Source: Spirochaetia bacterium (GTDB lineage Bacteria > Spirochaetota > Spirochaetia > SZUA-6 > Bin103). From it: a stretch of 64,000 nucleotides of DNA. This document shows, in pieces, positions 1 to 64,000 of the stretch; position 1 is the first letter of the stretch; each line of letters opens with the position of its first letter. Below the pieces are notes generated by a model. That model worked only from the letters and a program-made list of their open reading frames with translations, was not told the origin of the DNA and ran no database searches. The DNA lies in the NCBI GenBank assembly GCA_965198005.1, contig CBDAOI010000003.1:768479-832478 (forward strand), given 5' to 3'. The position numbers were made by a program, and so were the translations under genes.

Positions 1-1
1 C

Positions 2-1690
2 GCGGCTGACAAGCGGTATGTGACCGACCCCGCCACCGGCATGACGTGGACCGAGCCCCAGTATGGCGGGACACTCACGTGGGCCCATAAGCAGTTTCCT
101 AAGAGTGCTGACCCGTACTCGGCTGGTGGCTGGCCGCCTCACTTCATCAGTGGTGTTAATGAGAAGCTGGTCATCGCCGACTGGGCAATATCCAGGGAAA
201 AGACGGTTGACCTAAACTGGTTCTATACGGGCCCAGAGATGTACAGAGGGAATCTGGCTGAAAGCTGGTCAATGCCCGACGACACAACGTGGATCTGGAA
301 CATCCGGCAGGGCGTTTACTACCATGATAAGCCACCGATGAACGGTCGGGAGTTCGATGCTTATGACATCGAATGGAACTATCACCGCTATTTGGGTCTG
401 GGTGATTTCACCGAAGACGGACCTGGGGGCTATGTAGGTGGTCTAGAGTTCGAATCGGTTACCGCCACCGACAAATGGACGGTTGAGCTTAAGCTGAAGA
501 AGCCTAACTTCAATACGGTGCGGGGAATGCTCCACAACTCAGCTTGGATATTACCCCCCGAGGTAATCGAGAAATACGGCGACTATGTGGATTGGCGGAA
601 CGTGGTCGGCACCGGGCCCTATCGACTGACTGACCATGTGGAGGACACCTCTGCAACCTGGGAGAAGAATCCTGACTACTGGGGTGTTGACGAAAAATTC
701 GGGAACCGCATACCCTATATTGACGAGTTAAAGTCCCTCCTTATACCAGACATTTCAGCACGTCTGGCGGCAATGCGCACGGGTAAGATTGATATGCTGT
801 CTAACACCGGCGACGCTCATCTAGCCAATATCGACCATGTAGAGAGCCTCCAGAAGACCAACCCTGAAATCGATGTGTGGCCCGCTTATGTCTGGAATGC
901 AGGCACTTTCATGTTTAACCACTCTTTGCCGCTCACGCAGGACGTCAATGTGAAAAAGGCACTGCAGATGTCAGTGGACCGCGAGACACTTGCCGCTACC
1001 TTCTTTAAGGGTTGGGCAGATCCAGCACCTTCTGGGTTTATAAATCAAGCGGCTGAAGGGTTTGCCTGGCCATATGAAGACTGGCCCGATGAGGTCAAGG
1101 CAGGCTATAGGTATGACCCGGAAGGTGCCGAGAAGCTCCTCGATGAGGCTGGGTACCCGCGCGGCGCCGACGGCTACAGATTAACGCTCAAGATTGGCCA
1201 TCACGCGAGGAACGAACCGACCTATACAGAAATCCTCATGGGGTACTTCGACGCCATTGGCGTTAAAAGCGAGATGGTTGTGATTACTGACCCTGAGCTG
1301 CCACCTCTCGGAACGGCGGACACGCACGAGTTGCACTTACAGGGTTGGGTGGTATATGGGACTAAGCGCCCCATCCACTATATGTATGGTCTAACAGAAC
1401 TTCGTGGTTGGAAATATAGCAAAACGAAGGACCAGCGAATGCACGACCTGATTGCCGCCATGAAACGTGTTCCCACCTTGGAGGAGTGGCAGAGCTATAG
1501 TCGACAGGTCGATGAGATCACTGTAAGGGAGCACTGGGGCCTAGTCAAACCCCTATCCCCTCTGTTTAGCGTGAGCCAGCCGTGGGTCGAGGGTTATGCC
1601 GGTGAATTTGGTCTGGGATTCACTGAACGTCATACCCACTTTGCCCGCCTCTGGATTGATAGTGAGCTGAAGGAAGCAATGGGTCGTTAG
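2..1690 (+). CDS. ABC transporter substrate-binding protein, family 5 (peptide/opine/nickel type). It is 5'-partial: the frame is open to the window edge.
   Basis: Translation (…AADKRYVTDPATGMTWTEPQYGG…ESWSMPDDTTWIWNIRQGVYYHDK…) is collinear with three paralogues in this window (12688-14175, 30789-32558, 48707-50527). The upstream frame from position 2 continues the alignment, so the signal peptide lies off-window. Confidence 0.85.
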   Translation, partial: AADKRYVTDPATGMTWTEPQYGGTLTWAHKQFPKSADPYSAGGWPPHFISGVNEKLVIADWAISREKTVDLNWFYTGPEMYRGNLAESWSMPDDTTWIWNIRQGVYYHDKPPMNGREFDAYDIEWNYHRYLGLGDFTEDGPGGYVGGLEFESVTATDKWTVELKLKKPNFNTVRGMLHNSAWILPPEVIEKYGDYVDWRNVVGTGPYRLTDHVEDTSATWEKNPDYWGVDEKFGNRIPYIDELKSLLIPDISARLAAMRTGKIDMLSNTGDAHLANIDHVESLQKTNPEIDVWPAYVWNAGTFMFNHSLPLTQDVNVKKALQMSVDRETLAATFFKGWADPAPSGFINQAAEGFAWPYEDWPDEVKAGYRYDPEGAEKLLDEAGYPRGADGYRLTLKIGHHARNEPTYTEILMGYFDAIGVKSEMVVITDPELPPLGTADTHELHLQGWVVYGTKRPIHYMYGLTELRGWKYSKTKDQRMHDLIAAMKRVPTLEEWQSYSRQVDEITVREHWGLVKPLSPLFSVSQPWVEGYAGEFGLGFTERHTHFARLWIDSELKEAMGR

Positions 1691-1729
1691 GGGCTTCACC
1701 CCTTGTGGCTGACCTCAGGGCAAGAGGGA

Positions 1730-1753
1730 GCTGGGAAGCTTACGCTTCCCAGC
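1730..1753 (+). promoter_or_regulatory. Perfect 10-bp-stem hairpin (GCTGGGAAGC-TTAC-GCTTCCCAGC) 40 nt after the SBP stop. Candidate intra-operon attenuator or mRNA stabiliser.
   Basis: The hairpin is read directly. Equivalent hairpins follow the SBP stop at 32608-32637 and on the minus strand near 12660-12690. It has no T-run, so it is not a classic intrinsic terminator. Confidence 0.4.
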
Positions 1754-1766
1754 TCCCGCAGCCGTT

Positions 1767-2163
1767 GTCATTGCGAGGCGCGCTTTCTTACTGTCATCCC
1801 GGACTTGATCCGGGATCCAGGAGTTCTTGGCCTAGATTCCGGATCAAGCCCGGAATGACAAATCAACCTGATCACCACTCTTCGCAAACGTTACCGTCAT
1901 TCCGGCGAAAAGCCTGCCCCGCATTGGAATCGGGGCCGGAATCCAGTTGTAAGTCACGTGTGAATTGATAGCAGGGCGTAAGACCCCCCTCCTTAATCCT
2001 CCCCCAGTGGGGGAGGAGATAATTCCTCTCCCCCTCGCAGGGGGAGATTGAGAGGGGGGAGCAAGGCGCCCGCCCATGCGCTGGGGTTAAGGTTAGCCAG
2101 ACCCGAAGCAATCGGGAAGGCCGCGAGATTGCCACGCCCCGATAAATCGGGGCTCGCAATGAC
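1767..2163. repeat. MITE/REP-like palindromic repeat cluster (~397 bp) bounded by an 11-bp perfect inverted repeat, GTCATTGCGAG…CTCGCAATGAC.
   Basis: It contains several hairpins of the type (GTCAT)TCCCGG-loop-CCGGGA(ATGAC), including TCATCCCGGACTTGATCCGGGAT, ATTCCGGATCAAGCCCGGAATGAC and GTCATTCCGGCGAAAAGC…GCCGGAATCCAG. Two G/C hairpins are also present: CCTCCCCCAGTGGGGGAGG and TCTCCCCCTCGCAGGGGGAGA. A homologous cluster sits at 32648-33109. Confidence 0.6.
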
Positions 2164-2169
2164 AAGGAG

Positions 2170-3187
2170 GTGTGTCACATGAGAGCCTATCTCATCAGGC
2201 GGTTATTGCTGGTAATCCCCACCCTGTTCATATTGACCATCATAGTCTTTCTCGCGGTGCGCTTCATCCCCGGCGATTTAATAGACATTATGGTGGCTGA
2301 GATGGGAGGATGGTATGCCACGGGTGGCGATATAGACCGCGAAGCTCTTGAGCGTATGCTGGGTTTAGACGTGCCTGTGTACGTACAGTACGGACGCTGG
2401 ATAGGAGTGTTGCCTACCCCTGACTGGGTTACCAAGGAGTCCCACTTCAACGGTATCCTCCAGGGCACGCTTGGCGAACCACTGATTGGCGTTTTTTCTA
2501 CGATAGAGGAGCAGATAATAGGTAGATTGCCAGTAACCATTGAGCTTGGCGCCATGGCAATCGTAATCGGGCTAGTGATAGCCCTGCCCGTCGGCATCTA
2601 CTCGGCGATTCGCCAGGATACCGCCAGACTACGTGGGGCGCTCCATCGCCATCATCGGCCTGGCAACGCCTAACTTCTGGCTGGCAATTATGGTCATGCT
2701 CTACCCGGCAATCTGGTGGGGCTGGTCGCCGTCGATGGAGTATATCCCTCTTGTCGAAGACCCGCTGGGGAATCTCGGGATGTTCATCATTCCCAGCGTG
2801 ATTCTGGGGACGGCCTCGGCTGCAGCCACAATGCGGATGACGCGCACCATGATGCTGGAGGTGCTGAGGCAGGACTACATCAGGACGGCCTGGTCCAAGG
2901 GTCTCAAGGAGAGGGTAGTTATTATCAGACACGCCATCAAAAATGCACTCATCCCGGTAGTTACTCTGATAGGCCTGCAGTTGCCCCTCCTGGTAGGCGG
3001 CTCCGTTATCATAGAGGAAATATTTAACCTGCCGGGGATAGGTCGTATGTTTCTGGATGCACTCGAAGGGAGAGACTACCCGGTGGTCCAAGGAGTAAAC
3101 CTGTTTTTCGGCGGCGTAGTTCTGCTTACCATTCTACTTACCGACATGATCTACCCTTACCTGGACCCCAGGGTCCGCTACACGTAG
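2170..3187 (+). pseudogene. DppB-type ABC permease with a frameshift at about 2625-2640. It is carried as two ORFs, 2170-2673 and 2633-3187.
   Basis: The intact paralogue 33174-34175 reads through (…AIRQDTAADYAGRSAALIGLATPNFW…). Here the frame switches after AIRQDT and is 2 nt short relative to copy B. The likely start is MRAYLIRR at 2179. Confidence 0.75.
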
Positions 3188-3196
3188 AGGAGGCAT

Positions 3197-4099
3197 ATGA
3201 GCGACGCTGCAGGGATGCCATCGACAGAAATTGCGCCAAGGAGACGTTCCCGGCTGGCTGAATTCTTTATCAGGCTGGTCAAGGAGAAGCCACTGGGTGC
3301 TGCCAGCGGGATTATCATATTGATATGGATTCTGATCGCGATCTTTGCCGATGCTCTGACCCCTTATCCACCTTTTGAAATCCACCTGGCAGACCGGCTG
3401 CAGGGCTCATCCGCCCAGTATCTCCTGGGGACGGACCAGATAGGGCGAGACTTATTGAGCCGCCTGATCCTGGGGGGTCGTCTTTCCATACTGATCGGTC
3501 TGTCCATCACCGCTCTGAGTACTGTGATCAGTACCCTGATAGGCGGCACTTCCGGATTCCTTGGTGGTAAGTTTGACATTATAGTGCAGAGGGTTGTCGA
3601 TGCCTGGATAGTTTTCCCGGGACTGCTCCTGTTGCTAACCATAATGTCTATAGTGGGGCCGGGTATACCACAGATAATACTGGTCCTGGGGATATCAGGA
3701 GGTATTGGCGGCTCAAGAGTACTCAGAGGCACCGTTATCGGCATTAAAGAGAATGATTACTTTCTGGCGGCGCGGGCAATTGGGAGCCCCACCACCGCAA
3801 CACTGATGCGGCATGTCCTGCCCAATGTTATGCCTGTCGTCATCATCATATTCTCGATAACCGTAGGAGGCGTAATCCTGAGTATTGCTTCTCTGAGCTT
3901 CCTCGGATACGGTCTGCCCCCCACGAGTCCTGACTGGGGGTCTCTGCTCAGCCGGGAAGGACGTAAATACATGGAGCAGGCGCCATGGCTAGCTCTCTGG
4001 CCTGGTCTTTGCCTGACTATTACCGTTTACTGTCTAAACATGCTCGGCGACGCCCTCAGGGACCTCCTCGACCCCAGGCTCAGGGGCGGCGAGGGGTGA
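3197..4099 (+). CDS. DppC-type ABC transporter permease.
   Basis: It has a C-terminal-proximal transmembrane domain with the binding-protein-dependent signature (…GTDQIGRDLLSRLILGGRLSI…PNVMPVVIIIFSI…). Its start lies 10 nt after the stop of the upstream permease. It is collinear with 34194-35126 and 51579-52445. Confidence 0.85.
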   Translation: MSDAAGMPSTEIAPRRRSRLAEFFIRLVKEKPLGAASGIIILIWILIAIFADALTPYPPFEIHLADRLQGSSAQYLLGTDQIGRDLLSRLILGGRLSILIGLSITALSTVISTLIGGTSGFLGGKFDIIVQRVVDAWIVFPGLLLLLTIMSIVGPGIPQIILVLGISGGIGGSRVLRGTVIGIKENDYFLAARAIGSPTTATLMRHVLPNVMPVVIIIFSITVGGVILSIASLSFLGYGLPPTSPDWGSLLSREGRKYMEQAPWLALWPGLCLTITVYCLNMLGDALRDLLDPRLRGGEG

Positions 4100-4130
4100 A
4101 GGGGGGGGATGCCGTCAGCCGTCAGCCGTC

Positions 4131-4158
4131 AGCCCCGACGCGTCGGGGCGCCCCTACC
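4131..4158. repeat. REP-like palindrome AGCCCCGACGCGTCGGGGCGCCCCTACC, preceded by a (CGTCAGC)x3 tandem.
   Basis: The same 26-bp sequence recurs at 8105-8132 next to an IS200-like RAYT fragment. Confidence 0.6.
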
Positions 4159-4362
4159 GAAGGTGACGTGGGACGACAACGGCCGACCCTCTTTATCTGG
4201 CAAGTGCCTTCTGGCGTTCTTCCCACTCGCGCCGCAAAACCCATCCAACCGCACTGTTTCCAGACCAGCGGGCGGTGCCTTCATAACCTAGTATTGATGA
4301 TTAACTGACGAACAATCTGCCATGCACAACTTCAGCACTTCTTCGATTCTCAAGGAGACACT

Positions 4363-7074
4363 ATGAGTAGCACCCATGTCCTCCCCTTTGCAGTTCAAGA
4401 CAACGCACTTGCTGCCGATCTGGATACGGTAGGCGGCAAAGGCCAGTCGTTGGCAAGCATGACTGCTGCCGGATTTCCAGTCCCGGCAGGCTTTACGGTG
4501 ACGACAACCGCCTACCGGCAGTTCGTTTCTGACAACGACCTTCAGCAGGCCATCATCGATGGGGCAAAACCGGAGCTCGTGGGCACAGCGGTGTCTTTCG
4601 ATTCCGCCTCGCAACAAATCCAGGCGTTGTTTGCCGAAGCTGAGCTAACGGATGAACTGAAGGCGCAGATCGGTTCAGCTTATACCGCCTTCGGCGCAGG
4701 CGAGCCACCGGTTGCGGTGCGTTCATCGGCCAACGCGGAAGACCTGCCGGATCTGTCGTTCGCGGGGCAGCAGGACACCTATCTCAACATACGCGGTCGC
4801 GATGCAGTGTATGCGTCGGTGCGCGACTGTTGGGCGTCTCTGTGGACCGCACGGGCCATCAGTTATCGGCATGAACATGCCATCGCCCAGGAGGCGGTTG
4901 CCATGGCGGTGGTGGTGCAGAAAATGGTGCCGTCAGAAGTCTCGGGCATCCTGTTTACCGCCAACCCGGCGACGGGGGAGCGGTCCGAGATGATCGTCAA
5001 TGCCAGTTTCGGGTTGGGCGAGGCGATTGTCGGCGGCGAGATCACCCCCGATACCTACATCATCGACCGGGACACGTTGGCGGTCAGGGAGACCATTATC
5101 GGCAGCAAGGAGCACATGATGGTGTCCGCTGCAGGCCAGGGCACCGACACCCGGGAGTTGAGCGCGGCGGAACGGGAACAGTCGTCGCTGGCGGAGCCGG
5201 TGTTGCGGGAACTGGCCCAACTCGCCATCGCCGTGGAGCGGCACTTCGGCCAGCCCCAGGATATCGAGTGGGCAGTCGTCAACGGGACACTGTCGCTGCT
5301 GCAGTCGCGCCCGATTACCAACCTGCCTCCGGCACCGCTGAAGGATATTCGGTGGGAGAAGCCCGACATGCCGGATTGGTTCCCGGGATATCCACGAGGT
5401 GGACCTGGTGCACCATTGCTGCGAAAAAACCTGGTGGAGCATATCCCGGGGCCGGTCTCGCCACTGTTCGAAGATCTCTACCTGAAGGATGCGGTGGGCG
5501 GTCGAGCGACACATAGTGTTCATTACGCTGTCAATGGCTATGCGTACGTCACGTCGGGTACGCCCCCAGGTGTGGAACCCTATCCAACCACCCGTGTGTT
5601 TCCTGGGTCGGCGAACGAACAGACCCCTACTATCGCAAATATGCGGCTGTCCAAGAACCAGTCCACGAATACGGCGAGCCATATCTACGGCACTGGCAAA
5701 TGGGCCAAGGTCTACGCCGACTGGTTTAATTCGTGGGGCAAGGAAACGTTGCCCGCATACCTGGCGGTGATTGATGAGTGGCGGCAGGTGGACCCGCAGG
5801 CGGCGTCGGATGAGGCACTGCTGGATGGTATGTGTGCCCTGGCGAGAGCGGATGGCGAAACCTGGTACTCACCCACCATGAGACAAGACTCGATGATCAG
5901 CCATGTCGACACCAGGGCAGTCATGAATATGCTGCGGGGCGCCGAAATCACATTCCAGGATTTTCTGCAGAAAGCGGCCCCGGGGAAGGGGTTTAGCAGC
6001 GGCCAGTTCCTCAGCGGCCTGCGCTCGCTCTCCATGGAAGCCCAGGGCGAGATCTCCGATATTGCCGAACTCATCCGTGCCGATGAGGGACTCGTTGAGC
6101 TCGTGCTGACCACTCCCGCACAACGGCTGCTAGCCGCGTTGCGTGAGCGCTCAGAGGCAGCGCTGATCGTTCAGGCGATCGATCAGCATCTGCAGCGCTA
6201 CGGGCACCAGATCAGCACGCTCGACTTCGCCGAACCAACGCTTGCGGAAGACCCCTTGCCGGTGATGTTGAACCTGAAGGCAGTGGCCCGGGACACCAAC
6301 CACGACCCGGCCGCCACGCAGATCGACCTCGCCAGGCGACGTCAGGCGGCCCTGAGGGAGGCGAAGCAGGCCTTCAGCGATGAAGACTGGCGGGAATTGT
6401 GCGAGTTCCTCTGGGTCATGAAGCGCGTTTATCCTGACCGCGACCAGGCGCTGTTTTACCTGGGGGCCGGATGGCCGACGCTGCGGCGGCTCGCACTCGA
6501 ACTGGGCAGCCGTCTGGTCGAGGCCGGCACCCTAACCCAGGCGGACGACCTCTTCTACCTGTGGAGAGCACAGCTCGAAGAGGCCATGGCGGCGCGCCAG
6601 GCGGGCCAGGCGCTGCCGGAACTCAAGGAACGTGTCGCCGAGCAGCGCGAACTTCAGCAGGCGCGCATGCGGCTGGTGCCACCGAACACGGTACCACCGG
6701 AAGAAGGTGAGGGGCCTGGCTGGGGCAAGACCGCCAACGACGCGGACAGTGACAGCTTAAACGGCAACGCCTGCAGTCCCGGCCAGATCACCGCCCGCGC
6801 CAGCCTCGTCATGTCCCCGGCCGATTTCGCGAAGATGCAACCCGGCACCATCCTCGTGTGCCCGATGACCACTCCCGCCTGGACGCAGCTGTTCTCCCAG
6901 GCAAAGGGTCTGGTGACCGATATTGGCGGCATCCTGACGCATGGCTCGATTGTGGCCCGCGAGTACAACATCCCCGCAGTGCTCGGACTCGGGATTGCCA
7001 CCAAGAGGATCAAGCACGGGCAGATGATCCGTGTGGATGGCGACAACGGGGTGGTCGCTCTCCTCGACGAGTGA
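4363..7074 (+). CDS. PEP-utilising enzyme family protein: PPDK-N-type ATP-grasp plus a C-terminal phosphohistidine swivel domain. It has the PEP synthase / rifampin-phosphotransferase-like architecture.
   Basis: N-terminus: GGKGQSLASMTAAGFPVPAGFTVTT. C-terminus: GGILTHGSIVAREYNIPAVLGLG, with a conserved His. It is 903 aa long. The paralogue at 35223-37940 is ~90% identical. Confidence 0.8.
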   Translation: MSSTHVLPFAVQDNALAADLDTVGGKGQSLASMTAAGFPVPAGFTVTTTAYRQFVSDNDLQQAIIDGAKPELVGTAVSFDSASQQIQALFAEAELTDELKAQIGSAYTAFGAGEPPVAVRSSANAEDLPDLSFAGQQDTYLNIRGRDAVYASVRDCWASLWTARAISYRHEHAIAQEAVAMAVVVQKMVPSEVSGILFTANPATGERSEMIVNASFGLGEAIVGGEITPDTYIIDRDTLAVRETIIGSKEHMMVSAAGQGTDTRELSAAEREQSSLAEPVLRELAQLAIAVERHFGQPQDIEWAVVNGTLSLLQSRPITNLPPAPLKDIRWEKPDMPDWFPGYPRGGPGAPLLRKNLVEHIPGPVSPLFEDLYLKDAVGGRATHSVHYAVNGYAYVTSGTPPGVEPYPTTRVFPGSANEQTPTIANMRLSKNQSTNTASHIYGTGKWAKVYADWFNSWGKETLPAYLAVIDEWRQVDPQAASDEALLDGMCALARADGETWYSPTMRQDSMISHVDTRAVMNMLRGAEITFQDFLQKAAPGKGFSSGQFLSGLRSLSMEAQGEISDIAELIRADEGLVELVLTTPAQRLLAALRERSEAALIVQAIDQHLQRYGHQISTLDFAEPTLAEDPLPVMLNLKAVARDTNHDPAATQIDLARRRQAALREAKQAFSDEDWRELCEFLWVMKRVYPDRDQALFYLGAGWPTLRRLALELGSRLVEAGTLTQADDLFYLWRAQLEEAMAARQAGQALPELKERVAEQRELQQARMRLVPPNTVPPEEGEGPGWGKTANDADSDSLNGNACSPGQITARASLVMSPADFAKMQPGTILVCPMTTPAWTQLFSQAKGLVTDIGGILTHGSIVAREYNIPAVLGLGIATKRIKHGQMIRVDGDNGVVALLDE

Positions 7075-7087
7075 CGGTGTGCGAATT

Positions 7088-7894
7088 ATGAAGATTCTGG
7101 TCACGAACGACGATGGTATTGATTCGCCAGGCATCCGGGCTCTCGCCGACGCGATGAGCCGGGTCGGGGAGGTGCTCATTGTTGCCCCGGACCAAGAGCA
7201 GAGTGGCATTGGCACCGCAGTATCCCTTCATAACGGCATTGCTGTTGCGGAACGAGACACTGCCATCGAAGGGGCGCGTGCCTATGCCGTCAGTGGCACA
7301 CCAAGTGATTGTGTGTTCCTGGGCTTAGGGCCATTGGCTGAAGGCAAGATTGACCTCGTCGTCTCCGGCATCAACACGGGTCCCAACCTCGGTAATGAAG
7401 TCCTGCAATCGGGTACCACCATGGCGACCCGGGTGGCTCATACCCGCAGTCCCAGGATCCCGTCAATTGCCGTCTCGCTGAGCCTATATGGGTCGCAAGA
7501 CCAGCGAGAGCCGCATTTTCCCCTTGCCGCCACGGTTTCCGAATTGTTGGCACGCAAAATAACGGAGGGCGAAATGCCGCCGGGCCTCACACTCAATGTG
7601 AACGTCCCCAGTGTCCCCCGCGGAGAAATCCGGGGTATTGCCGTCACAAGACCCTCGCCTGTTGGTTATTGGATGTGGAGAACGGAACAGGACGGCGATG
7701 GACTCTACTACAACAAGCTTTCCGCAATCGCAGCGGACCATCCCGACATCGAAGAGGGGACGGATGTCTGGGCTCTCAATCGGGGGCTCATATCCATCAC
7801 CCCGTTACGCCTCGAGGTCACCGACGATAAACTCATACCAGCGCTGAGTGAGCATACTCGTCGCTTAGAATCCGGTCTCAAGCAGATGATGTAA
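7088..7894 (+). CDS. surE: SurE 5'/3'-nucleotidase.
   Basis: MKILVTNDDGIDSPGIRALA… is a canonical SurE N-terminus. The ATG at 7088 lies 14 nt after the kinase stop, and an in-frame upstream ORF start at 7031 is unlikely. Confidence 0.85.
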   Translation: MKILVTNDDGIDSPGIRALADAMSRVGEVLIVAPDQEQSGIGTAVSLHNGIAVAERDTAIEGARAYAVSGTPSDCVFLGLGPLAEGKIDLVVSGINTGPNLGNEVLQSGTTMATRVAHTRSPRIPSIAVSLSLYGSQDQREPHFPLAATVSELLARKITEGEMPPGLTLNVNVPSVPRGEIRGIAVTRPSPVGYWMWRTEQDGDGLYYNKLSAIAADHPDIEEGTDVWALNRGLISITPLRLEVTDDKLIPALSEHTRRLESGLKQMM

Positions 7895-7974
7895 GCTAAC
7901 TAGAATTTACCAGGTTTATCTGCCATCCCTTATAGCGCCGAGGATACAGATGACTGCTATACACGTACTGCCTC

Positions 7975-8160
7975 TTGCCACTGCAGATGCCTGCCTGGAA
8001 ATGGTTGGGCGTACCGAATCATTATCCCCATGCGGCGTTGGATGCCTTCGTGATCATGCCCAGTCATGTTCATGCGATCATCGTGATCGCGGATATCGTA
8101 GGGGCGACCCCGACGCGTCGGGGCGCCCCTACCCAAGGCGCCCCCCGGGTGGACCGCGCG
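7975..8160 (+). pseudogene. Fragment of an IS200/IS605-like REP-associated tyrosine transposase (RAYT).
   Basis: …FVIMPSHVHAIIVIADIV… carries the HxH motif typical of the IS200 fold. It is short, has no proper start and runs into the REP copy at 8105-8132. Confidence 0.5.
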
Positions 8161-8232
8161 GGCCATCAGTTACCGGCATGAACATGCGATAGCGCAGGAG
8201 GCCGCTGCCATGGCGGTGGTAGTGCAGGTCTT
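8160..8232 (+). other. ~70-bp orphan fragment of the PEP-utilising enzyme gene.
   Basis: GGCCATCAGTTACCGGCATGAACATGCGATAGCGCAGGAGGCCGCTGCCATGGCGGTGGTAGTGCAG matches 4858-4925 and 35711-35780 (…AISYRHEHAIAQEAVAMAVVVQ…). Confidence 0.7.
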
Positions 8233-8277
8233 GGTAGAGTTGTTCCCACGAGTTGAATCCAAGGAAGGAAGAAAACA

Positions 8278-9117
8278 GTGACAGAGAAAAAGGGAAGACT
8301 TGCAGGCAAAGTGGCGGTTGTCACCGGCGGCAACAGTGGAATGGGGGCTGGAACGGTGGAACTATTCGTGGCCGAAGGGGCCCGGGTGGTGATCGCGGCC
8401 CGCGGCGAGGAAGCAGGACAGGCACTGGCCGATCGCTTGGGCGAAAATGCGATTTTCAAACGCACCGATGTCTCCGTGGAAGCCGATGTGCAAGCCCTGG
8501 TCGATGCCACAATCGAGAAGTGGGGGCGAGTGGATGTGTTGTTCAACAATGCCGGCATCGGGCAAGGCTTTGTCCCTCCTGAAAGGTTTACTCTGGAGGA
8601 TTTCAACCGAGTGATGATGACGAATCTCGGCTCCTGTTTCCTTGGTCTCAAATATGTGACCCCGATCATGAAAAAGCAGGGCGGCGGCAGCATCATCAAC
8701 AACGGCAGCACAGCCGGAGTGACGACCGATGGCGCCGGTCCGCTCTATTCCGCGAGCAAAGCGGGAGTCATCCATATCACCAAGGTCTGGGCTGTCGAGC
8801 TTGCCGAGCACGGGATTCGTGTTAACTGCATCTCTCCAGGAGCAATCGTGACCCCCATCTTCTGGGGCGGCTACCATACTCAATCGGCAGAGGAAAACGA
8901 ACGCCGGACCCAACGGCTGACAGAAACCTTTGCAAAAGAGTTACCGCTCAATCGCGCGGGGACCCCCGAAGACATTGCCTATGCTGCGTTGTATTTGGCG
9001 AGTGACGAAAGCCTCCACACTACAGGGCTCAATATGATGGTTGACGCCGGGCTGACCTGTCGTAATCGACCCTGGAAGAAGAGCGAAAGAAGGGCCGAAT
9101 CAATTGCTGGGGAGTGA
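8278..9117 (+). CDS. SDR-family oxidoreductase.
   Basis: It has a GKVAVVTGGNSGMG Rossmann motif, an NNAG motif and a YSASKAG catalytic motif. Confidence 0.85.
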   Translation: MTEKKGRLAGKVAVVTGGNSGMGAGTVELFVAEGARVVIAARGEEAGQALADRLGENAIFKRTDVSVEADVQALVDATIEKWGRVDVLFNNAGIGQGFVPPERFTLEDFNRVMMTNLGSCFLGLKYVTPIMKKQGGGSIINNGSTAGVTTDGAGPLYSASKAGVIHITKVWAVELAEHGIRVNCISPGAIVTPIFWGGYHTQSAEENERRTQRLTETFAKELPLNRAGTPEDIAYAALYLASDESLHTTGLNMMVDAGLTCRNRPWKKSERRAESIAGE

Positions 9118-9299
9118 AACGCCAGAGGAGGATGGATGGAAAAACCTCCATTTTCTTAAGCGATGCTATAATAGGCCAGGGCTATGTCCGGATTTGTCAT
9201 TGACGAAACTTAACCGCGAAGAATACGAGTAGAAGGACCCAAATCAAGTACCTAGTTCGCTGACTACTTTGACACCCATATTCGAATGGAGGAATTGAC

Positions 9300-9866
9300 G
9301 TGAACTCATCTAGTGAACAAGCTATTTTTGAAGACCGCTTCGATGGGGCGCTAGCCGAAGGCTGGTCATGGCTGAGGGAGAACCCGGACCGTTGGCGTAT
9401 TCGAGACAGCGGGCTGGAGATTTGCGTCGAGCCCGGTGACGCGGCTACGGTCAGGAACGCGTTGCTCAGGCCCGCGCCAGACCGCAGCGCTGGCACATTT
9501 GCCATCGAAGTGACCGTTACCAACCACACCTATCCAACCCAGCCATATGAGCAAGCGGGGATCACCTGGTACAATGACGGCAAGCCGGTATTCAAGGAGG
9601 TGAAGGAGCTCCTCGACGGTGAGCTTTACATCATTCCCGGGCGGCAGCCGATGGCGGCGAAGAGCGTCCGACTGCGCTTGCTGGTTACCGCGGATTCTTG
9701 GGAAGCACAATATCGCCCCGAAGATGCGACAGAATTCCAAACGGCGGCAACAGGCGACCTTCCCCCGCCGGGCGACGACCAGGTGAGTATCCAGTGCTAT
9801 AACGGCCCGGCAGATGCGGCGCATTGGATTCGGTTCGAGCACTTCAGCATTACGTCATTAACCTAA
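9300..9866 (+). CDS. Hypothetical protein, DUF1349-like (concanavalin-type beta-sandwich).
   Basis: The pattern FEDRFDG…EGWSWLRENPDRWRIRDSGLEI…QAGITWYNDG resembles the DUF1349/YesU fold family. There is no catalytic signature. Confidence 0.45.
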   Translation: MNSSSEQAIFEDRFDGALAEGWSWLRENPDRWRIRDSGLEICVEPGDAATVRNALLRPAPDRSAGTFAIEVTVTNHTYPTQPYEQAGITWYNDGKPVFKEVKELLDGELYIIPGRQPMAAKSVRLRLLVTADSWEAQYRPEDATEFQTAATGDLPPPGDDQVSIQCYNGPADAAHWIRFEHFSITSLT

Positions 9867-9945
9867 CTTTTCTATGACAGGGACACATCGTCGGCTCTGC
9901 GCGCATGCGCTCTGCACGCCTGGGGACGTCAGCAGGAGGTGAGTA

Positions 9946-10383
9946 GTGTTTAAGAAGCTTGATCATATCGGCGTTGTAACTACGGATATGAAGAGACTCA
10001 TCGATTTCTATGAAGGAATCCTGGGTTTCAGAGTTCGAGAGAGATTTGAGGCCGAGGCTGGTAAGGGCTCGGCTCAGCTGAAAGAGGTGGCCAATCTCAC
10101 CCTTGAAGAGGGTGCAGTGATAGAACTGTTTTCGATCGACGCAGGCGCTCCACCTGATCCTGAATACAACGCACCACCATTCGAAGCGGGCTTTCGATTG
10201 ATGGCGATCGAAGTGGAGGATATGGATCAGGCTGTGGAATATCTCACCAGCAAGGGAATAGAAGTCCATAGAGCGCACCAGGCTAATCCAGCCAGGTGGA
10301 TCAAAGACCCGGACGGCAATATGCTCATCTTATTTCCCTCGATCGTGTATGAGAATTACAGGAAACTAGACAAGAAAGCGTGA
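9946..10383 (+). CDS. VOC (glyoxalase/bleomycin-resistance/dioxygenase) family protein.
   Basis: LDHIGVVTTDMKRLIDFYEGILGF is the typical N-terminus of the VOC fold. The protein is 145 aa. Confidence 0.75.
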   Translation: MFKKLDHIGVVTTDMKRLIDFYEGILGFRVRERFEAEAGKGSAQLKEVANLTLEEGAVIELFSIDAGAPPDPEYNAPPFEAGFRLMAIEVEDMDQAVEYLTSKGIEVHRAHQANPARWIKDPDGNMLILFPSIVYENYRKLDKKA

Positions 10384-10439
10384 TGGCCGGTTACCCACAC
10401 GAAACCCTGAAGAGCCTCAAACTCAAATGGTAAGTGGAT

Positions 10440-10887
10440 CAGCCAGGGTGAGTCGCAGCGCATTGTCGGCGAGGGGCTCGAGGGGACGAGCCGTTACGGT
10501 AAGATCGTCAACATCGCCTCGGATGCCGGCAGGCAGGGCAGCCCCGGAAACCCACCATACCACGTCTCCAAGGCCGGCGCGACCAGTCTGACACAGGCAT
10601 CCGCTCGTGGACTCGCCCCGTTCAACATCAATGTGAATGCCATCTGCCCGGGTAATCTGTGGACGCCCATGCAGGAGCGGATACTGGCTCGCCGGACGGT
10701 GCTGGAGGGGTCTCTCGGCGGCCTAACACCGCGGCAAGTCTTCGAGGCGTCTTCGCAGCGCATGCCGCTGGGACGCAGGCAGACGCCGGAAGACGTGGCC
10801 TATCTTGCAGTGTTCCTGGCTTCCGAATACGCCAAGAACATCACCGGGCAGGCCATAAACGTCAACGGGGGCATGCGCATGGACTAG
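10440..10887 (+). pseudogene. C-terminal fragment of an SDR (3-oxoacyl-ACP reductase-like). The N-terminal Rossmann half is missing.
   Basis: …GKIVNIASDAGRQGSPGNPPYHVSKAGATSLTQA…NVNAICPG…GQAINVNGGM carries the YxxxK and C-terminal motifs only. The open frame starts abruptly after the VOC gene. Confidence 0.6.
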
Positions 10888-11000
10888 GCGCACTCTTGTG
10901 CGTCCCGTCCGGCCCGGCGAGTATCCTCACGATGTCGTGGTAACGTTCCACCGGAATCACTGGAAAGGTTCACCGGAATACGCAGGACGGGGTTGTCATG

Positions 11001-11699
11001 TCAACGGCCGGCGCCCCTGAGCCGCGGGTCGAGCAGGTCCCGCACGGCGTCACCGAACATGTTCAGGCTGTAAACAACGATGGTCAGCGCGACGCCTGGC
11101 CATAAAGCCAACCATGGCGCGTGCTCCATGTACCTACGCCCTTCCCGGCTGAGCATACCTCCCCAGCTAGGAATGTTCGGTGGCAGACCGAATCCGAGGA
11201 AGCTCAGAGAGGCCTCAGATATAATCACCCCCCCGATGTTGATGCTGAAGATGATGATGAGGGGCGCCACAATATTGGGCAGGACATGCCGCAACAGGAT
11301 TTGGGTCGTGGGGGTGCCCACGGCCTCGGCTGCCAGAAAATAGTCATTCTCCTTAATATCGATAACGGCGCCTCGGAGTACTCTCGAGCCGCCGATGCCC
11401 CCTGTTATCCCCAAGACCAAGATGATCTGGGGCAGACCCCGCCCCGCTATGGACATGATGGTCAATAACAGAAGCAGGCCCGGAAAAGCCATCCAAGCAT
11501 CGACAAATCTTTGTACACCCAGGTCCAGTTTACCACCAAAGAATCCTGAAATGCCGCCTATCAGGACAGCCACCCCAACATTGAGAGTGGTCGCGGCCAG
11601 ACCGACGGTCAACGAAAGACGAGCCCCGTAGACAAGGCGGCTCAGGAGGTCTCGCCCCAAAATTGTCAGCAACACCCGCCTGATGATATAGGCTCTCAT
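11001..11699 (-). pseudogene. Chimeric permease relic: the first ~13 codons of a DppB-type permease joined in-frame to the C-terminal two-thirds of a DppC-type permease.
   Basis: MRAYIIRRVLLTI is the DppB start (compare 33174). The continuation …LGRDLLSRLVYGARLSLTVGLAATTLNVGVAVLIGG… aligns with the DppC-type protein 34194-35126 from residue ~75. This implies an internal deletion of ~1.2 kb. Confidence 0.7.
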
Positions 11700-11744
11700 G
11701 TCACAGCTTATTGAGCGTCCGCAGCAAAACCCGGTGCAGGGGCA

Positions 11745-12535
11745 TCAAAAAATAACCTCTACTCCTCTTTCTCGGAGCCCAGGGATATAGACTTCCTTCG
11801 ACGTCTCGCTCAAGGGGTTACCAGACAAACTTACAGTGTCCCCCTCAGAAAGCCCGCCGTTCTCCACCAGTGGTGAGATGTCGCTTATTTGGTTAAACAT
11901 AAGGTCGAGCTCGGTGAGATTAGTCAGGGAAGCTAGCGGTGCAATGTCGCTTATCTGGTTCAACGCAAGGTCGAGCTCAGTGAGGTTAGTCAGAGAAGCC
12001 AGTGGTGAGATGTCGCTTATCCGGTTCTTCCTAAGGGCGAGATTGGTGAGATTAGTCAGGGAAGCTAGCGGCGAGATGTCGCTTATCCGGTTGTCGTAAA
12101 GGCTGAGCGAGGTGAAGTTGGCGAGCGAAGCCAGTGGTGAGAGGTCGCTTATCCGTCCATAGTGGAAAACCAGCTCGGTAAGGTTACTCAAATACTCCAA
12201 TCCGGCGAGGTCGGTGATCTTGACTCTCGCATATCCCCTGCCTGATTCACGAAGCGAGGTGATGGTTTCCAGCTCCGAAACATGGATGGGACCTTGATGC
12301 TTCTGGATAGCTGCCCTTATGACTCTCTCAAGAGCTTCGTCGGGGATGGTGACCCCTTCGCCCACTTCTTCTGTAGCACTAACAGGTTCTTCTGCAGTAC
12401 ACTAACAGGTTCTTCTGCAGTACTTGCAGGTTCTTGTTCTTCTGCAGTATTTACAGGTTCTTCCGCAGGGCCACAGCCGGAAAGAGTGAATATCATTACG
12501 AAGACAACGAACAAAGGCAAGCATTTCCTATCCAT
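11745..12535 (-). CDS. Leucine-rich-repeat lipoprotein. An apparent frameshift or overlap falls in the N-terminal repeat region.
   Basis: The N-terminus is MDRKCLPLFVVFVMIFTLSGC (a lipobox). Four or more 22-aa LRR units follow (LASLTNLTxLxLxxNxISDISP). ORFs 12317-12535 and 11745-12365 overlap across a tandem DNA repeat (ACAGGTTCTTCTGCAGTA)n at 12370-12475. Confidence 0.6.
11860..12140. repeat. 66-bp coding tandem repeats (LRR units), four or more copies.
   Basis: The unit GGTGAGATGTCGCTTATC(C/T)GGTT…AGGTCGAGCTC(G/A)GTGAG(A/G)TTAGTCAG(G/A)GAAGC(T/C)AG(C/T)GG is reiterated. Confidence 0.8.
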
Positions 12536-12687
12536 CTGCGTCCACCTCCTGTTGCTTACCGCCCAAATTATACGCTGGCGCTCTATCCCGTTGCCCTGAG
12601 CAGAGGAACTGGGAAGCGCGCTTGCATTTCCTATCCATCTGCGTCCACTTCCTGTTGCAAGCGACAGCCTCCCAGCTCCCTTTTTCC

Positions 12688-14175
12688 CTAACGACCCATG
12701 GCGTTCTTCAGCTCACTATCGATCCAGATCCGGGCTTGGACGGTATTACGTTCACCCCATCCCATTCCTGCTTCACCGAAATAACCCTCGACCCACGGCT
12801 GGCTCACGGAAAACTGAGGGGACTTGGATTTGACTAGGCCCCAGTGCTCCCTCACAGTGATCTCATCGGCCTGTCTCAAAAGACTCCTATACTCCTCCAA
12901 GTCGGTAGTTTCTTGGGAGGCAAGATACAGGGCGTCCATACGCGGGTCCTTCGCTTTGTTGTAGCTCCAGCCAAAGTTTTGGCTAATCCCCTTCATGGGA
13001 TTCCAAAAGGTGACGCTGCTGCCGCCATTATATCCCCCTTGCACTAGCGCCCACTCGTGCGTGTCCGCGCTATTGTCAGCGTTATGCTCAGCGATAGTCT
13101 GCGGGACAAGCTCGCCTTCAACGCCAATGGCGTCGAAGTACCCCATGATGAGTTCTGCATAGTCTGTGGTGTACCTCTCAAAGGCCCTTACCTTGAGCTT
13201 GAATCTATAGCCGTCGGCGCCGCGGGGATACCCGGCCTCATCAAGGAGCTCCTCGGCCCTTTCGGGGTTATAGGTATATTCTTGCTTGACCTCCTCGGGC
13301 CACTCTTCATATGGCCAGGCCCACCCTTCTTCAAGATCTTGTCTCATTAACCCGGCAGGCGCTGGATCTCCATAACCCTTAAAGAAGCTGGCGGAATTTG
13401 CCTCGCGGTCCACTGACATCTGCAGTGCCTTGCGCACAATGGGGTCGGCAGTGGGCGGCAAAGCCCAGTTGAAAACGAAAACGCCGGCCGGTGCCCCAAG
13501 AAAGGGCCACACCTCGATTTCAGGGTTGGTCCGCTCGAGGGTCTCCAAATCGTCGACATTGTATATCCAAGAGTCGCCGAAGTTACCCATCACATCAATC
13601 TTACCCGTGCGGAATGCTGCCAGACGTGCTGACATCTCTTTCATCATCAGGGACCTTAACTCGTCAATATAGGGTAGGCGGTTCTCCGGGAATTTTTCGT
13701 CGTAGCCCCAGTAGTTAGGATTCTTCTCCCAGGTTACAGAGCTGCCGTCCACGTACTCAGTCAGTCTCCAGGGCCCGGTGCCGACCAGGTTCCTCCAGTC
13801 CTTAGCGTCTCCGTACTTCTCGATTACCTCGGGAGCGTACGCAACCCAGTAGGGGTTGAGCAGTTTCCCCAGCACATCGAGGGTAGGCTCCGTCAGCTTC
13901 ATAACTACCGTCCATTTGTCGGTGGCCGTTACCGATTCGAGACCTACACCCCAGGTGGTAGCAAATGTATGGGCGCTAGGTCCGGCCTCGGTGAAATCGC
14001 CCAGACCGAAATAGCGGTGATAGTTGTGTTCGACGTCATAGGCATCGAACTCCCGACCGTTCACCGGCTCCTTATCGTCCCAGTAAACGCCCTTGCGGAT
14101 GTTCCAGATGAACGTTGTGTCGTCGGGCATCGACCAGCTTTCAGCCAGAGCCCCTGTAGTCATCTCTGGGGTCAC
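12688..14175 (-). pseudogene. N-terminally truncated family-5 SBP (no signal peptide, ~100 N-terminal residues missing).
   Basis: It begins at …ALAESWSMPDDTTFIWNIRKGVYWDDKEPVNGREFDAYD…, which is residue ~75 of copy A. There is no upstream coding continuation. The post-stop hairpin region is conserved. Confidence 0.7.
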
Positions 14176-14978
14176 AATGGCGTAGTCTCTACCGTTCTGA
14201 AGCGCGCGGCGTGTGACTCACCGGGTTCACGCCGCGCGTGCGTGCGGTTCTTTGAGTATCACTTTGCACCTCCTTTCTTGAGCTATGCGGTGCCCTGACG
14301 GATGCCTGACGGAAGCTGTGTGTCTCGGGCCGGCGCTAGACGTAAGATGGGGTGCGCCGCGCGCAGCGCGTGTGCGCCCCATTAGGCAAACACCGACCGC
14401 TCGGCCAACGTCGGCACCTGCGTCGCGCCGCCTCGGGGGGCGGTGGTCGGCGGAGCAACGAATGTGATTGACCGGCAACGCCGGCGGTGGCTTTTGTCGG
14501 CAGTAAGTCGCGGGCGGGGATCCGGGACGGTTGCGGTGGTCAGTGAACGAAGGTGGACTCAGCCGGCACCACACGTAGCCGGCCGCTACCCCCTTGCTCA
14601 CGGCGCAGGCGCCCACCTCGGCGCGTACGGGGCGGTCAGCCGGAGGGGGGGGGGTAGGCGAGGATAGGACGCGCCGGTTGCGTTGCCGCTAGGAGCGTGT
14701 CGGCTGCCGCCGACGAGGTCCGAGCGGATCGGCGGAATAGACCGCCCCGACGCCTCGGGCGTCGGTTTATGGGGCGCCAACCGGTGGCTGCGCTGAGTAG
14801 TGTCATCAGGCATCGTTCGCATCCGTTCGTTACCCGAGACACTACCCTCGCACACCTGCGGCAACCACGTCAAGCGGCAATTGAAGGTTTTTTTCGATTT
14901 TTTGGATTTTTTGGTATCTTATGTGCCAGCCAGGCCAACGACCCACCACAATTGAGTGTCGTCCTAAAGTGTGCAAGC

Positions 14979-15734
14979 ATGGCCCCTATGCCGTTTTTTC
15001 AGCGAGGCGACGTCCGCATCCGTTACGAGGAGGCCGGCTCCGGCTTCCCCCTCCTGGTCACCCCCGGCGGTGGCCTAAACTCACGCGTCGACGGTTGGCC
15101 GGGAGCCGTTTTCAATGCCATGGATGCGTTTCAAGACGAGTTTCGCTGCATCACCATGGACCAACGCAACGCCATCGGTGGTGAGTCCACCGGGCCAGTC
15201 CCGGTCGACGATCCGTGGGGCGCGTTCGCCGGCGACCAACTGGATCTCATGGACCACCTCGGTATCGAGCAGTTTCTCTACATGGGCTACTGCATCGGCG
15301 GCCCCTTTGCCTTCAAACTCATGCAGCAGGCACCCGACCGCGTCGTGGCCAGCGTGCTGTGCCAGCCAGTCGGGCACCGGCCGGAGGACCGGGATGTCAT
15401 GTACAACTCCGGTCGCGATGCCTGGGCCCCCGAGCTGCGTGCGCAGCGCCCCGAGATCACCGCCCGCACGATCGAATCGTACCTCCACAACCTCTATCGT
15501 GCGCAGCCTGACTTCGTCTACAGCGTGTCCCGCGACTTCGCGCGATCGTGCCCCACGCCGATCCTGGTCATGCCCGATGACGCACCAGCGCACCCCTACC
15601 AGACATCCATGGACGTTGTCGCGCTGGCGCCACACGCCGAAGTTACTCCGTTCCCCTGGGCAGACCAACCCGAAACGCTAGCCCAGACCATCCAACAGGT
15701 GCGCGATTTCCTGCACGCCCACGAACCCACGTGA
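14979..15734 (+). CDS. Alpha/beta hydrolase fold protein.
   Basis: MAPMPFFQRGDVRIRYEEAGSGFPLLVTPGGG…MGYCIGG carries a GxCxG nucleophile-elbow variant. The longer ORF from 14697 is probably spurious GC-rich upstream frame. Confidence 0.6.
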   Translation: MAPMPFFQRGDVRIRYEEAGSGFPLLVTPGGGLNSRVDGWPGAVFNAMDAFQDEFRCITMDQRNAIGGESTGPVPVDDPWGAFAGDQLDLMDHLGIEQFLYMGYCIGGPFAFKLMQQAPDRVVASVLCQPVGHRPEDRDVMYNSGRDAWAPELRAQRPEITARTIESYLHNLYRAQPDFVYSVSRDFARSCPTPILVMPDDAPAHPYQTSMDVVALAPHAEVTPFPWADQPETLAQTIQQVRDFLHAHEPT

Positions 15735-15881
15735 GAGATTTGGGCATGTTCTTGGAGTCTCCGGGGGCGTAACCGAGGTGCGCCAGCGGCTAGCCGAAGG
15801 CTACGCGCGGGCCGGCTTCGTCCTGGCGTTTCATGGCTCGCCTGTGGCATCATGGCGCACAGAGGATCCACACGCACACAT

Positions 15882-16200
15882 ATGAGCAAGCACATGATAA
15901 CCGTCGCGGTGACCGGCTCGGTGCCGACGCGCGACCAACATCCCGGCCTCCCCCACACCCCCGCGGAGATCGCCGACGCCACCTACGACTGCTACCGAGC
16001 AGGCGCCGCCATCGTCCATATCCATGTGCGCGATCCCGAGACCGGGGTCCCCACCTACCGCCTCAAGCTATTTCGCGAGTGCGTCGAGAGGATCCGCGAC
16101 AAGTGCGACATCCTCATCAACCTGACGACCAGCGGCAACAACATCCCCCGTAAGAACGTCATTGAGGAACGGCTGGTGTTGCGTTGCGCGCCCCGAGCCG
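15882..16200 (+). pseudogene. N-terminal ~105-aa fragment of a BKACE-family enzyme (3-keto-5-aminohexanoate cleavage enzyme, DUF849).
   Basis: MITVAVTGSVPTRDQHPGLPHTPAEIADATYDCYRAGAAIVHIHVRDPETG…ILINLTTSGNN matches the BKACE N-terminal TIM-barrel signature. Homology stops at ~16200 where the putative transposon end begins. Full-length enzymes are ~280-310 aa. Confidence 0.65.
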
Positions 16201-16204
16201 AGGT

Positions 16205-16331
16205 TAGTTGCATGATAGATGGCGCGGAGTGTGGGCGGTGGTCGTTCCGTTCCGAGTGCGTCCCTGGTGCGGAACAAGGGAACAGCGGAACAGTGGTCGG
16301 ATGAGAGCGAGCAGGCAGGCGACGGGCGGGG
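16205..16331. repeat. Putative transposon terminal region with reiterated GTTCCG/CGGAAC motifs.
   Basis: CGTTCCGTTCCGAGTGCGTCCCTGGTGCGGAACAAGGGAACAGCGGAACAG lies between the truncated BKACE gene and the AAA_25/tniB/tniA module. No matching opposite end was identified in the window. Confidence 0.35.
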
Positions 16332-17273
16332 TCAGGCCGGCAGGTGCCAGCCGGCGGGGCTGCGGACGGCGAGGCCGCGCTGTTCAAGGGTTTGGAGGGC
16401 GAGACCGAGACGGGCGTTGTTGACGCGCAAGCGTTGGCGGAGGGCGGTCCTGGAGAGCGGCTGGCCGGCGCTGCGGAGAGCGGCGCGCACCGCCTCGGCG
16501 AGCGGGGGCGGCGGGGCGGCAGCACTGTCGACGAGCAGGGAGAGGGGCTGGTCAGCGCCGCCTGAGAGGCGCAGCAGGAGGGGATCGGGAGCGGGAGCGG
16601 CGCGGTGCTCGACGGTGAGTTGGAGACGGTCGTCGGGGCGCCGCACCAGATAGCAGGCGGAGTCGGTCCAGGCGTGCAGGTCGGAGGAGCCGCGCAGAGA
16701 CTGGCCGAGATTGCGGCGCGAGCGCTTGGCCATGTGGTGGACGAGGACCAGAGCGAGTTGATAGCGGCGGTTGAGGGCGCGCAGAAAGCCGAGCAGAGAA
16801 GAGATGTCTGAGGCGCTGTTCTCGTCGAGACAATGAAGTCGGACCAGAGGGTCCAACAGCAGGAGTATGGGACGGATCTGAGCCACGGTCTGGTCGAGCG
16901 CGAGCTGGTCGCGCTCGGTATCGAGGCGCAGCCGGTCGGAGGTGACGACGTGCAGGTCGAGGCGGGTTAGGTCCAGGCCGCGGTGGCGGCACAAGTGGGC
17001 GACACGGTCGCGGACGCGGGGCAGAGCATCCTCGGCGAGATAGACCAGGGCGGGACCGGTGGCCTCGACCGGGAACCGCCCGAGGGCTGGGGTGCCGGAC
17101 GCGACCGAGACCGCGAGATCAAGTCCTAGCCAAGACTTACCAACTTTGGGCTGACCCCCGATTGCCCCCACGGCGGCGGCGGTCCAGAGGTCGTGCACCA
17201 ACCACTGGGGGGTGTCGGATTGGGGATCGATGGCATGGACGGGAACGGTGGGCAGCGGTTTGGTCATGGCCAC
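16332..17273 (-). CDS. AAA_25 / RepA-like RecA-fold ATPase associated with the tni module.
   Basis: …GAIGGQPKVGKSWLGLDLAVSVASGTP… is a Walker A loop in the AAA_25 context. Its start overlaps the tniB stop by 10 nt (17264-17273). Confidence 0.6.
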   Translation of the reverse strand: MAMTKPLPTVPVHAIDPQSDTPQWLVHDLWTAAAVGAIGGQPKVGKSWLGLDLAVSVASGTPALGRFPVEATGPALVYLAEDALPRVRDRVAHLCRHRGLDLTRLDLHVVTSDRLRLDTERDQLALDQTVAQIRPILLLLDPLVRLHCLDENSASDISSLLGFLRALNRRYQLALVLVHHMAKRSRRNLGQSLRGSSDLHAWTDSACYLVRRPDDRLQLTVEHRAAPAPDPLLLRLSGGADQPLSLLVDSAAAPPPPLAEAVRAALRSAGQPLSRTALRQRLRVNNARLGLALQTLEQRGLAVRSPAGWHLPA

Positions 17274-18067
17274 AGGTACCTGCGAGCGGCGATCACGTCA
17301 CCGGCACTGACGGTGGTGGCGGGGGTCTTGGCGGCGTGCTGCAGCGCCGCCAAGGCCAAGCGGTCGATGGCCCGCAGGTTGCCGTGGCTCATTTCGAAGA
17401 TGGTTTCCTGAGCGTCGCCGTCGAAGGGATTGGTGCGAGCGCCGGCGAGGGTGCAGCGATGTTCGACGTAGGCGCAGGTCTCATCCCGGGAGAGCAGACG
17501 CAGTTCGGCGTAATGCGCCAGACGGTGCGCGATGCCGGTTTGTTCGGGGCGTCGGAGGAGCAGTTTCAGGTGTGGCTGGCCGGCGAGCACGAGGGACACG
17601 ACGAGGCGACTGTCCATTTCGAAGTTCGTGAGGACCCTCAACATGGCCAACGCTTCGGGGCGCAGATCATGGGCCTCGTCGAACAGGATGACCGGGCGCA
17701 GACCGTCGCTGGCGGTGTGTTCGAAAGCCTCCTGCAGCTTGCGCACCAGAGCGGGATAAATGCCGGTGGGAGAGAGGCCGCAGGCGACGGCGATTTCCTT
17801 GCACAGGTCACGCTTGGAGAGGCCGGTCACCTTGACGTAATGGACCTGGAAGCGCGCCTCCGGCAGAGCGGCGAAGAGCATGCGCAAGGCGACGGTCTTA
17901 CCGGTGCCGGCGGGAGCGATGAGGGCGGCGCTCATGCGCTCCTGCACCGCCTCGGTGAGTGCGGTGGCGACCTGTGCTTGAGGTTCGAGAGGGAACCGCT
18001 CGCGCACGGTCAACTCGCGGGTAAAGGGGGTCTTGCGGAAGCCCAGTGGGCTGAGGTCATGGCTCAT
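17264..18067 (-). CDS. tniB: TniB-type transposition ATPase (AAA_22 / ExeA-like).
   Basis: Motifs: LIAPAGTGKTVAL (Walker A), ILFDEAHDL (Walker B), LVLAGQPHL. Its start overlaps the tniA stop by 4 nt (18064-18067). Confidence 0.75.
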   Translation of the reverse strand: MSHDLSPLGFRKTPFTRELTVRERFPLEPQAQVATALTEAVQERMSAALIAPAGTGKTVALRMLFAALPEARFQVHYVKVTGLSKRDLCKEIAVACGLSPTGIYPALVRKLQEAFEHTASDGLRPVILFDEAHDLRPEALAMLRVLTNFEMDSRLVVSLVLAGQPHLKLLLRRPEQTGIAHRLAHYAELRLLSRDETCAYVEHRCTLAGARTNPFDGDAQETIFEMSHGNLRAIDRLALAALQHAAKTPATTVSAGDVIAARRYLWP

Positions 18068-18735
18068 GGGTGCTGCTCCTGGTCGTGTTGGTCGTCCTGT
18101 GGATCGCTATAGCCGCCCTCGGGGTCGACCAGCGGGCGCAGGTCGTTGGCGTAGGCGATGCCGGCCGCAGTGGCAGGCAGTTCCTCGCCGTCCTCGTCGG
18201 CGGTCGGTTGCGGCGCGCGACCGGAGCCGCGCGGCGCGGTCGCGTTGGCGTGGGGGTCCACCTCAGCCAGCTCGATCATGCGCCCCTGGTGCTGAACCCA
18301 CAGCCGACCGTCGAGCACGTGGCGTGCCACCTCGACCCAACTGGCAGCGCTGCGGCGCGGCGCTTCCCACAACCGACCGTCGGCCTTGATGACGTGATCG
18401 TTGGAGACCTTGTGCATGGCGCGCACCACGAAGCGGCGGTACAGATCGGCGTCGTCTGTGGGGAAGCGTAGGGGACGCCCTTGCTCCCAGCGCTGACGCG
18501 GGGTGGTATCCTTGCCCAGAGTCTCGTGTGGGGTGTCGTTGTAGCGGTCGAGGAAGTGGCGCAGGCGGAGCGTGAGTGCCTCGCAAGCGGGGTCCACGTC
18601 GGCGGCGCCGTCGAGGGACCGCAGCACCTGATCGTACGCGGTGCGGTTGAAGCGCTCGATGGCGCCGTGGCCCTCGGGATACCTGGTGGCGCCGTGGATC
18701 AGCAAGGCGCCCAGTCCGCCCTGGATCACGCTCAA
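18064..18735 (-). pseudogene. tniA: C-terminal part of a Mu/TniA-type DDE transposase (tniA) separated from its N-terminal part by the RIT insertion.
   Basis: …HGAIERFNRTAYDQVLRSL… is the rve catalytic-core C-terminus. The upstream sequence (18766 onward) is a RIT inverted repeat, not tniA. Confidence 0.7.
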
Positions 18736-18891
18736 CGTGTCGAGGGAGATGAATCCCGGGCCTTTATCAAGGAAATGCCGAATTCGGCATTACCTTGATT
18801 ATCCCGAAAAAAATGAAATGCCGAAGTTTGTCGGTAACTTGTTTCCACACAAACAGATAGCGTTGCAAACTTCGGCATAACATTGGGGCTC

Positions 18892-19920
18892 TTAGAGGCC
18901 GCACAGCCGCCTCAGACTCTCCTCATCCTTCCAGGCGGGCGTTTCGTCCGCCAGCCCGGGATCTGCTCGCTCGATGGCTTTGCGCAGCATCTCGGTATCC
19001 GCGGAAGCATAGATCTCAGTGGTAGTCACGCTTGCATGTCCCAGGAATTCCGCAATATAAGGAAGCGGCATCCCGGACTGATAGAGATGCATCGCACGGC
19101 TATGTCGAAACAGATGAGGGTGCACTCTCGGCGGCACCTCAGCACATGTCGTGCGCGCACCTTCGCCGTAGTTCTTGACCAATACGCTGATCGCATCGGT
19201 GGATAGCATGTGCGGCCTACCCGCGTGCAGGGAATAGAACAGCGGCACTTCGTGACGGTCGGCGGGGCCAGCATGGAATTGCCGTAGATATTCCTTCAGA
19301 TGGGCAACGGTCTTGTCCATGAGAGGAACACTTCTGGTTTTGTTGCCTTTGCCGGTCACCAGTACGAATGGAGTTCTTGCCTCCAGATGGAAGTCGGTGA
19401 CGCGCAAGTCGACCAGCTCTTGAACCCTGGCTCCTGTGTCGTATAGCAGAATCATGATCATCCTGTTCCGTCTCCCCTTTACGGTTGTCTTATCAGGTTG
19501 AGCGAGCACCGTCCTCAGGGCCGTCTGCGACAGGTAACCGACCGGCGTCCGGGCCATCTTCAGTAATGGAATCTTTTTCACCTCCTGGAACACACTATAG
19601 AGGCTGACGTCTTCATCCGCACAGTATCTGAGGAATGCCTTGAGAGCGGATAGTCTGAGATTGCAGGTTGCGACTCCGCACGGCCTCTGGCGCAGCCACT
19701 GAATGTACTTGATCACCGAGTCTCGCGTGAAGTGATCCCATGATACATTCGCGAACTTGATCCGATGTTGTGCTTCGAGGAAGTCGCAGTACATGCCTAT
19801 CGATCGTCTGTAGGAGTCAACGGTGTGCGCACTGCAACAGCGTATTTTCGGCAGGTGCACCGTGAGGTACTCACGTACACACTTCCAGAATTGTTGTCCC
19901 GATGTGCTATCCCTGGTCAT
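18892..19920 (-). CDS. ritC: RIT tyrosine recombinase C (third gene of the trio).
   Basis: C-terminal catalytic motifs: …HPHLFRHSRAMHLYQSGMPLPYIAEFLGHASVTTTEIYA (R…HxxR…Y). The start is probably MTRDSTSGQQFWK, overlapping the ritB stop by ~14 nt. The longer ORF from 20076 is spurious. Confidence 0.75.
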   Translation of the reverse strand: MTRDSTSGQQFWKCVREYLTVHLPKIRCCSAHTVDSYRRSIGMYCDFLEAQHRIKFANVSWDHFTRDSVIKYIQWLRQRPCGVATCNLRLSALKAFLRYCADEDVSLYSVFQEVKKIPLLKMARTPVGYLSQTALRTVLAQPDKTTVKGRRNRMIMILLYDTGARVQELVDLRVTDFHLEARTPFVLVTGKGNKTRSVPLMDKTVAHLKEYLRQFHAGPADRHEVPLFYSLHAGRPHMLSTDAISVLVKNYGEGARTTCAEVPPRVHPHLFRHSRAMHLYQSGMPLPYIAEFLGHASVTTTEIYASADTEMLRKAIERADPGLADETPAWKDEESLRRLCGL

Positions 19921-20875
19921 GGTCCACCTCCGGAAGAATGGCCTCAGTGGCGCGCACCTTGGCCGCGAATGTAGCGAAGAACTCGGGAACCAGGTGAAGG
20001 TAGTAATCGGTACTTGCCAGGCTGGCGTGTCCCATGTACCTGCTGAGATAGGGGAGCATGGCGTTGACCTCAACACCGGTCGCGATCCACCGGTTCAGAT
20101 TGCTGAGCGCAAAGTGGTGCCTGAAGTCATACGCACGCGGTCGGTTGCCGCATCCCGCTCCCAGGCCCGCCGCCTTCCAGATGCGGTTGAATACTGCTGC
20201 TACGCTGCCGCCGCTGTAGCAATCCGATCTCGTTGTCGGGAAAAAGTAGATTCTCCCGGGATATATCACGGACACTCGTGCGGCATATCGACGGAGCAGA
20301 CCCAGAACGTCGGCCGGCACCGGAAGTCTGCGACTTCTGCAACCCTTCGAACGCATGATGTCGATGTGGCTGGCTTCCAGATCAACCTGCTCAACGCGCA
20401 GCGTTCTTGCCTCACCGGTCCTCAGACCACAGCAATACAGGAGGCGGAAGAATACCGGCAGGACCAGATGTCGCGCCTGCGCCGTCCCATGGGACTGGAG
20501 CTTGTCGCAGGCGCCGAAGAATGCCGTAATCTCCTGGTGAGTAAAGAAATGAGGCACGTACCTAGCGGCGGCACGGATGCCGGCTGAGGGAAGCACGAAG
20601 GCATCTGCAACGCCGATCGACTGCATATACTTGCCAAGTTCACGGATCGGCGATATCCGGATACGATGCCCTGCCAGATTTTCTCCGTCCTTGGCTTTCG
20701 CCCAACCGTGGACCAACTCTCTGCCGAGGGATTGGAATGCGGGATGCCGGGCTGCGTATCTGTCGAAATCATGGAGATAGAACTCAGCGCTCTCATAGGA
20801 GTAGCCAACGGCGCGCTTGGTCGCGACCAGTCCCGAGATAAAGGGTGCAAACAGGCTTGAGTATGCAGTATTCAT
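19907..20875 (-). CDS. ritB: RIT tyrosine recombinase B.
   Basis: …YDFRHHFALSNLNRWIATGVEVNAMLPYLSRYMGHASLASTDYYLH is a catalytic C-terminus. The likely start MNTAYSSLF gives an ATGA overlap with the ritA stop. Confidence 0.75.
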   Translation of the reverse strand: MNTAYSSLFAPFISGLVATKRAVGYSYESAEFYLHDFDRYAARHPAFQSLGRELVHGWAKAKDGENLAGHRIRISPIRELGKYMQSIGVADAFVLPSAGIRAAARYVPHFFTHQEITAFFGACDKLQSHGTAQARHLVLPVFFRLLYCCGLRTGEARTLRVEQVDLEASHIDIMRSKGCRSRRLPVPADVLGLLRRYAARVSVIYPGRIYFFPTTRSDCYSGGSVAAVFNRIWKAAGLGAGCGNRPRAYDFRHHFALSNLNRWIATGVEVNAMLPYLSRYMGHASLASTDYYLHLVPEFFATFAAKVRATEAILPEVDHDQG

Positions 20876-22107
20876 GACAGGCCTGCGCAGTTCACGGGAA
20901 TCTTGGCGAGGTCCAACGCACACTCCCTCATGCGCTGTTGGTCGGTCGCCAAGTAGACGTCGGTCGACTCTTTGTGGGCGTGTCCAAGCATGGTCGAAAT
21001 GGTAGTGACCGGGACCCCCTTGGAGAGCATCCTGGAGGCCGCAGAGTGACGCAGCACATGGAGCCCTTTGCGTTCGCTACCAACCCTTATCCCGGCTTGG
21101 AGGAAGGCTCGCCGAAGCACTGCATAACAGGCCGCATGGCCTGACAGAACGGTGAATGGGGCTAGACAACGAAGGAATACATATGAAGTAGCCGTTGTTG
21201 GACGCTCATTGAGCAGGTAAGCGGAGAGCGCATTGCCAACATCCGCGATCAGCGGGATCTTGAAGGCGATTCCGGTCTTTGACTGGGCGATTGTGATGGT
21301 GTCATTGATCCAGTCGATATCTGTGAGTTTGATCCTCAGGATGTCTACGGAACGCAATCCGGTTCGCAAGGCCAACAGGATGATGGCCTTATCCCGAAGC
21401 CGGAGTTGGCCGTTCTGCAGCACCTTTTCCAGTGCATCGTTTTCGTGGTCCAAAAGGATCGGTATGATTGGCCTGTTTCTGACACAGCGTGAAGGGACTG
21501 CCAATAGCAGCCGTTCTTCGGTTTCTGCGAATCTGAGAAACGAGCGGATGTTCGAGGCAACGGTACGAATACTGGTGGGCCGGTATGTGGCGAGCAGATG
21601 CTGGAAGAAAGCCGGTACCATAGCGGCGCTGGCGAGCGCCAGCGAAGTGCAGTCGTGGTCCTCCAGGAACAACAGGAATTGGCGGACTGCGCTGGCACAT
21701 GATTGTATCGTATTCGCGCTTTTGTTTGTGGCTGCAAGCTCGTCCATGAACCTCTCATGCAGGAGCAGCAATTCTCTCGACTTGGGCATCGGCTGGCAGT
21801 CGAATGTGTACGTGGTCCACCTGATTGCTCCGTTGGCGACGTATTCTTGCAGTATCAACGATGCTCGTCTGAGATGGTTTCGTCTGCCACGTCCGATTGC
21901 GCCCGCCTTGTGCTGTTCCTCTAGGTCATGCAGGAAACTTTGGATCAGACTGTCGCAGAAACGTTCGACGTTGCGCGCGGCTGCGTACTGCTTGAGCCGC
22001 CTATATGTTTGTCGATAGTGGTTGATCGTTATCGGGTCAAGGCCGAACTTTCCGATCTCCTGAAGAACGCTCTCGACAAGATCGTCCAACAATAGGTTGT
22101 CGTGCAT
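20872..22107 (-). CDS. ritA: RIT tyrosine recombinase A (largest, 411 aa).
   Basis: …LHVLRHSAASRMLSKGVPVTTISTMLGHAHKESTDVYLA is a catalytic C-terminus. It is first in the trio and lies directly inside IR-R. Confidence 0.75.
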   Translation of the reverse strand: MHDNLLLDDLVESVLQEIGKFGLDPITINHYRQTYRRLKQYAAARNVERFCDSLIQSFLHDLEEQHKAGAIGRGRRNHLRRASLILQEYVANGAIRWTTYTFDCQPMPKSRELLLLHERFMDELAATNKSANTIQSCASAVRQFLLFLEDHDCTSLALASAAMVPAFFQHLLATYRPTSIRTVASNIRSFLRFAETEERLLLAVPSRCVRNRPIIPILLDHENDALEKVLQNGQLRLRDKAIILLALRTGLRSVDILRIKLTDIDWINDTITIAQSKTGIAFKIPLIADVGNALSAYLLNERPTTATSYVFLRCLAPFTVLSGHAACYAVLRRAFLQAGIRVGSERKGLHVLRHSAASRMLSKGVPVTTISTMLGHAHKESTDVYLATDQQRMRECALDLAKIPVNCAGLS

Positions 22108-22183
22108 TGTGCACCTCCCTGATGATGTCCAGATGGATGTCTGGCGCTCTCATCATAGAAGGGGCCTTGCCCATCGGCCAATA

Positions 22184-22960
22184 TTATGCCGAAGTTTGCA
22201 ACGCTATCTGTTTGTGTGGAAACAAGTTACCATCAAACTTCGGCATTTCATTTTTTTCGGGATAATCAAGGAAGAACAAATCAGCCAAGCCGTGCCGTAT
22301 GACCAGCGCCCAGAGAGCGCGCAGGAACAGCTCGCTGGACTCCGCGGTGCCCACCAGCACTCCCAGGCCGTAGCGCGTGGCATCGTCAATCAGGAACAAG
22401 GCGACCCGGCGCAGACGTGCGGCGCCGGCGCGGAAATGCTTGCCGTCAGCGAGCACGCACTGCATGCGCTGCGCATAGCGCCAGCGCCGCATGTCCCCCT
22501 CACGCTTGTGCGGTCGTTGGCGCGTCGGCAGCCCCATCCGCCGGCAGGCGCGCCACACGGTGGTGCGATCGATCTTGGCGTCGACCGGGATGATGCCGAG
22601 CTCCCGCGCGCGGCGCACCAGTTCCGGCACCGAGGCGCGCGCATCACGCTGCTTCTCGGTGCGCAGAAAGGTGACCAGTTTGGGACTCAGCGCCAGTGAG
22701 GTCGCGATGCGGGTGCGGCTCTGCGGCGTCAGGGCAGCGAGGCTGCCGGCGGCCCAGGCAGCGCGCCAGCGTTGCAAGCTGCGTACGCTGACCCGCACCG
22801 GGCGCCCGTCCAGGTCCACGCGGTCGGTGCCGGCAACGCGGCGTACGGCGGCGCCTGCGGGCCAGCCGCGCACCACCAGGGCCTCGACCTCGGCGACCAC
22901 CAGGTAGCGCTGCAGCGCGGTGGTCGAGACCGGTAGCGGGGGACGATCTGAATCATTCAT
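22184..22960 (-). pseudogene. tniA: N-terminal part (HTH plus start of the DDE core) of the tniA transposase interrupted by the RIT element.
   Basis: …RVALFLIDDATRYGLGVLVGT… is the first catalytic-D region. The frame then reads into RIT IR-R (…DYPEKNEMPKF…). The start ATG overlaps the stop of orf312 (ATGA at 22957-22960). Confidence 0.7.
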
Positions 22961-23895
22961 GAGCGTACCGTAGCGCCTCCGGGGGCGCCTCGATCAAGCA
23001 ATTTCGTAGTGGGTGGAGCGCGCTCCCGAGGGCTCCCGGCACCCCCCTGTTCCCGCGCTGCGGAAGCCTCGGTCGGGGCCACGATCCAGCTCTTGCCGGC
23101 CTGCTCCCAGCGCGCCACCAGCCGCGGGCGCGGCGGCCCCCACAGGTCGCTCACCGCCCCGGCCGCCGCCATGCGGTCCCCCAGCGTGGCGGCGGCCGTG
23201 ATCGCCCGCAGCACGGCCACGATCGCTGCGCCGCGGCTCTGCCAACTGCGCCCCCAGCGCGCGGCGCCGTCCCGCACGGTCATGGTCGCTACGCCCAACC
23301 GCGTCGCGATCCGTTCGCGGGCGCCCTCGTCCAACCCCGGACTCACCCCGGTCAGGCGTCCGGCCACCTCCAGGCGGCGTCCTTGGGTGCGCCGCCGGCG
23401 CCGCTCCGGAGAGCGGTGCCACCAGTGCACCTCGGCTGGCCAGTGCTCCCCCCGCGCCGCATCCTGCGCCGCCGCAAACAGCGTCGCCTGCCACTGCGGT
23501 CGTCTGCCGGCTGCGTCCAACAGCAGGTCCCCACTTGCGCTACAGGGTGTCGCCGCAACGCGGCCATACGGGTAGTGTCCGGGCGGATACAGGGTGTAGC
23601 GCCGGCCTCCATGGACCCGGCACCCCACCACCGCTACCGCGTGGCAGGGCCCGCTCTTGCGCTTTCGGTAATGATCGACGAAGATGGCACACGTCTGCTC
23701 CCCTGTGGCGTAGACGCACCGCGACGGCAGCACGGCGCGCAAGGTCCCGTCCTGATCCGCTTGGTAGTTCGTCGTCGCCAACGGGAGCGCGTGTGCCTCG
23801 GTTGCACCCTCGGACACTCGCTGCCTCTCGTGAGCCTTGGCGGGCGGTTGTCTCCCGCCCGCCAAGGCCGCCTGAAAAAGTGAAGCCCGCAGCAT
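22957..23895 (-). CDS. Hypothetical 312-aa protein translationally coupled upstream of tniA.
   Basis: Its stop overlaps the tniA start (ATGA). It is Arg/Ala-rich with a Cys/His-containing segment, QTCAIFVDHYRKRKSGPCHAVAVVGCRVHGGRRY. No recognisable domain was found. It could in part be a GC-rich artefact. Confidence 0.4.
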   Translation of the reverse strand: MLRASLFQAALAGGRQPPAKAHERQRVSEGATEAHALPLATTNYQADQDGTLRAVLPSRCVYATGEQTCAIFVDHYRKRKSGPCHAVAVVGCRVHGGRRYTLYPPGHYPYGRVAATPCSASGDLLLDAAGRRPQWQATLFAAAQDAARGEHWPAEVHWWHRSPERRRRRTQGRRLEVAGRLTGVSPGLDEGARERIATRLGVATMTVRDGAARWGRSWQSRGAAIVAVLRAITAAATLGDRMAAAGAVSDLWGPPRPRLVARWEQAGKSWIVAPTEASAAREQGGAGSPRERAPPTTKLLDRGAPGGATVRS

Positions 23896-23995
23896 TCACC
23901 TGCTGCGGGCTCCTCACTTTATACCCCTATCGCTTCTCCGCCTACGCCATCATCACCGCAACCGGTACCCCCTCACCGCGCCCTTGGGCGCGCAA

Positions 23996-25684
23996 CGAAG
24001 AACTCAGGCACGTGCGTACGTCATATACCGGGACCTGGGAGGTCTTCGGGTCGTCCCGGCGAGTCGTCGCCGGGACCGCGGAGGGAAGGCGTGAGGCTGG
24101 ACCAAAGATGAACGACCCGAAGGAGTCGGACATGGGCATAGTAGCGGCGAAGCCGGCGAACAAGGGAGCGCAAGCGACTGCGGAGACGGTGGAGCGAAGG
24201 CCCATGACCAACGGGAATTCGCAAGGTCAAAGCACGGGCCGGACGCAGAGTCGGGCAACCGTGACACAGGCGGCCGAGCGGATACGGCAATTCGTAAAGA
24301 GAGAACCGCAGGAGAAACTCACTGCGCTGCTGCACCACGTGACGCCGGAAGCGCTGCGGGTGGCCTATTACGCGCTGAAGCGTGAAGCGGCCCCGGGGGT
24401 GGACGGGATGACGTGGCGGGAGTACGAGACGGGGTTGGAAGTGCGTTTGCACGACCTGCACCGGCGAGTACACACAGGAGCGTACCGAGCGACCCCGGTA
24501 CGGCGGGTCAACATCGACAAGCCGGACGGAGGCACACGACCGCTGGGGGTGGCCGCGCTGGAGGACAAGATCGTCCAGAAGGCCGTGGTGGATGTGATCC
24601 TGACACCGATCTATGAGGAGGAATTTCTCGGGATCAGCTATGGGTTTCGACCGGGGCGAGGGGCACACGATGCGTTGGACGCACTGGCCTACGCCATCGA
24701 ACGGCGCGAAGTGAACTGGATATTGGACGCGGACATTCGCGCCTACTTCGACACGATCTCGCGGGACTGGTTGATCAGATTCCTGGAGCATCGGATTGGA
24801 GATCGGCGGGTGCTGCGGCTGATAAAGAAGTGGCTGCGCGCTGGGGTACTGGAAGAAGGCCGACAGATCGACGCGGGGCGGGGTACAGCGCAAGGGTCGG
24901 TGATTTCACCGATGCTCGCGAATATATACTTGCACTACGTGTTGGACCTGTGGGTCACCAAGAAGTGGCGGCCGCAGGAGGCGCGCGGAGACATGATCAT
25001 AGTGCGCTACGCAGATGACTATGTCGCCGGGTTCGAGCATCGTGACGATGCGGAACGCTTCCTGCGGGAACTGAAGGAGCGATTCAGAGGCTTCGAGCTG
25101 GAACTGAACGCCGACAAGACCCGACTCCTCGAGTTTGGACGGTATGCCGAAAGGAACCGCCGAGCACGTGGGGAAGGGCGACCGGAGACGTTCGACTTTC
25201 TGGGTTTCACGCATTATTGCAGGAAGGACAGGAAAGGACGCTTCGGGCTGGGGCGGAAGCCAATTCGGAAGCGGATGAATCGTACGCTGAAGAGGATCAA
25301 GATCGAACTCCGCAGACGCATGCATGATGACGTGATGGAAACCGGGCGCTGGCTGGGACGGGTACTGCGCGGATGGCTCAACTACTACGCGGTATGCGCG
25401 GATGGCTCAACTACTACGCGGTACCCACCAGCTACCGCTACCTGCACCGATTCGTGTGGCGTCTGCGAGGAATCTGGGTAAAGATTCTACGCCGGAGGTC
25501 CCAGAAGGACCGATTCTCCTGGGCTTGGATGCTGGCGATCAGCATCGAGCTGTGGCCCCAACCCCGAATCGTACACCCATGGCCGGACCGGCGATTTGCC
25601 GTCAACCACCGAAGGTAGGAGCCGGATGGTTTAACGACCACGTCCGGATCTGTGCGGGGGGCGCCGGGTAACCGGCGTTCCTAC
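23996..25684 (+). mobile_element. Group II intron copy 1: a 5'-truncated fragment comprising the domain IV ORF plus domains V and VI.
   Basis: It is co-linear, apart from the 31-bp insertion below, with 45568-47226 of copy 2. It lacks the ~250 nt that precede that point in copy 2. A domain-V-like hairpin GAGCCGGATGGTTTAACGACCACGTCCGGATC lies at 25623-25655. Confidence 0.7.
24204..25620 (+). pseudogene. Group II intron reverse transcriptase/maturase (IEP) disrupted by a 31-bp tandem duplication.
   Basis: RT motifs include …PGVDGMTWREYE… and YADDYV, with a maturase X domain. The direct duplication GCGGATGGCTCAACTACTACGCGGTA at 25367-25428 shifts the frame within …RGWLNYYAV…. Confidence 0.75.
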
Positions 25685-26948
25685 CGCGAACCGCTGCCGC
25701 CAGGGGGGTTTAGGAGAGCCATCATGCGGCTCCGCACCCGGTGTCACGCCGGAGGCACGGTGACCTCCTCCCGTGGCGCCCTCCCTGCCGCCACGGGTGG
25801 CATGTAGCTCCCGGCCCGCGACAGGGACGTCGTGGGCTGGGAGCGGTTGTTGCTATTCCGGAGGCGCGCCCGGAACGCGCCCGACCAGGTCGACCAGCGC
25901 CGGGCTGGGGATGAGCGTGACTTGGCCGGTCAGCGCGAAGCGGCGCCTGGCATCATGTTGTTGGCGCATCATCGGGCGCCGCAGACCGAGTCGGCGAACT
26001 GCACAAGTAGCCCATCACACGACTGACGCGTCGTCCGTTCGTGGCCCCTTCCGACGCGTCCACCGCGCATCCGGAGGGAGCTGCATTCGGAGAGAAGTGG
26101 CGGTCGCGGCCGAGCGACGCTAACTGAGAACGTCAGTCGGCGTCGTGCTCTGGCGCGACTGCGGAGAGCAGGCCGAGGTTGGTCTGCACTCCTCTCAGAA
26201 GGGGCCTTGGGACACAGTTCGCGTCGCCCACCGGGCCCAACGGATTGCATGGAGGATCTACGAAACACGCAAATGGCCGGTCACGGTGTGACTGACCGGG
26301 AGGAACTATCCACTTCGCCCGTGGGCTCTTCCATGCGCCCACGGCCGAGACCGGCAACCAGCCCGAGACCGGACGTCTCGGGCTGGTTGCCTCTTAGGTC
26401 ATTTTTCCGGGCGCGCGCCCAGATAGCGACGCAGCGGGTCGACCAGCGCCGGGCTCCGGAAACCGCTTCCCGGGACCAGCGCACCCAGGATGGTCTCCTG
26501 GAAGTGCACGGCGAAGATGGATCGCGCTCAGAGGGCTGCGTATGTCTACATCGCGTGTTTTCAAACCCGCTTTGCGATGGTGATGATCTCGGCGCTCGTG
26601 TCGGTCAGAGGATCACCGCTCAGGGCTGGTGTTGAGCCCGAGATGTGATAGGGGTGGGGAGCACTGCGAGAAACTGCACGCGAAGCGGCGTTCGCCGCTA
26701 CTCGAATCGCCAATGGGCGGGTGGTGAGGGGGCCGGGAGCGGGCAATGTGCGGTCCGAGGGCCGTAGAGAGTGCGTCACGGGTTGAAACTGTCGACCCTC
26801 TCGTTGTCGGCATCGTGGAGGAAGGCGGAGTCTCCGCCGTTGTTGCAGACGTTCTGTCGAGTTGGGGAGAGGCTGGCCGGTGGATCGTGAATACCGCCGC
26901 TGGCGCTGTAGATGGTGACGGTGCCAGTCGGAGGAACGACCACTCCTG

Positions 26949-27665
26949 ATGGGATGCTTATGTGTATACTCGATCAGCTCTGTCAGCGGGAGGTCAATCG
27001 TGAACAAATACCGTTGGGAACAGATCGGAGCGGCCGGGGGCATTCTCTACATACTCCTCGGGTACGGCTACCTGTTGCTCGTTCAGCTACCAGGTCCGCA
27101 GCCTGCCCTCATCGGCGCCTCTGCAGCGACGATCACGGAGTTTTTCAACACCAGGAATTCTACGCTCTTTCACGTGGGCATCTACTTCTCGGTCCTCTTG
27201 ATCGTCCCGTTCACCTGGTATCTGGGCAGCCTTTGGGCGGCACTGCGTCGGGAAGAAGAGGAGCCGCGTTTTCTGTCGACAGTGGTCCTATTGGCCGGAC
27301 TAACGACCACGATCATATACGCGGTGCCCCACTTGGCCCTGGCTGAGCTGAGAGTCGATGACGGCCTCGATCCAAATGTTGCCCAGCTGGTTTATGACTT
27401 AGCCAATCAGGGGTTGTTTAATGTCGCGATCCTGTTCGGCGGCTTCCTGTTGGCCGTTGGAGTAGCCGTCATCCGCACCCGCGCGCTGCCTCTGTGGATC
27501 GGCTGGGCAGCGGTGGTGATCGCAGCCGGGCTCTTTGGGACGAGAGCGGCACCGATGGAATCGCTCGCGATAGTTGTGCCGTCCCTTCTCTACTATATCT
27601 GGCTGATCGTTACGAGCGTAATGTTGATCCGCCGTGCCGGGAAGGCAGCTCAAGCCGCGCAGTGA
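26949..27665 (+). CDS. Hypothetical integral membrane protein (~6 predicted TM helices).
   Basis: It has hydrophobic segments spaced ~20-25 aa apart (ILYILLGYGYLLLV, VGIYFSVLLIVPF, VVLLAGLTTTIIYAV, …). The start is uncertain and could be a GTG near 26999. Confidence 0.45.
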   Translation: MGCLCVYSISSVSGRSIVNKYRWEQIGAAGGILYILLGYGYLLLVQLPGPQPALIGASAATITEFFNTRNSTLFHVGIYFSVLLIVPFTWYLGSLWAALRREEEEPRFLSTVVLLAGLTTTIIYAVPHLALAELRVDDGLDPNVAQLVYDLANQGLFNVAILFGGFLLAVGVAVIRTRALPLWIGWAAVVIAAGLFGTRAAPMESLAIVVPSLLYYIWLIVTSVMLIRRAGKAAQAAQ

Positions 27666-27695
27666 TGGGCCTGTACGGCATCACGATACACCACC

Positions 27696-28004
27696 TCATC
27701 GACGTGCCCGATGTAATGCCAGGTCGAATCGGTCTCGGCGACGGAAGTCGAACGCCAGGTAGATGGGATCGGCGCCGATTCTGCTCTGCAGGTAGCTCAA
27801 CGCCTCCGTCGACAGAGGCTCACCTCGGCGGAGCTCGGGCGTGTCGACGCCCAGGAGCCGCACTGTCTCGGTCGTCTCAGGTCCCGGTGGCGGCGAGTCG
27901 ATGTGGACCACGAAGGTGTCGCCGTCGATGTGCCGGGTCACGGTCGCCGGTGTCATTCGAGCGATGTCCGCGTCCTGGAAGCGCCGTACTCCGGTAATCG
28001 TCAC
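27696..28004 (-). CDS. Thermonuclease (SNase-like) domain protein, short and possibly truncated.
   Basis: TVTRHIDGDTFVVHID…VRLLGVDTPE matches the staphylococcal-nuclease Ca-site motif. At 102 aa it is shorter than the typical domain. Confidence 0.45.
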   Translation of the reverse strand: MTITGVRRFQDADIARMTPATVTRHIDGDTFVVHIDSPPPGPETTETVRLLGVDTPELRRGEPLSTEALSYLQSRIGADPIYLAFDFRRRDRFDLALHRARR

Positions 28005-28115
28005 GTCGTAGACTCAGCAATTCTCGGTGAACAAAAATTGAGAGGGTCGGCGTGGGGGGCAATGGCGGGCGGGACGGCACGTAAGTGGTCGTATAGGTCA
28101 TGAGTATGTAATAAG

Positions 28116-29513
28116 TTGCCTACCGGCTGGACACTCGATCCCAGGGTTGTCATGCTCTCTCCTATGGCAAGAGGTCGCCACAGAGGTCCATTTTTACTTC
28201 GTTTTCGTGCGCTCCTGATCTCCTTGAACCTGCACGCCGCCAAGGTCGTCGATACCCGCCAAGCCAGCAAGGTCCGGTACTCCCTGCAGGATTGCTACGT
28301 GTGTGGTTTCGCCTTGTTTTACCTCCAAGACCCTTCCGTGCTGGAGTTCCAACGCCGCTTCCAGGACCAACTCCGCACCAACAACCTCAACTCTACGTTT
28401 GGCGTCGCTCAGATCCCTGCCGACTCCCAGTTCCGCGATCTGCTCGACAGCCATGACTATGAACCGCTGCTCGACTGCTTCGGCGACTGGATAGGGCGCA
28501 TGCAGTACACCAAATGGCTGCAGCACTACCAGTTCCTCGACGGTCGCTATCTCATCACCATGGACGGCTCCCAGTACTTCAGCTCGTACCAGGTGAACTG
28601 TGAGTGCTGTCTGACCGCCACCAACAACGGCACCGTACGCTACCACCACGACATCCTGCAGACCGCCATCGTCCACCCCGACAAGCGGCAGGTGCTGCCG
28701 TTGGCTCCCGTGTTCATTCACAACGCCGATGACTCTGGCGCCAAGAGCGCCAAACGCCGCAAGCAGGACTGTGAAATAAAAGCCGGCTACCGTGCCGTGC
28801 AGCGCATCCGTAACGACCATCCCCGGCTGGCTGCGGTGATCGTCGCCGATAGTCTGTACTCCAAGCAACCGTTCATCGAACAGGTGCGCGCCGCCCGCTT
28901 CTCGTTTCTGCTGGTGGCCAAGCCGGAGGATCACACCAGCCTGTACCAGGATATCGACGGGCTGCGCCGCGGTCGGCTGCTGGCCACCGCTGCACCATCG
29001 ACGCGACCGGGGACCGGCATGAATACGAGTGGGTTACCGGGGTACCGCTGAACGGCAAGCCCCGCAGTCCCCAGATCAACTTCGTGCACTACCGCATCGT
29101 ACGTGCCGGCACGCCCACCTATCAAAACGCCTGGGTGACCGACTTGGTGCCGACCGCTGGCAGCGTCGCGCGGATCGTGCGTGCGGGACGGGCACGCTGG
29201 AAGATCGAGAACGAGGGGTTCAATACGCTGAAGCGCTGAAGCGCTGAAGAACCAGGGCTATCACCTGGAGCACAACTTCGGCCATGGTGACAAGTACCTG
29301 TCGGAGGCGTTCTTCGTGCCGGGCCTGCTGGCCTATTTCATGCACCAGATATTCGAGCTGGTGGACGGTCTGTATCAGCAGGTGCGGGCTGGGTTCGGGT
29401 CGCGCCGGGAGTTCTGGGGCGCGATCCGTGCCACGTTTCGGCTATTCCTGTTCCCGTCGTGGGACCAGGTGCTGGTGCGGATGAACTCGCCGCCGCAGCC
29501 GCTGTCCGGGTAG
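28116..29513 (+). mobile_element. IS4/ISNCY-like DDE transposase gene with two or more frameshifts (degenerate IS).
   Basis: Frame 1 (28116-29051) carries …YLITMDGSQY… and …AAVIVADSLYS…. Another frame carries …RARWKIENEGFNTLK…. A third carries NQGYHLEHNFGHG…. An 8-bp unit CGCTGAAG is triplicated at 29228-29251 at one frame switch. Confidence 0.65.
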
Positions 29514-29989
29514 CCGCTCCCTGGGGAACTGAACCTGCTCCCTGAACGATCCCTGACTGGGGCTGCGGCGCAGGTGTGCCGGCGGCGCGCGGGCAACCGG
29601 CCCCGAAGGGCCGATCGCCGCACCGCGCCAGCCCGCGGCATCGGCCGAGCGGCGGTGGCTGACGGTGGTCAGGTCATCGCACGCGGCTGCATGACGGTGG
29701 CTAAATACTTCACCTGCAATCAGTTACAGAATTTCTGCCGGGTCGGACCGTGCGTGCATTCACTCGGTGGGCCAACAGGTGGGCATGGTCGCGTTTCACA
29801 CACTCGGAGGGCTTGAGCTTATGACAGGGCTTGCGATCTCGCCCTCAAGACTTTTTCTGTAACCTTTCGCCCGCAATGTTGTGTTACTGTTAATGATGTT
29901 TTGCCGTTCCCCGAGAATTGCTGAAGGCCGGAGTCCGCGCTTGACATGGTCAGGCGAGCCTGTGACGATAGGGAGTTCGGGGATCGAAC

Positions 29990-30215
29990 GGATGCCGATG
30001 ACGGGCCATGATGACAGCCAGCGCAGTGGCCGGTTGGCGATGACTTTCGGTGACCTCCGAGTCGTTGACAGGTTTCCGGCCGCGTGCGACGGTTCACCGC
30101 TCGGGGTTGGATGGATGAGCATGATGCGCCACGACGACAGTCAGCGCAGTGACCGGCTGGCGGTGACGCAGCTGTCGGCGGGTTCACTCACTCACTCACT
30201 CACTCACTCGCTCGC
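29990..30215. repeat. Two ~50-bp direct repeats plus a (TCAC)6 microsatellite upstream of SBP B.
   Basis: ATGACGGGCCATGATGACAGCCAGCGCAGTGGCCGGTTGGCGATGAC (29995-30045) is ~80% identical to ATGATGCGCCACGACGACAGTCAGCGCAGTGACCGGCTGGCGGTGAC (30120-30170). TCACTCACTCACTCACTCACTCGCTCGC follows at 30184-30215. Confidence 0.7.
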
Positions 30216-30788
30216 TAGTCGCCCAGCCAACCGCGCGACAGCCGTTCGCTCGGCGCCGGTGCTGAGCGCGGCACCATCGATCGGTGTGGCGCACAGCCGC
30301 CACGCGTCCGCGCGTCTAGCGGCCGACCGGGTCGGCCGCAGCCTCCACCAGTCCACTGAGCGAGCGTTGCCGGCAACCCAGCTTCGAGTATCCAGCTCAC
30401 CTCCCAGCTCCATTCATCATCGGCGAGCGTGCTTTGGCTTGCCGACGACACGGCCTGCAGCGCCATCCGCACGCACCCCGGTCAACGCTTCACCCTCGCT
30501 CTTGCGAGCGGCAGCGCATGACTCGGCGCCGCCGCCGTGGGCCGCCAGCCCTTCGACGTATGACTCTTCCATTCACCACACCCTGCCGGTTTTTGCCGGT
30601 GCACAGGAGGCCCGAATGATACTCAAAGAGCCGTAGGCGCGCGCGGCGTGAGCCGGGGCGAACCCGGGTGAGTCACACGCCGCGCGCTTTTGGTGAACTT
30701 GACTCAGACTGGCCGCCTGCGTTGCGCGTGGCCAGGGAGCGGCAAGTCGCTCCGAAATACTCTCGAGACAACATTCAAGGAGACAAGG

Positions 30789-32558
30789 ATGAAGATACTA
30801 TTTGCAAGGACCTTCGCGATTGCGTTGGTCCTAGTTCTGACCGCAACCGGCCTCTGGGCCGCCGGCGCAGAAGAGGCACCGGCAGCCGCTGCCGAAAAGA
30901 AATATGTGACAGACCCCACCACCGGTAAGGTGGTGGTGGCGCCAGAGTATGGCGGGACATTCACCTTCGCTCACCAAACGCTCTCTGGCATTTTTGACAG
31001 CGTGGTCCAAGGTAGGTGGGCGTCCGGCTATCACGGTCTCGTTCTAGATAAGCCGGCTCTCGCGGACTGGGGAAGAGATAGGGATGAATTTGCCTTGAAT
31101 TTGCCGTGGCCAACTCTACCTTACTTAAGAGGGGCACTGGTGGAAAGCTGGGAGCAAACTGACGACCTAACCATTATCTTCCACATCCGCAAGGGCGTTC
31201 ACTGGCATGATAAGGAGCCGATGAGCGGTCGGGAGTTTACTGCTGATGACATTGTATTTAACTATCACCGGATACTGGGTCTGGGCAGCGGCTTCACCGA
31301 ACCTACCCCCCAGAGGACGGCTCAACTCCTTCCTATAAAAGTCGAATCGGTAAGGGCTACCGACAAATACACGGTTGTCTTTAAGCTGAAGGAGCCAAAC
31401 ATCAAGGCGCTGCAGGGTATCGTCGACGACGAAGTAGCTTATATACATCCCCCCGAGGTAATCAAGGAACACGGCGACACCACGGATTGGAGGAACCTGG
31501 TCGGCACCGGGCCCTATGAGCTGACTGACTACGTCGAGGGCAGCTCTATAACCTATACCAAGAATCCTGACTACTGGGGCTACGACGAAAAATACCCGGA
31601 GAACCGCTTGCCCTATTTCGACCAGATAAAGGGCCTTGCGTTGCCAGAAGTGGCAACAATGCTGTCGGCACTGCGCACCCGTAAGATTGATTTTCTTTCT
31701 TATGCCATAAGGAGTATCGACCAGGTAGAGAGTCTCCAGCGGACCAACCCCGAAATCCAGATGTTTACGCATTACACCCGGTCGAATGAAACGTTTGGTA
31801 TGAACGTTCAAAAGCCGCCCTTTGGCGACATCAGAGTGCGTAAGGCAATGCAGATGGCGCTGGACCTTGAGACAGCCAACACTACCTTCTTTAAGGGTTG
31901 GGCAGAAATGACACCTTATGGGCAGAACCGGGGACCGGGTCTTCACGTTCCATTTAAAGAGTGGCCCGAAGAGGTCAAGAAAGTCTTTACCTATGACCCG
32001 GAAGGTGCAGAGGCGTTGCTTGATGAAGCCGGATTACCTCGCGGCTCGGATGGCATTAGATTCAAGACCGTGATGACATTCAACCAAAGTTACAATGTGG
32101 CTTATGGAGAATTATGCGCTGCATACTGGCGTGACATTGGCGTCGAGGTAGAGCTTGACGTATTACCGGGCGCTGTCCAAAACCAAAGAAGAGGAGATAG
32201 GGATTACGAAATGATGACTACGGAAGCGGCCTTCCTCAACCCTCCCTTGTCACAACGCTTTTACTCGGGATTCCACCACAACACCGCCAACCCACAAGAC
32301 CCGTGGTATGATGCCGCGTATGAAGCCCTCGCAAAGGCTAAATCCTTCGCGGAGTTTGAGGAAATGGAGCGAGAGATGGATATGTATGCGATAGAGAAGT
32401 TCTGGCACATATGGGGTGGTATGGCCCCACAGATTCTCACGTCTCAGCCTTGGGTCATAGGTTATAACGGTGAACTGGCCTTGGGTGCCGGTCAATATAG
32501 GCTGTCATGGTCCCGCATGTGGTTTGACTCAGCGCTGAAGGAAGCAATGGGTTATTAG
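30789..32558 (+). CDS. ABC transporter substrate-binding protein, family 5, with signal peptide (copy B).
   Basis: MKILFARTFAIALVLVLTATGLWAAGAEEAP is a signal peptide. The mature protein is collinear with copy A, though only ~45-50% identical. Confidence 0.85.
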   Translation: MKILFARTFAIALVLVLTATGLWAAGAEEAPAAAAEKKYVTDPTTGKVVVAPEYGGTFTFAHQTLSGIFDSVVQGRWASGYHGLVLDKPALADWGRDRDEFALNLPWPTLPYLRGALVESWEQTDDLTIIFHIRKGVHWHDKEPMSGREFTADDIVFNYHRILGLGSGFTEPTPQRTAQLLPIKVESVRATDKYTVVFKLKEPNIKALQGIVDDEVAYIHPPEVIKEHGDTTDWRNLVGTGPYELTDYVEGSSITYTKNPDYWGYDEKYPENRLPYFDQIKGLALPEVATMLSALRTRKIDFLSYAIRSIDQVESLQRTNPEIQMFTHYTRSNETFGMNVQKPPFGDIRVRKAMQMALDLETANTTFFKGWAEMTPYGQNRGPGLHVPFKEWPEEVKKVFTYDPEGAEALLDEAGLPRGSDGIRFKTVMTFNQSYNVAYGELCAAYWRDIGVEVELDVLPGAVQNQRRGDRDYEMMTTEAAFLNPPLSQRFYSGFHHNTANPQDPWYDAAYEALAKAKSFAEFEEMEREMDMYAIEKFWHIWGGMAPQILTSQPWVIGYNGELALGAGQYRLSWSRMWFDSALKEAMGY

Positions 32559-32607
32559 GGGTTTTGAGCAGCCGCGGCCACCCATTGTGGCTGAGCTCAG
32601 GGAAAAA

Positions 32608-32637
32608 GGGAACTGGGAGGCTCAAGCCTCCCGTTCC
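32608..32637 (+). promoter_or_regulatory. Conserved hairpin 3' of the SBP stop (GGGAACTGGGAGGC-TCAA-GCCTCCCGTTCCC).
   Basis: It occupies the same position as the hairpin at 1730-1753. Confidence 0.4.
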
Positions 32638-32647
32638 CCCACACGAT

Positions 32648-33109
32648 GTCATTGCGAGGAGCGCTTTCTTACTGTCATTCCGGGCGGAGACCCGGAATCC
32701 AGAAAACGCAACCATTTGAAATTACTCTGGATTCCGCCTTTCGGCGGAATGACGGGAAAGGGGGATACAGGCCTGCCCGCTTGCCTTCGCTGAAGCTTTA
32801 GCGCAAGCAGGCCGCACAAGGCTTTGGCAGGCGGGGGGATGGGGCCTTCACCAACGATGGGCTACAGGTGTTCTATCGAGTGATCCTTGAACCCTGGACA
32901 GGGGAATCAAGGGGGACACCCCCTTGAACCCCCGTTTCAAAGGGGTTTCACCCCTCCGAACTCCCCAAAACGGTGAGAGGCGAGTTTCTTGGCAGGGGTC
33001 ATTCGCACCTTAGAGAGTGCCGCGCCCTTCAACTTCGTTCAGGACAAGCCCTTCAGTGGACGGGGCCGGAAAGACGTGGCAGGTGGATTGCGGTTTTCAC
33101 CGCAATGAC
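32648..33109. repeat. MITE/REP-like palindromic repeat cluster (~460 bp) bounded by GTCATTGCG…CGCAATGAC.
   Basis: It contains GTCATTCCGGGCGGAGACCCGGAATCCAG and CTGGATTCCGCCTTTCGGCGGAATGACGG hairpins. It is homologous in position and motif content to 1767-2163. Confidence 0.6.
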
Positions 33110-33173
33110 GGGGGAAATGGGAATGACAAAAGAGGGTGGCAATAACGGGGGAAAGTGAAATGAGGTGTGTTAC

Positions 33174-34175
33174 ATGAGAGCCTATATCATCAGGCGGTTA
33201 TTGCTGATAATCCCCACCTTGTTTATATTGAGCATGCTGGTCTTTCTCTCGGTGCGCTTCATCCCGGGCGATATAATAGACGTTATGTTAGATGACATAC
33301 AATGGACGGCTGGCGATATTGACCGTGAAGCTCTTGAGCGGATGCTGGGATTAGACGTGCCTGTGCACGTGCAGTATGGACGCTGGATAGGAGTGTTGCC
33401 GACCCCTGACTGGTTTACCGGTGAATCCCACTTTAGAGGTCTCCTCCAGGGCACCTTTGGCAATTCGCTGTTTGGTGGCGCTTGGGCGGTAGAGGAGTTG
33501 ATAATAGGTAGATTGCCGGTAACCATTGAGCTTGGTGTCATGGCAATCGTAATCGGGCTAGCGATAGCCCTGCCGGTCGGCATATACTCGGCGATTCGCC
33601 AGGATACGGCCGCCGACTACGCTGGGCGCTCCGCCGCCCTCATCGGCCTAGCAACGCCTAACTTCTGGCTGGGAATTATGGTCATGATATACCCGGCAAT
33701 CTGGTGGGGCTGGTCGCCACCGATGGAGTGGGTTCCTTTCACCGAAGACCCGCTGGGGAATCTGGGGATTCTCATCATTCCCAGCCTGATTATGGGGACG
33801 GCCATGGCTGCAGCCACAATGCGGATGACGCGCACCATGATGCTGGAGGTGCTACGGCAGGACTATGTCAGGACTGCCTGGTCCAAGGGTCTGAAGGAGA
33901 GGGTGGTTATTATGAGACACGCCATCAAAAATGCCCTCATCCCGGTAGTGACTATGATAGGCATGCAGTTGCCTATCCTGGTAGGTGGCTCCGTTATCAT
34001 AGAGAACATATTTGCCCTGCCGGGGCTAGGTCGTCTCTTTGTGGTTGCCCTCAATCGCAGAGACTACCCGGTGGTCTCTGGAGTGAACCTGTTTTTCGCC
34101 ACCGTAGTTATGTTGAACATTCTACTTACCGACCTGATCTATCCTTATTTAGACCCCAGGGTCCGTTATAAATAA
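33174..34175 (+). CDS. DppB-type ABC transporter permease (intact copy).
   Basis: It is 333 aa, MRAYIIRRLLLIIPTLFIL…, with a conserved EAA-like loop region. It serves as the reference for the frameshift in copy A. Confidence 0.85.
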   Translation: MRAYIIRRLLLIIPTLFILSMLVFLSVRFIPGDIIDVMLDDIQWTAGDIDREALERMLGLDVPVHVQYGRWIGVLPTPDWFTGESHFRGLLQGTFGNSLFGGAWAVEELIIGRLPVTIELGVMAIVIGLAIALPVGIYSAIRQDTAADYAGRSAALIGLATPNFWLGIMVMIYPAIWWGWSPPMEWVPFTEDPLGNLGILIIPSLIMGTAMAAATMRMTRTMMLEVLRQDYVRTAWSKGLKERVVIMRHAIKNALIPVVTMIGMQLPILVGGSVIIENIFALPGLGRLFVVALNRRDYPVVSGVNLFFATVVMLNILLTDLIYPYLDPRVRYK

Positions 34176-34193
34176 AGGGGGGAAACCGGAAAT

Positions 34194-35126
34194 ATGAGTG
34201 ATTCCATAGGGATACCACCAGCAGTAAGTGAGCCAAAGAGACGAACCGGGCCGACCTATTTCTTTATCAGGCTGTGGAGGGAGAAGCCACTGGGTACTGT
34301 CAGCGGGATTATCATATTGATATTGATTCTGGTGGCTATCTTCGCCGATGTTCTGGCTCCTTATGGCTTTCTTGAAATACACCTGGCAGACCGGCTGCAG
34401 GGCTCATCAGCCCGGTATCTGCTGGGTACCGACTACTTGGGGCGAGACTTCTTGAGCCGCCTTATCTACGGGGCTCGCATTTCGTTACTGGTCGGTCTGG
34501 CAGCGACCGCTCTCAATGTTGTGGTCGCTACCCTGATAGGCGGCACTTCAGGATTCCTTGGTGGTAAACTGGACCTGGCTGTGCAGAGATTTGTCGATGC
34601 CTGGATGTGTTTCCCGGGACTGCTCCTGTTGTTAACCATAATGTCCATAGTGGGGCGGGGTGTGCCACAGATAATAGTGGTCCTGGGGATATCAGGAGGC
34701 ATTGGCGGCTCAAGAGTAATCCGAGGCGCCGTTATCGGCATTAAAGAGAATGTGTATTTTCAGGCGGCGGAGTCGTTTGGCTCTTCAAAATGGAGAACAC
34801 TTGCCCGACATGTCGTGCCCAATATTATGCCTGTCGTAATCATCATATTCTCGATAAGCATAGGAGGCGTAATCCTGAGTATTGCTTCTCTGAGCTTCCT
34901 CGGACACGGTCTGCCTTTCGAGATTCCTGAGTGGGGAGGCCTGCTCAGCAGAGAAGGGCGTCAGTACATGGAGATGGCACCACACCTGGGTCTCTGGCCT
35001 GGTCTTTGCCTGACTATTACCGTTTACAGTCTAAACATGTTCGGCGACGCGGTGAGGGACCTGCTCGACCCGCGGCTGCGGGGTGGTGGGGGACGCCTGG
35101 GAGCCGATGCCGCCAGGTCGGTCTAA
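34194..35126 (+). CDS. DppC-type ABC transporter permease.
   Basis: It is collinear with 3197-4099. Confidence 0.85.
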   Translation: MSDSIGIPPAVSEPKRRTGPTYFFIRLWREKPLGTVSGIIILILILVAIFADVLAPYGFLEIHLADRLQGSSARYLLGTDYLGRDFLSRLIYGARISLLVGLAATALNVVVATLIGGTSGFLGGKLDLAVQRFVDAWMCFPGLLLLLTIMSIVGRGVPQIIVVLGISGGIGGSRVIRGAVIGIKENVYFQAAESFGSSKWRTLARHVVPNIMPVVIIIFSISIGGVILSIASLSFLGHGLPFEIPEWGGLLSREGRQYMEMAPHLGLWPGLCLTITVYSLNMFGDAVRDLLDPRLRGGGGRLGADAARSV

Positions 35127-35222
35127 TCGGGTCTAATCGCGCCCGAGCGGGATGCGCGGCCGCCGTCGGAGCAGGTCGCCAAACTACAATCGAAGTGTCG
35201 AAGTGAATGACCCTAAGGAGAC

Positions 35223-37940
35223 ATGGTGACCCATGCCCACGTACTACCCTTCGATGCCCCTGCTGACGCGGCCTCTGCCGACCTCGATTCCGTCGGCGGC
35301 AAGGGGCTGTCGTTAGCACGACTGACGGCCGCGGGATTCGCAGTCCCGGCAGGCTTTACAGTCACGACCGCCGCGTACCGGCAGTTCGTTTCTGACGACG
35401 ACCTTCAGCAGGCCATCATCGATCTGGCAAAACCGGAACTGGTGGGCACAGCGGTGTCTTTCGATTCCGCCTCGCAACGTATCCAGTCGTTGTTTGCCAA
35501 AACCGATCTGAGTGATGCGCTGCAGGGGCAGATCGCGGCGGCCTATGCCGCCCTGGGCGACGGCGAACCACCGGTTGCGGTGCGCTCCTCGGCCAACGCG
35601 GAAGACCTGCCGGATCTGTCGTTCGCGGGGCAGCAGGACACCTATCTCAACATACGCGGTAGCGATGCGGTGTTCGAGGCGGTACGCGACTGTTGGGCGT
35701 CTCTGTGGACCGCACGGGCCATCAGTTACCGGCACGAGCATGCCATCGCCCAGGAGGCAGTTGCCATGGCGGTGGTGGTGCAGATGATGGTGCCCTCGGA
35801 AGTCTCCGGCATCCTCTTTACTGCCAACCCCGCCACCGGGGAGCGGTCCGAGATCATCGTCAATGCCAGCTTTGGGCTGGGCGAGGCGATTGTCGGCGGC
35901 GAGATTACCCCCGATACCTACATCATCGATCGGGACACGTTGGCAGTCCGGGAGACCATCCTCGGCAGCAAGGAGCACATGCTGGTGTCCGCTGCAGGCC
36001 AGGGTACCGACACCCGGGAGTTGAGCGCAGCGGAGCGGGACCAGTCGTCGCTGGCGGAGCCGGTGTTGCGGGAACTGGCCCAACTCGCCATCGCCGTGGA
36101 GCGGCACTTCGGCCAGCCCCAGGATATCGAGTGGGCAGTCGTCAACCGGACACTGTCGCTGCTGCAGTCGCGCCCGATTACCAACCTGCCTACGGCACCG
36201 CTGAAGGAGGTCCGCTGGGAGAAGCCCGACATGCCGGATTGGGTCCCGGAAAATCCACTGCTGCGAAAAAACCTGGTGGAGCATATCCCGGGTCCGGTCT
36301 CGCCGCTGTTCGAAGATCTCTACCTGAAGGATGCGGTGGGCGGTCGAGCGGCCAACGGTAATCATTACGCTGTCAATGGTTATGCGTACTGGACGCTGGG
36401 TACGCCCCCAGGTGTGGAACCGATAACTTTCGGCGTGAGCCCCGGGTCTGCGACCGAACTGACCTCTACTATCGCGAATATGAAGCTCTATATCTATAAG
36501 ACGCCGCCGGTAAACGCAGTAAGGGCTACGCCTCCTGTGGGCAACCATATCTACAGTACTAGCAAATGGGCCAAGGTTTACGCCGAGCGGTATGATTCGT
36601 GGCGCAAGGAAACGTTGCCCGCGTACCTGGCCGTGATTGATGAGTGGCAGCAGGTGGACCCGCAGGCAGCATCGGATGTGGCACTGCTGGATGGCATGTG
36701 TGCCCTGGCAAGAGCGGATGGTGAGACCTGGTGGTCGCCCTCAATGAGACTGGAATCGATGGTCAGCCGTGTCGGCACGGTGTGGGTCATGAATATGCTG
36801 CGGCGTGCCGAAATCATATTCCATGATTTTCTGCAGAAAGCGGCCCCGGGGAAGGGGTTTAGCAGCGGCCAGTTCCTCAGTGGCCTGCGCTCGATCTCCA
36901 TGGAAGCCCAGGACGAGATCTCCGATATTGCCGAACTCATCCGGGCAGATGAGGGACTCCTTGAGCTCGTGCTGACGACTCCCGCACAACGGCTGCTACC
37001 CGCGTTGCGTGAGCGCTCAGAGGCAGAGTTGACCGTTCAGGCGATCGATCAGCATCTGGAGCGCTACGGGCATCAGATCACTACGCTCGACTTCGCCGAA
37101 CCAACGCTTGCGGAAGACCCCTTGCCGGTGATGTTGAACCTGAAGGCAGTGGTCCAGGACACCGACCACGACCCGGCCGCCACGCAGATCGACCTCGCCA
37201 GGCGACGTCAGGCGGCCCTGAGGGAGGCGAAGCAGGCCTTCAGCGACGAAGACTGGCGGGAATTGTGCGAGTTCCTCTGGGTCATGAAGCGCGCCTATCC
37301 TGATCGCGAACAGGCGCTGTTTTACCTGGGGGCCGGATGGCCGACGCTGCGGCGGCTCGCACTCGAACTGGGGCGCCGTCTGGTCGAGGCCGGCACCCTC
37401 ACCCAGCCGGACGATCTCTTCTACCTGTGGAGAGCAGAGCTGGAAGAGGCCATCGCGGCGCGCCAGGCGGGTCAGGCGCTGCCGGAACTCAAGGAACGTG
37501 TCGCCGAACAGCGCGAACTGCAGCAGGCGCGCCTGCGGCTGGTGCCACCGAACGCGGTGCCACCGGAAGAAGGTGTCGGGCCTGGCTGGGGCAAGACCGC
37601 CAACGACGCGGACAGCGACAGCTTAAACGGCAACGCCTGCAGTCCCGGCCAGATCACCGCACGCGCCAGCCTCGTCATGTCCCCGGCCGATTTTGCGAAG
37701 ATGCAACCCGGCACCATCCTGGTGTGCCCGATGACCACTCCCGCCTGGACGCAGCTGTTCTCCCAGGCCAGGGGTCTGGTGACCGATATCGGCAGCATCC
37801 TCACCCATGGCTCGATCGTGGCCCGTGAGTACAACATCCCCGCCGTGCTCGGACTCGGGATTGCCACCAAGAGGATCAAGCACGGGCAGATGATCCGTGT
37901 GGATGGCGACAACGGGGTGGTCGCTCTCCTCGACGAGTGA
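35223..37940 (+). CDS. PEP-utilising enzyme family (Rph/PEP-synthase-like) protein, copy B.
   Basis: It is 905 aa and ~90% identical to 4363-7074. It carries the same N-terminal and C-terminal motifs. Confidence 0.8.
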   Translation: MVTHAHVLPFDAPADAASADLDSVGGKGLSLARLTAAGFAVPAGFTVTTAAYRQFVSDDDLQQAIIDLAKPELVGTAVSFDSASQRIQSLFAKTDLSDALQGQIAAAYAALGDGEPPVAVRSSANAEDLPDLSFAGQQDTYLNIRGSDAVFEAVRDCWASLWTARAISYRHEHAIAQEAVAMAVVVQMMVPSEVSGILFTANPATGERSEIIVNASFGLGEAIVGGEITPDTYIIDRDTLAVRETILGSKEHMLVSAAGQGTDTRELSAAERDQSSLAEPVLRELAQLAIAVERHFGQPQDIEWAVVNRTLSLLQSRPITNLPTAPLKEVRWEKPDMPDWVPENPLLRKNLVEHIPGPVSPLFEDLYLKDAVGGRAANGNHYAVNGYAYWTLGTPPGVEPITFGVSPGSATELTSTIANMKLYIYKTPPVNAVRATPPVGNHIYSTSKWAKVYAERYDSWRKETLPAYLAVIDEWQQVDPQAASDVALLDGMCALARADGETWWSPSMRLESMVSRVGTVWVMNMLRRAEIIFHDFLQKAAPGKGFSSGQFLSGLRSISMEAQDEISDIAELIRADEGLLELVLTTPAQRLLPALRERSEAELTVQAIDQHLERYGHQITTLDFAEPTLAEDPLPVMLNLKAVVQDTDHDPAATQIDLARRRQAALREAKQAFSDEDWRELCEFLWVMKRAYPDREQALFYLGAGWPTLRRLALELGRRLVEAGTLTQPDDLFYLWRAELEEAIAARQAGQALPELKERVAEQRELQQARLRLVPPNAVPPEEGVGPGWGKTANDADSDSLNGNACSPGQITARASLVMSPADFAKMQPGTILVCPMTTPAWTQLFSQARGLVTDIGSILTHGSIVAREYNIPAVLGLGIATKRIKHGQMIRVDGDNGVVALLDE

Positions 37941-37953
37941 CGGTGGGCCATTA

Positions 37954-38532
37954 ATGAAGATTCTGGTCAAGAACGACGATGGTATTGATTCGCCCGGCAT
38001 CCGGGCTCTCGCCGAAGCGATGAGCCGGGTCGAGGAGGTGCTCATCGTGGCACCGGACCAGGAGCAGAGTGGCGTTGGCACCGCCATATCCTTTCATAAC
38101 GGCCTTGCTGCTGCGAAACGAGACACTGCCATCGAGGGGGGGCGCGCATATGCGGTCAGTGGCACACCGAGCGATTGTGTGATCCTTGGCCTCGGGCCAC
38201 TGGCCGACGGGACTATCGATCTGGTCGTGTCCGGCATCAACGCGGGTTGCAACGTCGGCAACGGTGTCCTGGGATCGGGGACCACCATGGCCACCCGAGT
38301 GGCTCACGCCGGCGGTGCCAGGATCCCGTCAATTGCCATCTCGCTGAGCCTACATGGGCCAAAGGATCACCGAGAGCCGCTCTTCCACCTTGCTACCACG
38401 GTCTCGGAGTTGCTGGCGCGCAGTATGGCAGAGGGAGAAATACCGGCCGGCACTACGCTCAACGTGAACGTCCCCAGTGTCCCCAGCGGAGAGATCCGCG
38501 GCGTCGCCGTCACCAGAGTTACTGGCGATTGA
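37954..38532 (+). pseudogene. surE: surE copy B, frameshifted and truncated after residue ~190.
   Basis: It is identical in layout to surE A up to …IRGVAVTR. A deletion relative to copy A then shifts the frame (A reads …PSPVGYWMWRTEQDGDGLYYNKL; B reads …VTGD*). The downstream out-of-frame ORF still encodes …RTEQDGDGLYHNKLSAIAADHPDI. Confidence 0.7.
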
Positions 38533-38764
38533 GAACCGAACAGGACGGCGATGGTCTTTACCACAACAAGCTCTCCGCAATCGCAGCGGACCATCCCGAC
38601 ATCGTAGAGGGGACCGATGTCTGGGCTCTGAATAGGGGGCTCATCTGTTTCCAGCCAGTCGCTGTTTCCAAACCGTGCCAAGCAGGATTGCCAGCGCGTG
38701 CCAGCGTGTGATGCTGGTGTCCGCCAGCGGCGAACGCCAGCGGTGCCGGCTGTCGCGGTTTAGT

Positions 38765-39561
38765 TTAGTCGTGGAGTTCATCGGTAACGATGTTGGTGGA
38801 GTCGATGATGCTGATGTCGTTGACGACGGCGTGGAGGATGGAACGATAGCAGACGGCGTTGACCAAGCGCGGCACGCCGCCGGCGTGGCGGTGAATGTCA
38901 GCTTTGGCATCATCGGCGAAGATCGAGGCAGGGCGGCCACAGCGGACGGTGTGGTGGTCGATGTAGCGACAGGTCTCCTCCAGAGCCATGGCCGGCATGT
39001 GATAGGAGATACGGATGCGCTGGCGCAAGGAAGCGAAGGAAACATATCTGAGCAACTCGCGCAGCTCGGGTTGGCCGGCGAGGACGAAGGTGATGGAGTT
39101 TTTGGTGTCGAAGGCAAAGTTGACCATGTTCTTGATGGCCGCCAGGGCGGTGGGGGCGAGGTCCTGGGCATCGTCGAGGATAATCAGTGGTTTCTTGGTC
39201 TGCTCGGGGATGGTCTTGAAGAACAGCTGCCTGGCCTGGCCGGCGAAGAAGGGCGGGTCGATCTTCATCTCATTGAGGATTGCCTTGTAGAGCTGGGCTT
39301 CCGAGAGGCCGGCGCCGCGGACATAGAGGGGGCGGTAGCGGTTGCCGTCGAGTTCGCTAACGAAAGCGGCGAGGGCGACCGACTTGCCGGAGCCGATGGG
39401 GCCGGTGAGGAGCAGGAGATCCTCGTCAGCAACCCCGAAGGAAAGGCGGGAGAGCGCCTCCTGATGGGCGGCGGAGGGGAAGGTATCGGCAGGGCCGAGG
39501 TGTTTGCCGAACGGCAGCCGAGAAAAGCCGAAGAAGGCGAGGACTTGATCATGCATCTGCA
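38765..39561 (-). CDS. Second, divergent TniB/ExeA-like AAA_22 ATPase.
   Basis: Motifs: LLLLTGPIGSGKSVAL (Walker A), LIILDDAQDL (Walker B), VLAGQPEL. The likely start is MQMHDQVLAFFG. The long N-terminal extension of the ORF track is GC-rich run-on. Confidence 0.65.
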
Positions 39562-40310
39562 TCGTGGTGCTCCTGGTCGTTGGTACGGAACTGAGCGAAC
39601 GAAGTCTGGTTGCGGTCGCGGAGCTGGGCGTGGTGCTGCTCGCGCAGGCGGGTGAAGTAGTCACGCGCGGCGGCCGACACCTCAGGCGGCTTGGCGGGGG
39701 ACTCCTCGGGGACCGCCGGCACTTGTGTGGAGACCTGTTTGGAAGCGCTGGTGGTCTCCAGCCGGCCGCCGCCGGGGACGTAGATGGCCAGCTGGGCGAG
39801 GTCGTAGGGGTCGAAGCGGACCTCGACGACGCTGCCATGAGGAACGGCGGTGACAGGGTATTGGTTGCCGTGCAGCTTGATCCTGCCGTACTTGCTGACG
39901 GTGCGCCGTTCGCGCCACAGGAACAGGGCGTTGAAGGTCTCCAGATCGGTGATGCGGCGGTGGTCGGCGGGCAGCCCGTCGCGGAAACGTGCATCGGGAC
40001 TCTGGCCGGTGGCTGAGTGGACGCGGACGTTGTATTCGAGATCCATCCAGGCCCAGAAGGCGGAGTTCAGTTCATCGAGAGTACGCATCCCGGCGACTTG
40101 AGCCTCGCGTTGGAACTGGTTCTTGATGATCTTGTTGGCGGCCTCGACCTTGCCCTTGCAATAACTTTGATAGGGCGGGTGGCGCACTCGTTTGACCTGT
40201 AACTCGACCAGGATGGCGAGCATGTGGCGTGAGATGTAAACTTTTCCGTTGTCGACATAGCACCGAGCCGGCACGCCGTAGCGCAGAACGCAATAGCGGA
40301 AGCTGTCCAT
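39549..40310 (-). pseudogene. C-terminal fragment of a second Mu/TniA-like DDE transposase. The N-terminus is absent.
   Basis: …YVDNGKVYISRHM…HPPYQSYCKGKVEAANK is the rve-core C-terminus. There is no upstream coding continuation beyond 40310. Confidence 0.6.
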
Positions 40311-40789
40311 CAGGGCGGGCAGCTTCTCGTCGAAATAGTACTTGCCGAACAGGATTTTGCGGGAGAAGTCGTTGTCAGCGCCCGCGCTCTGGTAGTGGAA
40401 ACTGGATAGAATTCTCGCTTTGCTGTAGGTGAGACTGAGCAGAGAGAAGAAGGGAGACCGGGAATCAGTGGTTGGACCCCACCCGGTCTCCCCTCAACCA
40501 GTACGATACTCATACTTGATATAGCCCAGGAAAGCTACCACTTCGCTGAGCTCCGAGATAGCTGGCAGCGCGTACTCCAGGGGCTGGGGTGTCCGGCGTG
40601 CGGCAGCACCCGATTGGGGCATCACAGCAGCTACGAGAAGTACCTGTACGAGCAGCCGCTAGCGATTCTGCGGCTGCGCTGCTGGGGGTGTGGGCGCACC
40701 CATGCCGTGATCCCCTCCTGGTCGCTGCCGGACACCTCGGTGGGTACCGCAGAGGTAGAGCGCTACCTGATAGATCGCGAGCGCGGCGC

Positions 40790-40914
40790 CAGCCGCCCCC
40801 GATGAGGCCGACAGCTTGAGCGGACCAGAGGTCGCGCACCAACCACTGGGGGGCGTCGCGCTGGGGATCGATAGCATGGACGGGAACGGTGGGCAGCGCA
40901 GTGGTCATGGCCAT
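40790..40914 (-). pseudogene. N-terminal ~40-aa relic of the AAA_25 ATPase.
   Basis: MAMTTALPTVPVHAIDPQRDAPQWLVRDLWSAQAVGLIGG matches MAMTKPLPTVPVHAIDPQSDTPQWLVHDLWTAAAVGAIGG at 16332-17273 and then diverges. Confidence 0.7.
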
Positions 40915-41291
40915 AACGACTTGCGGGCCGCGATCACGTCACCGGTACTGACGGTGGTGGCGGAGGTCTTGGCGGCGTACTGCAGCGCCGCCAGGGCCAA
41001 GCGGTCGATGGCGCGCAGGTTGCCGCGGCTCATTTCGAAGATGGTTTCCTGTGCATCGCCGTCGAAGGGATTGGTGCGAGCGCCGGCGAGGGTGCAGCGA
41101 TGCTCGACGTAGGCGCGGGTCTCATCCCGGGAGAGCAGGCGCAACTCGGCGTAATGCGCCAAGCGGTGCGCGATGGCGGCTTGGTCAGGACGCCGCAGGA
41201 GCTGTCTGAGGGGTGGCTGACCGGCCAGCACCAGGGACACGACCAGGCGACTGTCCATTTCGAAGTTCGTGAGATATGCCGCTAGCGGCAT
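40905..41291 (-). pseudogene. tniB: C-terminal 128-aa fragment of tniB (paralogue of 17264-18067).
   Basis: …LTNFEMDSRLVVSLVLAGQP…AHRLAHYAELRLLSRDET…AARKSLWP is collinear with the first tniB C-terminus. The Walker A and B region is missing. Confidence 0.7.
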
Positions 41292-41401
41292 ATTGACCCT
41301 ATGCCGACCGCCCGATTATGCCGCGTGGTGGAGCACGGGCGGGTATTCCGTGTGTTCCAGCAGGTGCAACGGCGGTGAACGCGCCGTGAGGGTCGGCATA
41401 A

Positions 41402-42392
41402 TTACAGGGCTTCCAGGAAGGCGAGGAGCGCGTCGGGGGGACGATAGCGCCCGGGAGTGGTGTGAGCCGGAGCAGTTTTCGCCAGGGCGCGTTCCTTGAG
41501 TCCGAGGTGGGCATGGAGATAGACCTGTGTCGTCTGGACGCTCTCGTGGCCGAGCCACAGTGCGATCACGGAAGTGTCAATGCCCGCCTCCAGGAGCCGC
41601 ATCGCCGCAGTGTGGCGCAGTACATGTGGTGAGACCCTTTTGGCGCCCAGGGACGGGCACGCGAGCGCGGCGACGCGGGTGTGCTTGGCCAGCAGACGCT
41701 CGACCGCATCACGGCTGAGTGGTCGACTGAGCTGGCTGGGAAACAGCGCGGCGTGCGGGTCACCAGCGAGTTCGCGGAGCCACACTTGGAGCACTGCTAC
41801 AGTCTGGACGGTGAGCGGGGTGACGCGATCTTTGCGTCCTTTGCCGTGGCAGCGTACGTGAGCGCCACGGTCCAGACGGACGTCACAGCCGCGCAGGCCG
41901 ACCAGTTCGGAAACGCGCAGGCCGGTCTGCACAGCCAGGACAAGCAACGCATGGTCGCGCCGACCGATGCGCGTAGTACGATCGGGGGCTGCGAGCAACG
42001 CATCGACCTCAGTTGGGGTCAGAAAGCTCACTTCGGTGCGATGCTGTCGCTTCGCCGGGATCGCGAGCACCCGCTGGATCATGTGGGCGTGATCGGGGTG
42101 ACGCAGCTCGGCGAAGCGAAACAGGGAATGAATCGCGACCAGACGGGCGTTCCTGGTGCGCGCGCTGTTGCCACGGTCATGTTCGAGATGATTGAGGAAC
42201 GCGTCGATGACGGCCACGTCCAGATCGATGAGAAGCAACTGCGACGGCGGCTTGCCGAGCCGCGCAGTAGTGAACGCGAGCAGCAGCCGAAAGGTGTCAC
42301 GGTAGGCAGCTACCGTGTGCGGGCTGGCCTGACGTTCGCCGAGCAAGCGCTGGGTGAAGAACGTCTGGAGAGTAGGTGCCAGGGTGCTCATG
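41402..42392 (-). CDS. Tyrosine recombinase, RitC-like.
   Basis: …VSPHVLRHTAAMRLLEAGIDTSVIALWLGHESVQTTQVYLHA is a catalytic C-terminus. Its architecture matches ritC at 18892-19920. The probable start is MSTLAPTLQ. The flanking region 41283-41401 carries TATGCCGA repeats and the palindrome ATATGCCGCTAGCGGCATAT. Confidence 0.7.
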
Positions 42393-42867
42393 TCATTTCT
42401 CCCCAGGCCTGTTCGACACCGAGTCGCTGGGCGGCCACCGTCAGCAACTCGGGAACGGCCTGCAGATACCAATAGGTGGAAGCCGGATGGCTATGGCCGA
42501 GATACGCCGCCAGCGCTGGCAGCTTGGCAGCCACGTCGACGCCATCGCGATACCAGCCGAGCAGCGTGTTGATGGCGAAGCTGTGACGTAACCCATGCAG
42601 CCGGGGACGACATGATAGCGAGCGTGGTTGGATGCCGACCTCGTTCGCCAAGTCCACAAACACCTTGCGGACGACGGGATAGAGCAGCGGGGTTCCAGCG
42701 GCTGAGACAAAGAAGCTTGCTGCCTTGGGCTTCGGACAGAGCCGATCTCGCTCCTGCGTGTAGGTAGCCAGAGCGTCGCTGGTCGAAGGATGCAACGGCA
42801 GGAGACGGGACTTGTTGAACTTGCTCTGACGTACGTTCAGCAGGCGGTGACCGCTCCAGCCTTGCAT
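42388..42867 (-). pseudogene. C-terminal catalytic fragment of a RitB-like tyrosine recombinase.
   Basis: …LHGLRHSFAINTLLGWYRDGVDVAAKLPALAAYLGHSHPASTYWYLQAVPE parallels the ritB C-terminus. The N-terminal half is absent. Confidence 0.65.
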
Positions 42868-43277
42868 CGCACCAGGCTTCGGCGCTAACGTACTCCTCGC
42901 TGGTGTGCCCCGATTGGTATCGAAGTTGCACCGGCCACGGCCCGGCGGGCCTGAGACCCGCGCGGGCCACTTTTCTCCTCGCTGGTTATGGATTATGCTC
43001 CCAAAGAGATAACCCGGTCAGGAGGGGTATCGGGAACCGTCCGCTGAGCCGTGTATTCTGCGGCCCCGGCACCTGTGAGAGTGCCCCTGCGTTTGTCGCT
43101 GCTGGTCGGCTGTACGCTGCCCGCGCAGAAGTCGTAGGCCGACAAATGATGGACCATGGTCATAATCCATGGCCGGCATCCGGGTACACCGGGCCACGCA
43201 CATGAGCCGATCCGCCGCCGCGTTAATCACGATGACCTCTGATCGCCTGAGGAACTGCTGGCGCGAACCCGACCGCG

Positions 43278-44921
43278 CTACGCGGCCGGAGCAGAGCGGT
43301 AGCTGGCACAGCGCGGGTCGCGCCGTCGGTTATGGACGGTGCAGCGCAAACGCAAATTGACCATGTCGTTATTGCCGCCCTGCGCCACCGGCACGATGTG
43401 GTCGATCTGCACCAGGTGGGTCGACCCGCAGGTCACGCCGGTGAGCGGGTCCTGGTAGCAGCAAGCCCCACCGTCCCTTCGCCACACCGCACGTCGCACC
43501 GCCTCTGGAATGTGCCGCCTCCCCCGGCGCGCGCGGGCGGATTCGGGTGCTGGCGGGCGCGACGCCGTGCGATCTCCGGACAGCCGCGCTCGCACACCGG
43601 AGTGCAACTCGGCGGCCGTCCGGGAAGGCCCCTTCCCTGCCCGCGGCGCCTGCTGGTTCTGCGCCGAACTCGGAGTGCCGCGGCGAACCTGCTCGCTTCC
43701 CGGGGTCGCTACTGTCTGCGCTTGCCGGTTCGGCGCCGAACCGCGGGCAGGTGCGACGCTGGAGTCGGCCGCAACAGGACCGGGCGCAGGAGAGCTGGCA
43801 GCGACCGAGCCGGCGTGGCGCGGAGTCCGAGCACCACTCCGATCCGCTGCCCGCGGCGCTTGTTGGTCCTGCGCCGAACTGCCACCGCGTGCGCCCGCGG
43901 TGCCGGCGGCGACCGGACCGCGTGTGGGAAAGCCGCCATCAACCGAGCCGGCGTGGCGCGAAGTCCGATCGCCACTCCGGTCCGGGACCCGCGGCGCCTG
44001 TTGGTTCTGCGCCGAACTGCCGGCAAGTGCGACGCCGGGGCCGGCGGCGACCGGAGCGGGTGCGGGGCTGCCAGCAACCGGACCCGCGGCAACCGAACTG
44101 CGGGCAGCCGCGGTCGCGGGCACCCCCTCGCCAGGCACACTAGTGGCGCAGGTCGACGAGCCGGCCTCGGGCGTAGCCGCGCCCACCGCACCTCCGGCGA
44201 CCCGGCGTTTGCCGGTGCCGCCGCGTTCCTGCTCGCACGTTTCGGCGGGCCGCGTCGGCACCGCCGCCCCCCGCTTGGCCCGGCCCCGCTCCCGCATCGG
44301 GTCGTACTTCCGCTCCGCCTGCTGCAGCAGGTAGGCGAGCAGTTGCCCGGTGGTGAAGCGCGGGTTCACGTGCGACAGCCAGCCCTTCAGCTTGGCGATG
44401 GTGTCTATACTGCTCTGGTCCAGGATCACCCGCACCGCGTAGCGGCCGCCGCCGAGGGCGCGCTGCTGCTCTCGCGGCAGGCCCAGCTCGGGCTCCAGTT
44501 CCGCCAGCAGCTTCTCGGTCTCACGGGCCGACTTGTTGGCGACCAGATCGACCAGTTCGACCTTCTGGTCCCGGGTCCATGCCGGTGGTGGTTCCGTCGC
44601 GGGCGGCGGCGGCGCAGACTCGCGGGCCGCACCCGGGGGCGGCGACGCAGCGGCCGACGCCAACGCCGCCGGGGATGCGGCCGCGGCCTTCCCGGCTGCG
44701 GCCGCGGTTTCCGCCTCCGGCGACGTCGCCGGCCCTGGCGCCAGCGCTGCGGCAGGCGCGACTTCCTGGGTTCCCGCGACTTCCGTCTGCGCCGGGTGCA
44801 CCCCTCCAGCCGACGACTCCCCGGCGCCCACACTTACAGCGCCCGTCGCCGACACGCTCGCCGACTCACGGACGGCCTTACGGGCCGCTTTCCGCGCACG
44901 CTTTTCAATCGCGTTCTGCAA
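43278..44921 (-). CDS. HNH endonuclease domain protein with an internal low-complexity tandem-repeat linker.
   Basis: C-terminus: …CCYQDPLTGVTCGSTHLVQIDHIVPVAQGGNNDMVNLRLRCTVHN is an HNH motif. The middle carries ~3 copies of a ~50-aa unit (SSAQNQQAPRxxDRSGxRTxRHAGSV…). A structured N-terminal region sits around KLKGWLSHVNPRFTTGQLLAYLLQ. Confidence 0.6.
   Translation of the reverse strand: MQNAIEKRARKAARKAVRESASVSATGAVSVGAGESSAGGVHPAQTEVAGTQEVAPAAALAPGPATSPEAETAAAAGKAAAASPAALASAAASPPPGAARESAPPPPATEPPPAWTRDQKVELVDLVANKSARETEKLLAELEPELGLPREQQRALGGGRYAVRVILDQSSIDTIAKLKGWLSHVNPRFTTGQLLAYLLQQAERKYDPMRERGRAKRGAAVPTRPAETCEQERGGTGKRRVAGGAVGAATPEAGSSTCATSVPGEGVPATAAARSSVAAGPVAGSPAPAPVAAGPGVALAGSSAQNQQAPRVPDRSGDRTSRHAGSVDGGFPTRGPVAAGTAGARGGSSAQDQQAPRAADRSGARTPRHAGSVAASSPAPGPVAADSSVAPARGSAPNRQAQTVATPGSEQVRRGTPSSAQNQQAPRAGKGPSRTAAELHSGVRARLSGDRTASRPPAPESARARRGRRHIPEAVRRAVWRRDGGACCYQDPLTGVTCGSTHLVQIDHIVPVAQGGNNDMVNLRLRCTVHNRRRDPRCASYRSAPAA
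43590..44060. repeat. ~150-bp coding tandem repeats (about 3 copies) within the HNH gene.
   Basis: Units such as CTGTTGGTTCTGCGCCGAACT…GCCGGCGTGGCGCG…CACTCCG recur in register on the DNA. Confidence 0.6.
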
Positions 44922-45059
44922 CTGACTCGCGGTGACACCGCGTCAGCACCGCTCCTCCCGCTCGCGTCCGGTGAGGGCTGGCGGCGTGGCGCCGTCGTCG
45001 GGAGTGAAAGCCGGTGTTACCGGCGCAAGCAAGAAACGGGCCACGGGTCGCAGACCCGA

Positions 45060-45320
45060 GATCCGATCATTGGCCTGTTGATCGCGCTGGCGGTCGGCAT
45101 CTACTCGGCGGTGCGCCAGGACACGTTGGGCGATTACGCTGGCCGCAGCGTCGCCATCTTCGGGTTGGCCACGCCCAACTTCTGGCTGGCCCTCATGGTC
45201 CTGATCTTTCCCGGCATCTGGTGGGGCTGGGCGCCCCCGCTGCGATTGTTTGACTTCAGCGAGGATCCGCTGGCCCACATCGGCGCGTTCCTCATCCCCG
45301 GGCGGATCCTGGGTACGAGC
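45060..45320 (+). pseudogene. Internal fragment (~90 aa) of a DppB-type permease truncated at the group II intron boundary.
   Basis: …IGLLIALAVGIYSAVRQDTLGDYAGRSVAIFGLATPNFWLALMVLIFPGIWWGWAPPLRLFDFSEDPLAHIGAFLIPGRILGT matches residues ~125-215 of 50617-51579 and then breaks off. Confidence 0.75.
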
Positions 45321-47226
45321 GCCAGGCTAACTGGCATATGACAGAGGGTGAAAGTCCCTCGGAACGAAGGAGCAGCCAATCCACGTTTCTCCGCGAGCCG
45401 TGCGTTGGCACCTGCGAGGGTGCAGGCGAAGCGTCGGCAGCGGTGCGTGCGGGCAGAGTTATGGAGCGCCGCAAAATACGACATCTGGAGTGCCGAGACT
45501 CTGTACTCGGTCGAAGGCAACACCGGTCGAGCCAGTATGGTGAGGATCGACCGGGCTCCACGGCGTCGAAGAACTCAGGCACGTGCGTACGTCATATACC
45601 GGGACCTGGGAGGTCTTCGGGTCGTCCCGGCGAGTCGTCGCCGGGACCGCGGAGGGAAGGCGTGAGGCTGGACCAAAGATGAACGACCCGAAGGAGTCGG
45701 ACATGGGCATAGTAGCGGCGAAGCCGGCGAACAAGGGAGCGCAAGCGACTGCGGAGACGGTGGAGCGAAGGCCCATGACCAACGGGAATTCGCAAGGTCA
45801 AAGCACGGGCCGGACGCAGAGTCGGGCAACCGTGACACAGGCGGCCGAGCGGATACGGCAATTCGTAAAGAGAGAACCGCAGGAGAAACTCACTGCGCTG
45901 CTGCACCACGTGACGCCGGAAGCGCTGCGGGTGGCCTATTACGCGCTGAAGCGTGAAGCGGCCCCGGGGGTGGACGGGATGACGTGGCGGGAGTACGAGA
46001 CGGGGTTGGAAGTGCGCTTGCACGACCTGCACCGGAGAGTACACACAGGAGCGTACCGAGCGACCCCGGTACGGCGGGTCAACATCGACAAGCCGGACGG
46101 AGGCACACGACCGCTGGGGGTGGCCGCGCTGGAGGACAAGATCGTCCAGAAGGCCGTGGTGGATGTGATCCTGACACCGATCTATGAGGAGGAATTTCTC
46201 GGGATCAGCTATGGGTTTCGACCGGGGCGAGGGGCACACGATGCGTTGGACGCACTGGCCTACGCCATCGAACGGCGCAAAGTGAACTGGATATTGGACG
46301 CGGACATTCGCGGCTACTTCGATTCGATCTCGCGGGACTGGTTGATCAGATTCCTGGAGCATCGGATTGGAGATCGGCGGGTGCTGCGGCTGATAAAGAA
46401 GTGGCTGCGCGCTGGGGTACTGGAAGAAGGCCGACAGATCGACGCGGGGCGGGGTACAGCGCAAGGGTCGGTGATTTCACCGATGCTCGCGAATATATAC
46501 TTGCACTACGTGTTGGACCTGTGGGTCACCAAGAAGTGGCGGCCGCAGGAGGCGCGCGGAGACATGATCATAGTGCGCTACGCAGATGACTATGTCGCCG
46601 GGTTCGAGCATCGTGACGATGCGGAACGCTTCCTGCGGGAACTGAAGGAGCGATTCAGAGACTTCGAGCTGGAACTGAACGCCGACAAGACCCGACTCCT
46701 CGAGTTTGGACGGTATGCCGAAAGGAACCGCCGAGCACGTGGGGAAGGGCGACCGGAGACGTTCGACTTTCTGGGTTTCACGCATTATTGCAGGAAGGAC
46801 AGGAAAGGACGCTTCGGGCTGGGGCGGAAGCCAATTCGGAAGCGGATGAATCGTACGCTGAAGAGGATCAAGATCGAGCTCCGCAGACGAATGCATGATG
46901 ACGTGATGGAAACCGGGCGCTGGCTGGGACGGGTACTGCGCGGATGGCTCAACTACTACGCGGTACCCACCAGCTACCGCTACCTGCATCGATTCGTGTG
47001 GCGTCTGCGAGGAATCTGGGTAAAGATTCTACGCCGGAGGTCCCAGAAGGACCGATTCTCCTGGGCTTGGATGCTGGCAATCAGCATCGAGCTGTGGCCC
47101 CAACCCCGAATCGTACACCCATGGCCGGACCGGCGATTTGCCGTCAACCACCGAAGGTAGGAGCCGGATGGTTTAACGACCACGTCCGGATCTGTGCGGG
47201 GGGCGTCGGGTAACCGGCGTTCCTAC
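45320..47226 (+). mobile_element. Group II intron copy 2 (~1.9 kb, apparently full length) inserted in the permease relic.
   Basis: The same IEP as copy 1, domain V and a domain-VI-like region at 47163-47226, preceded by ~250 nt not shared with copy 1. Permease homology stops at ~45318. The exact 5' boundary is unresolved. No canonical GUGCG was seen at the junction. Confidence 0.6.
45775..47160 (+). CDS. Group II intron-encoded reverse transcriptase/maturase (intact).
   Basis: It has RT domains 0-7 (…LTALLHHVTPEALRVAYYALKREAAPGVDGMTWREYE…, YADDYV) plus a maturase X domain (…LRGWLNYYAVPTSYRYLHRFVW…). No endonuclease domain is present. The ORF can open upstream at a GTG (45583), but RT homology begins near MTNGNSQ. 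Confidence 0.8.
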   Translation: MTNGNSQGQSTGRTQSRATVTQAAERIRQFVKREPQEKLTALLHHVTPEALRVAYYALKREAAPGVDGMTWREYETGLEVRLHDLHRRVHTGAYRATPVRRVNIDKPDGGTRPLGVAALEDKIVQKAVVDVILTPIYEEEFLGISYGFRPGRGAHDALDALAYAIERRKVNWILDADIRGYFDSISRDWLIRFLEHRIGDRRVLRLIKKWLRAGVLEEGRQIDAGRGTAQGSVISPMLANIYLHYVLDLWVTKKWRPQEARGDMIIVRYADDYVAGFEHRDDAERFLRELKERFRDFELELNADKTRLLEFGRYAERNRRARGEGRPETFDFLGFTHYCRKDRKGRFGLGRKPIRKRMNRTLKRIKIELRRRMHDDVMETGRWLGRVLRGWLNYYAVPTSYRYLHRFVWRLRGIWVKILRRRSQKDRFSWAWMLAISIELWPQPRIVHPWPDRRFAVNHRR

Positions 47227-48281
47227 CGCGCCCTCCCTGGGTTTGGAAGGCCGTCAGGGGGCCGCTATGAGGCCGACTCGGACGCCGAGCGGCCCGCTGC
47301 CGGCCAATCGGCCGTGAATGCCGGCCCTGGAGGGGTCCGAGTGCCGAGATCGTCGCCGCGGCGGCGCTCGTGCTGCCGCTCCTGTCCGAGCAGCCTCGAG
47401 CGCCGCGATGGCCGCAGCAACGGCCCATTCCCCCCGCGCGCGGCGACTGACGGAGCGGCGGCTTGACGCCCGAGGAGGTCTGCCGTCGCTAGTAGCTGGT
47501 CCTGGAGGTGGCTGCGACCCGACCAGGCTGGGCTGCGGGCGGTGGCGGCGCGGTCAATACGGAGCCAGCGGTTGCCGGGAATCGGCGTTGACGGGTGTTG
47601 CAGGGGGTACCCCAGGCTTACCCCCGAGGGGCTGGAAGGCCCTCAGCGGGCCGCTGTGAGGCCGACGTGGACGGTGAACGGCCTGCGGACGGCCACATCG
47701 CCGGCGAATGACGGCTCCGGAGGGGCGATGCGCCCGAGTCGGCGCCGCGAGGGGCTCTCGGCTGCCGCGGCTGCCCGAACGAAATCTCAAGAAACCTTCA
47801 ATTCGCCAGTTTTTTCCTGTTGATTTGTGCCGCAGGGGTGGCATACTGAAAGTCTCAGGTTTGAACGGATGCAAAAGATGGCTGAAAACACTACTCAGAG
47901 CTGCCACCGGTTAGGGGCAGCGCAACCGGCGCGTCCTACCCTTGCCCATCCCCCCCTCCCCGGAAATCCTTTCGCGGCGGGGGTTGGCAAATGGTGGGGC
48001 CCCCTCCAGACTGTCTCTTCAGGCCATCGACTGCCGTTCACCGAGAATTGCTGGGCCGATTCGTGGTTGGCGTCCACCGGAGCGGAGGTTATGATAGGGT
48101 GGGATGCAGTCAATCGCGACATCGCGACTACATCTGGGTCTGGGTATAGCTGTGCCTCACCTGCGGAGGGCTTGAGTGACCTATAACACGTCAACGCTTA
48201 TGACACTCTGTTCCCCTGACAGCCGCTCGCCGAGATTTGCTGAAAATCAGCTCGCGGCGGGCTTGCTTAATGGTGAGGAGT

Positions 48282-48300
48282 CCCCCCCCCCCCCCCCCCC
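48282..48300. repeat. Homopolymeric tract, C x19.
   Basis: The run is read directly. It lies ~400 bp upstream of SBP C in a GC-rich non-coding region (47230-48700). Confidence 0.9.
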
Positions 48301-48706
48301 GCCAGCTGTTCAGATAGCCGAGAACCGCTGACCGCAGGGGCCGCGCGCCCTCTCCTTCGCCCACGATCGCGACCGTCCCGGACCCCCGTCCGGGGGCAAC
48401 TCGTTCCGAAACACACCCATCGCCGGCGTCGCCGGCCCAGCACACTCCCTGCGCACCGCCCCGCATCCCATGGTGTCACCCCGGACGGGCGGCGTTCGCA
48501 GTCGTACCAGGAGGAGCCCGCACTCGGATGCAGATCCTGACCGTATACGGATAGAGCGGATCCAGCCCGAGCGGCCCCCCGCCGACCTCGGCGCTCCCGC
48601 CTGCCGCCCTTCGCTTTCGGGTCGCCTGCAATGCAAGCCAGACCTCGGGAGTAGGCGAAGGACCGGCAGTGGCCCGAGTACTCCCAAACAACAGGAGATC
48701 TACACT

Positions 48707-50527
48707 ATGAGTAGCGGAATGACCAAAACGTGCCTCGCGGTGCTGTTTGGGGTCGTCCTGACCGCAACCGGCCTGTGGGCCAGCGCGGCCGCCGAAGAGG
48801 AGCCGGCCGCGGCGATGGAGAAGGAGATGGTGATGGACCCGGCCACCGGCAAGCAGGTGACCGCCCCCGAATATGGCGGCACCCTCACCGTCCCCATCCC
48901 CGATGACCCGCCGACGGTCGACACCTACTACGGCACGGGGGGCGTTATCGCCGGCCTCGTGGTGGAGAAGCTCGGCATCGGTGACTGGGGCGTCGATCGC
49001 GACACGTTCGACTTCCGCACCACCTACCTGCCCGACCACGTCATCGTCGGCCGCCTGGCCGAGCGCTGGGAGCAACCCGACCCGACCACCATCATCTTTC
49101 ACATCCGTGAGGGCGTGAACTGGCACGACAAGGCGCCGATGAACGGTCGCGCGCTAACCGCCAAGGACGTGGAATTCAACTTCCACCGCTACGTCGGAAT
49201 CGGTAGCGGCTTCACCGAGGTGCCGGAAGCCGTCGCCCGCTCGTCGACCCTGGACGATCTCGGTATCACTTCGGTAACGGCCCAAGGCAACACCGTCGTC
49301 TTCAAGCTGGCCGAGGTGAACCTTGATGCGCTAAAGAACATTCTGACGGTGAACGTCGCGTTCATCTATCCGCCAGAGGTAATTCGGGCCGGGACCGGCA
49401 TCGACATCGGCGATTGGCAGAACCTGGTAGGCACCGGCCCCTACGAACTTACCGACTGGGTGGAAGGCAGCTCCGTCAACTGGGAGAAGGCTCCTGACTA
49501 CTGGGGCTTCGACGAGAAGTTCCCGCAGAACCGACTGCCCTACATCGATAGCATCAACATGCTGGTGATGCCGGAGTCGCAAACGCGTCTGGCGGCCTTG
49601 CGCTCAGGGAAGCTCGATTTCGTCGGCTTCCAAACCAATGCGCAGGTTACGTCGATCGACCAGCTGGAGAGCCTGCAACGCACCAACCCCGACATCGTGG
49701 GGGAGGGCTACAATTACCGATCTGAGACCTCGCCCGTCATTAATATGAGCAGGCCGCCCTTCGACGATGTCCGCGTACGCCACGCCCTGCAGATGGCACT
49801 CGACGTGGAGGGCGCCGGGGGTACCTATTTCAAGGGTTACGCAGTCACTCAGCCGCAGGGCTGGCTGGGGCGCAACCTGTACCCCTACATGAATCGCTAC
49901 GAGGACTGGCCGGCGGACCTGAAGCGGTTTTATTCGTATGACCCGGCCGGCGCGGAAGAGCTCCTCGACGAGGCAGGCTTGCCGCGTGGCGCGGACGGCA
50001 CCCGTTTCGAGCTCGAGTTGACGGCTCTGCCAACACTTGGGGACGCTGGTTGGAATGAGATCATAGCGGACAGCTGGCGGCAGATCGGCATTGATGTAAC
50101 GCTCACGGTCCAAGAGGGCCCAGTGTTTACTGCGAAGCGCAACGAGTGTGACTTCGACGTTCAGATGCTGATTGGTGGATACGAATGGAATCCAACCGGC
50201 CAGCTCTTGCATCACGTCACCGACGGCGGATTCAACCCGGGCTGCCAGGGATCTGCCGGCAATAGTGACCCGGTCTACGATGCGATGGTCGAACGCGTGC
50301 AGGCGGCGACCAGCTTGGAAGAGCGCCAGGCGCTCTCGAGGGACGCCTCGGATTATCTCAACCGTCAGCACTTTGCGCTCTGGGGCGCGCGGGTGCCCTC
50401 ATTCAACGTGTTCTGGCCGTGGGTGAAGGGCTACAACGGCGAGGCCGACCCCGGCGACGCGGACCGAATCCTGATCTACTCGCGCGTCTGGATCGATCAG
50501 GATCTGAAGCGCGAGATGGGATTCTGA
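48707..50527 (+). CDS. ABC transporter substrate-binding protein, family 5, with signal peptide (locus C).
   Basis: MSSGMTKTCLAVLFGVVLTATGLWASAAA is a signal peptide. The mature protein is collinear with the other SBPs. The long upstream extension of the ORF track (48470) is GC-rich run-on. Confidence 0.8.
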   Translation: MSSGMTKTCLAVLFGVVLTATGLWASAAAEEEPAAAMEKEMVMDPATGKQVTAPEYGGTLTVPIPDDPPTVDTYYGTGGVIAGLVVEKLGIGDWGVDRDTFDFRTTYLPDHVIVGRLAERWEQPDPTTIIFHIREGVNWHDKAPMNGRALTAKDVEFNFHRYVGIGSGFTEVPEAVARSSTLDDLGITSVTAQGNTVVFKLAEVNLDALKNILTVNVAFIYPPEVIRAGTGIDIGDWQNLVGTGPYELTDWVEGSSVNWEKAPDYWGFDEKFPQNRLPYIDSINMLVMPESQTRLAALRSGKLDFVGFQTNAQVTSIDQLESLQRTNPDIVGEGYNYRSETSPVINMSRPPFDDVRVRHALQMALDVEGAGGTYFKGYAVTQPQGWLGRNLYPYMNRYEDWPADLKRFYSYDPAGAEELLDEAGLPRGADGTRFELELTALPTLGDAGWNEIIADSWRQIGIDVTLTVQEGPVFTAKRNECDFDVQMLIGGYEWNPTGQLLHHVTDGGFNPGCQGSAGNSDPVYDAMVERVQAATSLEERQALSRDASDYLNRQHFALWGARVPSFNVFWPWVKGYNGEADPGDADRILIYSRVWIDQDLKREMGF

Positions 50528-50616
50528 GCACGGCGGCAGCGCTCCACGCGGCTGCTGAGTAATGCGAACCGTGGGGTGGCGGGTCGAGTCCGCCATCCCA
50601 TTTTCAACCGGGTGAG

Positions 50617-51579
50617 ATGAGAGCCTATGTGATCCGGCGTCTGCTGCTGACGATTCCGACCCTCATCATCCTGTCGATGCTGGTCTTCCTGTCGGTCCGC
50701 TTTATTCCTGGCGACATCGTCGACGTGATGATGCAGGAGATGATGCTCACAGGCAGCATTCAGGACGTGGATCGCGAAGCGGTCGAGCGCAGGCTGGGGC
50801 TGGACCAGCCGATCTACGTGCAGTATGGGCGCTGGGTGGGCGAGATCCTGCTGCGCGGCAGTCTGGGGCGATCCCTGCTGCACAACTGGGAAGTGGGCGA
50901 GCGGATTCTCGGACGCATGCCGGTGACCTTCGAGCTGGGGTTTCTCGCCATCGTCATCGGCCTGGTTATCGCCATACCGGTGGGCATCTACTCCGCGATC
51001 CGGCAGGACCACGTCGGCGACTACGTGGGCCGTTCTGCCGCCATCATCGGCCTGGCGACGCCCAACTTCTGGCTGGGCGTGATGGTGATGATCTACCCGG
51101 CGATCTGGTGGGGCTGGACGCCCCCGCTCAAGCTGGTCCCCTTCTTCGAGGACCCTATCCGGAATCTGGGGGGCTTCCTCGTCCCCGCACTCATTCTGGG
51201 CACCGCCGGCGCGGCCGCCGTCATGCGGATGACCCGCACCATGATGCTGGAGGTGCTTCGGCAGGACTACATCCGCACCGCTTGGTCGAAAGGAGTGCGC
51301 GAGCGCGTCGTGGTGGTGAGGCACGCCCTCAAGAACGCGCTGATCCCCGTCGTTACGTTGGTTGGTCTGCAGCTGCCGATTCTCGTCGGTGGCGCGGTGA
51401 TTATGGAGAACATCTTCAACCTGCCCGGGCTCGGCCGGCTGATGCTGCTCGCCCTGAAGGATCGTGATTACACGGTGGTGTCGGGAGTGAATCTGCTGTT
51501 CGGCACCGTTGTCCTGTTGAACAACCTGTTCATCGATGTGGTCTACGGCCTATTGGACCCGAGGATCCGGTACCGGTAA
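50617..51579 (+). CDS. DppB-type ABC transporter permease (locus C).
   Basis: MRAYVIRRLLLTIPTLIIL… is 320 aa and collinear with 33174-34175. Confidence 0.85.
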   Translation: MRAYVIRRLLLTIPTLIILSMLVFLSVRFIPGDIVDVMMQEMMLTGSIQDVDREAVERRLGLDQPIYVQYGRWVGEILLRGSLGRSLLHNWEVGERILGRMPVTFELGFLAIVIGLVIAIPVGIYSAIRQDHVGDYVGRSAAIIGLATPNFWLGVMVMIYPAIWWGWTPPLKLVPFFEDPIRNLGGFLVPALILGTAGAAAVMRMTRTMMLEVLRQDYIRTAWSKGVRERVVVVRHALKNALIPVVTLVGLQLPILVGGAVIMENIFNLPGLGRLMLLALKDRDYTVVSGVNLLFGTVVLLNNLFIDVVYGLLDPRIRYR

Positions 51580-52445
51580 TGGGCGGACGGCGCACCGGTG
51601 TTGCCGATTTCGTACGCAGGCTGGTCAAGACCAAACCGCTGGGAGCCGCGAGTGCCGCCGTCATCGTGATCCTGATCGTGGTGGCCATCTTCTCCGACCT
51701 CATCGCCCCCTACCCGCACACCGAGCTCCACATCATCGATAGACTACAGGGCGCTTCGGCCAAGTACCTGCTGGGCACCGACCAGGTGGGGCGGGATCTG
51801 TTGAGCCGCCTCATCAACGGCGCTCGCATCTCACTGTTGGTCGGCTTCGCTGCCACCTCGCTCAACATCGTGGTGGCCATGGTCGTGGGGGGCACGTCGG
51901 GTTTCCTCGGCGGCAAGTTCGACCTGACAGTACAGCGGTTCGTGGACGCATGGATGGCGTTTCCCTCCCTGCTGTTGCTGCTCACGATCATGTCGCTGCT
52001 GGGGCCCGGCGTGCTGCAGATCATCCTGGTGCTCGGCGTGTCGGGCGGCATCGGCGGCTCGCGCGTGCCGCGCGGCGCGGTCGTCGCCATCAAGGAGAAC
52101 GACTACTTCCAGGCGGCGCAGGCGATTGGCACGCCGGTGTGGAAGACGCTGTTGCGTCATGTCCTGCCCAACGTCACCGCGCCAATGCTCATCGTCTTCT
52201 CGGTAAGCATCGGCGGCAACATCCTGGCGGCCGCGTCGTTGGGTTTCCTCGGCTACGGCCTCCCACCCAGCACCCCGGACTGGGGCAGCATGCTCAGCCG
52301 GGAGGGGCTGCAGTACATGGAGTCGGCGCCGTGGCTGGCGCTGTGGCCGGGGCTGTGCCTGACGCTCGTCGTCTACTGCCTCAACATGTTCGGCGACGCC
52401 CTGCGCGACCTGCTCGACCCTCGGCTCCGCGTCGGCGGCCGCTAG
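51579..52445 (+). CDS. DppC-type ABC transporter permease (locus C).
   Basis: Its start overlaps the permease stop. …GTDQVGRDLLSRLINGARISLLVG… is collinear with 3197-4099. Confidence 0.85.
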   Translation: MGGRRTGVADFVRRLVKTKPLGAASAAVIVILIVVAIFSDLIAPYPHTELHIIDRLQGASAKYLLGTDQVGRDLLSRLINGARISLLVGFAATSLNIVVAMVVGGTSGFLGGKFDLTVQRFVDAWMAFPSLLLLLTIMSLLGPGVLQIILVLGVSGGIGGSRVPRGAVVAIKENDYFQAAQAIGTPVWKTLLRHVLPNVTAPMLIVFSVSIGGNILAAASLGFLGYGLPPSTPDWGSMLSREGLQYMESAPWLALWPGLCLTLVVYCLNMFGDALRDLLDPRLRVGGR

Positions 52446-52450
52446 CTCGG

Positions 52451-53316
52451 ATGCTCGGAGCGCGCCGCCGCCGTCGGGCCGGTGCCGGTGCGCTGGTCGC
52501 CGCGTGCTGCGCGCTGCTGGTGCCGGTGCCACTGGTCGCCCAGGTCGGCATGTCGGCGACCGCCTTCACCGTTTCTGACACCTGCAGTGGACGCTTCGTC
52601 CGCCACCCCCTGCTCCACACGACGGCTGCGGCGGACAGCCCGGCTCGCTTCTTCGACAGCAACGGTGCCGGCGTGGCGCTTGCCGACCTCGACGACGACG
52701 GTCGCATCGACATCGCCCTGGCCGGCTTGCGCGCCCCGGCGACGCTGCTCTGGAACCGGGGTGGGCTCGCCTTCAAGCGCACCGTGCTAGTAGAGGAGAC
52801 GGACACCCGTGCCGTCGCTGTGGTCGATGTCGACGGCGACGATGCCGTTGACCTGGTGTTCACCCGCGCGCGAATGCCGCTCCATCCTGGTGGCGCGGCG
52901 CTGGCGCCCGCCGCTTCGCCCGCGACGACGAGCAAGCGTTCGCCGGACCCTTTCCCATCTACGCCATGGACTGGGCCGACCTGGACGGCGACCAAGACAA
53001 CCTCGCCGCTGCCGCCGTGCTGTTCGAGAATCAGCTGTGCAGCGAGGGCACGGCGGTTGAGATCGACCTGCACTGGTCGGGCTCGGCCAACACCCGTGCG
53101 CTCGGGGCGCGCGTCAAACTGGCAACGAGTGCCGGCCGCTACGCGCGGACGGTGCGCGCCAGTAGCGGCTACCTGTCCAGTAACCCAGCCCGCGTGCACG
53201 TTGGCTTGCCGCCGGCTGCTGCGGCGCTTGCACTCACGGTCCGCTGGCCGGACGGTGTCACGAGCCACCTCGGGGATGTTGCAGCGGGCCGGCTCATAAA
53301 GGTAACCCGACGTTAG
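52451..53316 (+). pseudogene. CRTAC1/ASPIC-UnbV-like protein: signal peptide, FG-GAP-like repeats and a UnbV_ASPIC C-terminus. It is frameshifted and shortened.
   Basis: Frame 1: MLGARRRRRAGAGALVAACCALLVPVPLVAQ…ADLDDDGRIDIALAG…VVDVDGDDAVDLVF. A second frame from ~52900: …AMDWADLDGDQDNL…ASSGYLSSNPARVHVGLPPAA…VRWPDGVTSH…. The two segments are in different frames. Total length is about half that of typical family members. Confidence 0.55.
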
Positions 53317-53430
53317 TACATGCCGCGACCGGTCGCCTCGGTCACCCGGGGGCAGGCGCAGGTGGTGTCGTAGGGTGGGGGCTGTGCGGGCGAGCGCGCT
53401 TTGTCAGCAAGGAGCGAGCTCTTCGGTAGT

Positions 53431-53733
53431 TCAGCGTTGGTGGTACGACGCTTGCCGACTACGTAGGTCCGTGACGATAACCACGGTCTCCCGCTCATCG
53501 ATCATATAGAACAACCGGTACCCGCCCAATCGGTATCGATAGAAGTCGCTGAACTCGCCTTTCAGTCGCTTGATATTCGGCCCGAAGTGGGGCTCCCGGC
53601 GGAGAAGCGGATACACCACCTCCTCGAGCCGCGGGTGCAGCGCAGCAAGGGCTTTGTTCTTATGCAGTGATTTGCGAAACGACTCGGTTTCCGCGACGAC
53701 GCAGCTAGTCGACAACCTGGTATTTGTTGCCAC
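53431..53733 (-). CDS. RelE/ParE-family type II toxin.
   Basis: …FSDFYRYRLGGYRLFYMIDERETVVIVTDLRSRQ is a RelE-fold signature. It overlaps the upstream antitoxin stop. Confidence 0.7.
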   Translation of the reverse strand: MATNTRLSTSCVVAETESFRKSLHKNKALAALHPRLEEVVYPLLRREPHFGPNIKRLKGEFSDFYRYRLGGYRLFYMIDERETVVIVTDLRSRQASYHQR

Positions 53734-53947
53734 TCACTTCGGAGCGCGCACGCTTTAGGGAGGAGACGAGCTCCGCGTCTGAGAGGATCTCCGCCATCTC
53801 CTCATCAGAAACAGAAGCCTCTTCTGTGAGATACGAGATGGTGGCGTATTCGATGAAGTTGGCGATGCTGCGCATCTGCCCCTGGGCGGCGTGGCGAATC
53901 AATTGATAGGTATCTTCATCGAGACGAATCGTTACGGTTTTTGACAT
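53705..53947 (-). CDS. Ribbon-helix-helix (CopG/ParD-like) antitoxin.
   Basis: MSKTVTIRLDEDTYQLIRHAAQGQ… is 80 aa and lies immediately upstream of the toxin, overlapping it. Confidence 0.65.
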   Translation of the reverse strand: MSKTVTIRLDEDTYQLIRHAAQGQMRSIANFIEYATISYLTEEASVSDEEMAEILSDAELVSSLKRARSEVSGNKYQVVD

Positions 53948-54214
53948 GGACGTCTGCCTTCTAATGTATTCGTTTGCATTCACATCGTCAACACACTCTC
54001 TTTCGCGGGCTCCGACTACCTCGTTTACGTCAGTGCGGAAACCGTCGACATCCTCATGCCGAAGCGCTGCTGGCCGTCGCTGCCGCCGCATACCAGGGTG
54101 GCATCGCTCGCCGGTATGTCGGCCTGCTTACACTCTACGCTCGAGCGCTTGGCTCATCTGGTCTGGTCGGATCTGGACTCGGCAGCGCAGACATGGTGTG
54201 GTACAGTGCCATCC

Positions 54215-54600
54215 GCCATGGTCGTGAACACCGTTACCGAGGCGAAGGCGCGGCTATCTGAGCTCATCGCGCGCGTACAGGCTGGCGAGGAAGTGGTCAT
54301 CAACAAGGCGGGCAAGCCCGCTGCAGGCTTGACTGGGGAGCATGAACTGACCCCGAGGCGACGATCGGCAACGCCGGCGCCTTCACCGAAGCGTTCGTCG
54401 GGCAAGAGCTGCTGGCGTACGGCCGACCTCGGGCCAGACCCGAGCTGTTCTACTGGCATCGCGAGGCGCGCTCGAGCAACGCCGAGGTGGACTATCTGCT
54501 GGCGGGCGACGAGGGGGTGGTGCCTGTGGAAATGAAGAGCGGCACCACCGGACGGTTGCGTTCCCTGCAGCTGTCTGTCGACGCTCTCGCCCACGGCAAC
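54215..54600 (+). pseudogene. Gene relics: the N-terminal ~37 aa of a Phd/YefM antitoxin abutting a C-terminal fragment of a DUF4143-containing AAA ATPase in another frame.
   Basis: Phd/YefM-like: MVVNTVTEAKARLSELIARVQAGEEVVINKAGKPAA. DUF4143-type C-terminus: …FVGQELLAYGRPRARPELFYWHREARSSNAEVDYLLAGDEGVVPVEMKSGTTGRLRSL…. Confidence 0.5.
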
Positions 54601-54850
54601 GTTCCATTTGACTATACGGGGTCTCTTCGGCGGCAATCAATCGCCAGCCCGCCCAGCCCGCCGGCGTCGGCAACCTCGACGGGCCTCTCAGCCGGCTGGG
54701 TAACGGCGCGAGCACGCCGTCTGGTCCAGCCCAGCCAGCGCCCGTGCCCCAGCTAGGTGGGGCGCACGTTGGGCGGGGCCGCCAAAAGAGTTTTGCGGTG
54801 AGGGGGTGGCTGTTCTTGGCCGCATACCGTACGCTGCCGTCGAAGAGATG

Positions 54851-55867
54851 AGTGACAGCAACAGCCAGATTATCCTGCGGCGAACGTCGAGCGGCATGCC
54901 GGTCCCGGAGGACTTCGAATTGGTGGAGTCGCCGATTCCGCAACCGGGTGACGGCGAGGTCCTGGTACGCACCATTTACGTCTCCCTGGACCCCTATATG
55001 CGGGGCTCCATGAGCAAAACCGAGACCGTCGGCCAGGTGCTGGTTGGCGGCGTGGTCGGCGAAGTGGTCGAGTCGCGCCACCCGGACTTCCACGCCGGCC
55101 AATTCGTGTGCCAGTACGTCGGCGGCTACGGCTGGCAGAGCTACGGCGCGGTTCCGGGGGCTGAGCTGCGGGTGCTGGATCCCGGTTTGGTGCCGATATC
55201 CACGGCGCTGGGCGTAGTCGGCATGCCGGGGGTAACTGCCTATTTCGGACTGTTGGCAGTGGGGCAGCCGGTCGCCGGCGAGACGGTTGTGGTTTCGGCG
55301 GCAGCTGGTGCGGTCGGCGCGGTGGTCGGACAGATCGCCAAGATCAAGAACTGTCGCGCGGTGGGCATCGCCGGCAGCGACGAGAAATGCAACTACGTCG
55401 TCGAGGAGCTTGGCTTCGACGCCGCCGTCAACTACCGGGCGGGCGACCTGGACGGGGCGCTGGCCAGCGCCTGCCCCAACGGCGTTGATGTGTATTTCGA
55501 CAACGTCGGTGGGCCCGTCCTCGACGCGGTGCTGGCGCAGATCAACCGCGGCGCGCGCATTCCGCTGTGCGGTTCTATCGCCGAGTACAACGACCCGCTC
55601 GGATCGCTGCAGGGCACCCGCATCAACCGTTACGTGCAGGGGAGCCTGGCCCATATGGTGGGGATGAACCAGGGACAGTACCAGGATCGCCACGAGGAGG
55701 CACTGGCCCTGCTGGCTTGGTGGGTGCGTGGCGGCAGAATCGCCTACCGGGAAGACATCGTCGCCGGGCTGGAGAAGGCGCCCGAGGCATTCATCGGCAT
55801 GATGCAGGGCAAGAACTTCGGCAAGCTGCTGGTGCGAGTCAGCCCCGATCCGACCCGCGACGCCTAG
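54851..55867 (+). CDS. NADP-dependent oxidoreductase, MDR superfamily (PTGR/YncB-like).
   Basis: MSDSNSQIILRRTSSGMPVPEDFELVESPIPQPGDGEVLVRTIYVSLDPYMRG… with an AAGAVGAVVGQIAK Rossmann motif. Confidence 0.8.
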   Translation, partial: SDSNSQIILRRTSSGMPVPEDFELVESPIPQPGDGEVLVRTIYVSLDPYMRGSMSKTETVGQVLVGGVVGEVVESRHPDFHAGQFVCQYVGGYGWQSYGAVPGAELRVLDPGLVPISTALGVVGMPGVTAYFGLLAVGQPVAGETVVVSAAAGAVGAVVGQIAKIKNCRAVGIAGSDEKCNYVVEELGFDAAVNYRAGDLDGALASACPNGVDVYFDNVGGPVLDAVLAQINRGARIPLCGSIAEYNDPLGSLQGTRINRYVQGSLAHMVGMNQGQYQDRHEEALALLAWWVRGGRIAYREDIVAGLEKAPEAFIGMMQGKNFGKLLVRVSPDPTRDA

Positions 55868-56514
55868 GCGCGCAGGGGCGCGGCGCGCGGCGCCGTCGCG
55901 ACCAACATCGCCCGGTCGGGGCGCAACCGGCCGGAGGCGCGCAAAGATCAGCAATCGGCCGAGCGCCAGGCGCTGCTGGCCGCGCAGAGCATGTCGTTCT
56001 CAGGGGATGTTTCGCTTCTCGAGGATCCGTTCCGCGCGGTCGCTTGATACTTCGAGTAGGTATTCCTACATTGCCGGCGCGCGGCCGTGGCCGGTTGCCA
56101 AGAGGGGAGAGCGTAGACACCTACCTGGCGCGCATTCGCGGGTGACCACCGCCGTCGATACGTCGGTCATCTTGATCACCGACGACGTGCTGCATGCCGC
56201 CGCTTCCGTCGAGGCACTGCGGCGCGAAGGGCGCATCATCGCCTGCGAGTGCGTCATCGCCGAGGTGAGGCCCGCTCTCGCCACCGATGCCGAGCTTCAG
56301 GAGATGCTGCAGGCGCTGGCCATCGAGTTTGTGCCGGGATCCCAGGCATCAGCGGTACTCGCCGGCGGACACTTCGCCCGCTATCTCGAGCGGGGCGGCG
56401 CCGCCGGGCGCGTGCTGCCCGACGACCCGTTCCACCGCCACGTGATCATCGCTGGCGCGCCGGGTATACTGTGCGAGCGATACGCAAGACCTGCAACACC
56501 GGGAGGATTCCGCA

Positions 56515-57527
56515 TGGCTGACATGAATCGCGCCTGGACCATGGCCGCCTACCCGCACGGCGAGCCCAAGCTGTCCGACTTCGCGCTGACCGAAACCCCG
56601 ATCCCCACGCCGGGGCCGCGTGAGGTGTTGATCGCCACCCACTACCACTCGCTCGATCCCTACATGCGCGGGCGGATGAACCGGCCCAATCCGGCCGCCT
56701 ACGCCGCTCCGGTGGGAATCGGCGGCGTGATGGAGGCGGACGCGGTGGGGGAGGTGATCGCCTCCAATTCCGAGGGGTTCGCGGTCGGCGACTTCGCCAT
56801 GGGCAAGATCGGGTGGCAGGAGTACGGGGTGATGAACGAGCGCGACGTGCGCAAGGTCGACCCCGAGGCGGCGCCGATCTCGACCTCGGTGGGGGTGCTG
56901 GGCATGCCGGGATTGACCGCGTACTTCGGGTTCTTCGAGGTCGGCAAGCCGGTGGCCGGCGACACGGTGGTGGTGACCGCGGCCTCGGGGGCGGTCGGCG
57001 CCGTGGTGGGCCAGCTCGGCAAGATCAACGGCTGCCGCGTCATCGGCGTGGCGGGAAGCGCGGAGAAAGTGGCGTACGTGGAGCACGAGCTGGGCTTCGA
57101 CGCCTGCATCAACTACAAGACCGATGACGTGCCGGCGCGGCTGGACGAGCTGTGCCCCAACGGCATCGACGTGTACTGGGACAACGTGGGCGGACCGGTG
57201 ACGGACGCCGCGATCGATCGGATCGCGCTGTTCGGGCGGGCGGTGATCTGCGGTCAGATCGCGTTCTACAATGCCACCTCACCGCCGCAGGGGCCGCGCA
57301 ACATCCCGCGCATGCTGCTGACGCGCCGCGCCCGCATGGAAGGGTTTCTCGTGTTCCAGTTCCAGGACCGCTACCAGGAGGGGCTGGCCCGGCTCGCGGC
57401 CTGGATCAACGACGGCTCGTTGCAGTACCGGGAGGACGTGGTCGAGGGAATCGAGCATTCCCCCGAGGCGTTCATCGGACTGCTGCGCGGCCGTAACTAC
57501 GGCAAGCTGGTGGTGCGCGTCCGGTAG
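56515..57527 (+). CDS. NADP-dependent oxidoreductase, MDR superfamily. It is a paralogue of 54851-55867.
   Basis: MADMNRAWTMAAYPHGEPKLSDFALTETPIPTPGPREVLIATHYHSLDPYMRG… The open frame upstream of the ATG (56007-56514) does not belong to this protein. Confidence 0.8.
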
Positions 57528-57531
57528 CGCG

Positions 57532-58638
57532 CTAGTCGAAGGTCAGCACGCCCCGTTTGTGGCCGCCGGCGAGCAGGTCGGCGTAGGCCTCGTTGATCCG
57601 ACTCAGCGGGTAAGTGGCGGAGACCAATTCGTCCAGCAGCAACCGGCCCGACCGGTAGAAGTCCAGCAGGCGCGGGAACTCGACGTGCGGGTTGCAGGTG
57701 CCGAAGAACGAACCGAGTATCCGCTTCGCGTTGACGTGCAGGTCCAGGGCGGAATAGCAGGTCGTGGAGCCGCCCGGCGCCACGCCGACCACCACCTCGG
57801 TACCGCCGCGGCGGGTGGCCCGGTAGGCAGTCTCCTGCAACGCGGGTATGCCCACCGCCTCGAACGCAAAGTCGGCGCCGCGGCCGCCGGTCAGGTCGCG
57901 GACCTGCTCCAGAACGTCCGCTTCCTCGCCGCTGCCCGCGATCCAATGGGTCGCCCCGAACTGGTACGCGATCGGTTCCTTGGCCGGGTCGGTGTCGACC
58001 GCGATGATCGGTCCGGCGGCGCTGAGCCGCGCCCCCTGGAGAATGTTCAGTCCCACGCCGCCGCAGCCGAATACGACCACGCTCTCGCCGGGACGGATGT
58101 CGACCGTGTTGAGCGCGGCGCCGACGCCGGTGGTTACGGCGCATCCGACCAGCGCCGCCACCGTGAACGGGACGTCGTCGTCAATCGGGACGCAGCTCTC
58201 CGCCGGGGCAATCGTCTCCTCGGCGAAGGTCGACAGCACGCTGAACTGGCGCACCACCTCGCCGTTCAGCCGCAGCCGGGTGGAGCCGTCGGGCATGGTG
58301 CCGTTGTGCCAGTCCCAGTTGGTCTCGCACAGGCCGGACTGGCCGCGCAGGCAGTAGAAGCAGTTGCCGCAGGACGGCGCCCAGTTGAGGATTACGCGCT
58401 GGCCCGGGCGCAGATTGGCAACCGCCGAGCCCACTTCCTCGACCACGCCCGCACCCTCGTGCCCCAGCACCAGCGGCAGCGGGCGGCGCAACTTGCCGGT
58501 GACGAAGTGCCAATCGCTGTGGCAGGTGCCGGCGGCGGCCAGCCGCACCCGCACCTCGTGCGGCTCCGGCGGCAGCAACTCCACCTCTTCGACTACGAAC
58601 GGCCCACCAATCTGGTGCAGCACGGCTGCTTTCATGTA
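57532..58638 (-). CDS. Zinc-dependent alcohol dehydrogenase (class III / formaldehyde-dehydrogenase-like).
   Basis: MKAAVLHQIGGPFVVEEVELLPPEPHEVRVRLAAAGTCHSDWH…GHEGAGVVEEVG carries catalytic and structural Zn ligands, with CGNCFYC. Confidence 0.8.
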   Translation of the reverse strand, partial: YMKAAVLHQIGGPFVVEEVELLPPEPHEVRVRLAAAGTCHSDWHFVTGKLRRPLPLVLGHEGAGVVEEVGSAVANLRPGQRVILNWAPSCGNCFYCLRGQSGLCETNWDWHNGTMPDGSTRLRLNGEVVRQFSVLSTFAEETIAPAESCVPIDDDVPFTVAALVGCAVTTGVGAALNTVDIRPGESVVVFGCGGVGLNILQGARLSAAGPIIAVDTDPAKEPIAYQFGATHWIAGSGEEADVLEQVRDLTGGRGADFAFEAVGIPALQETAYRATRRGGTEVVVGVAPGGSTTCYSALDLHVNAKRILGSFFGTCNPHVEFPRLLDFYRSGRLLLDELVSATYPLSRINEAYADLLAGGHKRGVLTFD

Positions 58639-58877
58639 CGTCCCTCCCAAGCCGGACAAACCGGCGATTCGGTGAGCGTCACCCTACGACGTTCCGCAAC
58701 AAGAGTCCAGCCCCCGCGCCGTAGCGCCGTAGCGGTGGCTGCGGGCCGAGCTGCTCGACGATAAGCGGGAGTCTGTCGGACTGCTTGATGAGTGGGTCCG
58801 GCGTAACAATGAAGTCAGTCAATTGCCTCTCGCGTGTCGGAAGCGATAGAGTCAGTGCTCAGGCTACGGTAGTGAGC

Positions 58878-60629
58878 ATGCCCCCCGCCTACCCCCGCAT
58901 TCCCTACGGCGAGGCCGACTTCAGGCGCATCCGCCTGAACCGCTGGCTGTACGTCGACAAGACCCGCTTCCTGCGGCGGCTGGAGGAGGAGCGCTACGCC
59001 TTTCTGATCCGTCCGCGCCGCTTCGGCAAGTCGCTGTGGGTCTCCCTGCTGGAGAACTACTACGACCGTTTCTGGGCCGGCGACTTCGACGCCACCTTCG
59101 CCGGTACCGACGTCGGGCAGGACCCGACCGGGGAACAGAGCCGCTACGTCACCCTGCGCTTCAACTTCTCGATGGTCAACGACAAGCTCGAAACGCTGGA
59201 GCGGGAGTTCGAGACCTACTGCCTGATAGAGCTCCGGGGGACGCTGCGGCGGCATCCCGACCTGTTTCCCGAAGCGGCGGTGCGGGACATCCTGGCGCCG
59301 CCCTCCATCGCCACCAAGCTTTCCGAGCTGTTCCGGTACGCGGGTGACCACGACATCCCGCTGTACGTGCTGATCGACGAGTACGACAACTTCGCCAACA
59401 CCGTGCTGGCATACCACGGCGCGGAGGCGTACCACTCCTTCACCCACGGCGGCGGCTTCTACCGCAACTTCTTCGCCACCCTCAAGGGCGGCGCGGGCCG
59501 CAGCGGCGGCGGTCTGGAGCGGCTGTTCATCACCGGCGTGTCGCCGATCACGATGGACGACGTGACCAGCGGCTTCAACATCGGCAAGAACATCAGCCTG
59601 CACCCGGACTTCAACGAGATGGTCGGCTTCACCGAGCCGGAGGTGGGGCACCTGGTCGAGACCTACCGGGACTTGGGCGTGTTCAACCAGGAGGTCGGAA
59701 CCGCCATGGGCATCATGGGCCAGTGGTACAACGGCTACCGGTTCTCCGAGGAAGCTGAAACCGATCTGTACAACACCGACATGGTGCTCTACTACCTGGA
59801 CAACTCGATTCCCAACCGAGACGTCCCGACGTACCTGATCGACACCAACGTGCGCATCGACTACGGCAAGCTGCGCCACCTGCTGGTGACCGGGCGGCAG
59901 CTCAACGGCAACTTCGACCTGCTGCGGGACGTGATCGGCGAGGAGCAGGTGGACACCCGCATCCAGCCCGGCTTTCCGCTGAAGGACCTCACCAAGCCGG
60001 AGAACTTCCTGTCGCTGCTGCACTACTTCGGGCTGTTGAGCATCCGCGACGTGGTGGAGCGGGTGCCGCGGCTGGCGATTCCGAACCAGACGGTGAAGCG
60101 GTTGATGTACGGCTTCCTGCGCGATGGCTACCGCGACGTGGAGGTGTTTTCAGTAAACCTGTTCCGGTTCGAGCAACTGATGATGCGGATGGCCACCGAG
60201 GGCGAGTGGCGGCCGGCGTTCGAGTTCCTGAGCGAGGCGATCGCGCGGCAGACGGGGATCCGTGACTACATCAGCGGGGAGAAAGTGATTCAGGGGTTCC
60301 TGGCCGCCTATCTGAGTGTGGCCGATCACTACGTGTTCCGCTCGGAGGCGGAGTTGGGCAAAGGCCACGCGGACATCTGCCTGGAACCGCTGGTGGCGCG
60401 CTACCCGAACCTGCAGCGCGGTTATCTGATCGAGCTGAAGTACCTGAAGCGCAGCGAGTCGGTGGACGAGGCCGCCGTGGCGGCGGCGGCCTCCGAGGCA
60501 ACGGCGCAGCTTGAGCGGTACCTGGCGGAGGAGCGGCTGGCGCGGCAGTTTCCGGGGGTGCGCTTCATCGGCCTGATCGTGGTGTTCCACGGCTGGGAGA
60601 TGGTGTTCTGCGATGCTGTGCGGCGGTGA
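58878..60629 (+). CDS. AAA-ATPase-like N-domain plus PD-(D/E)XK nuclease-like C-domain protein (DUF1703 / PDDEXK_9 architecture).
   Basis: N-terminus: YGEADFRRIRLNRWLYVDKTRFLRRLEE…FLIRPRRFGKSLWVSLLENYY (a degenerate P-loop, AAA-ATPase_like). C-terminus: …GKGHADICLEP…GYLIELKYLK (PD-(D/E)XK-like). Confidence 0.65.
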   Translation: MPPAYPRIPYGEADFRRIRLNRWLYVDKTRFLRRLEEERYAFLIRPRRFGKSLWVSLLENYYDRFWAGDFDATFAGTDVGQDPTGEQSRYVTLRFNFSMVNDKLETLEREFETYCLIELRGTLRRHPDLFPEAAVRDILAPPSIATKLSELFRYAGDHDIPLYVLIDEYDNFANTVLAYHGAEAYHSFTHGGGFYRNFFATLKGGAGRSGGGLERLFITGVSPITMDDVTSGFNIGKNISLHPDFNEMVGFTEPEVGHLVETYRDLGVFNQEVGTAMGIMGQWYNGYRFSEEAETDLYNTDMVLYYLDNSIPNRDVPTYLIDTNVRIDYGKLRHLLVTGRQLNGNFDLLRDVIGEEQVDTRIQPGFPLKDLTKPENFLSLLHYFGLLSIRDVVERVPRLAIPNQTVKRLMYGFLRDGYRDVEVFSVNLFRFEQLMMRMATEGEWRPAFEFLSEAIARQTGIRDYISGEKVIQGFLAAYLSVADHYVFRSEAELGKGHADICLEPLVARYPNLQRGYLIELKYLKRSESVDEAAVAAAASEATAQLERYLAEERLARQFPGVRFIGLIVVFHGWEMVFCDAVRR

Positions 60630-60702
60630 CCCGGACCCATCGCACGACGCGTATCTCGTTGGTCGTTGGCCTGGCGGCGACGACGCTGAACGTGGCGGTC
60701 GC

Positions 60703-61821
60703 TCAATGCCAGCCGTCGCGTGCGAACCGCTCCAGCGCGTCCTCGTCCAGGACGATGCCGAGCCCCGGCTCCTGCGGCAGCACCAGGCTGCCGTCGCGGG
60801 TCTCCAGCCGCGTTCGGAACACCTCCATCAGATTGAGCACCTCGGTGTCGGTGAAGAACTCGACCCAGGTGGCGTTCGGGGTGGCCGCCACCAGGTGGAC
60901 GTGGAGGTCGGCGAACCAGTGGGGGGCGACCGTGATGCCGTGGGCGGCGGCCAGTGCCGCGATCCGGCGAAATTCGGTCACGCCGCCGCACACCGCAGCG
61001 TCGGGCTGCAGAATCGCGGCGGCGCCGTGATTGAGGATCTCCTGGAAGTCCCAGCGGGTCTGATGGATCTCGCCGGTGGCGACCGGCGGCTCCACCGCGG
61101 CCGCCACCGCGGCGTGCGCGGCCAGCTCGTCGGGCGGGTTGGGCTCCTCGATCCAGCCGAGGTCGTACTCCTCCCAGCAGCGCACCGCGCGGATTGCGGA
61201 GGCGGCGTCGGGCCAGGCATTGTTGGCGTCGGCGAACAGGTCGACGTCGTCGCCGATCGCCCGCCGCACCGCCGCGATGCGCGCGGCATCCTCGCGCGTG
61301 CCGACCCGGCCCACCTTGATCTTGACCGCGCGGAAGCCGGCGTCGACGTAGCGCGCGCACTCGGCCGCCAGGTCGTCTGGGGTCTTGCCTGCCAGGTAAT
61401 AGCCGCCGCTGGCGTACGCGGGCACCAGGTCGCGGTACGCCGCGCCCAGGTAGCGGTACAGCGGCAGCCCGGCGGCCCGCGCGTTGGCGTCCCACAGGGC
61501 GACGTCCAGCGCGCTCATGGCGCGCACCACCGCCCCGCGCCGCCCCATCAGCAGCGCGTCCTGGTACGTGGCGGCCCAGATCGCCTCGGTCTCGTGCGCG
61601 TCGCGGCCGACCACGTGCGGCGCCAGCAGGTCGCGCACCGCCGCGGTGACGATCCAGCCGGCGGCGTTGCCGCAGTAGCAGTACCCCAGCCCCTCGATCC
61701 CGGTCTCGGTCCTGACCCGGACCAGGGTGTAGTGCCGCTCCGCCATGGTCCGCGTGGACAATGCGGTGACCACCCGCAGCGGAATCACCAGGGTGGCCGC
61801 GGCGACCTCGGTAACCTTCAC
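60703..61821 (-). CDS. Enolase-superfamily enzyme (mandelate racemase / muconate lactonising enzyme family).
   Basis: …KIKVGR…, …DANNAW…, …IEEP… carry metal ligands at the canonical spacing, in a 373-aa barrel. The likely start is a GTG at 61821 (VKVTEV). The long upstream ORF is GC-rich run-on. Confidence 0.7.
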   Translation of the reverse strand: MKVTEVAAATLVIPLRVVTALSTRTMAERHYTLVRVRTETGIEGLGYCYCGNAAGWIVTAAVRDLLAPHVVGRDAHETEAIWAATYQDALLMGRRGAVVRAMSALDVALWDANARAAGLPLYRYLGAAYRDLVPAYASGGYYLAGKTPDDLAAECARYVDAGFRAVKIKVGRVGTREDAARIAAVRRAIGDDVDLFADANNAWPDAASAIRAVRCWEEYDLGWIEEPNPPDELAAHAAVAAAVEPPVATGEIHQTRWDFQEILNHGAAAILQPDAAVCGGVTEFRRIAALAAAHGITVAPHWFADLHVHLVAATPNATWVEFFTDTEVLNLMEVFRTRLETRDGSLVLPQEPGLGIVLDEDALERFARDGWH

Positions 61822-62534
61822 TTCTTGACGTACTGGTGGCCGCCCATGATCGCGCGCACCTCTTCCAGCCCCTTGGCCTGCATCAGGTTGCCGACCCGTT
61901 CCTCCTCCTCGGCGAGCAGCTTCTTGGCGTTGGTCACCACCTCTTCCAGCCGGTCCCCCGGAAACTTGACCGCGCCGTTCTCGTCCAGGTGCACGATCTC
62001 GCCCGGGGCGACGTCCATCCCGCACATGCTCACCGGCACCTGCACCGCCTGCAGCGCCTGATTGCCGTGGCCGGCGCAGATGCCCCGCGTCAGATACTGG
62101 AACTTCATCGGACGGATCTCGTGGATGTCGCGCGACGGGCCGTTGGTGATGGCGCCGACGGCGCCGCAGGCGCGCATCGCGGAGGTCATGTTGCCGCCCG
62201 ACAGTCCTACCTTGTCGGCGATCTCCGGCGGGAAGGCTTGGTTGAGGCAGCAGATCGAGGGCTTGCCGACCCGGTCCACTGCTTCCAGCAGGTCCATCAG
62301 GCTCAGCCCCCGGTAGCCGGGGTCGGCGAGGCCGAAACTGCAGGTTACCGCGTACCCCGCCATCGGCCCCAGCTCCGGATACCAGCAGCGCAGGCGGTTG
62401 TCGGTGTACCAGTTCGCTTCCCAGGGGTGGTACAGGTCCAGGCTCAACTCGTGGCCCGGGTAGGTGGCGACCACGTTGGTCACCGTGGGCGTGTCGATCT
62501 GCTTCAACTCTTCCAGCAGCTCGAGGTCGGTCAT
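61818..62534 (-). CDS. RraA-family protein (RraA / HMG-CHA aldolase-like).
   Basis: …IDTPTVTNVVATYPGHE…LDENGAVKFPG… is a 238-aa RraA-like fold. Its stop overlaps the start of the downstream enolase-family gene. Confidence 0.6.
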   Translation of the reverse strand: MTDLELLEELKQIDTPTVTNVVATYPGHELSLDLYHPWEANWYTDNRLRCWYPELGPMAGYAVTCSFGLADPGYRGLSLMDLLEAVDRVGKPSICCLNQAFPPEIADKVGLSGGNMTSAMRACGAVGAITNGPSRDIHEIRPMKFQYLTRGICAGHGNQALQAVQVPVSMCGMDVAPGEIVHLDENGAVKFPGDRLEEVVTNAKKLLAEEEERVGNLMQAKGLEEVRAIMGGHQYVKK

Positions 62535-62658
62535 GATTGGTGCTCCTTGCGGATGGATTGGGTTGCGGGGATTCTCGGGTTTATCGCCGCGTTAGTCGAG
62601 GGGGCGGGGGGATAAGGAATGTGGGGAGGGGGTGCGCGATTCGGGGTAGGATGGCGCC

Positions 62659-63906
62659 GTGCTCGGCATCCTGAAGATGGACAACCCGATCCAGCGCTAC
62701 GCCTGGGGGTCGACGGCGACGCTGGCGCGCCTGTGCGGGCGGCCGCCGGCGGCGGAGCCGGAGGCGGAGCTGTGGATGGGGGCGCATCCGCAGGCGCCGT
62801 CGGCGGTGACGGTGGCGGGGCGGCGGGTCGGCCTCGACCGGCTGCTGGCCGAGCGCCCGCGCGCGGCGCTGGGGGCGGTGGCGGACCGGTTCGGGGCGCG
62901 GCTGCCGTTCCTGCTGAAGGTGCTGGCGGTGGCGCGGCCGCTGTCGATCCAGGCGCACCCCTCGCGGGCGCAGGCGGAGGTCGGCTACGCGCGCGAGGAG
63001 GCGGCCGGCATCGCGCGCGCCGCGGCGCACCGCAACTACCGCGACCGCAACCACAAGCCGGAGGTGGTGGTGGCGCTGGAGCCGTACTGGCTGCTGAGCG
63101 GGTTCCGTTCGTGCGCGGAAATCGGCGCGCGGCTGCGCGATCTGGGCGGCGCCGCGCTGCAGCCCGCGGTGGGGAGGCTGCTGGCGCAGCCGGGGCCGGC
63201 CGCGCTGCGCGCCCTGGTTGCGACCCTGCTGGGCCTGGCCGAGCCGCAGCGGGCGGAGCTGGTGGCGCGCGCCGCGGCGGGGGCGGAGCAGGCGGAGCGG
63301 GCGGCGGCGGACGATCCGGCGGCGCGCTGGGTGCGGCGCCTGGCCGCGGAGTACCCGGCCGACGCGGGCGTGCTTGCCCCCTACCTGCTGAACCTGGTGC
63401 GGCTGGCGCCGGGCGAGGGGCTCCATACCGCGGCCGGGGTGCTGCACACCTCGCTGCAGGGCAGCGGCGTCGAGCTGCAGGCCAACTCCGACAACGTGCT
63501 GCGCTGCGGCCTCACGCCCAAGCACGTCGACGTACCCGAGCTGCTGCGGATCGGCCGCTTCGAGCCGGGCGCCGCGCAGGTCATCCGCGGCTCCGTGCGG
63601 CGCGCGCCGGCCACGGCGGCCGCCGCCGAGGAGCGGCACTACGCCACGCCGGCGGCGGAGTTCGCGTTGTCCGAGATCCGCCTGGCCGGCGGCCCGGCGG
63701 CGGCCGCCACCGGCGGCCGGCCGGAGGTGCTGCTGGTCCTGGACGGGCCGTGCGCGGTGACCGATGACGCCGGGCGCGGTACGCCGTGCCGGCCGGGCGA
63801 TGCGCTGTTCGTGCCGGCCTGCGTGGCCGGCTGGAACGCGCGCGGCGCGGGGCGGCTGTTCCGCGCGCGTGTGCCGCACGTGAACAGCACCGCCACCAGC
63901 GCGTAG
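62659..63906 (+). CDS. manA: Mannose-6-phosphate isomerase, class I.
   Basis: NPIQRYAWGS, ELWMGAHP and PFLLKVLAVARPLSIQAHP are type-I PMI signatures. The start is either the GTG at 62659 or the ATG at 62683. Confidence 0.8.
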   Translation: MLGILKMDNPIQRYAWGSTATLARLCGRPPAAEPEAELWMGAHPQAPSAVTVAGRRVGLDRLLAERPRAALGAVADRFGARLPFLLKVLAVARPLSIQAHPSRAQAEVGYAREEAAGIARAAAHRNYRDRNHKPEVVVALEPYWLLSGFRSCAEIGARLRDLGGAALQPAVGRLLAQPGPAALRALVATLLGLAEPQRAELVARAAAGAEQAERAAADDPAARWVRRLAAEYPADAGVLAPYLLNLVRLAPGEGLHTAAGVLHTSLQGSGVELQANSDNVLRCGLTPKHVDVPELLRIGRFEPGAAQVIRGSVRRAPATAAAAEERHYATPAAEFALSEIRLAGGPAAAATGGRPEVLLVLDGPCAVTDDAGRGTPCRPGDALFVPACVAGWNARGAGRLFRARVPHVNSTATSA

Positions 63907-64000
63907 CCGCCCGCGGCGAGCAGATGAACGGGCGAGACCGGCCCGGTGATCATGATCGCCGGCGTGCCGTGTTGCGGTATCAGGCGTCCCCGGCGGCCGG

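Follow-up and report, generated by a model that had tools for sequence, protein, structure and literature searches.

Why should the genes of a peptide-type importer without ATPases lie in front of a PEP-synthase-like kinase and a SurE nucleotidase, and why should this arrangement occur twice within one 64-kb window (the whole stretch of DNA analysed here)? The order periplasmic binding protein (SBP), DppB-like permease, DppC-like permease, kinase, SurE is present two times, both on the plus strand, as the original prediction had it, and gene calls, domain assignments and collinear homology confirm this. The block is real, undescribed and confined to one narrow lineage. Its core unit consists of a periplasmic family-5 SBP, two Dpp/Opp-type permeases and an RPH-family dikinase. 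With moderate confidence, we read it as an accessory locus specific to the lineage of a sponge-associated bacterium, made up of an importer and a dikinase, with ATPases supplied in trans and SurE as a neighbour.

Two diverged copies of a five-gene block

The five-gene blocks are diverged copies and no clean duplicates. Collinear DNA homology, far above chance, joins positions 2164-4095 to 33159-35092 (83%) and 4412-7791 to 35275-38644 (88%). At the amino-acid level the kinases are 87% identical, roughly the ~90% first estimated, and the SurE proteins 78%. The permeases had also been put at ~90% and are less alike (DppB 76-81%, DppC 74%). The SBPs show the low identity that had been claimed, with the figure corrected from ~45-50% to 43-45%.

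In copy 1, which lies entirely on the plus strand, SBP1 (2..1690; PF00496, SBP_bac_5, E 2e-57) is a family-5 (Dpp/Opp/Nik-type) SBP whose 5' end is cut by the window edge; the full-length protein has 599 aa in the related loci L001-L006. The spacer that follows (1691..2178) contains a perfect 14-bp-stem hairpin at 1726-1757 and REP-like palindromes built of TGTCATTCCGG units, flanked by inverted repeats at 1765-1786 and 2144-2165. DppB1 (2179..3187) is frameshifted by a 2-bp deletion at 2626/2627, and its PF19300 and PF00528 domains fall on two separate ORFs. The deletion occurs in this window only; the gene is intact (336 aa) in L003-L006, contigs 99.9% identical to the window. DppC1 (3197..4099; OppC_N and BPD_transp_1, EAA loop intact) is followed by a spacer (4100..4362) with three copies of the heptamer repeat GCCGTCA, a REP-like hairpin (4133-4163, recurring at 8108-8138) and a conserved leader with an AAGGAG ribosome-binding site. 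Kinase 1 (4363..7074) encodes a predicted small-molecule dikinase of 903 aa and SurE1 (7088..7894) a 5'/3'-nucleotidase of 268 aa. Between SurE1 and an SDR gene lies a 79-nt kinase fragment (8149..8227, plus strand; codons ~160-186), 90% identical to 4842-4920 and 86% identical to 35705-35791. An IS200/RAYT-like HUH fragment, assigned by eye alone, is located directly upstream of this remnant at about 8010-8100.

Copy 2, also on the plus strand, begins with SBP2 (30789..32558; 589 aa; PF00496, E 9e-69), which has a Sec-type signal peptide and no lipobox cysteine. A spacer (32559..33173) with a hairpin at 32608-32639 after the SBP stop and REP-like palindromes leads to DppB2 (33174..34175; domain matches, EAA loop intact, all NCBIfam scores under cut-off), DppC2 (34194..35126; domain matches, EAA loop), kinase 2 (35223..37940; 905 aa, 99.8% identical to P0010) and SurE2 (37954..38644). 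Because the homology between the copies stops inside surE, at 38644, SurE2 is a truncated pseudogene; a 13-bp frameshifting deletion leads to premature termination at 38532, and about 34 codons are missing from its 3' end. The same surE junction yields a 237-aa SurE in L010/L011. A group II intron fragment (30451..30567, minus strand; RF02005, 57 bits) marks the left edge of copy 2. Its right end is abutted by Mu-like transposition genes (38765..40310, minus strand; an AAA_22 ATPase and a Mu-transposase C-terminal fragment), which also adjoin the matching block in L010/L011.

The idea of two complete five-gene sets holds for gene order and fails for intactness, with DppB1 split by its frameshift and SurE2 no full gene. 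Short gaps, taken originally as a sign of one operon, are found between kinase and surE, which starts 13 nt after the kinase stop; the gaps between SBP and DppB (~490 and 615 nt in copies 1 and 2) and between DppC and kinase (263 and 96 nt) do not fit that description.

Beyond the two blocks, two more modules without ATPase genes lie in the window, together with a DppB fragment at 45067-45317. Module 3 (11001..14175, minus strand) is degraded: SBP3 (12688-14175) has lost its N-terminal part and DppC3 (11001-11699) its 5' end, an LRR protein is encoded at 11745-12365, and relative to L002, DppB3 has been deleted. Module 4 (48707..52445, plus strand) is an old, compact set of intact SBP, DppB and DppC genes that has no kinase or ATPase gene and precedes the gene of an FG-GAP protein. 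Compared with modules 1-3, its dS is saturated and omega is 0.01-0.2.

An importer with ATPases most likely encoded elsewhere

The modules encode the binding protein and membrane components of a PepT-family importer. The SBPs carry PF00496 (with signal peptides read in SBP2 and SBP4), the permeases carry PF00528 with PF19300 or PF12911, and the EAA coupling loops are preserved and differ little from one module to the next. DppABCDF, OppABCDF and NikABCDE likewise have a family-5 SBP with a signal peptide and two BPD_transp_1 permeases with DppB/OppC N-terminal domains and intact EAA loops. Unlike those systems, the modules have no D/F ATPase gene in cis, and they reach no equivalog cut-off. 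The reported lack of DppD/DppF-type ATPases was borne out: we identified no ABC ATPase in any frame of the 64-kb window (Pfam on ORFs; tblastn) and none by tblastn in 12 related loci of the lineage, with positive controls matched in both. The D/F-type ATPase gene pair expected of a PepT importer is absent in cis at all modules of the window and these loci, at least 12 in number.

Because none is encoded in the window or in the 12 related loci, the ATPases most likely come from genes elsewhere in the genome. As a rule, a PepT system employs two distinct ATPases. A possible parallel is provided by MsmX of B. subtilis and MsmK of S. pneumoniae, shared orphan ATPases that energise incomplete sugar importers (PMC7658222). 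There, too, several sets of SBP and permeases lack an ATPase gene and rely on one elsewhere; the MsmX/MsmK systems are, however, carbohydrate (CUT1) importers with one shared ATPase protein, whereas here we infer the sharing.

Fast-diverging binding proteins

Ten NCBIfam SBP models match at 30-91 bits against cut-offs of 393-1098, none of which is reached. Matches in the PDB are scattered over DppA, HbpA, AccA, OppA and chitin-oligosaccharide binders; the best sequence matches of SBP2 are DppA, HbpA and AccA (E 1e-18 to 1e-23). No finding points to a peptidyl-nucleoside, which had been suggested as the imported substrate. The agrocinopine acc operon of Agrobacterium resembles the blocks in having PepT-type SBP and permeases beside enzymes whose substrates are phosphate esters of the compound taken up. 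It differs in encoding its own ATPases, a phosphodiesterase and a phosphatase, and no kinase, and the match of SBP2 to AccA is weak (E 1e-18).

Omega is 0.5-0.9 for the SBPs versus 0.2-0.3 for the kinase (0.24-0.29 for kinase 1 against kinase 2), and is raised in the permeases (0.3-0.67). For SBP1 against SBP2 and SBP3, three methods give 0.83-0.91. Judged from these ratios, SBP evolution is close to neutral or shaped by diversifying selection. Their relatives form more than 120 distinct 90%-identity clusters at 51-73% identity, and many cluster members are truncated. The orders of divergence differ, SBP1 being nearest SBP3 whereas DppB1/C1 are nearest DppB2/C2. The proposal of SBP swapping or diversification on a conserved backbone fits this pattern, in which the SBPs diverge much faster than, and in an order unlike that of, the permeases.

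A predicted dikinase of the RPH family

Based on its domains, aligned residues and structure model, we assign the kinase to the RPH family of small-molecule dikinases. The RPH/PEP-synthase-like architecture seen in the original prediction was found as an N-terminal ATP-grasp domain (PPDK_N, PF01326, E 6e-100), a central substrate domain with a precomputed match to PF27448 (Rph_4th) and a C-terminal PEP-utilizers swivel domain (PF00391, residues 826-896). H860 of the 903 residues of kinase 1 aligns with His825 of Listeria RPH-Lm (PDB 5HV1/5FBS). It lies 43 residues from the C-terminal end, in agreement with the motif rule that places the catalytic His of a C-terminal swivel within 50 residues of the end (PMC12167813). 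Residues K22, R117, T136, E297, R666 and H825 of RPH-Lm, with roles assigned from PMC4844700, align with K26, R120, T139, E302, R693 and H860 of the kinase, and these six are invariant in 18 homologues; R693 is the counterpart of the phosphotransfer residue Arg666. The best full-length Foldseek match of an AF2 model is RPH 5HV1 (E 2.5e-36), with a TM of only ~0.4 and a model pLDDT of 71, and HpeI structurally matches the ATP-grasp domain.

An identity as PEP synthase (PpsA), which would speak against the original prediction, was not borne out. PpsA and pyruvate phosphate dikinase share ATP-grasp and phosphohistidine swivel domains with the kinase; the kinase differs in that it has no C-terminal PEP/pyruvate-binding domain. 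Only PF01326 and PF00391 are present, the His domain stands at the extreme C terminus, TIGR01418 scores 394 against 739.75 and PRK06464 is below cut-off. Identity as a rifamycin-inactivating phosphotransferase (NF041857, RIF_Ptrans_rph, 430 against 999; NF000283, RPH, 322 against 1700) or as a prodiginine-condensing PigC/RedH (NF052631, 368 against 1300; NF052632, 388 against 1350) was rejected as well. It is very improbable that the kinase is an antibiotic-resistance enzyme or a PEP synthase with an incidental transporter adjacency. RPH-Lm is the best PDB match in both sequence and fold, and the top NCBIfam matches bear the names PEP synthase or RPH, but all of these equivalogs score far under their cut-offs. 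Moreover, identity to RPH-Lm is only about 24%, its rifampin-contacting region (about 336-479) is not alignable (kinase residues 326-557 have no alignment to RPH-Lm), and E667 and K670 are replaced by Asp and Leu. RPH stands alone whereas the kinase here follows ABC permease genes, and the kinase family is very large, with varied gene contexts in sponge and marine bacteria.

The same chemistry and superfamily are represented by HpeHI, CreHI and phenylphosphate synthase PpsAB, dikinases of phenolic substrates that phosphorylate a hydroxyl in the service of catabolism (PMC12167813). Those enzymes are split in two proteins and have carboxylase genes after them, whereas the kinase here is fused into a single protein; carboxylase genes were not observed at the kinase blocks. 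Because the substrate-side region (residues 326-560) is 74-78% identical between the copies and the SBPs only 43-45%, the kinase may have a substrate other than the SBP ligand itself.

Distribution of the linkage in relatives

The five-gene order is restricted to loci with a kinase of 82% identity or more, on sponge-metagenome contigs; the named relatives, by cluster-member names, are MAGs of 'Spirochaetaceae bacterium'. No kinase homologue of 72% identity or less lies beside SurE or Dpp-type genes, and those at 67-71% (L007-L009, L100/L101) are without kinase-SurE-transporter linkage. SurE adjoins the kinase in none of 80 GTDB loci at 37-71% kinase identity; a SurE-like gene occurs within 10 kb in only two of them, both times on the opposite strand. 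The broader conservation of this neighbourhood that the original prediction looked to is limited to one narrow clade and absent in the 80 GTDB loci. Since the linkage is confined to one shallow clade, the conserved order could reflect inheritance instead of selection.

L098/L099 represent a compact, operon-like version of the five genes in a related genome, in the order RelA/SpoT, SBP, 188-nt gap, DppB overlapping DppC, 46-nt gap, kinase, 13-nt gap, SurE. Copy 1 and L098 have in common the kinase leader that carries the AAGGAG site, and the last ~50 nt of the DppC1-kinase spacer match the entire 46-nt spacer of L098.

A proposed role for the locus and its alternatives

In the reading we favour, the SBP and permeases would be the membrane portion of a PepT-type ABC importer, with ATPases encoded elsewhere and common to many sister modules, as MsmX/MsmK are for sugar importers. 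His860 of the kinase would take the beta-phosphate of ATP, and the swivel domain would hand it to a hydroxyl of a small molecule, producing AMP, Pi and a substrate-phosphate. The most likely acceptor is the imported compound, or a moiety that the imported compounds share, which once phosphorylated would be trapped or activated in the cytoplasm. The surE gene is most likely the lineage's ordinary housekeeping nucleotidase, situated by chance 3' of the block, where co-transcription is possible. The two copies in the window would have diverged such that, within the clade, neither is the other's closest relative. Copy 2 would end inside surE amid mobile-element debris at its borders, and the SBPs would have been swapped and be diversifying fast on a locus with a conserved kinase.

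SurE1 scores 191 for TIGR00087 (cut-off 135.1), matches PF01975 and SurE structures in the PDB, and starts with MKILVTNDDG, which includes the NDDG metal site. An intact SurE is kept in L096/L097, which lack the kinase, and in L095, where the kinase has decayed and fragments of kinase and permease lie next to surE. For this reason SurE is probably a housekeeping gene that adjoins the block; in the more distant relatives L093 and L094 it stands alone. The close spacing of 13 nt and the constant orientation of surE could still reflect a genuine functional link. SurE-type nucleotidases accept AMP as a substrate. Under one alternative, the five genes form a true pathway with SurE as a dedicated member, which either takes the phosphate off the product or an intermediate or clears the AMP that the dikinase makes. 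This would accord with the position of surE, which in all loci that carry the kinase (the window, L010/L011, L092, L098/L099) lies on the same strand, 13 nt downstream of the kinase, and with the formation of AMP in the dikinase reaction (PMC4844700, PMC12167813). We consider such a pathway rather unlikely, given the intact SurE genes that persist without a working kinase gene, the intact kinase beside a truncated SurE of copy 2 in three assemblies and the lack of adjacency in the 80 more distant kinase loci. In addition, the SurE sequence is ordinary and passes its equivalog cut-off, and adding a phosphate only to remove it again from the same group would amount to a futile cycle.

Some copies may be decaying, given the permease omega values and the frameshifts, truncations and deletions in DppB1, SBP3, DppB3 and the fragments of L095. 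Extended to the whole, the blocks would be largely decaying paralogues in a mobile-element-rich, recombining symbiont region, with their order produced by recent segmental copying or transfer and no working pathway. The truncated SurE2, the kinase and DppB remnants, the flanking recombinases, Mu-like genes and group II introns, the relaxed constraint on SBPs and permeases and the many truncated SBP cluster members are consistent with this. It is nevertheless an improbable account, since the kinase is under constraint by its omega and at least 15 variants retain an undisrupted ~900-aa ORF, and SBP1 and SBP2 keep open frames of ~590-600 aa and signal peptides at a dS of about 0.63, which is unexpected under neutral decay. 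The compact version in L098/L099 is intact, and the DppB1 frameshift is missing from four near-identical assemblies.

Implications for import in sponge symbionts

On the reading of an accessory importer-dikinase locus, the consistent absence of ATPase genes from many Dpp-type modules suggests that importers other than those for sugars also share ATPases. Such sharing could explain a cheap widening of the genome's substrate range. The near-neutral or diversifying evolution of the SBPs offers a natural test case for the evolution of ligand specificity, within a narrow lineage. A more far-reaching scenario, which we offer as speculation and think doubtful as a whole, is that the lineage runs tens to hundreds of fast-diversifying ATPase-less PepT modules on one or a few shared ATPases, which would be a first for Dpp/Opp-type importers. 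The SBPs would be shuffled between permease backbones at the REP-laden spacers and positively selected for new host-derived ligands, and in some modules an RPH-like dikinase from co-resident sponge bacteria would trap the import by phosphorylation.

RPH-type dikinases are known in antibiotic inactivation, pigment synthesis and phenol catabolism. One placed behind an uptake system would mean a new use, in which an imported compound is captured or activated, and the link between dikinase and importer would help to reveal what sponge symbionts draw from their host.

Two diverged copies of a five-gene block

The original prediction that the same five-gene order occurs twice is borne out by the ORF listing, Pfam scans and a self-BLAST of the window, and both copies lie on the plus strand. 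Copy 1 encodes an SBP_bac_5 protein (SBP1; 2-1690, truncated by the window edge), a DppB-type permease (DppB1; 2179-3187), a DppC-type permease (DppC1; 3197-4099), a 903-aa kinase with PPDK_N and PEP-utilizers domains (kinase 1; 4363-7074) and SurE1 (7088-7894). Copy 2 carries SBP2 (30789-32558), DppB2 (33174-34175), DppC2 (34194-35126), the 905-aa kinase 2 (35223-37940) and SurE2 (37954-38532). The two are collinear: identity is 83% in the permease region and 88% in the stretch that runs from the kinase into surE. At the amino acid level, the expected identity of about 90% was approached by the kinase (87%) but not by DppB (76-81%) or DppC (74%); SurE is 78% identical, and the SBPs, anticipated at about 45-50%, are indeed far below the kinase and permeases, at 43-45%. 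The predicted short intergenic gaps hold for kinase-surE (13 nt) and DppB-DppC only, whereas the SBP-DppB gaps measure about 490 nt (copy 1) and 615 nt (copy 2) and the DppC-kinase gaps 263 and 96 nt.

A 2-bp deletion (2626/2627) splits the DppB1 gene of the window; four metagenome contigs 99.9% identical to the window lack it. SurE2 is a truncated pseudogene, because homology between the copies stops inside surE (7791/38644) and the gene has an additional 13-bp frameshifting deletion; Mu-like transposition genes adjoin it. Copy 2 is best read as a diverged, mobile-element-bounded paralogue ending inside surE. The 3′ third of the kinase genes is 93-95% identical between copies versus 54-89% elsewhere in the block, and the last ~80 nt of the kinase 3′ ends (6925-7087 versus 37790-37953) are identical. 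These near-identical ends suggest gene conversion between the two kinase copies.

The kinase is a predicted dikinase of the rifampin phosphotransferase family

The kinase has an N-terminal ATP-grasp domain, a His swivel at the extreme C terminus and a precomputed Rph_4th match, and Pfam found no PEP/pyruvate-binding domain in it. It scores far under the cut-off of every NCBIfam equivalog (RPH, PEP synthase, PigC/RedH). By these domain assignments its architecture is that of RPH and not of PEP synthase, which upholds the RPH-like identity originally proposed against a grouping with PEP synthases. Residues K22, R117, T136, E297, R666 and H825 of the Listeria rifampin phosphotransferase (RPH-Lm), whose catalytic roles we take from PMC4844700, align to K26, R120, T139, E302, R693 and H860 of the kinase, all invariant across 18 kinase homologues. 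E667 and K670 of RPH-Lm are aligned to Asp and Leu, and kinase residues 326-557, the counterpart of the rifampin-contacting subdomains, cannot be aligned with RPH-Lm. The best full-length match of an AlphaFold model (pLDDT 71) is RPH (5HV1); HpeI and PEP synthase structures match in the ATP-grasp part only. Taken together, the architecture, equivalog scores, residue alignment and model match make it very likely that this is an active dikinase whose substrate is neither rifampin nor pyruvate. Among known relatives, the phosphate acceptors are hydroxyl groups on antibiotics or on phenolic catabolites (PMC12167813). The most variable segment, on the substrate side (residues 326-560; 74-78% identity, omega 0.27-0.48), is still far better conserved than the SBPs.

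The block is confined to one lineage and SurE is probably a neighbour

Exact-protein look-ups matched the window to sponge-type metagenome contigs at 99.9% identity. Kinases at least 82% identical form one clade of at least 15 variants, in which kinases 1 and 2 are not sisters. Among the related loci, L010 and L011 repeat copy 2, including its truncated SurE and Mu-like neighbours. L098 and L099 have a compact order in a housekeeping setting: RelA/SpoT, SBP, DppB overlapping DppC, a 46-nt gap, kinase, a 13-nt gap and SurE; L098 and copy 1 share a conserved kinase leader containing an AAGGAG site. Outside this clade the kinase-SurE-transporter linkage is lost. Homologues at 67-71% identity neighbour sulfatases, Rieske oxygenases, luciferase-like monooxygenases and exporters. 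SurE was adjacent to the kinase in none of 80 loci from species-representative genomes (37-71% kinase identity; mostly marine or sponge Pseudomonadales and Thermoanaerobaculia), and lay within 10 kb in only two, both on the opposite strand. Conservation of the kinase-SurE pair beside transporters, as originally envisaged, therefore does not extend beyond the clade.

SurE1 is an ordinary SurE: it passes TIGR00087, carries an NDDG motif and matches SurE proteins of solved structure over its whole length. Its relatives occur both with and without the kinase. L092 (80% SurE identity), which belongs to the kinase clade, has the kinase-SurE pair, separated by a transposase insertion from an SBP-DppB-DppC set that lies 4.5 kb upstream; L096 and L097 (79%) have such a set upstream and no kinase; L095 (76%) retains an intact SurE beside mere fragments of kinase and permeases; and in L093 (68%) and L094 (55%) SurE stands by itself among unrelated genes. 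A Glyoxalase/SDR gene pair recurs downstream of SurE in the window, L099 and L093, which suggests a syntenic backbone. The contexts without kinase, this backbone and the truncation of SurE2 point to a resident housekeeping gene beside which SBP-permease(-kinase) modules accumulate. The 13-nt spacing leaves room for co-transcription of surE with the kinase and some functional tie; nonetheless, a dedicated role for SurE in the pathway is unlikely. Members of the SurE cluster 80-83% identical to the query are labelled Spirochaetaceae bacterium MAGs, whereas the names attached to SurE matches of about 50% identity are Chloroflexi or Dehalococcoidales. A Chloroflexota origin was rejected in view of the closer SurE and SBP cluster members, which make Spirochaetaceae the likely label.

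Sponge and marine bacteria carry a greatly enlarged RPH-like kinase family. The nearest homologues outside the lineage, in L007 and L012 (sponge Pseudomonadales MAG OY762456) and L100 and L101, neighbour sulfatases, phosphodiesterase-family enzymes, Rieske oxygenases and a TonB receptor; L007 has two RPH-like kinases 5.6 kb apart. In about 12 loci of Thermoanaerobaculia/Holophagales (Acidobacteriota) and Porticoccaceae (Gammaproteobacteria), an SDR gene lies directly upstream of the kinase (L020, L026, L030, L031, L036, L039, L050, L059, L060, L072, L076 and L078); this repeated gene pair may mark a further kinase subfamily. Unlike in those loci, the SDR gene of the window lies downstream of surE, beyond rearrangement scars.

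Permeases without ATPases in cis and rapidly diverging SBPs

As originally noted, the loci lack DppD/DppF-type ATPases. No ORF in the 64-kb window has an ABC ATPase domain (Pfam), and a tblastn query with the DppF-type ATPase of L060 found no match in the window or in 12 same-lineage loci that together hold at least 12 SBP-DppB-DppC modules; the same query matched 21 other loci that served as controls. EAA coupling loops are preserved in the permeases, and that of DppB is near-identical from module to module, even in ancient module 4. The simplest reading would be that ATPases are encoded elsewhere and shared among modules. Such sharing is established in incomplete sugar importers, which depend on MsmX or MsmK (PMC7658222); like them, the window modules have no ATPase in cis. 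Our literature search for ATPase sharing by oligopeptide systems turned up no directly relevant work.

Three methods gave omega values of 0.2-0.3 for the kinase and likewise for SurE, 0.3-0.67 for permeases of young modules (dS 0.2-0.65), 0.83-0.91 for SBP1 versus SBP2 and SBP1 versus SBP3, and 0.5-0.66 for SBPs 1-3 versus the L098 SBP. Module 4 is anciently diverged and strongly constrained; its dS, like that of SBP2 versus SBP3, is unstable under maximum likelihood and is taken as saturated only. SBP and permease histories disagree, because SBP1 is nearest SBP3, yet DppB1 and DppC1 are nearest DppB2 and DppC2. This discordance would fit recombination in the SBP-DppB spacer and, with the high SBP omega, agrees with the proposed swapping or diversification of SBPs on a conserved backbone. 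The SBP family is very large: clustering at 90% gave more than 120 distinct groups at 51-73% identity, almost all of them from similar metagenomes, and many members are truncated; cluster members 51-71% identical to the query are labelled Spirochaetaceae bacterium MAGs. The signal peptides of SBP2 and SBP4 are of the Sec type and contain no lipobox. Two SBP2 relatives, P0375 (939 aa) and P0399 (715 aa), are fused to a Peptidase_M56 (BlaR1-type) domain, a hint that some family members may act as sensors and not in transport.

Both long SBP-DppB spacers open with a strong hairpin downstream of the SBP stop codon (1726-1757 and 32608-32639), followed throughout by REP-like TGTCATTCCGG palindromes, clustered at 1792-1905, 32669-32758 and 33066-33109. 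The arrangement resembles the REP elements after malE in E. coli, and by analogy may set the SBP-to-permease expression ratio or serve as a recombination junction. Rfam found group II intron domains only, with no riboswitch or other regulatory RNA in the window, and promoter and terminator consensus counts in 1-10500 were at or below shuffle expectation.

Other modules and mobile elements

Module 3 (11001-14175, minus strand) is degraded: its SBP lacks the N terminus, the DppB present in L002 has been deleted and a leucine-rich-repeat protein with internal tandem repeats, a eukaryote-like protein type, is inserted (11745-12365, minus strand); in L003 a DDE transposase is inserted beside this gene. 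Module 4 (48707-52445) is old, compact and intact, and lacks a kinase. A DppB fragment (45067-45317) abuts a group II intron, and contigs overlapping the left end of the window carry a further SBP-DppB-DppC module just upstream.

The inter-module regions are rich in mobile-element genes, including AAA_22, AAA_25, rve and Mu-transposase fragments. Three tandem tyrosine recombinases (394, 338 and 411 aa; 18892-22107, minus strand) and adjacent AAA_25, AAA_22 and rve_3 genes (16332-18735, minus strand) look like a recombinase-trio mobile element; L010 has a similar integrase pair after copy 2. Two group II introns with reverse-transcriptase ORFs (23535-25688 and 45351-47230, plus strand) are 97.6% identical over 1.7 kb, and a partial third lies just left of SBP2 (30451-30567, minus strand). 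The tRNA scan found no tRNA in the window and hence no tRNA-linked island boundary. The rearrangement scars between SurE1 and the SDR gene (7990-8235, plus strand) include a short stretch that reads like an IS200/RAYT HUH transposase motif (MPSHVHAIIVI). They also include a 79-nt internal kinase fragment (8149-8227), which is the only kinase-derived part; 8108-8138 was rejected as a kinase remnant, because it is a REP-like hairpin that occurs in the DppC-kinase spacer too (4133-4163). Elsewhere, an AAA-ATPase_like and PD-(D/E)XK nuclease (PDDEXK_9) gene (58785-60629, plus strand) recurs near SurE/kinase loci in L096, L097 and L009, and two tandem zinc-type alcohol dehydrogenase-like paralogues (ADH_N_2 and ADH_zinc_N; 54806-55867 and 56007-57527, plus strand) share 67% DNA identity.

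A proposed lineage-specific uptake and phosphorylation operon

The best-supported reading is a lineage-specific operon in which an ATPase-less PepT-type (Dpp/Opp/Nik family) uptake module is followed by an RPH-family dikinase, with surE as a housekeeping neighbour. The dikinase would phosphorylate the imported compound, or a moiety common to the imported compounds. The cassette originally viewed as one importer-kinase-SurE pathway is thus real in outline as a gene block, and the original interpretation of it is borne out in part, with SurE reading as a neighbour. As far as we could find, the importer-kinase gene association has not been described before; literature searches on RPH-like kinases in sponge symbionts and on sponge spirochaete genomics returned nothing directly relevant. 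The block is phylogenetically shallow and, in places, bears signs of decay. The ATPase-less, fast-diversifying SBP-permease repertoire may be a more interesting lead than the kinase association.

Follow-up and report, generated by a model that had tools for sequence, protein, structure and literature searches.

The four-gene module and the family to which it belongs

The 64,000-nt stretch of Spirochaetia bacterium DNA analysed here (the window) carries four minus-strand genes next to a truncated BKACE gene, which had been read from the letters alone as a translationally coupled Mu-like module of orf312, tniA, tniB, and an AAA_25 ATPase. This raises the questions of what kind of element the module represents, where it ends, and what the ATPase contributes. 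The module itself was confirmed, as all four genes, including tniA across the inserted RIT (recombinase-in-trio) element, were recovered from ORFs, Pfam matches, and the joined reading frame. The window copy is a defective member of a widespread and apparently undescribed ~4.35 kb transposon family with four genes (orf312 is referred to as orfX below); no description of a four-gene transposon family of this kind was found in the searchable literature. The copy comprises the following parts:

16177-23997, minus strand: whole element copy, bounded by the ends of the segment common with intact copies L004-L013
22957-23817, minus strand: orfX, 286 aa (312 aa from ATG 23895), CCCH zinc-ribbon N-terminal domain and helical domain
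22272-22960, minus strand: N-terminal part of tniA, HTH domains and first D
18775-22271, minus strand: RIT element with three Phage_integrase ORFs, inserted in tniA and foreign to the transposon
18064-18774, minus strand: C-terminal part of tniA, second D, E, beta-barrel, and conserved C-terminal tail
17264-18067, minus strand: tniB, a TniB/TnsC/MuB-like AAA+ ATPase, 267 aa (Pfam AAA_22, E 5e-21)
16332-17267, minus strand: AAA_25 RecA-fold ATPase, 311 aa (313 aa from GTG 17273)

The window copy measures 7,821 bp, or ~4,342 bp once the RIT insertion is subtracted, and an intact copy of 4,346 bp (L005, 2746-7091) served as the reference. Intact copies share a common 4,346-bp segment within differing flanks, and an element of ~4,346 bp was present in many metagenomic contigs and MAGs from more than 10 phyla, with the gene order orfX, tniA, tniB, AAA_25 unchanged; several near-identical copies occurred within single genomes. 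The four-gene block was collinear at 30 of the 39 genome loci with enough flank, and an rve gene and an AAA_22 gene lay directly upstream of AAA_25 at 37 of them, a recurrence far beyond chance.

The sequence-only reading had proposed an uncharacterised family on the grounds that the layout was not that of canonical Tn5053, and had suggested looking elsewhere for the same block and for conserved terminal repeats. Both were found in intact copies, and neither TniQ nor TniR is present in the element. The proposal is supported by the ordered block across phyla, the inverted repeats, and 5-bp duplications at many sites. The ATPase proved to be neither a host protein nor TniQ-associated, and orfX is conserved beside tniA.

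Some details had to be revised. Stop and start codons overlap as ATGA at each of the three gene junctions; two had been described as such, while a 10-nt overlap had been reported between tniB and the ATPase gene because GTG 17273 was taken as its start. Gene callers and homologues use ATG 17267, which gives the 311-aa protein and an ATGA at this junction too. Likewise, orf312 is a genuine gene, but its start is most likely GTG 23817 instead of ATG 23895, which falls inside the loop of a conserved hairpin.

Element ends and target sites

15852-16176, plus strand: beta-keto acid cleavage enzyme (BKACE) gene, 5' fragment only (Pfam PF05853, E 2.2e-34)
16172-16176, plus strand: GCTGG, presumed target-site copy at the right terminus and also the final bases of the BKACE fragment
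16177-16193, minus strand: right terminal inverted repeat, ...GGGCGCGCAACGCAACA-3' in element orientation
16207-16224, minus strand: right subterminal motif GTTGCA-N7-TGGCG, 13 nt internal to the inverted repeat
23882-23913, minus strand: conserved GC-rich hairpin with a 13-bp stem and a T run behind it, at the left end upstream of orfX
23945-23962, minus strand: left subterminal motif GTTGCG-N7-TGGCG, coordinates read off the window sequence
23986-23997, minus strand: left terminal inverted repeat remnant, 12 of 17 nt, from alignment to intact left ends

The terminal inverted repeats are 17 bp long and of the TGT...ACA type (5'-TGTTGCGTTGCGCGCCC ... ACA-3', the former being the plus-strand reading of the right end in the window), and the right repeat showed little or no variation among copies from Spirochaetia, Gemmatimonadota, Chloroflexota, delta-proteobacteria, Hyphomicrobium, and Planctomycetota. 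Each end also carries a subterminal motif, GTTGCR-N7-TGGCG, which is conserved across the family, lies 13 nt from the inverted repeat at the right end and 23 nt at the left end, and is presumed to be a second transposase-binding site. The left-end hairpin, whose stem GAAGCCCRCGG is kept with compensatory changes in distant copies, looks like an inward-facing terminator.

The region rich in GTTCCG/CGGAAC had been taken for the left end of the element; it is indeed an element end, but the right one relative to the direction of the genes. The BKACE gene next to it is truncated as claimed, covering only positions 1-103 of the 274 of the PF05853 profile, whereas the terminus lies at 16177 and not at about 16205. 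Similarity to other element copies starts at 16177, the CA-3' terminus of the element and the precise point at which BKACE is cut, and the truncation is due to insertion of the element. The opposite end had been sought near 23895-23995, and a damaged terminus was found at about 23997, ~100 nt beyond 23895.

Perfect 5-bp target duplications flanked 19 copies, and no target consensus was apparent within +/-90 bp around these 19 insertion sites. In the window, the partner of the presumed GCTGG copy is missing because the left flank is rearranged. No cargo genes, TnsA, TniQ, or resolvase were found in the element: none of the four proteins matched TniQ, TnsA, or resolvase domains in Pfam or NCBIfam, and the four genes of intact copies include no recombinase.

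Transposase and AAA+ ATPase

Joining the two tniA halves without the RIT element restores a single open frame of ~470 aa. Pfam gave weak rve_3/HTH matches on the halves, with rve below the cut-off in the window lineage, while the transposases of sister lineages match Pfam rve and Mu-transpos_C. The DDE triad D192/D232/E269 (numbering of alignment A3) is invariant. The best PDB match of the transposase was ShCAST TnsB (7svw, E 3.7e-8), it matched the Mu-like PHROG 310 with E 1.4e-26, and its best NCBIfam match was IS481 (NF033577, E 2.4e-25). Membership in the IS481 family was rejected, as the latter score of 89.6 bits is below the cut-off of 224 and the element has four genes and is not a single-ORF IS.

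The AAA+ ATPase matched PHROG 296 ('DNA transposition protein') with E 5e-28 and, weakly yet over the full length, VchTnsC (7ufi, E 8.5e-4). Among 15 AAA+ family members, AAA_22 was found in 15/15 and TniB (PF05621) in 3/15, at about 1e-3. The IS21 family was likewise rejected, as the AAA+ protein has no match to IstB_IS21 (PF01695). The two proteins are no more than distant relatives of their Tn5053 namesakes, the best matches being ShCAST TnsB, the Mu-like PHROGs, IS481, and VchTnsC, and their apparent kinship with characterised TnsB and TnsC is weak and distant.

The AAA_25 ATPase and its palindrome

16243-16291, minus strand: palindromic cis element, GTTCC(G) direct repeats, 15-nt spacer, inverted CGGAACGGAAC

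The Pfam search suggested with the sequence-only reading returned AAA_25 on the 313-aa ORF (E 1.2e-32; 113.5 bits, cut-off 27). The protein has invariant Walker A and Walker B motifs, a conserved HHxxK motif and RVNNxRLG helix, and a winged-helix-like domain at its C-terminus. Its sole PDB sequence relative was the RSF1010 RepA helicase (1g8y, E 5.9e-9, over 65 residues), and its PHROG matches were helicase domains of primase-helicases. The 65-residue match to RepA and the similarity to the AAA_25 family suggest a helicase-like protein; many RecA-fold ATPases are not helicases. AAA_25 shows the same degree of conservation as TniB (50-96% identity), and a search of 72,556 plasmid records (PLSDB) gave no hit.

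A GTTCC...GGAAC palindrome is always found next to AAA_25 at the right end of the element, between its stop codon and the candidate binding sites at this end, and the sequence CGGAACGG was invariant in 11 diverse copies. Three further lineages (L031-type, L069, and P0434-type) have TniA and TniB proteins of only 25-30% identity and different ends. The palindrome is retained beside AAA_25 in L031-type elements and in L069 despite their different transposase, AAA+ ATPase, and termini, and in the P0434-type lineage it takes the variant form CGGGAACGGGAAC. The palindrome might instead serve as a terminator or in regulation and have merely been co-inherited with the gene, and in the one case of the L031-type, given the high similarity, its presence could reflect recent recombination and not functional constraint.

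orfX

No sequence match to orfX was found in Pfam, NCBIfam, PHROG, or PDB; the family comprises 835 clusters at 50% identity. Residues C42, C65, and H68 are invariant. A confident AlphaFold model (pLDDT 87.6) had no Foldseek match among solved structures in the PDB, which includes TniQ and TnsD entries. There are no invariant acidic residues, which argues against a nuclease, and orfX would rather be a DNA-binding regulator or adaptor.

Proposed mechanism and alternatives

The locus is probably a decayed copy of a cargo-free, four-gene transposon of the Mu/Tn7/Tn5053 (TnsB plus AAA+) superfamily, with a mechanism that can be outlined from its gene content and conserved sites. TniA would bind the terminal and subterminal sites, while TniB would coat target DNA and activate TniA via the conserved C-terminal tail of the latter. 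Strand transfer with a 5-bp stagger would then yield a Mu-like branched intermediate, which is to be expected because the element encodes neither a 5' nuclease of the TnsA type nor a resolvase. More tentatively, the winged helix of AAA_25 may bind the right-end palindrome, where the ATPase, as a ring helicase or translocase, may start replication or repair of the intermediate; I consider this last step possible, with the odds somewhat against it. For simple insertions with target duplications to arise at many chromosomal sites, cointegrates would have to be resolved or a non-replicative route taken, and the gene content does not appear to account for either.

The main alternative for AAA_25 is that it replaces TniQ or TnsE as a target selector, recognising a target feature and recruiting TniB and TniA. 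Its gene follows tniB as TniQ does in Tn5053, TniQ is absent from the element, and the winged-helix-like tail may well bind DNA. The position corresponding to TniQ, noted in the sequence-only reading, is thus correct as gene order; a TniQ-like, sequence-specific selector is disfavoured because the palindrome is internal to the element and there is no target consensus. This palindrome is the sole conserved candidate DNA site of AAA_25 and is not found in targets, and nothing is common to the 19 insertion sites within +/-90 bp. A selector that, like TnsE, recognises DNA structure would leave no sequence consensus and would agree with these sites, but no target selector is known to have a RecA/RepA fold, and a literature search found none. 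Target selection is an unlikely role for AAA_25.

AAA_25 and the palindrome could also form a semi-autonomous passenger, such as a plasmid-like cassette for replication, partition, or exclusion, which is dispensable for transposition. AAA_25 domains are frequent in plasmid and phage replication proteins, and the module is nearly unchanged between two element types of the same Spirochaetia lineage with unrelated termini, which looks like cassette exchange. A passenger is nevertheless very unlikely, as AAA_25 is present in essentially all copies with enough flank (37/39) and in three deep lineages, is always the final gene of the operon with an ATGA overlap with tniB, and is conserved to the same degree as TniB; family members lacking it were not seen, obviously truncated copies aside, and the plasmid records held no match.

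Finally, copy-out/paste-in transposition via a circular intermediate as in IS3/IS481, with AAA_25 and the palindrome replicating or processing the circle, would suit the IS481 match of TniA, a helicase with an origin-like site, and the many metagenomic contigs of about one element length, but is highly improbable, given that abutted right and left ends (0-12 nt spacer) were not found in 241 million metagenome records (which yielded only 27 control right ends), that the ~4.3-5 kb contigs have unique flanks on both sides, and that two features of TniA, its AAA+ partner and its C-terminal domains of the TnsB/MuA type, are absent from IS families that form circles.

Comparison with known systems

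The preferred reading, a cargo-free transposon of the TnsB plus AAA+ superfamily, was set against known systems. Like Tn5053/Tn402 (tniA-tniB-tniQ-tniR), the element has a single operon in which the gene for an rve DDE transposase precedes that for an AAA+ ATPase, no TnsA, 5-bp duplications, and TGT...ACA inverted repeats. It differs in that TniQ, the TniR serine resolvase, a res site, and cargo are all absent, in showing no res-site hunting (target consensus absent), and in carrying a zinc-ribbon gene upstream and a RecA-fold ATPase with a cis palindrome downstream.

Tn7-like elements without TnsA, namely type V-K CAST (TnsB, TnsC, TniQ, Cas12k), share the TnsB/TnsC-type pair, multiple transposase sites at each end whose spacing differs between left and right, and 5-bp duplications, and cointegrate-type products are expected in the element as in type V-K CAST because there is no 5' nuclease and no resolvase. 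Here, however, there is no TniQ, CRISPR module, or attachment site, a single subterminal site can be recognised at each end, and identities are very low. The TGT...ACA termini likewise agree with those of Tn7-like transposons. Two further Tn7-like arrangements were rejected: a TnsAB heteromeric transposase, since there is no TnsA domain and orfX lacks invariant acidic residues, and a TniQ/TnsD selector with a specific attachment site, since there is no TniQ match and no target consensus.

The Mu-like transposase and MuB PHROG profiles were the strongest annotated matches, and the element resembles phage Mu A/B in its non-specific target choice, 5-bp duplications, and the replication step expected after strand transfer. 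In contrast to Mu, it is not a phage, has four genes in 4.35 kb, and encodes its own RepA-like ATPase, whereas Mu uses host ClpX and PriA-DnaB. Tn552 (p480, p271, BinL) is similarly compact, its operon pairing a Mu-like rve transposase with an AAA ATPase of ~270 aa. Unlike the element, Tn552 encodes a resolvase and carries cargo (bla), its inverted repeats are long and its duplications measure 6-7 bp, and it has neither a RecA-fold ATPase nor a zinc-ribbon gene.

With RSF1010 RepA, a hexameric helicase, and the AAA_25 helicase domains of primase-helicases from plasmids and phages the element shares the Pfam AAA_25 domain, and the gene with its adjacent repeats and palindrome recalls a rep gene beside its origin. 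The element protein differs by an added C-terminal winged helix and by its coupling to a transposition operon; neither a primase nor an initiator accompanies it, and PLSDB gave no homologue.

Decay of the window copy

18892-20076, 19907-20923, and 20872-22107, minus strand: RIT tyrosine recombinase genes (Phage_integrase matches)
23996-25684, plus strand: group II intron, truncated at its 5' end, with an ORF for a reverse transcriptase (RVT_1, E 2.9e-34), foreign to the transposon

The window copy is dead, as tniA is split by the RIT element and the left tip is deleted. The 3.5-kb insertion in tniA has the hallmarks of a RIT element, with three adjacent tyrosine recombinase genes between long inverted repeats of 94 nt (97% complementary, 18793-18886 and 22178-22271), and both of its junctions repeat a TTCCTTGAT core. 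At the left tip, the outer 5-7 nt (TATTG(CG)) are lost, and the group II intron is joined to the damaged end via a common CG. This intron is 97.6% identical to 45567-47230, where a fuller copy is present (Rfam RF02005 at 45351-45575).

The four-gene unit and its copy in the window

The four minus-strand genes that the sequence-only reading described as translationally coupled were found, with ATGA overlaps at all three junctions; the 10-nt overlap that it gave for tniB and the ATPase gene, however, arises from a GTG chosen six bases upstream of the ATG used by homologues. The upstream gene is called orfX here, and RIT stands for a recombinase-in-trio element.

Features of the window copy
22957-23895, minus: 312-aa ORF (orfX), no Pfam match
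22184-22960 and 18064-18735, minus: transposase-like ORF in two pieces (tniA), weak HTH and rve_3 Pfam matches
17264-18067, minus: 267-aa ORF (tniB), Pfam AAA_22 (E 5e-21)
16332-17273, minus: 313-aa ORF (AAA_25), Pfam AAA_25 (E 1.2e-32)
18775-22271: RIT element in tniA, with 94-nt inverted repeats and the 9-nt TTCCTTGAT repeated at both junctions

The insertion between the tniA pieces is a RIT element, comprising three tyrosine recombinase genes bounded by the 94-nt inverted repeats (97% complementary), and its removal restores one tniA frame of ~470 aa. The right terminus of the transposon lies at 16177 and the sequence of the beta-keto acid cleavage enzyme (BKACE) gene reaches 16176, so that the insertion truncated this gene; as described earlier, the gene is incomplete, its Pfam PF05853 match being limited to profile positions 1-103 of 274. 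The GTTCCG/CGGAAC-rich region previously proposed as the element's end does lie within the right end, where it holds a palindrome (16243-16291), but the terminus itself is at 16177.

The left inverted repeat is incomplete, with just CGTTGCGCGCCC left (23986-23997), and the left tip is fused through a common CG to a group II intron (23996-25684) whose 5' part is missing. The rest of the BKACE gene was looked for beyond the intron and not found, which indicates that the left flank is rearranged and is not the original target. With tniA split by the RIT element and one tip damaged, the window copy is unable to move on its own. Its orfX, tniB and AAA_25 genes have stayed intact, and other contigs encode proteins identical to their products.

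The intron, which carries a reverse-transcriptase ORF, is present twice in the window (23996-25684 and 45351-47226; 97.6% identical, the first copy aligning with 45567-47230 at this same identity), and CGCG follows both copies. The first lacks at least ~216 nt at its 5' end and shows the CG as microhomology at its fusion with the transposon tip; the second alone is matched by Rfam RF02005 and seems to abut an ABC-permease gene fragment (45069-45273).

Boundaries, distribution and conservation

Relatives of the AAA_25 protein numbered 4,699 at E<=1e-5, the best 120 of them at least 68% identical, and many came from contigs 4.3-5 kb long. A 94%-identical homologue was examined in ten contexts, which contained the same block (a 285-aa ORF, an intact 473-aa transposase, a 267-aa AAA_22 and a 311-aa AAA_25 protein) in unrelated surroundings, and pairwise BLAST always returned the same common segment, 4,346 bp long at 98-99% identity, corresponding to 2746-7091 of the reference locus L005. 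The element begins with 5'-TATTGCGTTGCGCGCCC... and ends with ...GGGGCGCGCAACGCAACA-3', which form a 17-bp inverted repeat matching at 16/17 positions with TGT/ACA-type tips, and intact copies lie between perfect 5-bp direct repeats (GTAGC, CCATG, GCTGG, GTCGG).

A scan of one genome per species yielded 79 loci, all in metagenome-assembled genomes (MAGs) and often in several copies per genome, from Spirochaetia, Nitrospiraceae, Gemmatimonadota, Chloroflexota, Rhodothermales, Actinomycetes, delta-proteobacteria, Chromatiaceae, Bacteroidales, Myxococcota, Hyphomicrobiales, Planctomycetota, Magnetococcales and others. The four proteins were collinear in 50 loci by tblastn. Among the 39 loci with an intact AAA_25 gene and at least 3.7 kb upstream, rve and AAA_22 genes lay directly upstream of AAA_25 in 37, and all four genes were present in 30. 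The block and the conserved terminal repeats suggested as a search target are therefore found in other genomes, and orfX, whose absence beside tniA elsewhere would have spoken against the earlier reading, is part of the collinear block in those 50 loci. Identities ranged over 31-82% for orfX, 37-91% for TniA, 49-96% for TniB and 47-96% for AAA_25, while the inverted repeat TGTTGCGTTGCGCGCCC stayed nearly unchanged even where the proteins were only 40-55% identical. A relaxed end pattern recovered 19 copies with perfect 5-bp duplications; an anchored alignment of the 19 reconstructed empty sites gave no target motif, with no position above 0.7 bit within +/-90 bp.

Three other contigs (L093, L094 and L095) carry the same RIT element at an identical position in tniA, with its orientation inverted in L095, and the RIT-bearing copy in L093 lies at another site with a perfect 5-bp duplication (GTAGG). 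The shared position and the inverted L095 suggest either site-specific RIT insertion or inversion between the long repeats. The TTCCTTGAT repeat may be a crossover core or a target duplication, and RIT-bearing copies at other sites might have been mobilised in trans, or the RIT might have inserted site-specifically at the TTCCTTGAT core more than once.

Proteins of the element

In TniA the DDE triad (D192, D232, E269) is invariant, and the protein also contains a beta-barrel region and a C-terminal tail that is conserved. Its best solved relative is ShCAST TnsB (residues 277-527, E 3.7e-8) and its best PHROG a Mu-like transposase (1.4e-26), and its best NCBIfam match, IS481, scored far below that model's cut-off. 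TniB matched AAA_22 in every member and the Pfam TniB model in only 3/15; it also matched PHROG 296, 'DNA transposition protein' (5e-28), and aligned with VchTnsC over its full length but weakly.

In AAA_25 the Walker A, Walker B and HHxxK motifs are invariant, and the C-terminus is a winged-helix-like domain with a near-invariant RVNNxRLG helix. The RSF1010 RepA hexameric helicase was its only sequence relative in the PDB (5.9e-9), the PHROGs related to it that carry an annotation are helicase domains of primase-helicases, and no plasmid homologue was found in PLSDB at 1e-10.

Searches of Pfam, NCBIfam, PHROGs and PDB sequences gave no match for the orfX product, and an exhaustive profile search placed its family in 835 clusters at 50% identity. 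Its residues C42, C65 and H68 are invariant and C33 nearly so, a pattern that suggests a CCCH zinc ribbon in the N-terminal part; no acidic residue is invariant, for which reason a nuclease role was dropped. A first AlphaFold model from a shallow alignment reached a pLDDT of 48, making a fold search from it meaningless, and a 74-sequence alignment gave a confident model (pLDDT 87.6, pTM 0.81). Foldseek found no match for this model in the PDB or BFVD (best E ~0.5, TM <0.2), so that orfX is not recognisably TniQ- or TnsA-like, and a role as an analogue of either was rejected on the lack of any sequence or fold match across Pfam, NCBIfam, PHROG, PDB and BFVD.

Anatomy of the ends

A second conserved motif, GTTGCR-N7-TGGCG, occurs at both ends; it lies inward of the terminal repeat by 23 nt on the left and by 13 nt on the right, a difference of one helical turn that makes the ends asymmetric. 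A GC-rich hairpin (GAAGCCCRCGG...CCGYGGGCTTC) with a T run behind it is a further feature of the left end; its stem shows compensatory changes between distant copies, and it resembles a terminator, which would protect the operon against transcription from outside. At the right end, the stretch from the AAA_25 stop codon to the transposase sites contains two or three GTTCC(G) direct repeats, then a ~15-nt spacer with GGGGCGCGCT at its end, then CGGAACGGAAC in inverted orientation. In 11 diverse copies the octamer CGGAACGG does not vary, and its lack of covariation favours recognition of the sequence itself over a mere hairpin.

Elsewhere in the window, a 52-nt inverted pair (14640-14691 and 47912-47963; 85% complementary) contains a G-run, and its first copy holds GTTGCGTTGC, the 10-mer that forms the core of the terminal repeat of the transposon; the window has 2 matches to it where 0.18 would be expected, and its presence here could be a solo-end remnant or a coincidence.

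Sister lineages

Five Spirochaetia loci (L031, L033 and L036-L038; MAG CBDBOG01) represent the L031-type lineage, with elements of ~4.16 kb in which AAA_25 is 77% identical and TniA and TniB only 27-30%. Their termini (TGTCAGTGCCCGCGATCTGGT...) and subterminal repeats differ, with three ~20-bp subterminal repeats at the right end, and 4/5 have 5-bp duplications. The first gene is a DUF6431-like zinc-ribbon ORF, the sole orfX counterpart to touch DUF6431 (E 2.6e-5, below cut-off). The GTTCC...GGAAC palindrome after AAA_25 is kept almost the same, and by sequence comparison this pair looks like a module exchanged between transposon lineages. The same four-gene layout with the palindrome occurs in L069, on an AT-rich Neomarinimicrobiota contig, and a third lineage, the P0434-type, encodes a 200-aa zinc-ribbon/HTH ORF, a 487-aa rve, a 281-aa AAA_22 and a 314-aa AAA_25 protein together with a matching palindrome variant, CTTCCCGCTTCCCG...CGGGAACGGGAAC. 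The palindrome is retained with AAA_25 across the sister lineages, and the two behave as one module. Four genes make up the superfamily signature, coding for a zinc-ribbon protein, an rve transposase, an AAA+ ATPase and a wHTH-bearing AAA_25 ATPase, the last of them followed by its cognate palindrome.

Two apparent departures from this layout were rejected. Locus L012 had appeared to be a three-gene variant (rve and AAA_25, no AAA+), but relatives of its AAA_25 have the normal four-gene layout, and it is a deletion derivative of the P0434-type lineage. In L047, one of four copies in a delta-proteobacterial MAG, a frameshift places tniB and AAA_25 in one 625-aa frame; the genes are in different frames in the sister copies L048-L050, and apparent fusions in multi-copy elements may be decay products.

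Relation to known transposons

Among targeted DNA-insertion machines, those best understood are the transposons in which a TnsB/MuA-type transposase works with an AAA+ regulator (Mu, Tn7, Tn5053, CASTs), and programmable integration tools are built on them. In all members described so far, the target is chosen by TniQ/TnsD/TnsE-type proteins, and replication after strand transfer falls to the host. The element functions as Mu/Tn7/Tn5053-type transposons do, and no description of the family was found in the full-text literature searched, so far in line with the uncharacterised Tn5053/Tn7-like family proposed earlier. It belongs to neither named family, however: Tn5053 has TniQ and TniR, and Tn7 has TnsA, TniQ and an attachment site, all of which the four-gene element is without. 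It also lacks the IstB of IS21, and its transposase scores far below the IS481 cut-off. No TnsA, TniQ or resolvase domain was found in the fixed gene set.

I regard these elements as IS-like four-gene transposons that form a large, unnamed superfamily and carry a new accessory pair. The group is very abundant (>4,600 AAA_25 homologues, 835 orfX clusters at 50% identity), with hosts including Spirochaetia, Chloroflexota, Gemmatimonadota, Planctomycetota, Proteobacteria and Bacteroidota, and in place of a TniQ/TnsD/TnsE-type selector it has fixed a RecA-fold helicase-like ATPase with a cis site and the zinc-ribbon orfX. Current annotation calls these genes 'AAA family ATPase' or 'hypothetical protein', and recognising the family by inverted repeat, 5-bp duplication and four genes will improve MAG annotation.

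Proposed mechanism

By analogy with Mu, Tn7, Tn5053 and type V-K CAST, TniA would bind the terminal and subterminal sites and be activated by TniB on target DNA. Strand transfer with a 5-bp stagger would then leave a branched intermediate in need of replication or repair, given that no 5' nuclease is encoded. AAA_25 may bind the right-end palindrome via its winged helix and process the intermediate there as a ring helicase or translocase, which I propose tentatively and at somewhat less than even odds; orfX would be a DNA-binding regulator or adaptor. Processing or replication of the intermediate by this ATPase would be a new solution to replisome recruitment by replicative DDE transposons.

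A bolder and rather unlikely extension is a self-priming transposon, whose own RepA-like ring helicase, loaded at the right-end GTTCC...GGAAC palindrome, would replicate the strand-transfer intermediate. Host restart machinery would not be required, TniB would possibly be a DnaC-like loader, and the origin-like palindrome and helicase would be an exchangeable cassette common to at least three transposase lineages. If true, independence from host restart would explain the spread of a single compact element, its ends almost invariant, over >10 bacterial phyla.

Alternatively, AAA_25 could be a structure-specific target selector, and if it captures targets, it would define a new selector class. 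AAA_25 and its palindrome could also be a passenger, a replication-like cassette carried by the transposon. A circular-intermediate pathway would predict abutted or tandem ends, of which 0 were found, a weak negative because the control pattern matched 27 right ends only.

Other features of the window

A degraded second fragment of a related element (40510-41291, minus) holds the tniB C-terminus and the first ~45 AAA_25 codons and is 89.6% identical to 17179-17632. It is flanked by an rve(Mu-transpos_C)/AAA_22 pair (38765-40310) and a tyrosine recombinase gene (41402-42472), and the region is a mobile-element graveyard. A peptide/oligopeptide ABC-transporter cluster (SBP_bac_5 and permeases) is present within the 64 kb in three to four diverged paralogous copies of 60-90% identity, at 1-9100, 30690-39700, 48470-53300 and, inverted, 11000-14175. 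Four tandem 66-bp units (64-100% identity; 11867-12196) lie inside or beside an ORF at 11745-12365. Finally, a 547-aa ORF (43278-44921, minus) lies where the GC content is 70-74%; it contains proline/alanine-rich repeats internally and, judged by eye, a putative HNH-like C-terminal motif.

Follow-up and report, generated by a model that had tools for sequence, protein, structure and literature searches.

A RIT element within a catalytic-aspartate codon of a DDE transposase gene: its ends, the target sequence shared by its relatives and a proposed mode of integration

RIT elements, known from the work of Van Houdt (2009 and 2012) and Ricker (2013), are typified by those of Cupriavidus metallidurans CH34 and of C. 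necator pHG1. They are widespread in bacteria, and the element described here shares with the classic ones three adjacent tyrosine recombinase genes, the order RitA-RitB-RitC, short gene overlaps, flanking inverted repeats (IRs) and the presence of multiple copies. Published overlaps are 4-8 bp (PMC3414803) and take the form ATGA (PMC2864759); RitA contains two sequential core-binding domains, and RitC an extra conserved C-terminal helix (PMC8138268). In 2012, Acidithiobacillus ferrooxidans was reported to carry a RIT within a transposase gene belonging to a Tn6049-related transposon, and this was taken as support for RIT mobility; because those copies are nearly identical and occupy one genomic location, no target rule can be derived from them (PMC3414803). 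No laboratory experiment has reproduced RIT transposition, and target specificity is listed as not tested; Tn554, SE elements, GInts and Tn916/CTnDOT carry a few flank-derived bases from their previous site (PMC10214605).

We analysed a 64,000-nt stretch of DNA (the window) in which a 3,499-bp RIT element interrupts a DDE transposase gene (Table 1). Gene-by-gene matches to the pHG1 trio, together with gene order, overlaps and long IRs, identify the locus as a RIT and support its description as a complete element that splits one transposase gene cleanly, with both junctions readable. An initial sequence-only reading had proposed such an element with three tandem tyrosine recombinases, and the Phage_integrase matches in all three proteins bear this out. 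The genes are adjacent, collinear and all on the minus strand (18892-22107). The ritA and ritB genes overlap by 4 nt, the ritB ATG lying within the ritA stop (ATGA), and ritB and ritC overlap by 14 nt, slightly above the published values; both overlaps had been read correctly, as had the lengths of 411 and 322 aa, but ritC encodes 342 rather than ~343 aa.

In BLASTP comparisons with the pHG1 trio, RitA best matched gene 1 (29% identity over the full length, E 1e-36), RitB gene 2 (34%, E 1e-53) and RitC gene 3 (38%, E 2e-64). Cross-matches between non-corresponding positions were far weaker, and the order RitA-RitB-RitC is kept, with each protein in its own subfamily. Alignment to the pHG1 proteins places all catalytic R...K...HxxR...H/W...Y positions in RitA and RitC. 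RitB reads YDFRH where pHG1 RitB reads HDLRH, a tyrosine replacing the first histidine of HxxR, but the R, the H next to it and the GH...Y motif are kept. The SAM-like N-terminal domains that had been expected were matched by Pfam in RitA and RitC. The ~110-aa N-terminal extension of RitA aligns with that of pHG1 RitA, and an AF2 model of moderate confidence (mean pLDDT 73, pTM 0.46) predicts four-helix bundles at residues 7-92 and 111-194, N-terminal of the catalytic domain. A C-terminal extension of RitC (...ETPAWKDEESLRRLCGL) aligns with the extension of pHG1 RitC.

We found that removing the RIT yields a single 465-aa ORF, reading ...HGLADLFFLDKGPGFISLD..., which aligns without gaps over the junction to 14 intact homologues (457-473 aa, 66-90% identity). 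These results show that deletion of the RIT restores the host gene exactly, and confirm that the two halves belong to one transposase gene; the limits first given for them, 22184-22960 and 18064-18735, are those of mechanical ORFs, and the true halves are listed in Table 1. Residues D172, D232 and E269 are catalytic and invariant in the transposase family alignment. As first read, the HTH region and the first catalytic aspartate are in the N-terminal half. E269 is in the C-terminal half; the RIT junction falls within the codon of the second aspartate, D232 (L-D-K-G, GATAAAGG; CTT GAT AAA GGC). Cutting at 18775-22273 is an equal alternative, since the same 9 bp, ATCAAGGAA on the plus strand, occur at both junctions; on the minus strand this flanking direct repeat reads TTCCTTGAT.

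The RIT also differs from its surroundings in composition, with a GC content of 0.554 versus 0.695 for the host transposon (14 points apart), and window GC drops from ~0.70 to ~0.55 on entering it. It is 95.6% identical in nucleotide sequence, over 3.5 kb, to the RITs of loci L001 and L002, which occupy a transposase unrelated to the one interrupted here. Copies with 91-96% nucleotide identity in different genes and contigs suggest that the element is mobile as a unit. Together, these data show that the RIT is foreign to its host transposon.

The host transposon contains orfX, the DDE transposase gene, an AAA_22 gene and an AAA_25 gene, and its limits are set where similarity to L139, L140 and L141 stops; these three loci are uninterrupted copies, without the trio, in three different contexts. 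The downstream part of the operon is intact, as had been proposed: the AAA_22 and AAA_25 genes match 267- and 311-aa genes of uninterrupted copies, the latter in L140 and L141. The AAA_22 protein also matches TIGR03015 (ExeA/GspA-type ATPase) with E 1e-28, under the family cut-off.

The interrupted gene had been labelled tniA and Tn5053-like, which holds only loosely. It does show the traits of the Mu/TnsB/TniA superfamily (an rve-fold DDE domain, N-terminal HTH domains and a separate AAA+ ATPase), and its sole solved-structure relative is TnsB, matched by the family profile over the catalytic core (E 2.4e-4). Pfam matched rve and rve_3 in the window transposase below threshold only and detected no Mu-transpos_C domain, and the best NCBIfam match, IS481, was under its cut-off; across the family, HTH_32/HTH_28 matched 13-15 of 15 members and rve_3 matched 12/15. 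A tblastn search of 72,556 plasmids (E 1e-5) returned eight matches, all distant, and none to a Tn402/Tn5053 transposase. At the same threshold, neither target transposase matched a Tn6049 or Cupriavidus plasmid in this collection, which may lack pMOL28 and pMOL30. A domain search of the host transposon genes found neither TniQ nor a resolvase. The Tn5053-Tn402 family was rejected for want of a recognisable TniA sequence, a tniQ and a resolvase. From these comparisons, the enzyme is an rve-type DDE transposase that is Mu/TnsB-like at the superfamily level only, and not TniA proper.

Table 1. Coordinates of the RIT element, its parts and the host transposon in the window.
Feature	Position	Strand	Remarks
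Host transposon	16177..23997	-	4.3 kb without the RIT; ends GTTGCGCGCCC... and ...GGGCGCGCAACGCAACA
AAA_25 gene	16332..17273	-	Intact, last host transposon gene; 313 aa; E 1e-32
AAA_22 ATPase gene	17264..18067	-	Intact; TniB/MuB/ExeA-like; 267 aa; E 5e-21
Transposase gene, 3' part	18064..18766	-	Downstream of D232 codon; contains E269
RIT element, whole	18767..22265	-	Deletion recovers 465-aa ORF; GC contrast; copy in unrelated transposase
Outer 7-nt arm (X_right)	18767..18773		TCAAGGA on plus strand; adjoins target TAAAGG (minus strand)
Perfect palindrome	18774..18791		AATGCCGAATTCGGCATT, 18 nt; two inverted IR-motif copies
Inner 7-nt arm (rcX)	18792..18798		ACCTTGA on plus strand; 6/7 versus outer-arm complement
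IR-C (ritC end)	18799..18886		Plus-strand terminus TTATCCCG...
ritC	18892..19920	-	342 aa; Phage_integrase E 3e-29
ritB	19907..20875	-	322 aa; Phage_integrase E 2e-19
ritA	20872..22107	-	411 aa; Phage_integrase E 6e-28; SAM-like domain, residues 118-197
IR-A (ritA end)	22178..22265		Plus-strand terminus ...CGGGATAA; three copies of WWATSCCGAA(G)
Target's own 7 nt (X_left)	22266..22272		Other junction; TCCTTGA on minus strand
Transposase gene, 5' part	22266..22960	-	HTH region and first catalytic D172
orfX	22957..23895	-	First host transposon gene; no family match; 271-285-aa genes at same place in L140/L141

The locus had been put forward as a clean natural case in which target choice and IR architecture could be studied, and the target rule and the anatomy of the ends that it and its relatives yielded bear this out. 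The imperfect IRs, first read as ~100 bp, are 94 nt with 97% complementarity (18793-18886 and 22178-22271); the inner limits then given were too far in, by 4 nt at 18890 and by 13 nt at 22165. In this lineage the IR terminus reads TTATSCCGAA. The repeat at the ritC end is detected from 18793 because the neighbouring 6 nt also pair with the flank of the other end. An 18-nt sub-repeat of the IR occurs four times in the window (0.03 expected). The element does not end simply in two IRs, as had been supposed: the ends are asymmetric, and the ritC end alone has a 32-nt extension in which the palindrome lies between two 7-nt arms. The palindrome is kept beside one end in every relative examined. The arm sequences vary between RIT copies, and the inner-arm sequence found here recurs in locus L118; nonetheless, among 16 tabulated loci the two arms are complementary at 7/7 positions in seven and at 6/7 in four more. 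In loci L003, L011 and L146 the outer arm does not match the 7 nt of the target itself, so the arm travels with the element and is not a target duplication. The last 4-5 nt of the outer arm are usually identical to the target, as if homology were favoured in the overlap region.

Comparison of relatives revealed a common target. In all 14 tabulated junctions of this RIT lineage, drawn from loci of which many belong to ENA metagenome assemblies related to one another, and many others owe their retrieval to the palindrome itself, GAYAAMGG stands at a constant distance after the palindrome; positions 6-13 past the palindrome read G-A-Y-A-A-(C in 12/14)-G-G. The loci retrieved through RitA and not through the palindrome (L001-L004, L006, L009-L013 and L146) all fit as well. 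These data show that, in this lineage, the palindrome-bearing end always lies 7 nt upstream of GAYAAMGG. They also show that the rit genes can take either orientation relative to the target: L001 and L002 are opposite in rit orientation, with the palindrome on the AACGG side in both. The targets comprise at least eight divergent DDE transposases (24-61% identical to one another, or with no detectable identity) and non-transposase genes; the ORFs flanking the junctions start with xDNG, and their domains are rve_3 or Mu-transpos_C. The rule is also obeyed in an Eco57I-like gene (L146), in an ORF without transposase similarity (L011) and, out of frame, in an oxidoreductase gene (L003), which argues that DNA is recognised rather than a protein family; DDE transposase genes are targeted because GAY AAC GG is a common spelling of their D-N-G codons. 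The target in the window, GATAAAGG, departs from the consensus AAC. Thirteen further GAYAAMGG sites in the window are all empty, including a canonical TATGTCGACAACGG at 40246-40253 in a remnant of the other target transposase, so either the 8-mer by itself does not suffice or insertions seldom occur.

These observations lead us to propose, with a probability of roughly 0.78, that the RIT integrated at the D232 codon of a DDE transposase gene and thereby disabled the 4.3-kb transposon to which this gene belongs. RitA, RitB and RitC would bind the WWATSCCGAA repeats, three in each IR and two in the palindrome. The element would excise as a circle whose joint consists of IR-C, a 7-nt arm, the palindrome, a 7-nt arm and IR-A; in this joint two core sites would lie back to back, each comprising one IR terminus, a ~7-nt spacer and one half of the palindrome. 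A conservative tyrosine-recombinase exchange, with a GTCGACAACGG site as the preferred target, would then join target ...NNNGA to the IR terminus TTATCCCG, and the element's outer arm to YAAMGG. Either core could be used, which would account for both gene orientations. Counting against this reading are the absence of a circular joint from ~140 loci, laboratory transposition never having been reproduced, the window target's departure from AAC, the empty GAYAAMGG sites and the retrieval of many loci from related assemblies or through the palindrome.

The same element and target could instead have been brought together through folded single-stranded or hairpin DNA rather than a double-stranded circle, as for integron attC sites, CTX phage and IS608. 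The 94-nt IRs and the arm-palindrome-arm segment would form one long stem that presents the core site, and a single strand exchange would be resolved by replication. Consistent with this route, arm-palindrome-arm makes a perfect or near-perfect hairpin in most copies even though the arm sequences vary, Rit proteins are simple Xer/IntI-like recombinases (PMC8138268), and a mobilome study that recovered exonuclease-protected RIT DNA without a circular junction proposed hairpin intermediates (PMC5737581); a circular joint, in which the palindrome would have an IR to either side, was likewise not seen in the ~140 loci here. Perfect arms could also arise, however, by alternate use of two cores within one target family or by ordinary quasi-palindrome correction during replication. 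In addition, both rit orientations occur, whereas strand-specific mechanisms usually leave one orientation relative to replication. We regard the hairpin route as rather unlikely.

Far less probable is essentially random insertion, with the target rule a survival effect of harmless hits in selfish genes and the 9-bp TTCCTTGAT an ordinary target-site duplication. RITs do often lie in islands rich in mobile elements (PMC3414803), and identical 9 bp flank the element in the window, but selection could not set 14 independent insertions on one 8-mer at one offset, in targets with as little as 0-30% protein identity and at an out-of-frame site in an oxidoreductase gene. Moreover, the flanking 7-mers differ in L003, L011 and L146, so there is no regular duplication, and the element has no DDE enzyme for staggered cuts. 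We can give hardly any credence to the trio being an integral accessory module of the host transposon, such as a resolution system, or an assembly chimera. Composite Tn::RIT structures do recur at different genomic places (L009, L010); however, the empty sites in L139-L141 show the same transposon without the trio, and the trio breaks the catalytic core, differs by 14 points in GC and has its 95.6%-identical counterpart in an unrelated gene. A chimera is at odds with the recurrence of both junctions in independent contigs.

Integration by tyrosine recombination at the D232 codon, the reading we prefer, can be compared with the described systems. The arrangement resembles that in A. ferrooxidans, where a RIT also lies in the DDE transposase of a small transposase-plus-ATPase transposon, although the host transposon here has orfX and AAA_25 in addition. 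The arrangement is therefore not new in kind, whereas the GAYAAMGG rule and the att-site anatomy appear undescribed in the literature covered, Ricker 2013 lying outside it. Like Tn554, SE elements and GInts, the RIT has more than one tyrosine recombinase and inserts site-specifically with no regular target duplication, and its outer arm parallels the 6 bp that Tn554 and SE elements carry over and the Tn916/CTnDOT coupling sequences. Unlike them, it has no TnpC, Srap or Tfp counterpart, and its lineage has long IRs, both orientations and, as proposed, a palindromic two-core joint. For experiments, this locus together with its relatives offers exact element limits, a candidate attachment joint, natural empty sites and a testable 8-bp target that includes 5 nt of homology.

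Group II introns, inteins, Tn7 at glmS and the Tn5053-family 'res hunters' use a short sequence that selection keeps from changing because it encodes an essential or catalytic motif, which makes the target available in many hosts at low host cost. RITs would differ in their chemistry, tyrosine recombination, and in their victims, the enzymes of other mobile elements. We lean slightly towards the view that the RIT class consists of sequence-specific 'homing' transposons, with each lineage reading a DNA word of ~8-12 bp for a conserved, often catalytic, mobile-element enzyme motif, with a two-core palindromic joint whose arms record the previous site. RITs would then be parasites dedicated to other mobile elements, and perhaps off-switches for them that can be reversed. 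If this wider pattern holds, RITs would knock out transposases, recombinases and partition ATPases at their catalytic cores in a conflict among mobile elements, and annotators could follow a simple rule: a RIT may lie concealed in a transposase or integrase 'pseudogene' that is split. Six lineages were sampled, sharing the central palindrome AATSCCGAATTCGGSATT. Besides D-N-G of DDE transposases in the window lineage, the target motifs were R-H in tyrosine recombinases; ...ILVRHG, directly before the usual GKG motif, also in tyrosine recombinases; AEYER in serine recombinases; V-D-x-D-P in ParA ATPases; and D-E-T-G-x-x-K-K-G in an unassigned gene. The pHG1 RIT differs from the window element in its protein identity of just 29-38%, in its 35-nt (versus 94-nt) IRs and in its palindrome centre, CTGCAG versus GAATTC. 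It resembles the window element in its one-sided palindrome and its location inside an integrase gene, which it splits at ...STTERY, a motif normally ending in the catalytic tyrosine.

Removal of 3,499 bp (18775-22273, equivalent to 18767-22265) joins the two gene segments flanking the RIT into a single 465-aa ORF (...HGLADLFFLDKGPGFISLD...), and ATCAAGGAA is present at both junctions (18766-18774 and 22265-22273). We found more than 1,000 homologues of the host transposase, the best intact ones being 465-473 aa long with 85-90% identity, and an alignment of 15 sequences is gap-free across the RIT junction. Three residues, D172, D232 and E269, are invariant in this alignment, with spacings of 60 and 37 residues; they are the D-D-E triad of the rve type, and the RIT is inserted exactly at the D232 codon. 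The host transposon occurs uninterrupted in three contexts (loci L139, L140 and L141), with the empty sites TTCTTCCTGGACAAGGGG or TTCTTCCTCGACAAGGGC; by similarity to these copies, it extends over about 16177-23997 of the window and measures 4.3 kb without the RIT. The junction codons differ synonymously (CTT GAT AAA in the window vs CTS GAC AAG in intact copies); these bases might derive from the RIT, an origin indistinguishable from ordinary divergence. Together, these results bear out the sequence-only reading that the two segments are halves of one ORF and that the operon downstream, with its AAA_22 and AAA_25 genes, is whole, and the uninterrupted copies it proposed to look for define the empty site. 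The observation as a whole is confirmed. Its interpretation is supported as well, once the host gene's family name and the architecture of the RIT ends are corrected. The host transposon gene orfX keeps its position in L140 and L141 (271-285 aa) and gave no Pfam or NCBIfam family match.

Features of the RIT, its host transposon and other elements in the window
Feature	Position	Strand	Description
AAA_25 protein gene	16332-17273		host transposon gene, intact
AAA_22 ATPase gene	17264-18067		host transposon gene, intact
Inverted repeat	18793-18886		94 nt
ritC	18892-19920	-	342 aa; ATG at 19920, 14 nt before ritB stop
ritB	19907-20875	-	322 aa; ATG at 20875, ATGA overlap with ritA stop
ritA	20872-22107	-	411 aa
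Inverted repeat	22178-22271		94 nt
orfX	22957-23895	-	first host transposon gene
Group II intron reverse transcriptase ORF	23535-25481	+	RVT_1 (E 3e-34), GIIM
Group II intron D1-D4 RNA (Rfam)	30451-30567	-	
Transposon remnant	38645-40372		5'-truncated, L002-type
Canonical target TATGTCGACAACGG	40246-40253	-	unoccupied
Group II intron D1-D4 RNA (Rfam)	45351-45575	+	

In Pfam searches, RitA, RitB and RitC all matched Phage_integrase, and RitA and RitC also matched SAM-like core-binding domains; the trio is, as had been read, a tandem of tyrosine-recombinase genes with overlaps of 4-14 nt. Each protein resembles its counterpart in the trio of plasmid pHG1 of Cupriavidus necator H16: RitA corresponds to gene 1 over its full length (29% identity, E 1e-36), RitB to gene 2 (34%, E 1e-53) and RitC to gene 3 (38%, E 2e-64), and matches to the non-corresponding genes are much weaker. 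An AlphaFold model of RitA, of moderate confidence, places two consecutive four-helix bundles ahead of the catalytic domain, an arrangement described as specific to RitA (PMC8138268). RitC ends in an extension that aligns with the C-terminal extension of pHG1 RitC, and the catalytic residues are present in all three proteins with a single exception in RitB (YDFRH vs HDLRH in pHG1 RitB). Because the matches agree gene by gene and are joined by the RitA bundles and the catalytic residues, membership of the trio in the RIT class is well supported. At the RitB exception, the first His of the HxxR box is replaced by Tyr (AYDFRHHFA vs VHDLRHAYA in pHG1 RitB).

The host gene had been called tniA and its product a Mu/Tn5053-like transposase. 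In Pfam, the host transposase gave HTH matches and only sub-threshold matches to rve and rve_3, and its best NCBIfam match, IS481, fell under the cut-off of that family. A profile of its own family matched TnsB structures over the catalytic core (E 2.4e-4). Searching 72,556 plasmids by tblastn returned only eight distant DDE genes, with no Tn402/Tn5053 or Tn6049 transposase among the matches. These comparisons argue that the host transposase works like the Mu/TnsB/TniA type, with an AAA+ partner, and that it lies outside the TniA family. The earlier name holds only loosely, at superfamily level. A relationship of the host transposon to Tn6049 or Tn5053 was also sought by tblastn against plasmids, which gave no link.

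The two inverted repeats (IRs) that bracket the rit genes are 97% complementary. A motif of about 11 nt, WWATSCCGAA(G), is present three times in each of them; in an 18-nt form, it was counted four times in the window, where chance would give 0.03. The GC content of the RIT, 0.55, compares with 0.70 for the host transposon and 0.625 for the whole window. The RIT ends are asymmetric. With the sequence oriented as the rit genes run, the ritA end consists of a bare IR terminus (...TTCTTCCTTGA / TTATCCCG....), whereas the ritC end reads ...CGGGATAA / TCAAGGT - AATGCCGAATTCGGCATT - TCCTTGA / TAAAGGCCC.... and so has a 32-nt extension, in which an 18-nt perfect palindrome stands between an inner and an outer arm of 7 nt each. 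In the palindrome, AATGCCGAATTCGGCATT, the IR motif is present twice, one copy inverted relative to the other. Thus, the flanking IRs described from the sequence are present, and a description of the ends as two IRs alone has to be amended by this extension.

Close homologues of RitA number in the hundreds in metagenomes; a search for the exact RitA sequence gave no match. Two of the relatives are named, and both are 'Spirochaetia' MAGs. Loci were collected via RitA (L001-L013, L145 and L146) and via the palindrome (L018-L137). A scan of genome contigs with peptide patterns that were too narrow gave seven loci, and a palindrome scan of viral contigs gave three matches, all unrelated. The window RIT and the RITs of L001 and L002 share 95.6% identity over 3.5 kb. 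Those two also lie inside a DDE transposase (VDNGKVY..., Mu-transpos_C), and in its C-terminal half no similarity to that of the window's transposase was detectable. We found that all copies of this RIT lineage share the end structure described above and that the palindrome is one-sided in each, at the ritC end in the window, L002, L003, L006, L009, L010 and L012, and at the ritA end in L001, L004, L011, L013 and L146. Whichever way the rit genes point, it always stands on the side where the target continues AACGG; L001 and L002, with opposite RIT orientations in one gene family, both keep this rule. Two loci, L005 and L109, were left out because the RIT is flanked on either side by one and the same half of its target gene, in inverted orientation; they are likely to be assembly fold-backs across the IRs or IR-mediated inversions. 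Palindromes occur at both ends in L088, and on both sides of a 524-bp, MITE-like derivative in L073 that consists of IRs only.

We aligned 14 junctions on the palindrome, representing 13 distinct target contexts (L001 and L009 lie in 96%-identical transposase copies). Positions 6-13 after the palindrome read G, A, Y, A, A, C (12/14), G, G. In 12 of the 14, the flanking ORF opens with xDNG or xDKG, followed by sequence that resembles an rve core (DNGGEF, DNGSPF, DNGSAFVS...GRGKIERF, DNGKVY), and Pfam found rve_3 or Mu-transpos_C in these fragments; pairwise, the target proteins are 24-61% identical or have no detectable similarity. Three further targets are, on present evidence, not transposases. 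That of L146 is an Eco57I-like gene (...LYSDNGTG). That of L011 is an ORF (...FYIDNG) without similarity to the transposase targets, at a guess from its sequence an AAA_14/DUF4143-type ATPase. In L003, the target is a Gfo/Idh/MocA oxidoreductase gene that reads the 8-mer in another frame (A TGA CAA CGG, giving MTTELVGTKG). These non-transposase and out-of-frame targets argue that this RIT lineage recognises DNA; GAY AAC GG is a very common spelling at the second catalytic aspartate of DDE transposases, which is why these are hit. The 13 other copies of the 8-mer GAYAAMGG in the window are all empty; the 8-mer alone is therefore insufficient, or insertions happen rarely. The possibility that the target mimics the IR terminus or a palindrome arm was rejected, since the likeness comes down to GA plus a chance TTCGG in one family.

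Counting all copies, GAYAAMGG occurs 14 times in the window vs 5.8 expected, and none of 100 shuffles reached 14. Similar contexts at 3003/33991, 3732/34729 and also 7042/37908 suggest large duplicated segments. The transposon remnant (...RCYVDNGKVYISRHM...) belongs to the other transposon family that this RIT lineage hits; it is 93.5% identical to the L002 transposon, and its TATGTCGACAACGG is one of the 13 empty copies.

The same central palindrome stands beside complete RitA-B-C trios with other IR sequences in five other lineages (among L018-L137, e.g. L020, L087, L094, L097, L060, L093, L125 and L109), and each IR type has its own target motif. Two of these motifs lie in tyrosine recombinases: R-H-x-F (13 tabulated junctions) and ...(I/V)L(V/I)R(H/R)G (4 junctions), the latter right before the usual GKG position. 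Serine recombinases are hit at ...A-E-Y-E-R, inside the Resolvase N-terminal domain (4 junctions), and ParA-type ATPases at ...V/I-D-x-D-P (6 readable junctions); in one locus, the motif reads V-D-E-T-G-x-x-K-K-G. The pHG1 RIT (L138; NC_005241.1, locus 3800-3860 and 7329-7363) has 35-nt IRs and, at its ritA end, a perfect 32-nt palindrome, TAGCGCAAATGTGCTG/CAGCACATTTGCGCTA. The gene it interrupts is annotated as an integrase and is broken at ...WHVQPSTTERY / LGY...; the STTERY-type motif of tyrosine recombinases normally ends in the catalytic tyrosine.

The outer arm is the exact complement of the inner arm in 7 of 16 tabulated loci and matches at six of seven positions in four more, the window included. 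With the 7 nt that the target itself contributes at the opposite junction, it usually agrees in the last 5 nt only (e.g. GTCGA, GTGGA, CTTGA), and in all 7 nt in the window. The two flanking 7-mers are unlike in L011 (ATATCGA vs TTGTCGA), L146 (ACTCCGA vs ATGTCGA) and L003 (CCCGAGA vs TCAATGA), which argues that the outer arm is brought in by the RIT and that there is no regular target duplication. The frequent 4-5-nt identity between the flanking 7-mers resembles the preference of tyrosine recombinases for homology in the overlap region. Arms are unlike between copies in one same target (L009 vs L010), consistent with arms being a record of earlier insertion sites; they are similar in this to the coupling sequences of Tn916 and to the 6 bp taken along by Tn554 and SE elements when they move to a new site (PMC10214605). 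L009 and L010, from one sample, hold the same transposon::RIT composite in two genomic places, with inner arms TCGATGGA vs TCGACAA; this implies separate entry of the RIT into each transposon copy or movement of the disabled composite in trans.

We propose that the RIT would excise as a circle whose joint comprises the IR terminus of the ritC end, the inner arm, the palindrome, the outer arm and the IR terminus of the ritA end (predicted: ...CGGGATAA-TCAAGGT-AATGCCGAATTCGGCATT-TCCTTGA-TTATCCCG...). Excision would leave the restored target site TTCTTCCTTGATAAAGGC, and GTCGACAACGG is the candidate target sequence of integration. The predicted joint is a near-perfect palindrome and would hold two back-to-back core sites, in each of which a spacer of about 7 nt separates an IR-terminal motif from a palindrome half. 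Recombination of one spacer with a target NNNGA/YAAMGG would give the observed product; use of the other core would give the opposite rit orientation, with the palindrome still beside AAMGG. As a variant, the reaction may possibly proceed via folded single-stranded DNA, to which the hairpin-like 7-nt arms, the Xer/IntI-like Rit enzymes, and mobilome data together with a published hairpin proposal (PMC5737581) point. As for the double-stranded circle proposed here, no joint with an IR on both sides of the palindrome was found in any of the fetched loci, including an element-sized contig (L145, 3,456 nt), which ends within the IRs as expected of a multi-copy repeat.

RITs have been reported in the transposase gene of a Tn6049-related transposon of A. 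ferrooxidans and in radC of an ICE (PMC3414803), and an IS66 tnpA was inactivated by a RIT in a study that also noted ATGA overlaps between rit genes (PMC2864759); the insertion in the window therefore adds one more case to a kind already on record. That RIT ends carry palindromic repeats has also been described (PMC5737581). RIT target specificity is listed as not tested, and RIT transposition as not reproduced (PMC10214605). The few papers on RITs consulted (Ricker et al. 2013 not among them) describe neither a fixed target word nor an element-borne arm, a two-core joint or lineage-specific motifs. This locus and its relatives make RIT target choice and att-site structure directly testable.

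In L140 (2879-4016), an intact copy of the host transposon directly abuts a truncated RIT (IR and the first 1.1 kb of ritA). The ritA end of this RIT is itself situated in an ISAzo13-type transposase, at ...VGNFKN/, an arrangement suggestive of mutual damage by the two kinds of element. In the window, a group II intron ORF adjoins the left end of the host transposon and two more group II intron RNAs (D1-D4) lie elsewhere, marking the region as dense in mobile elements.
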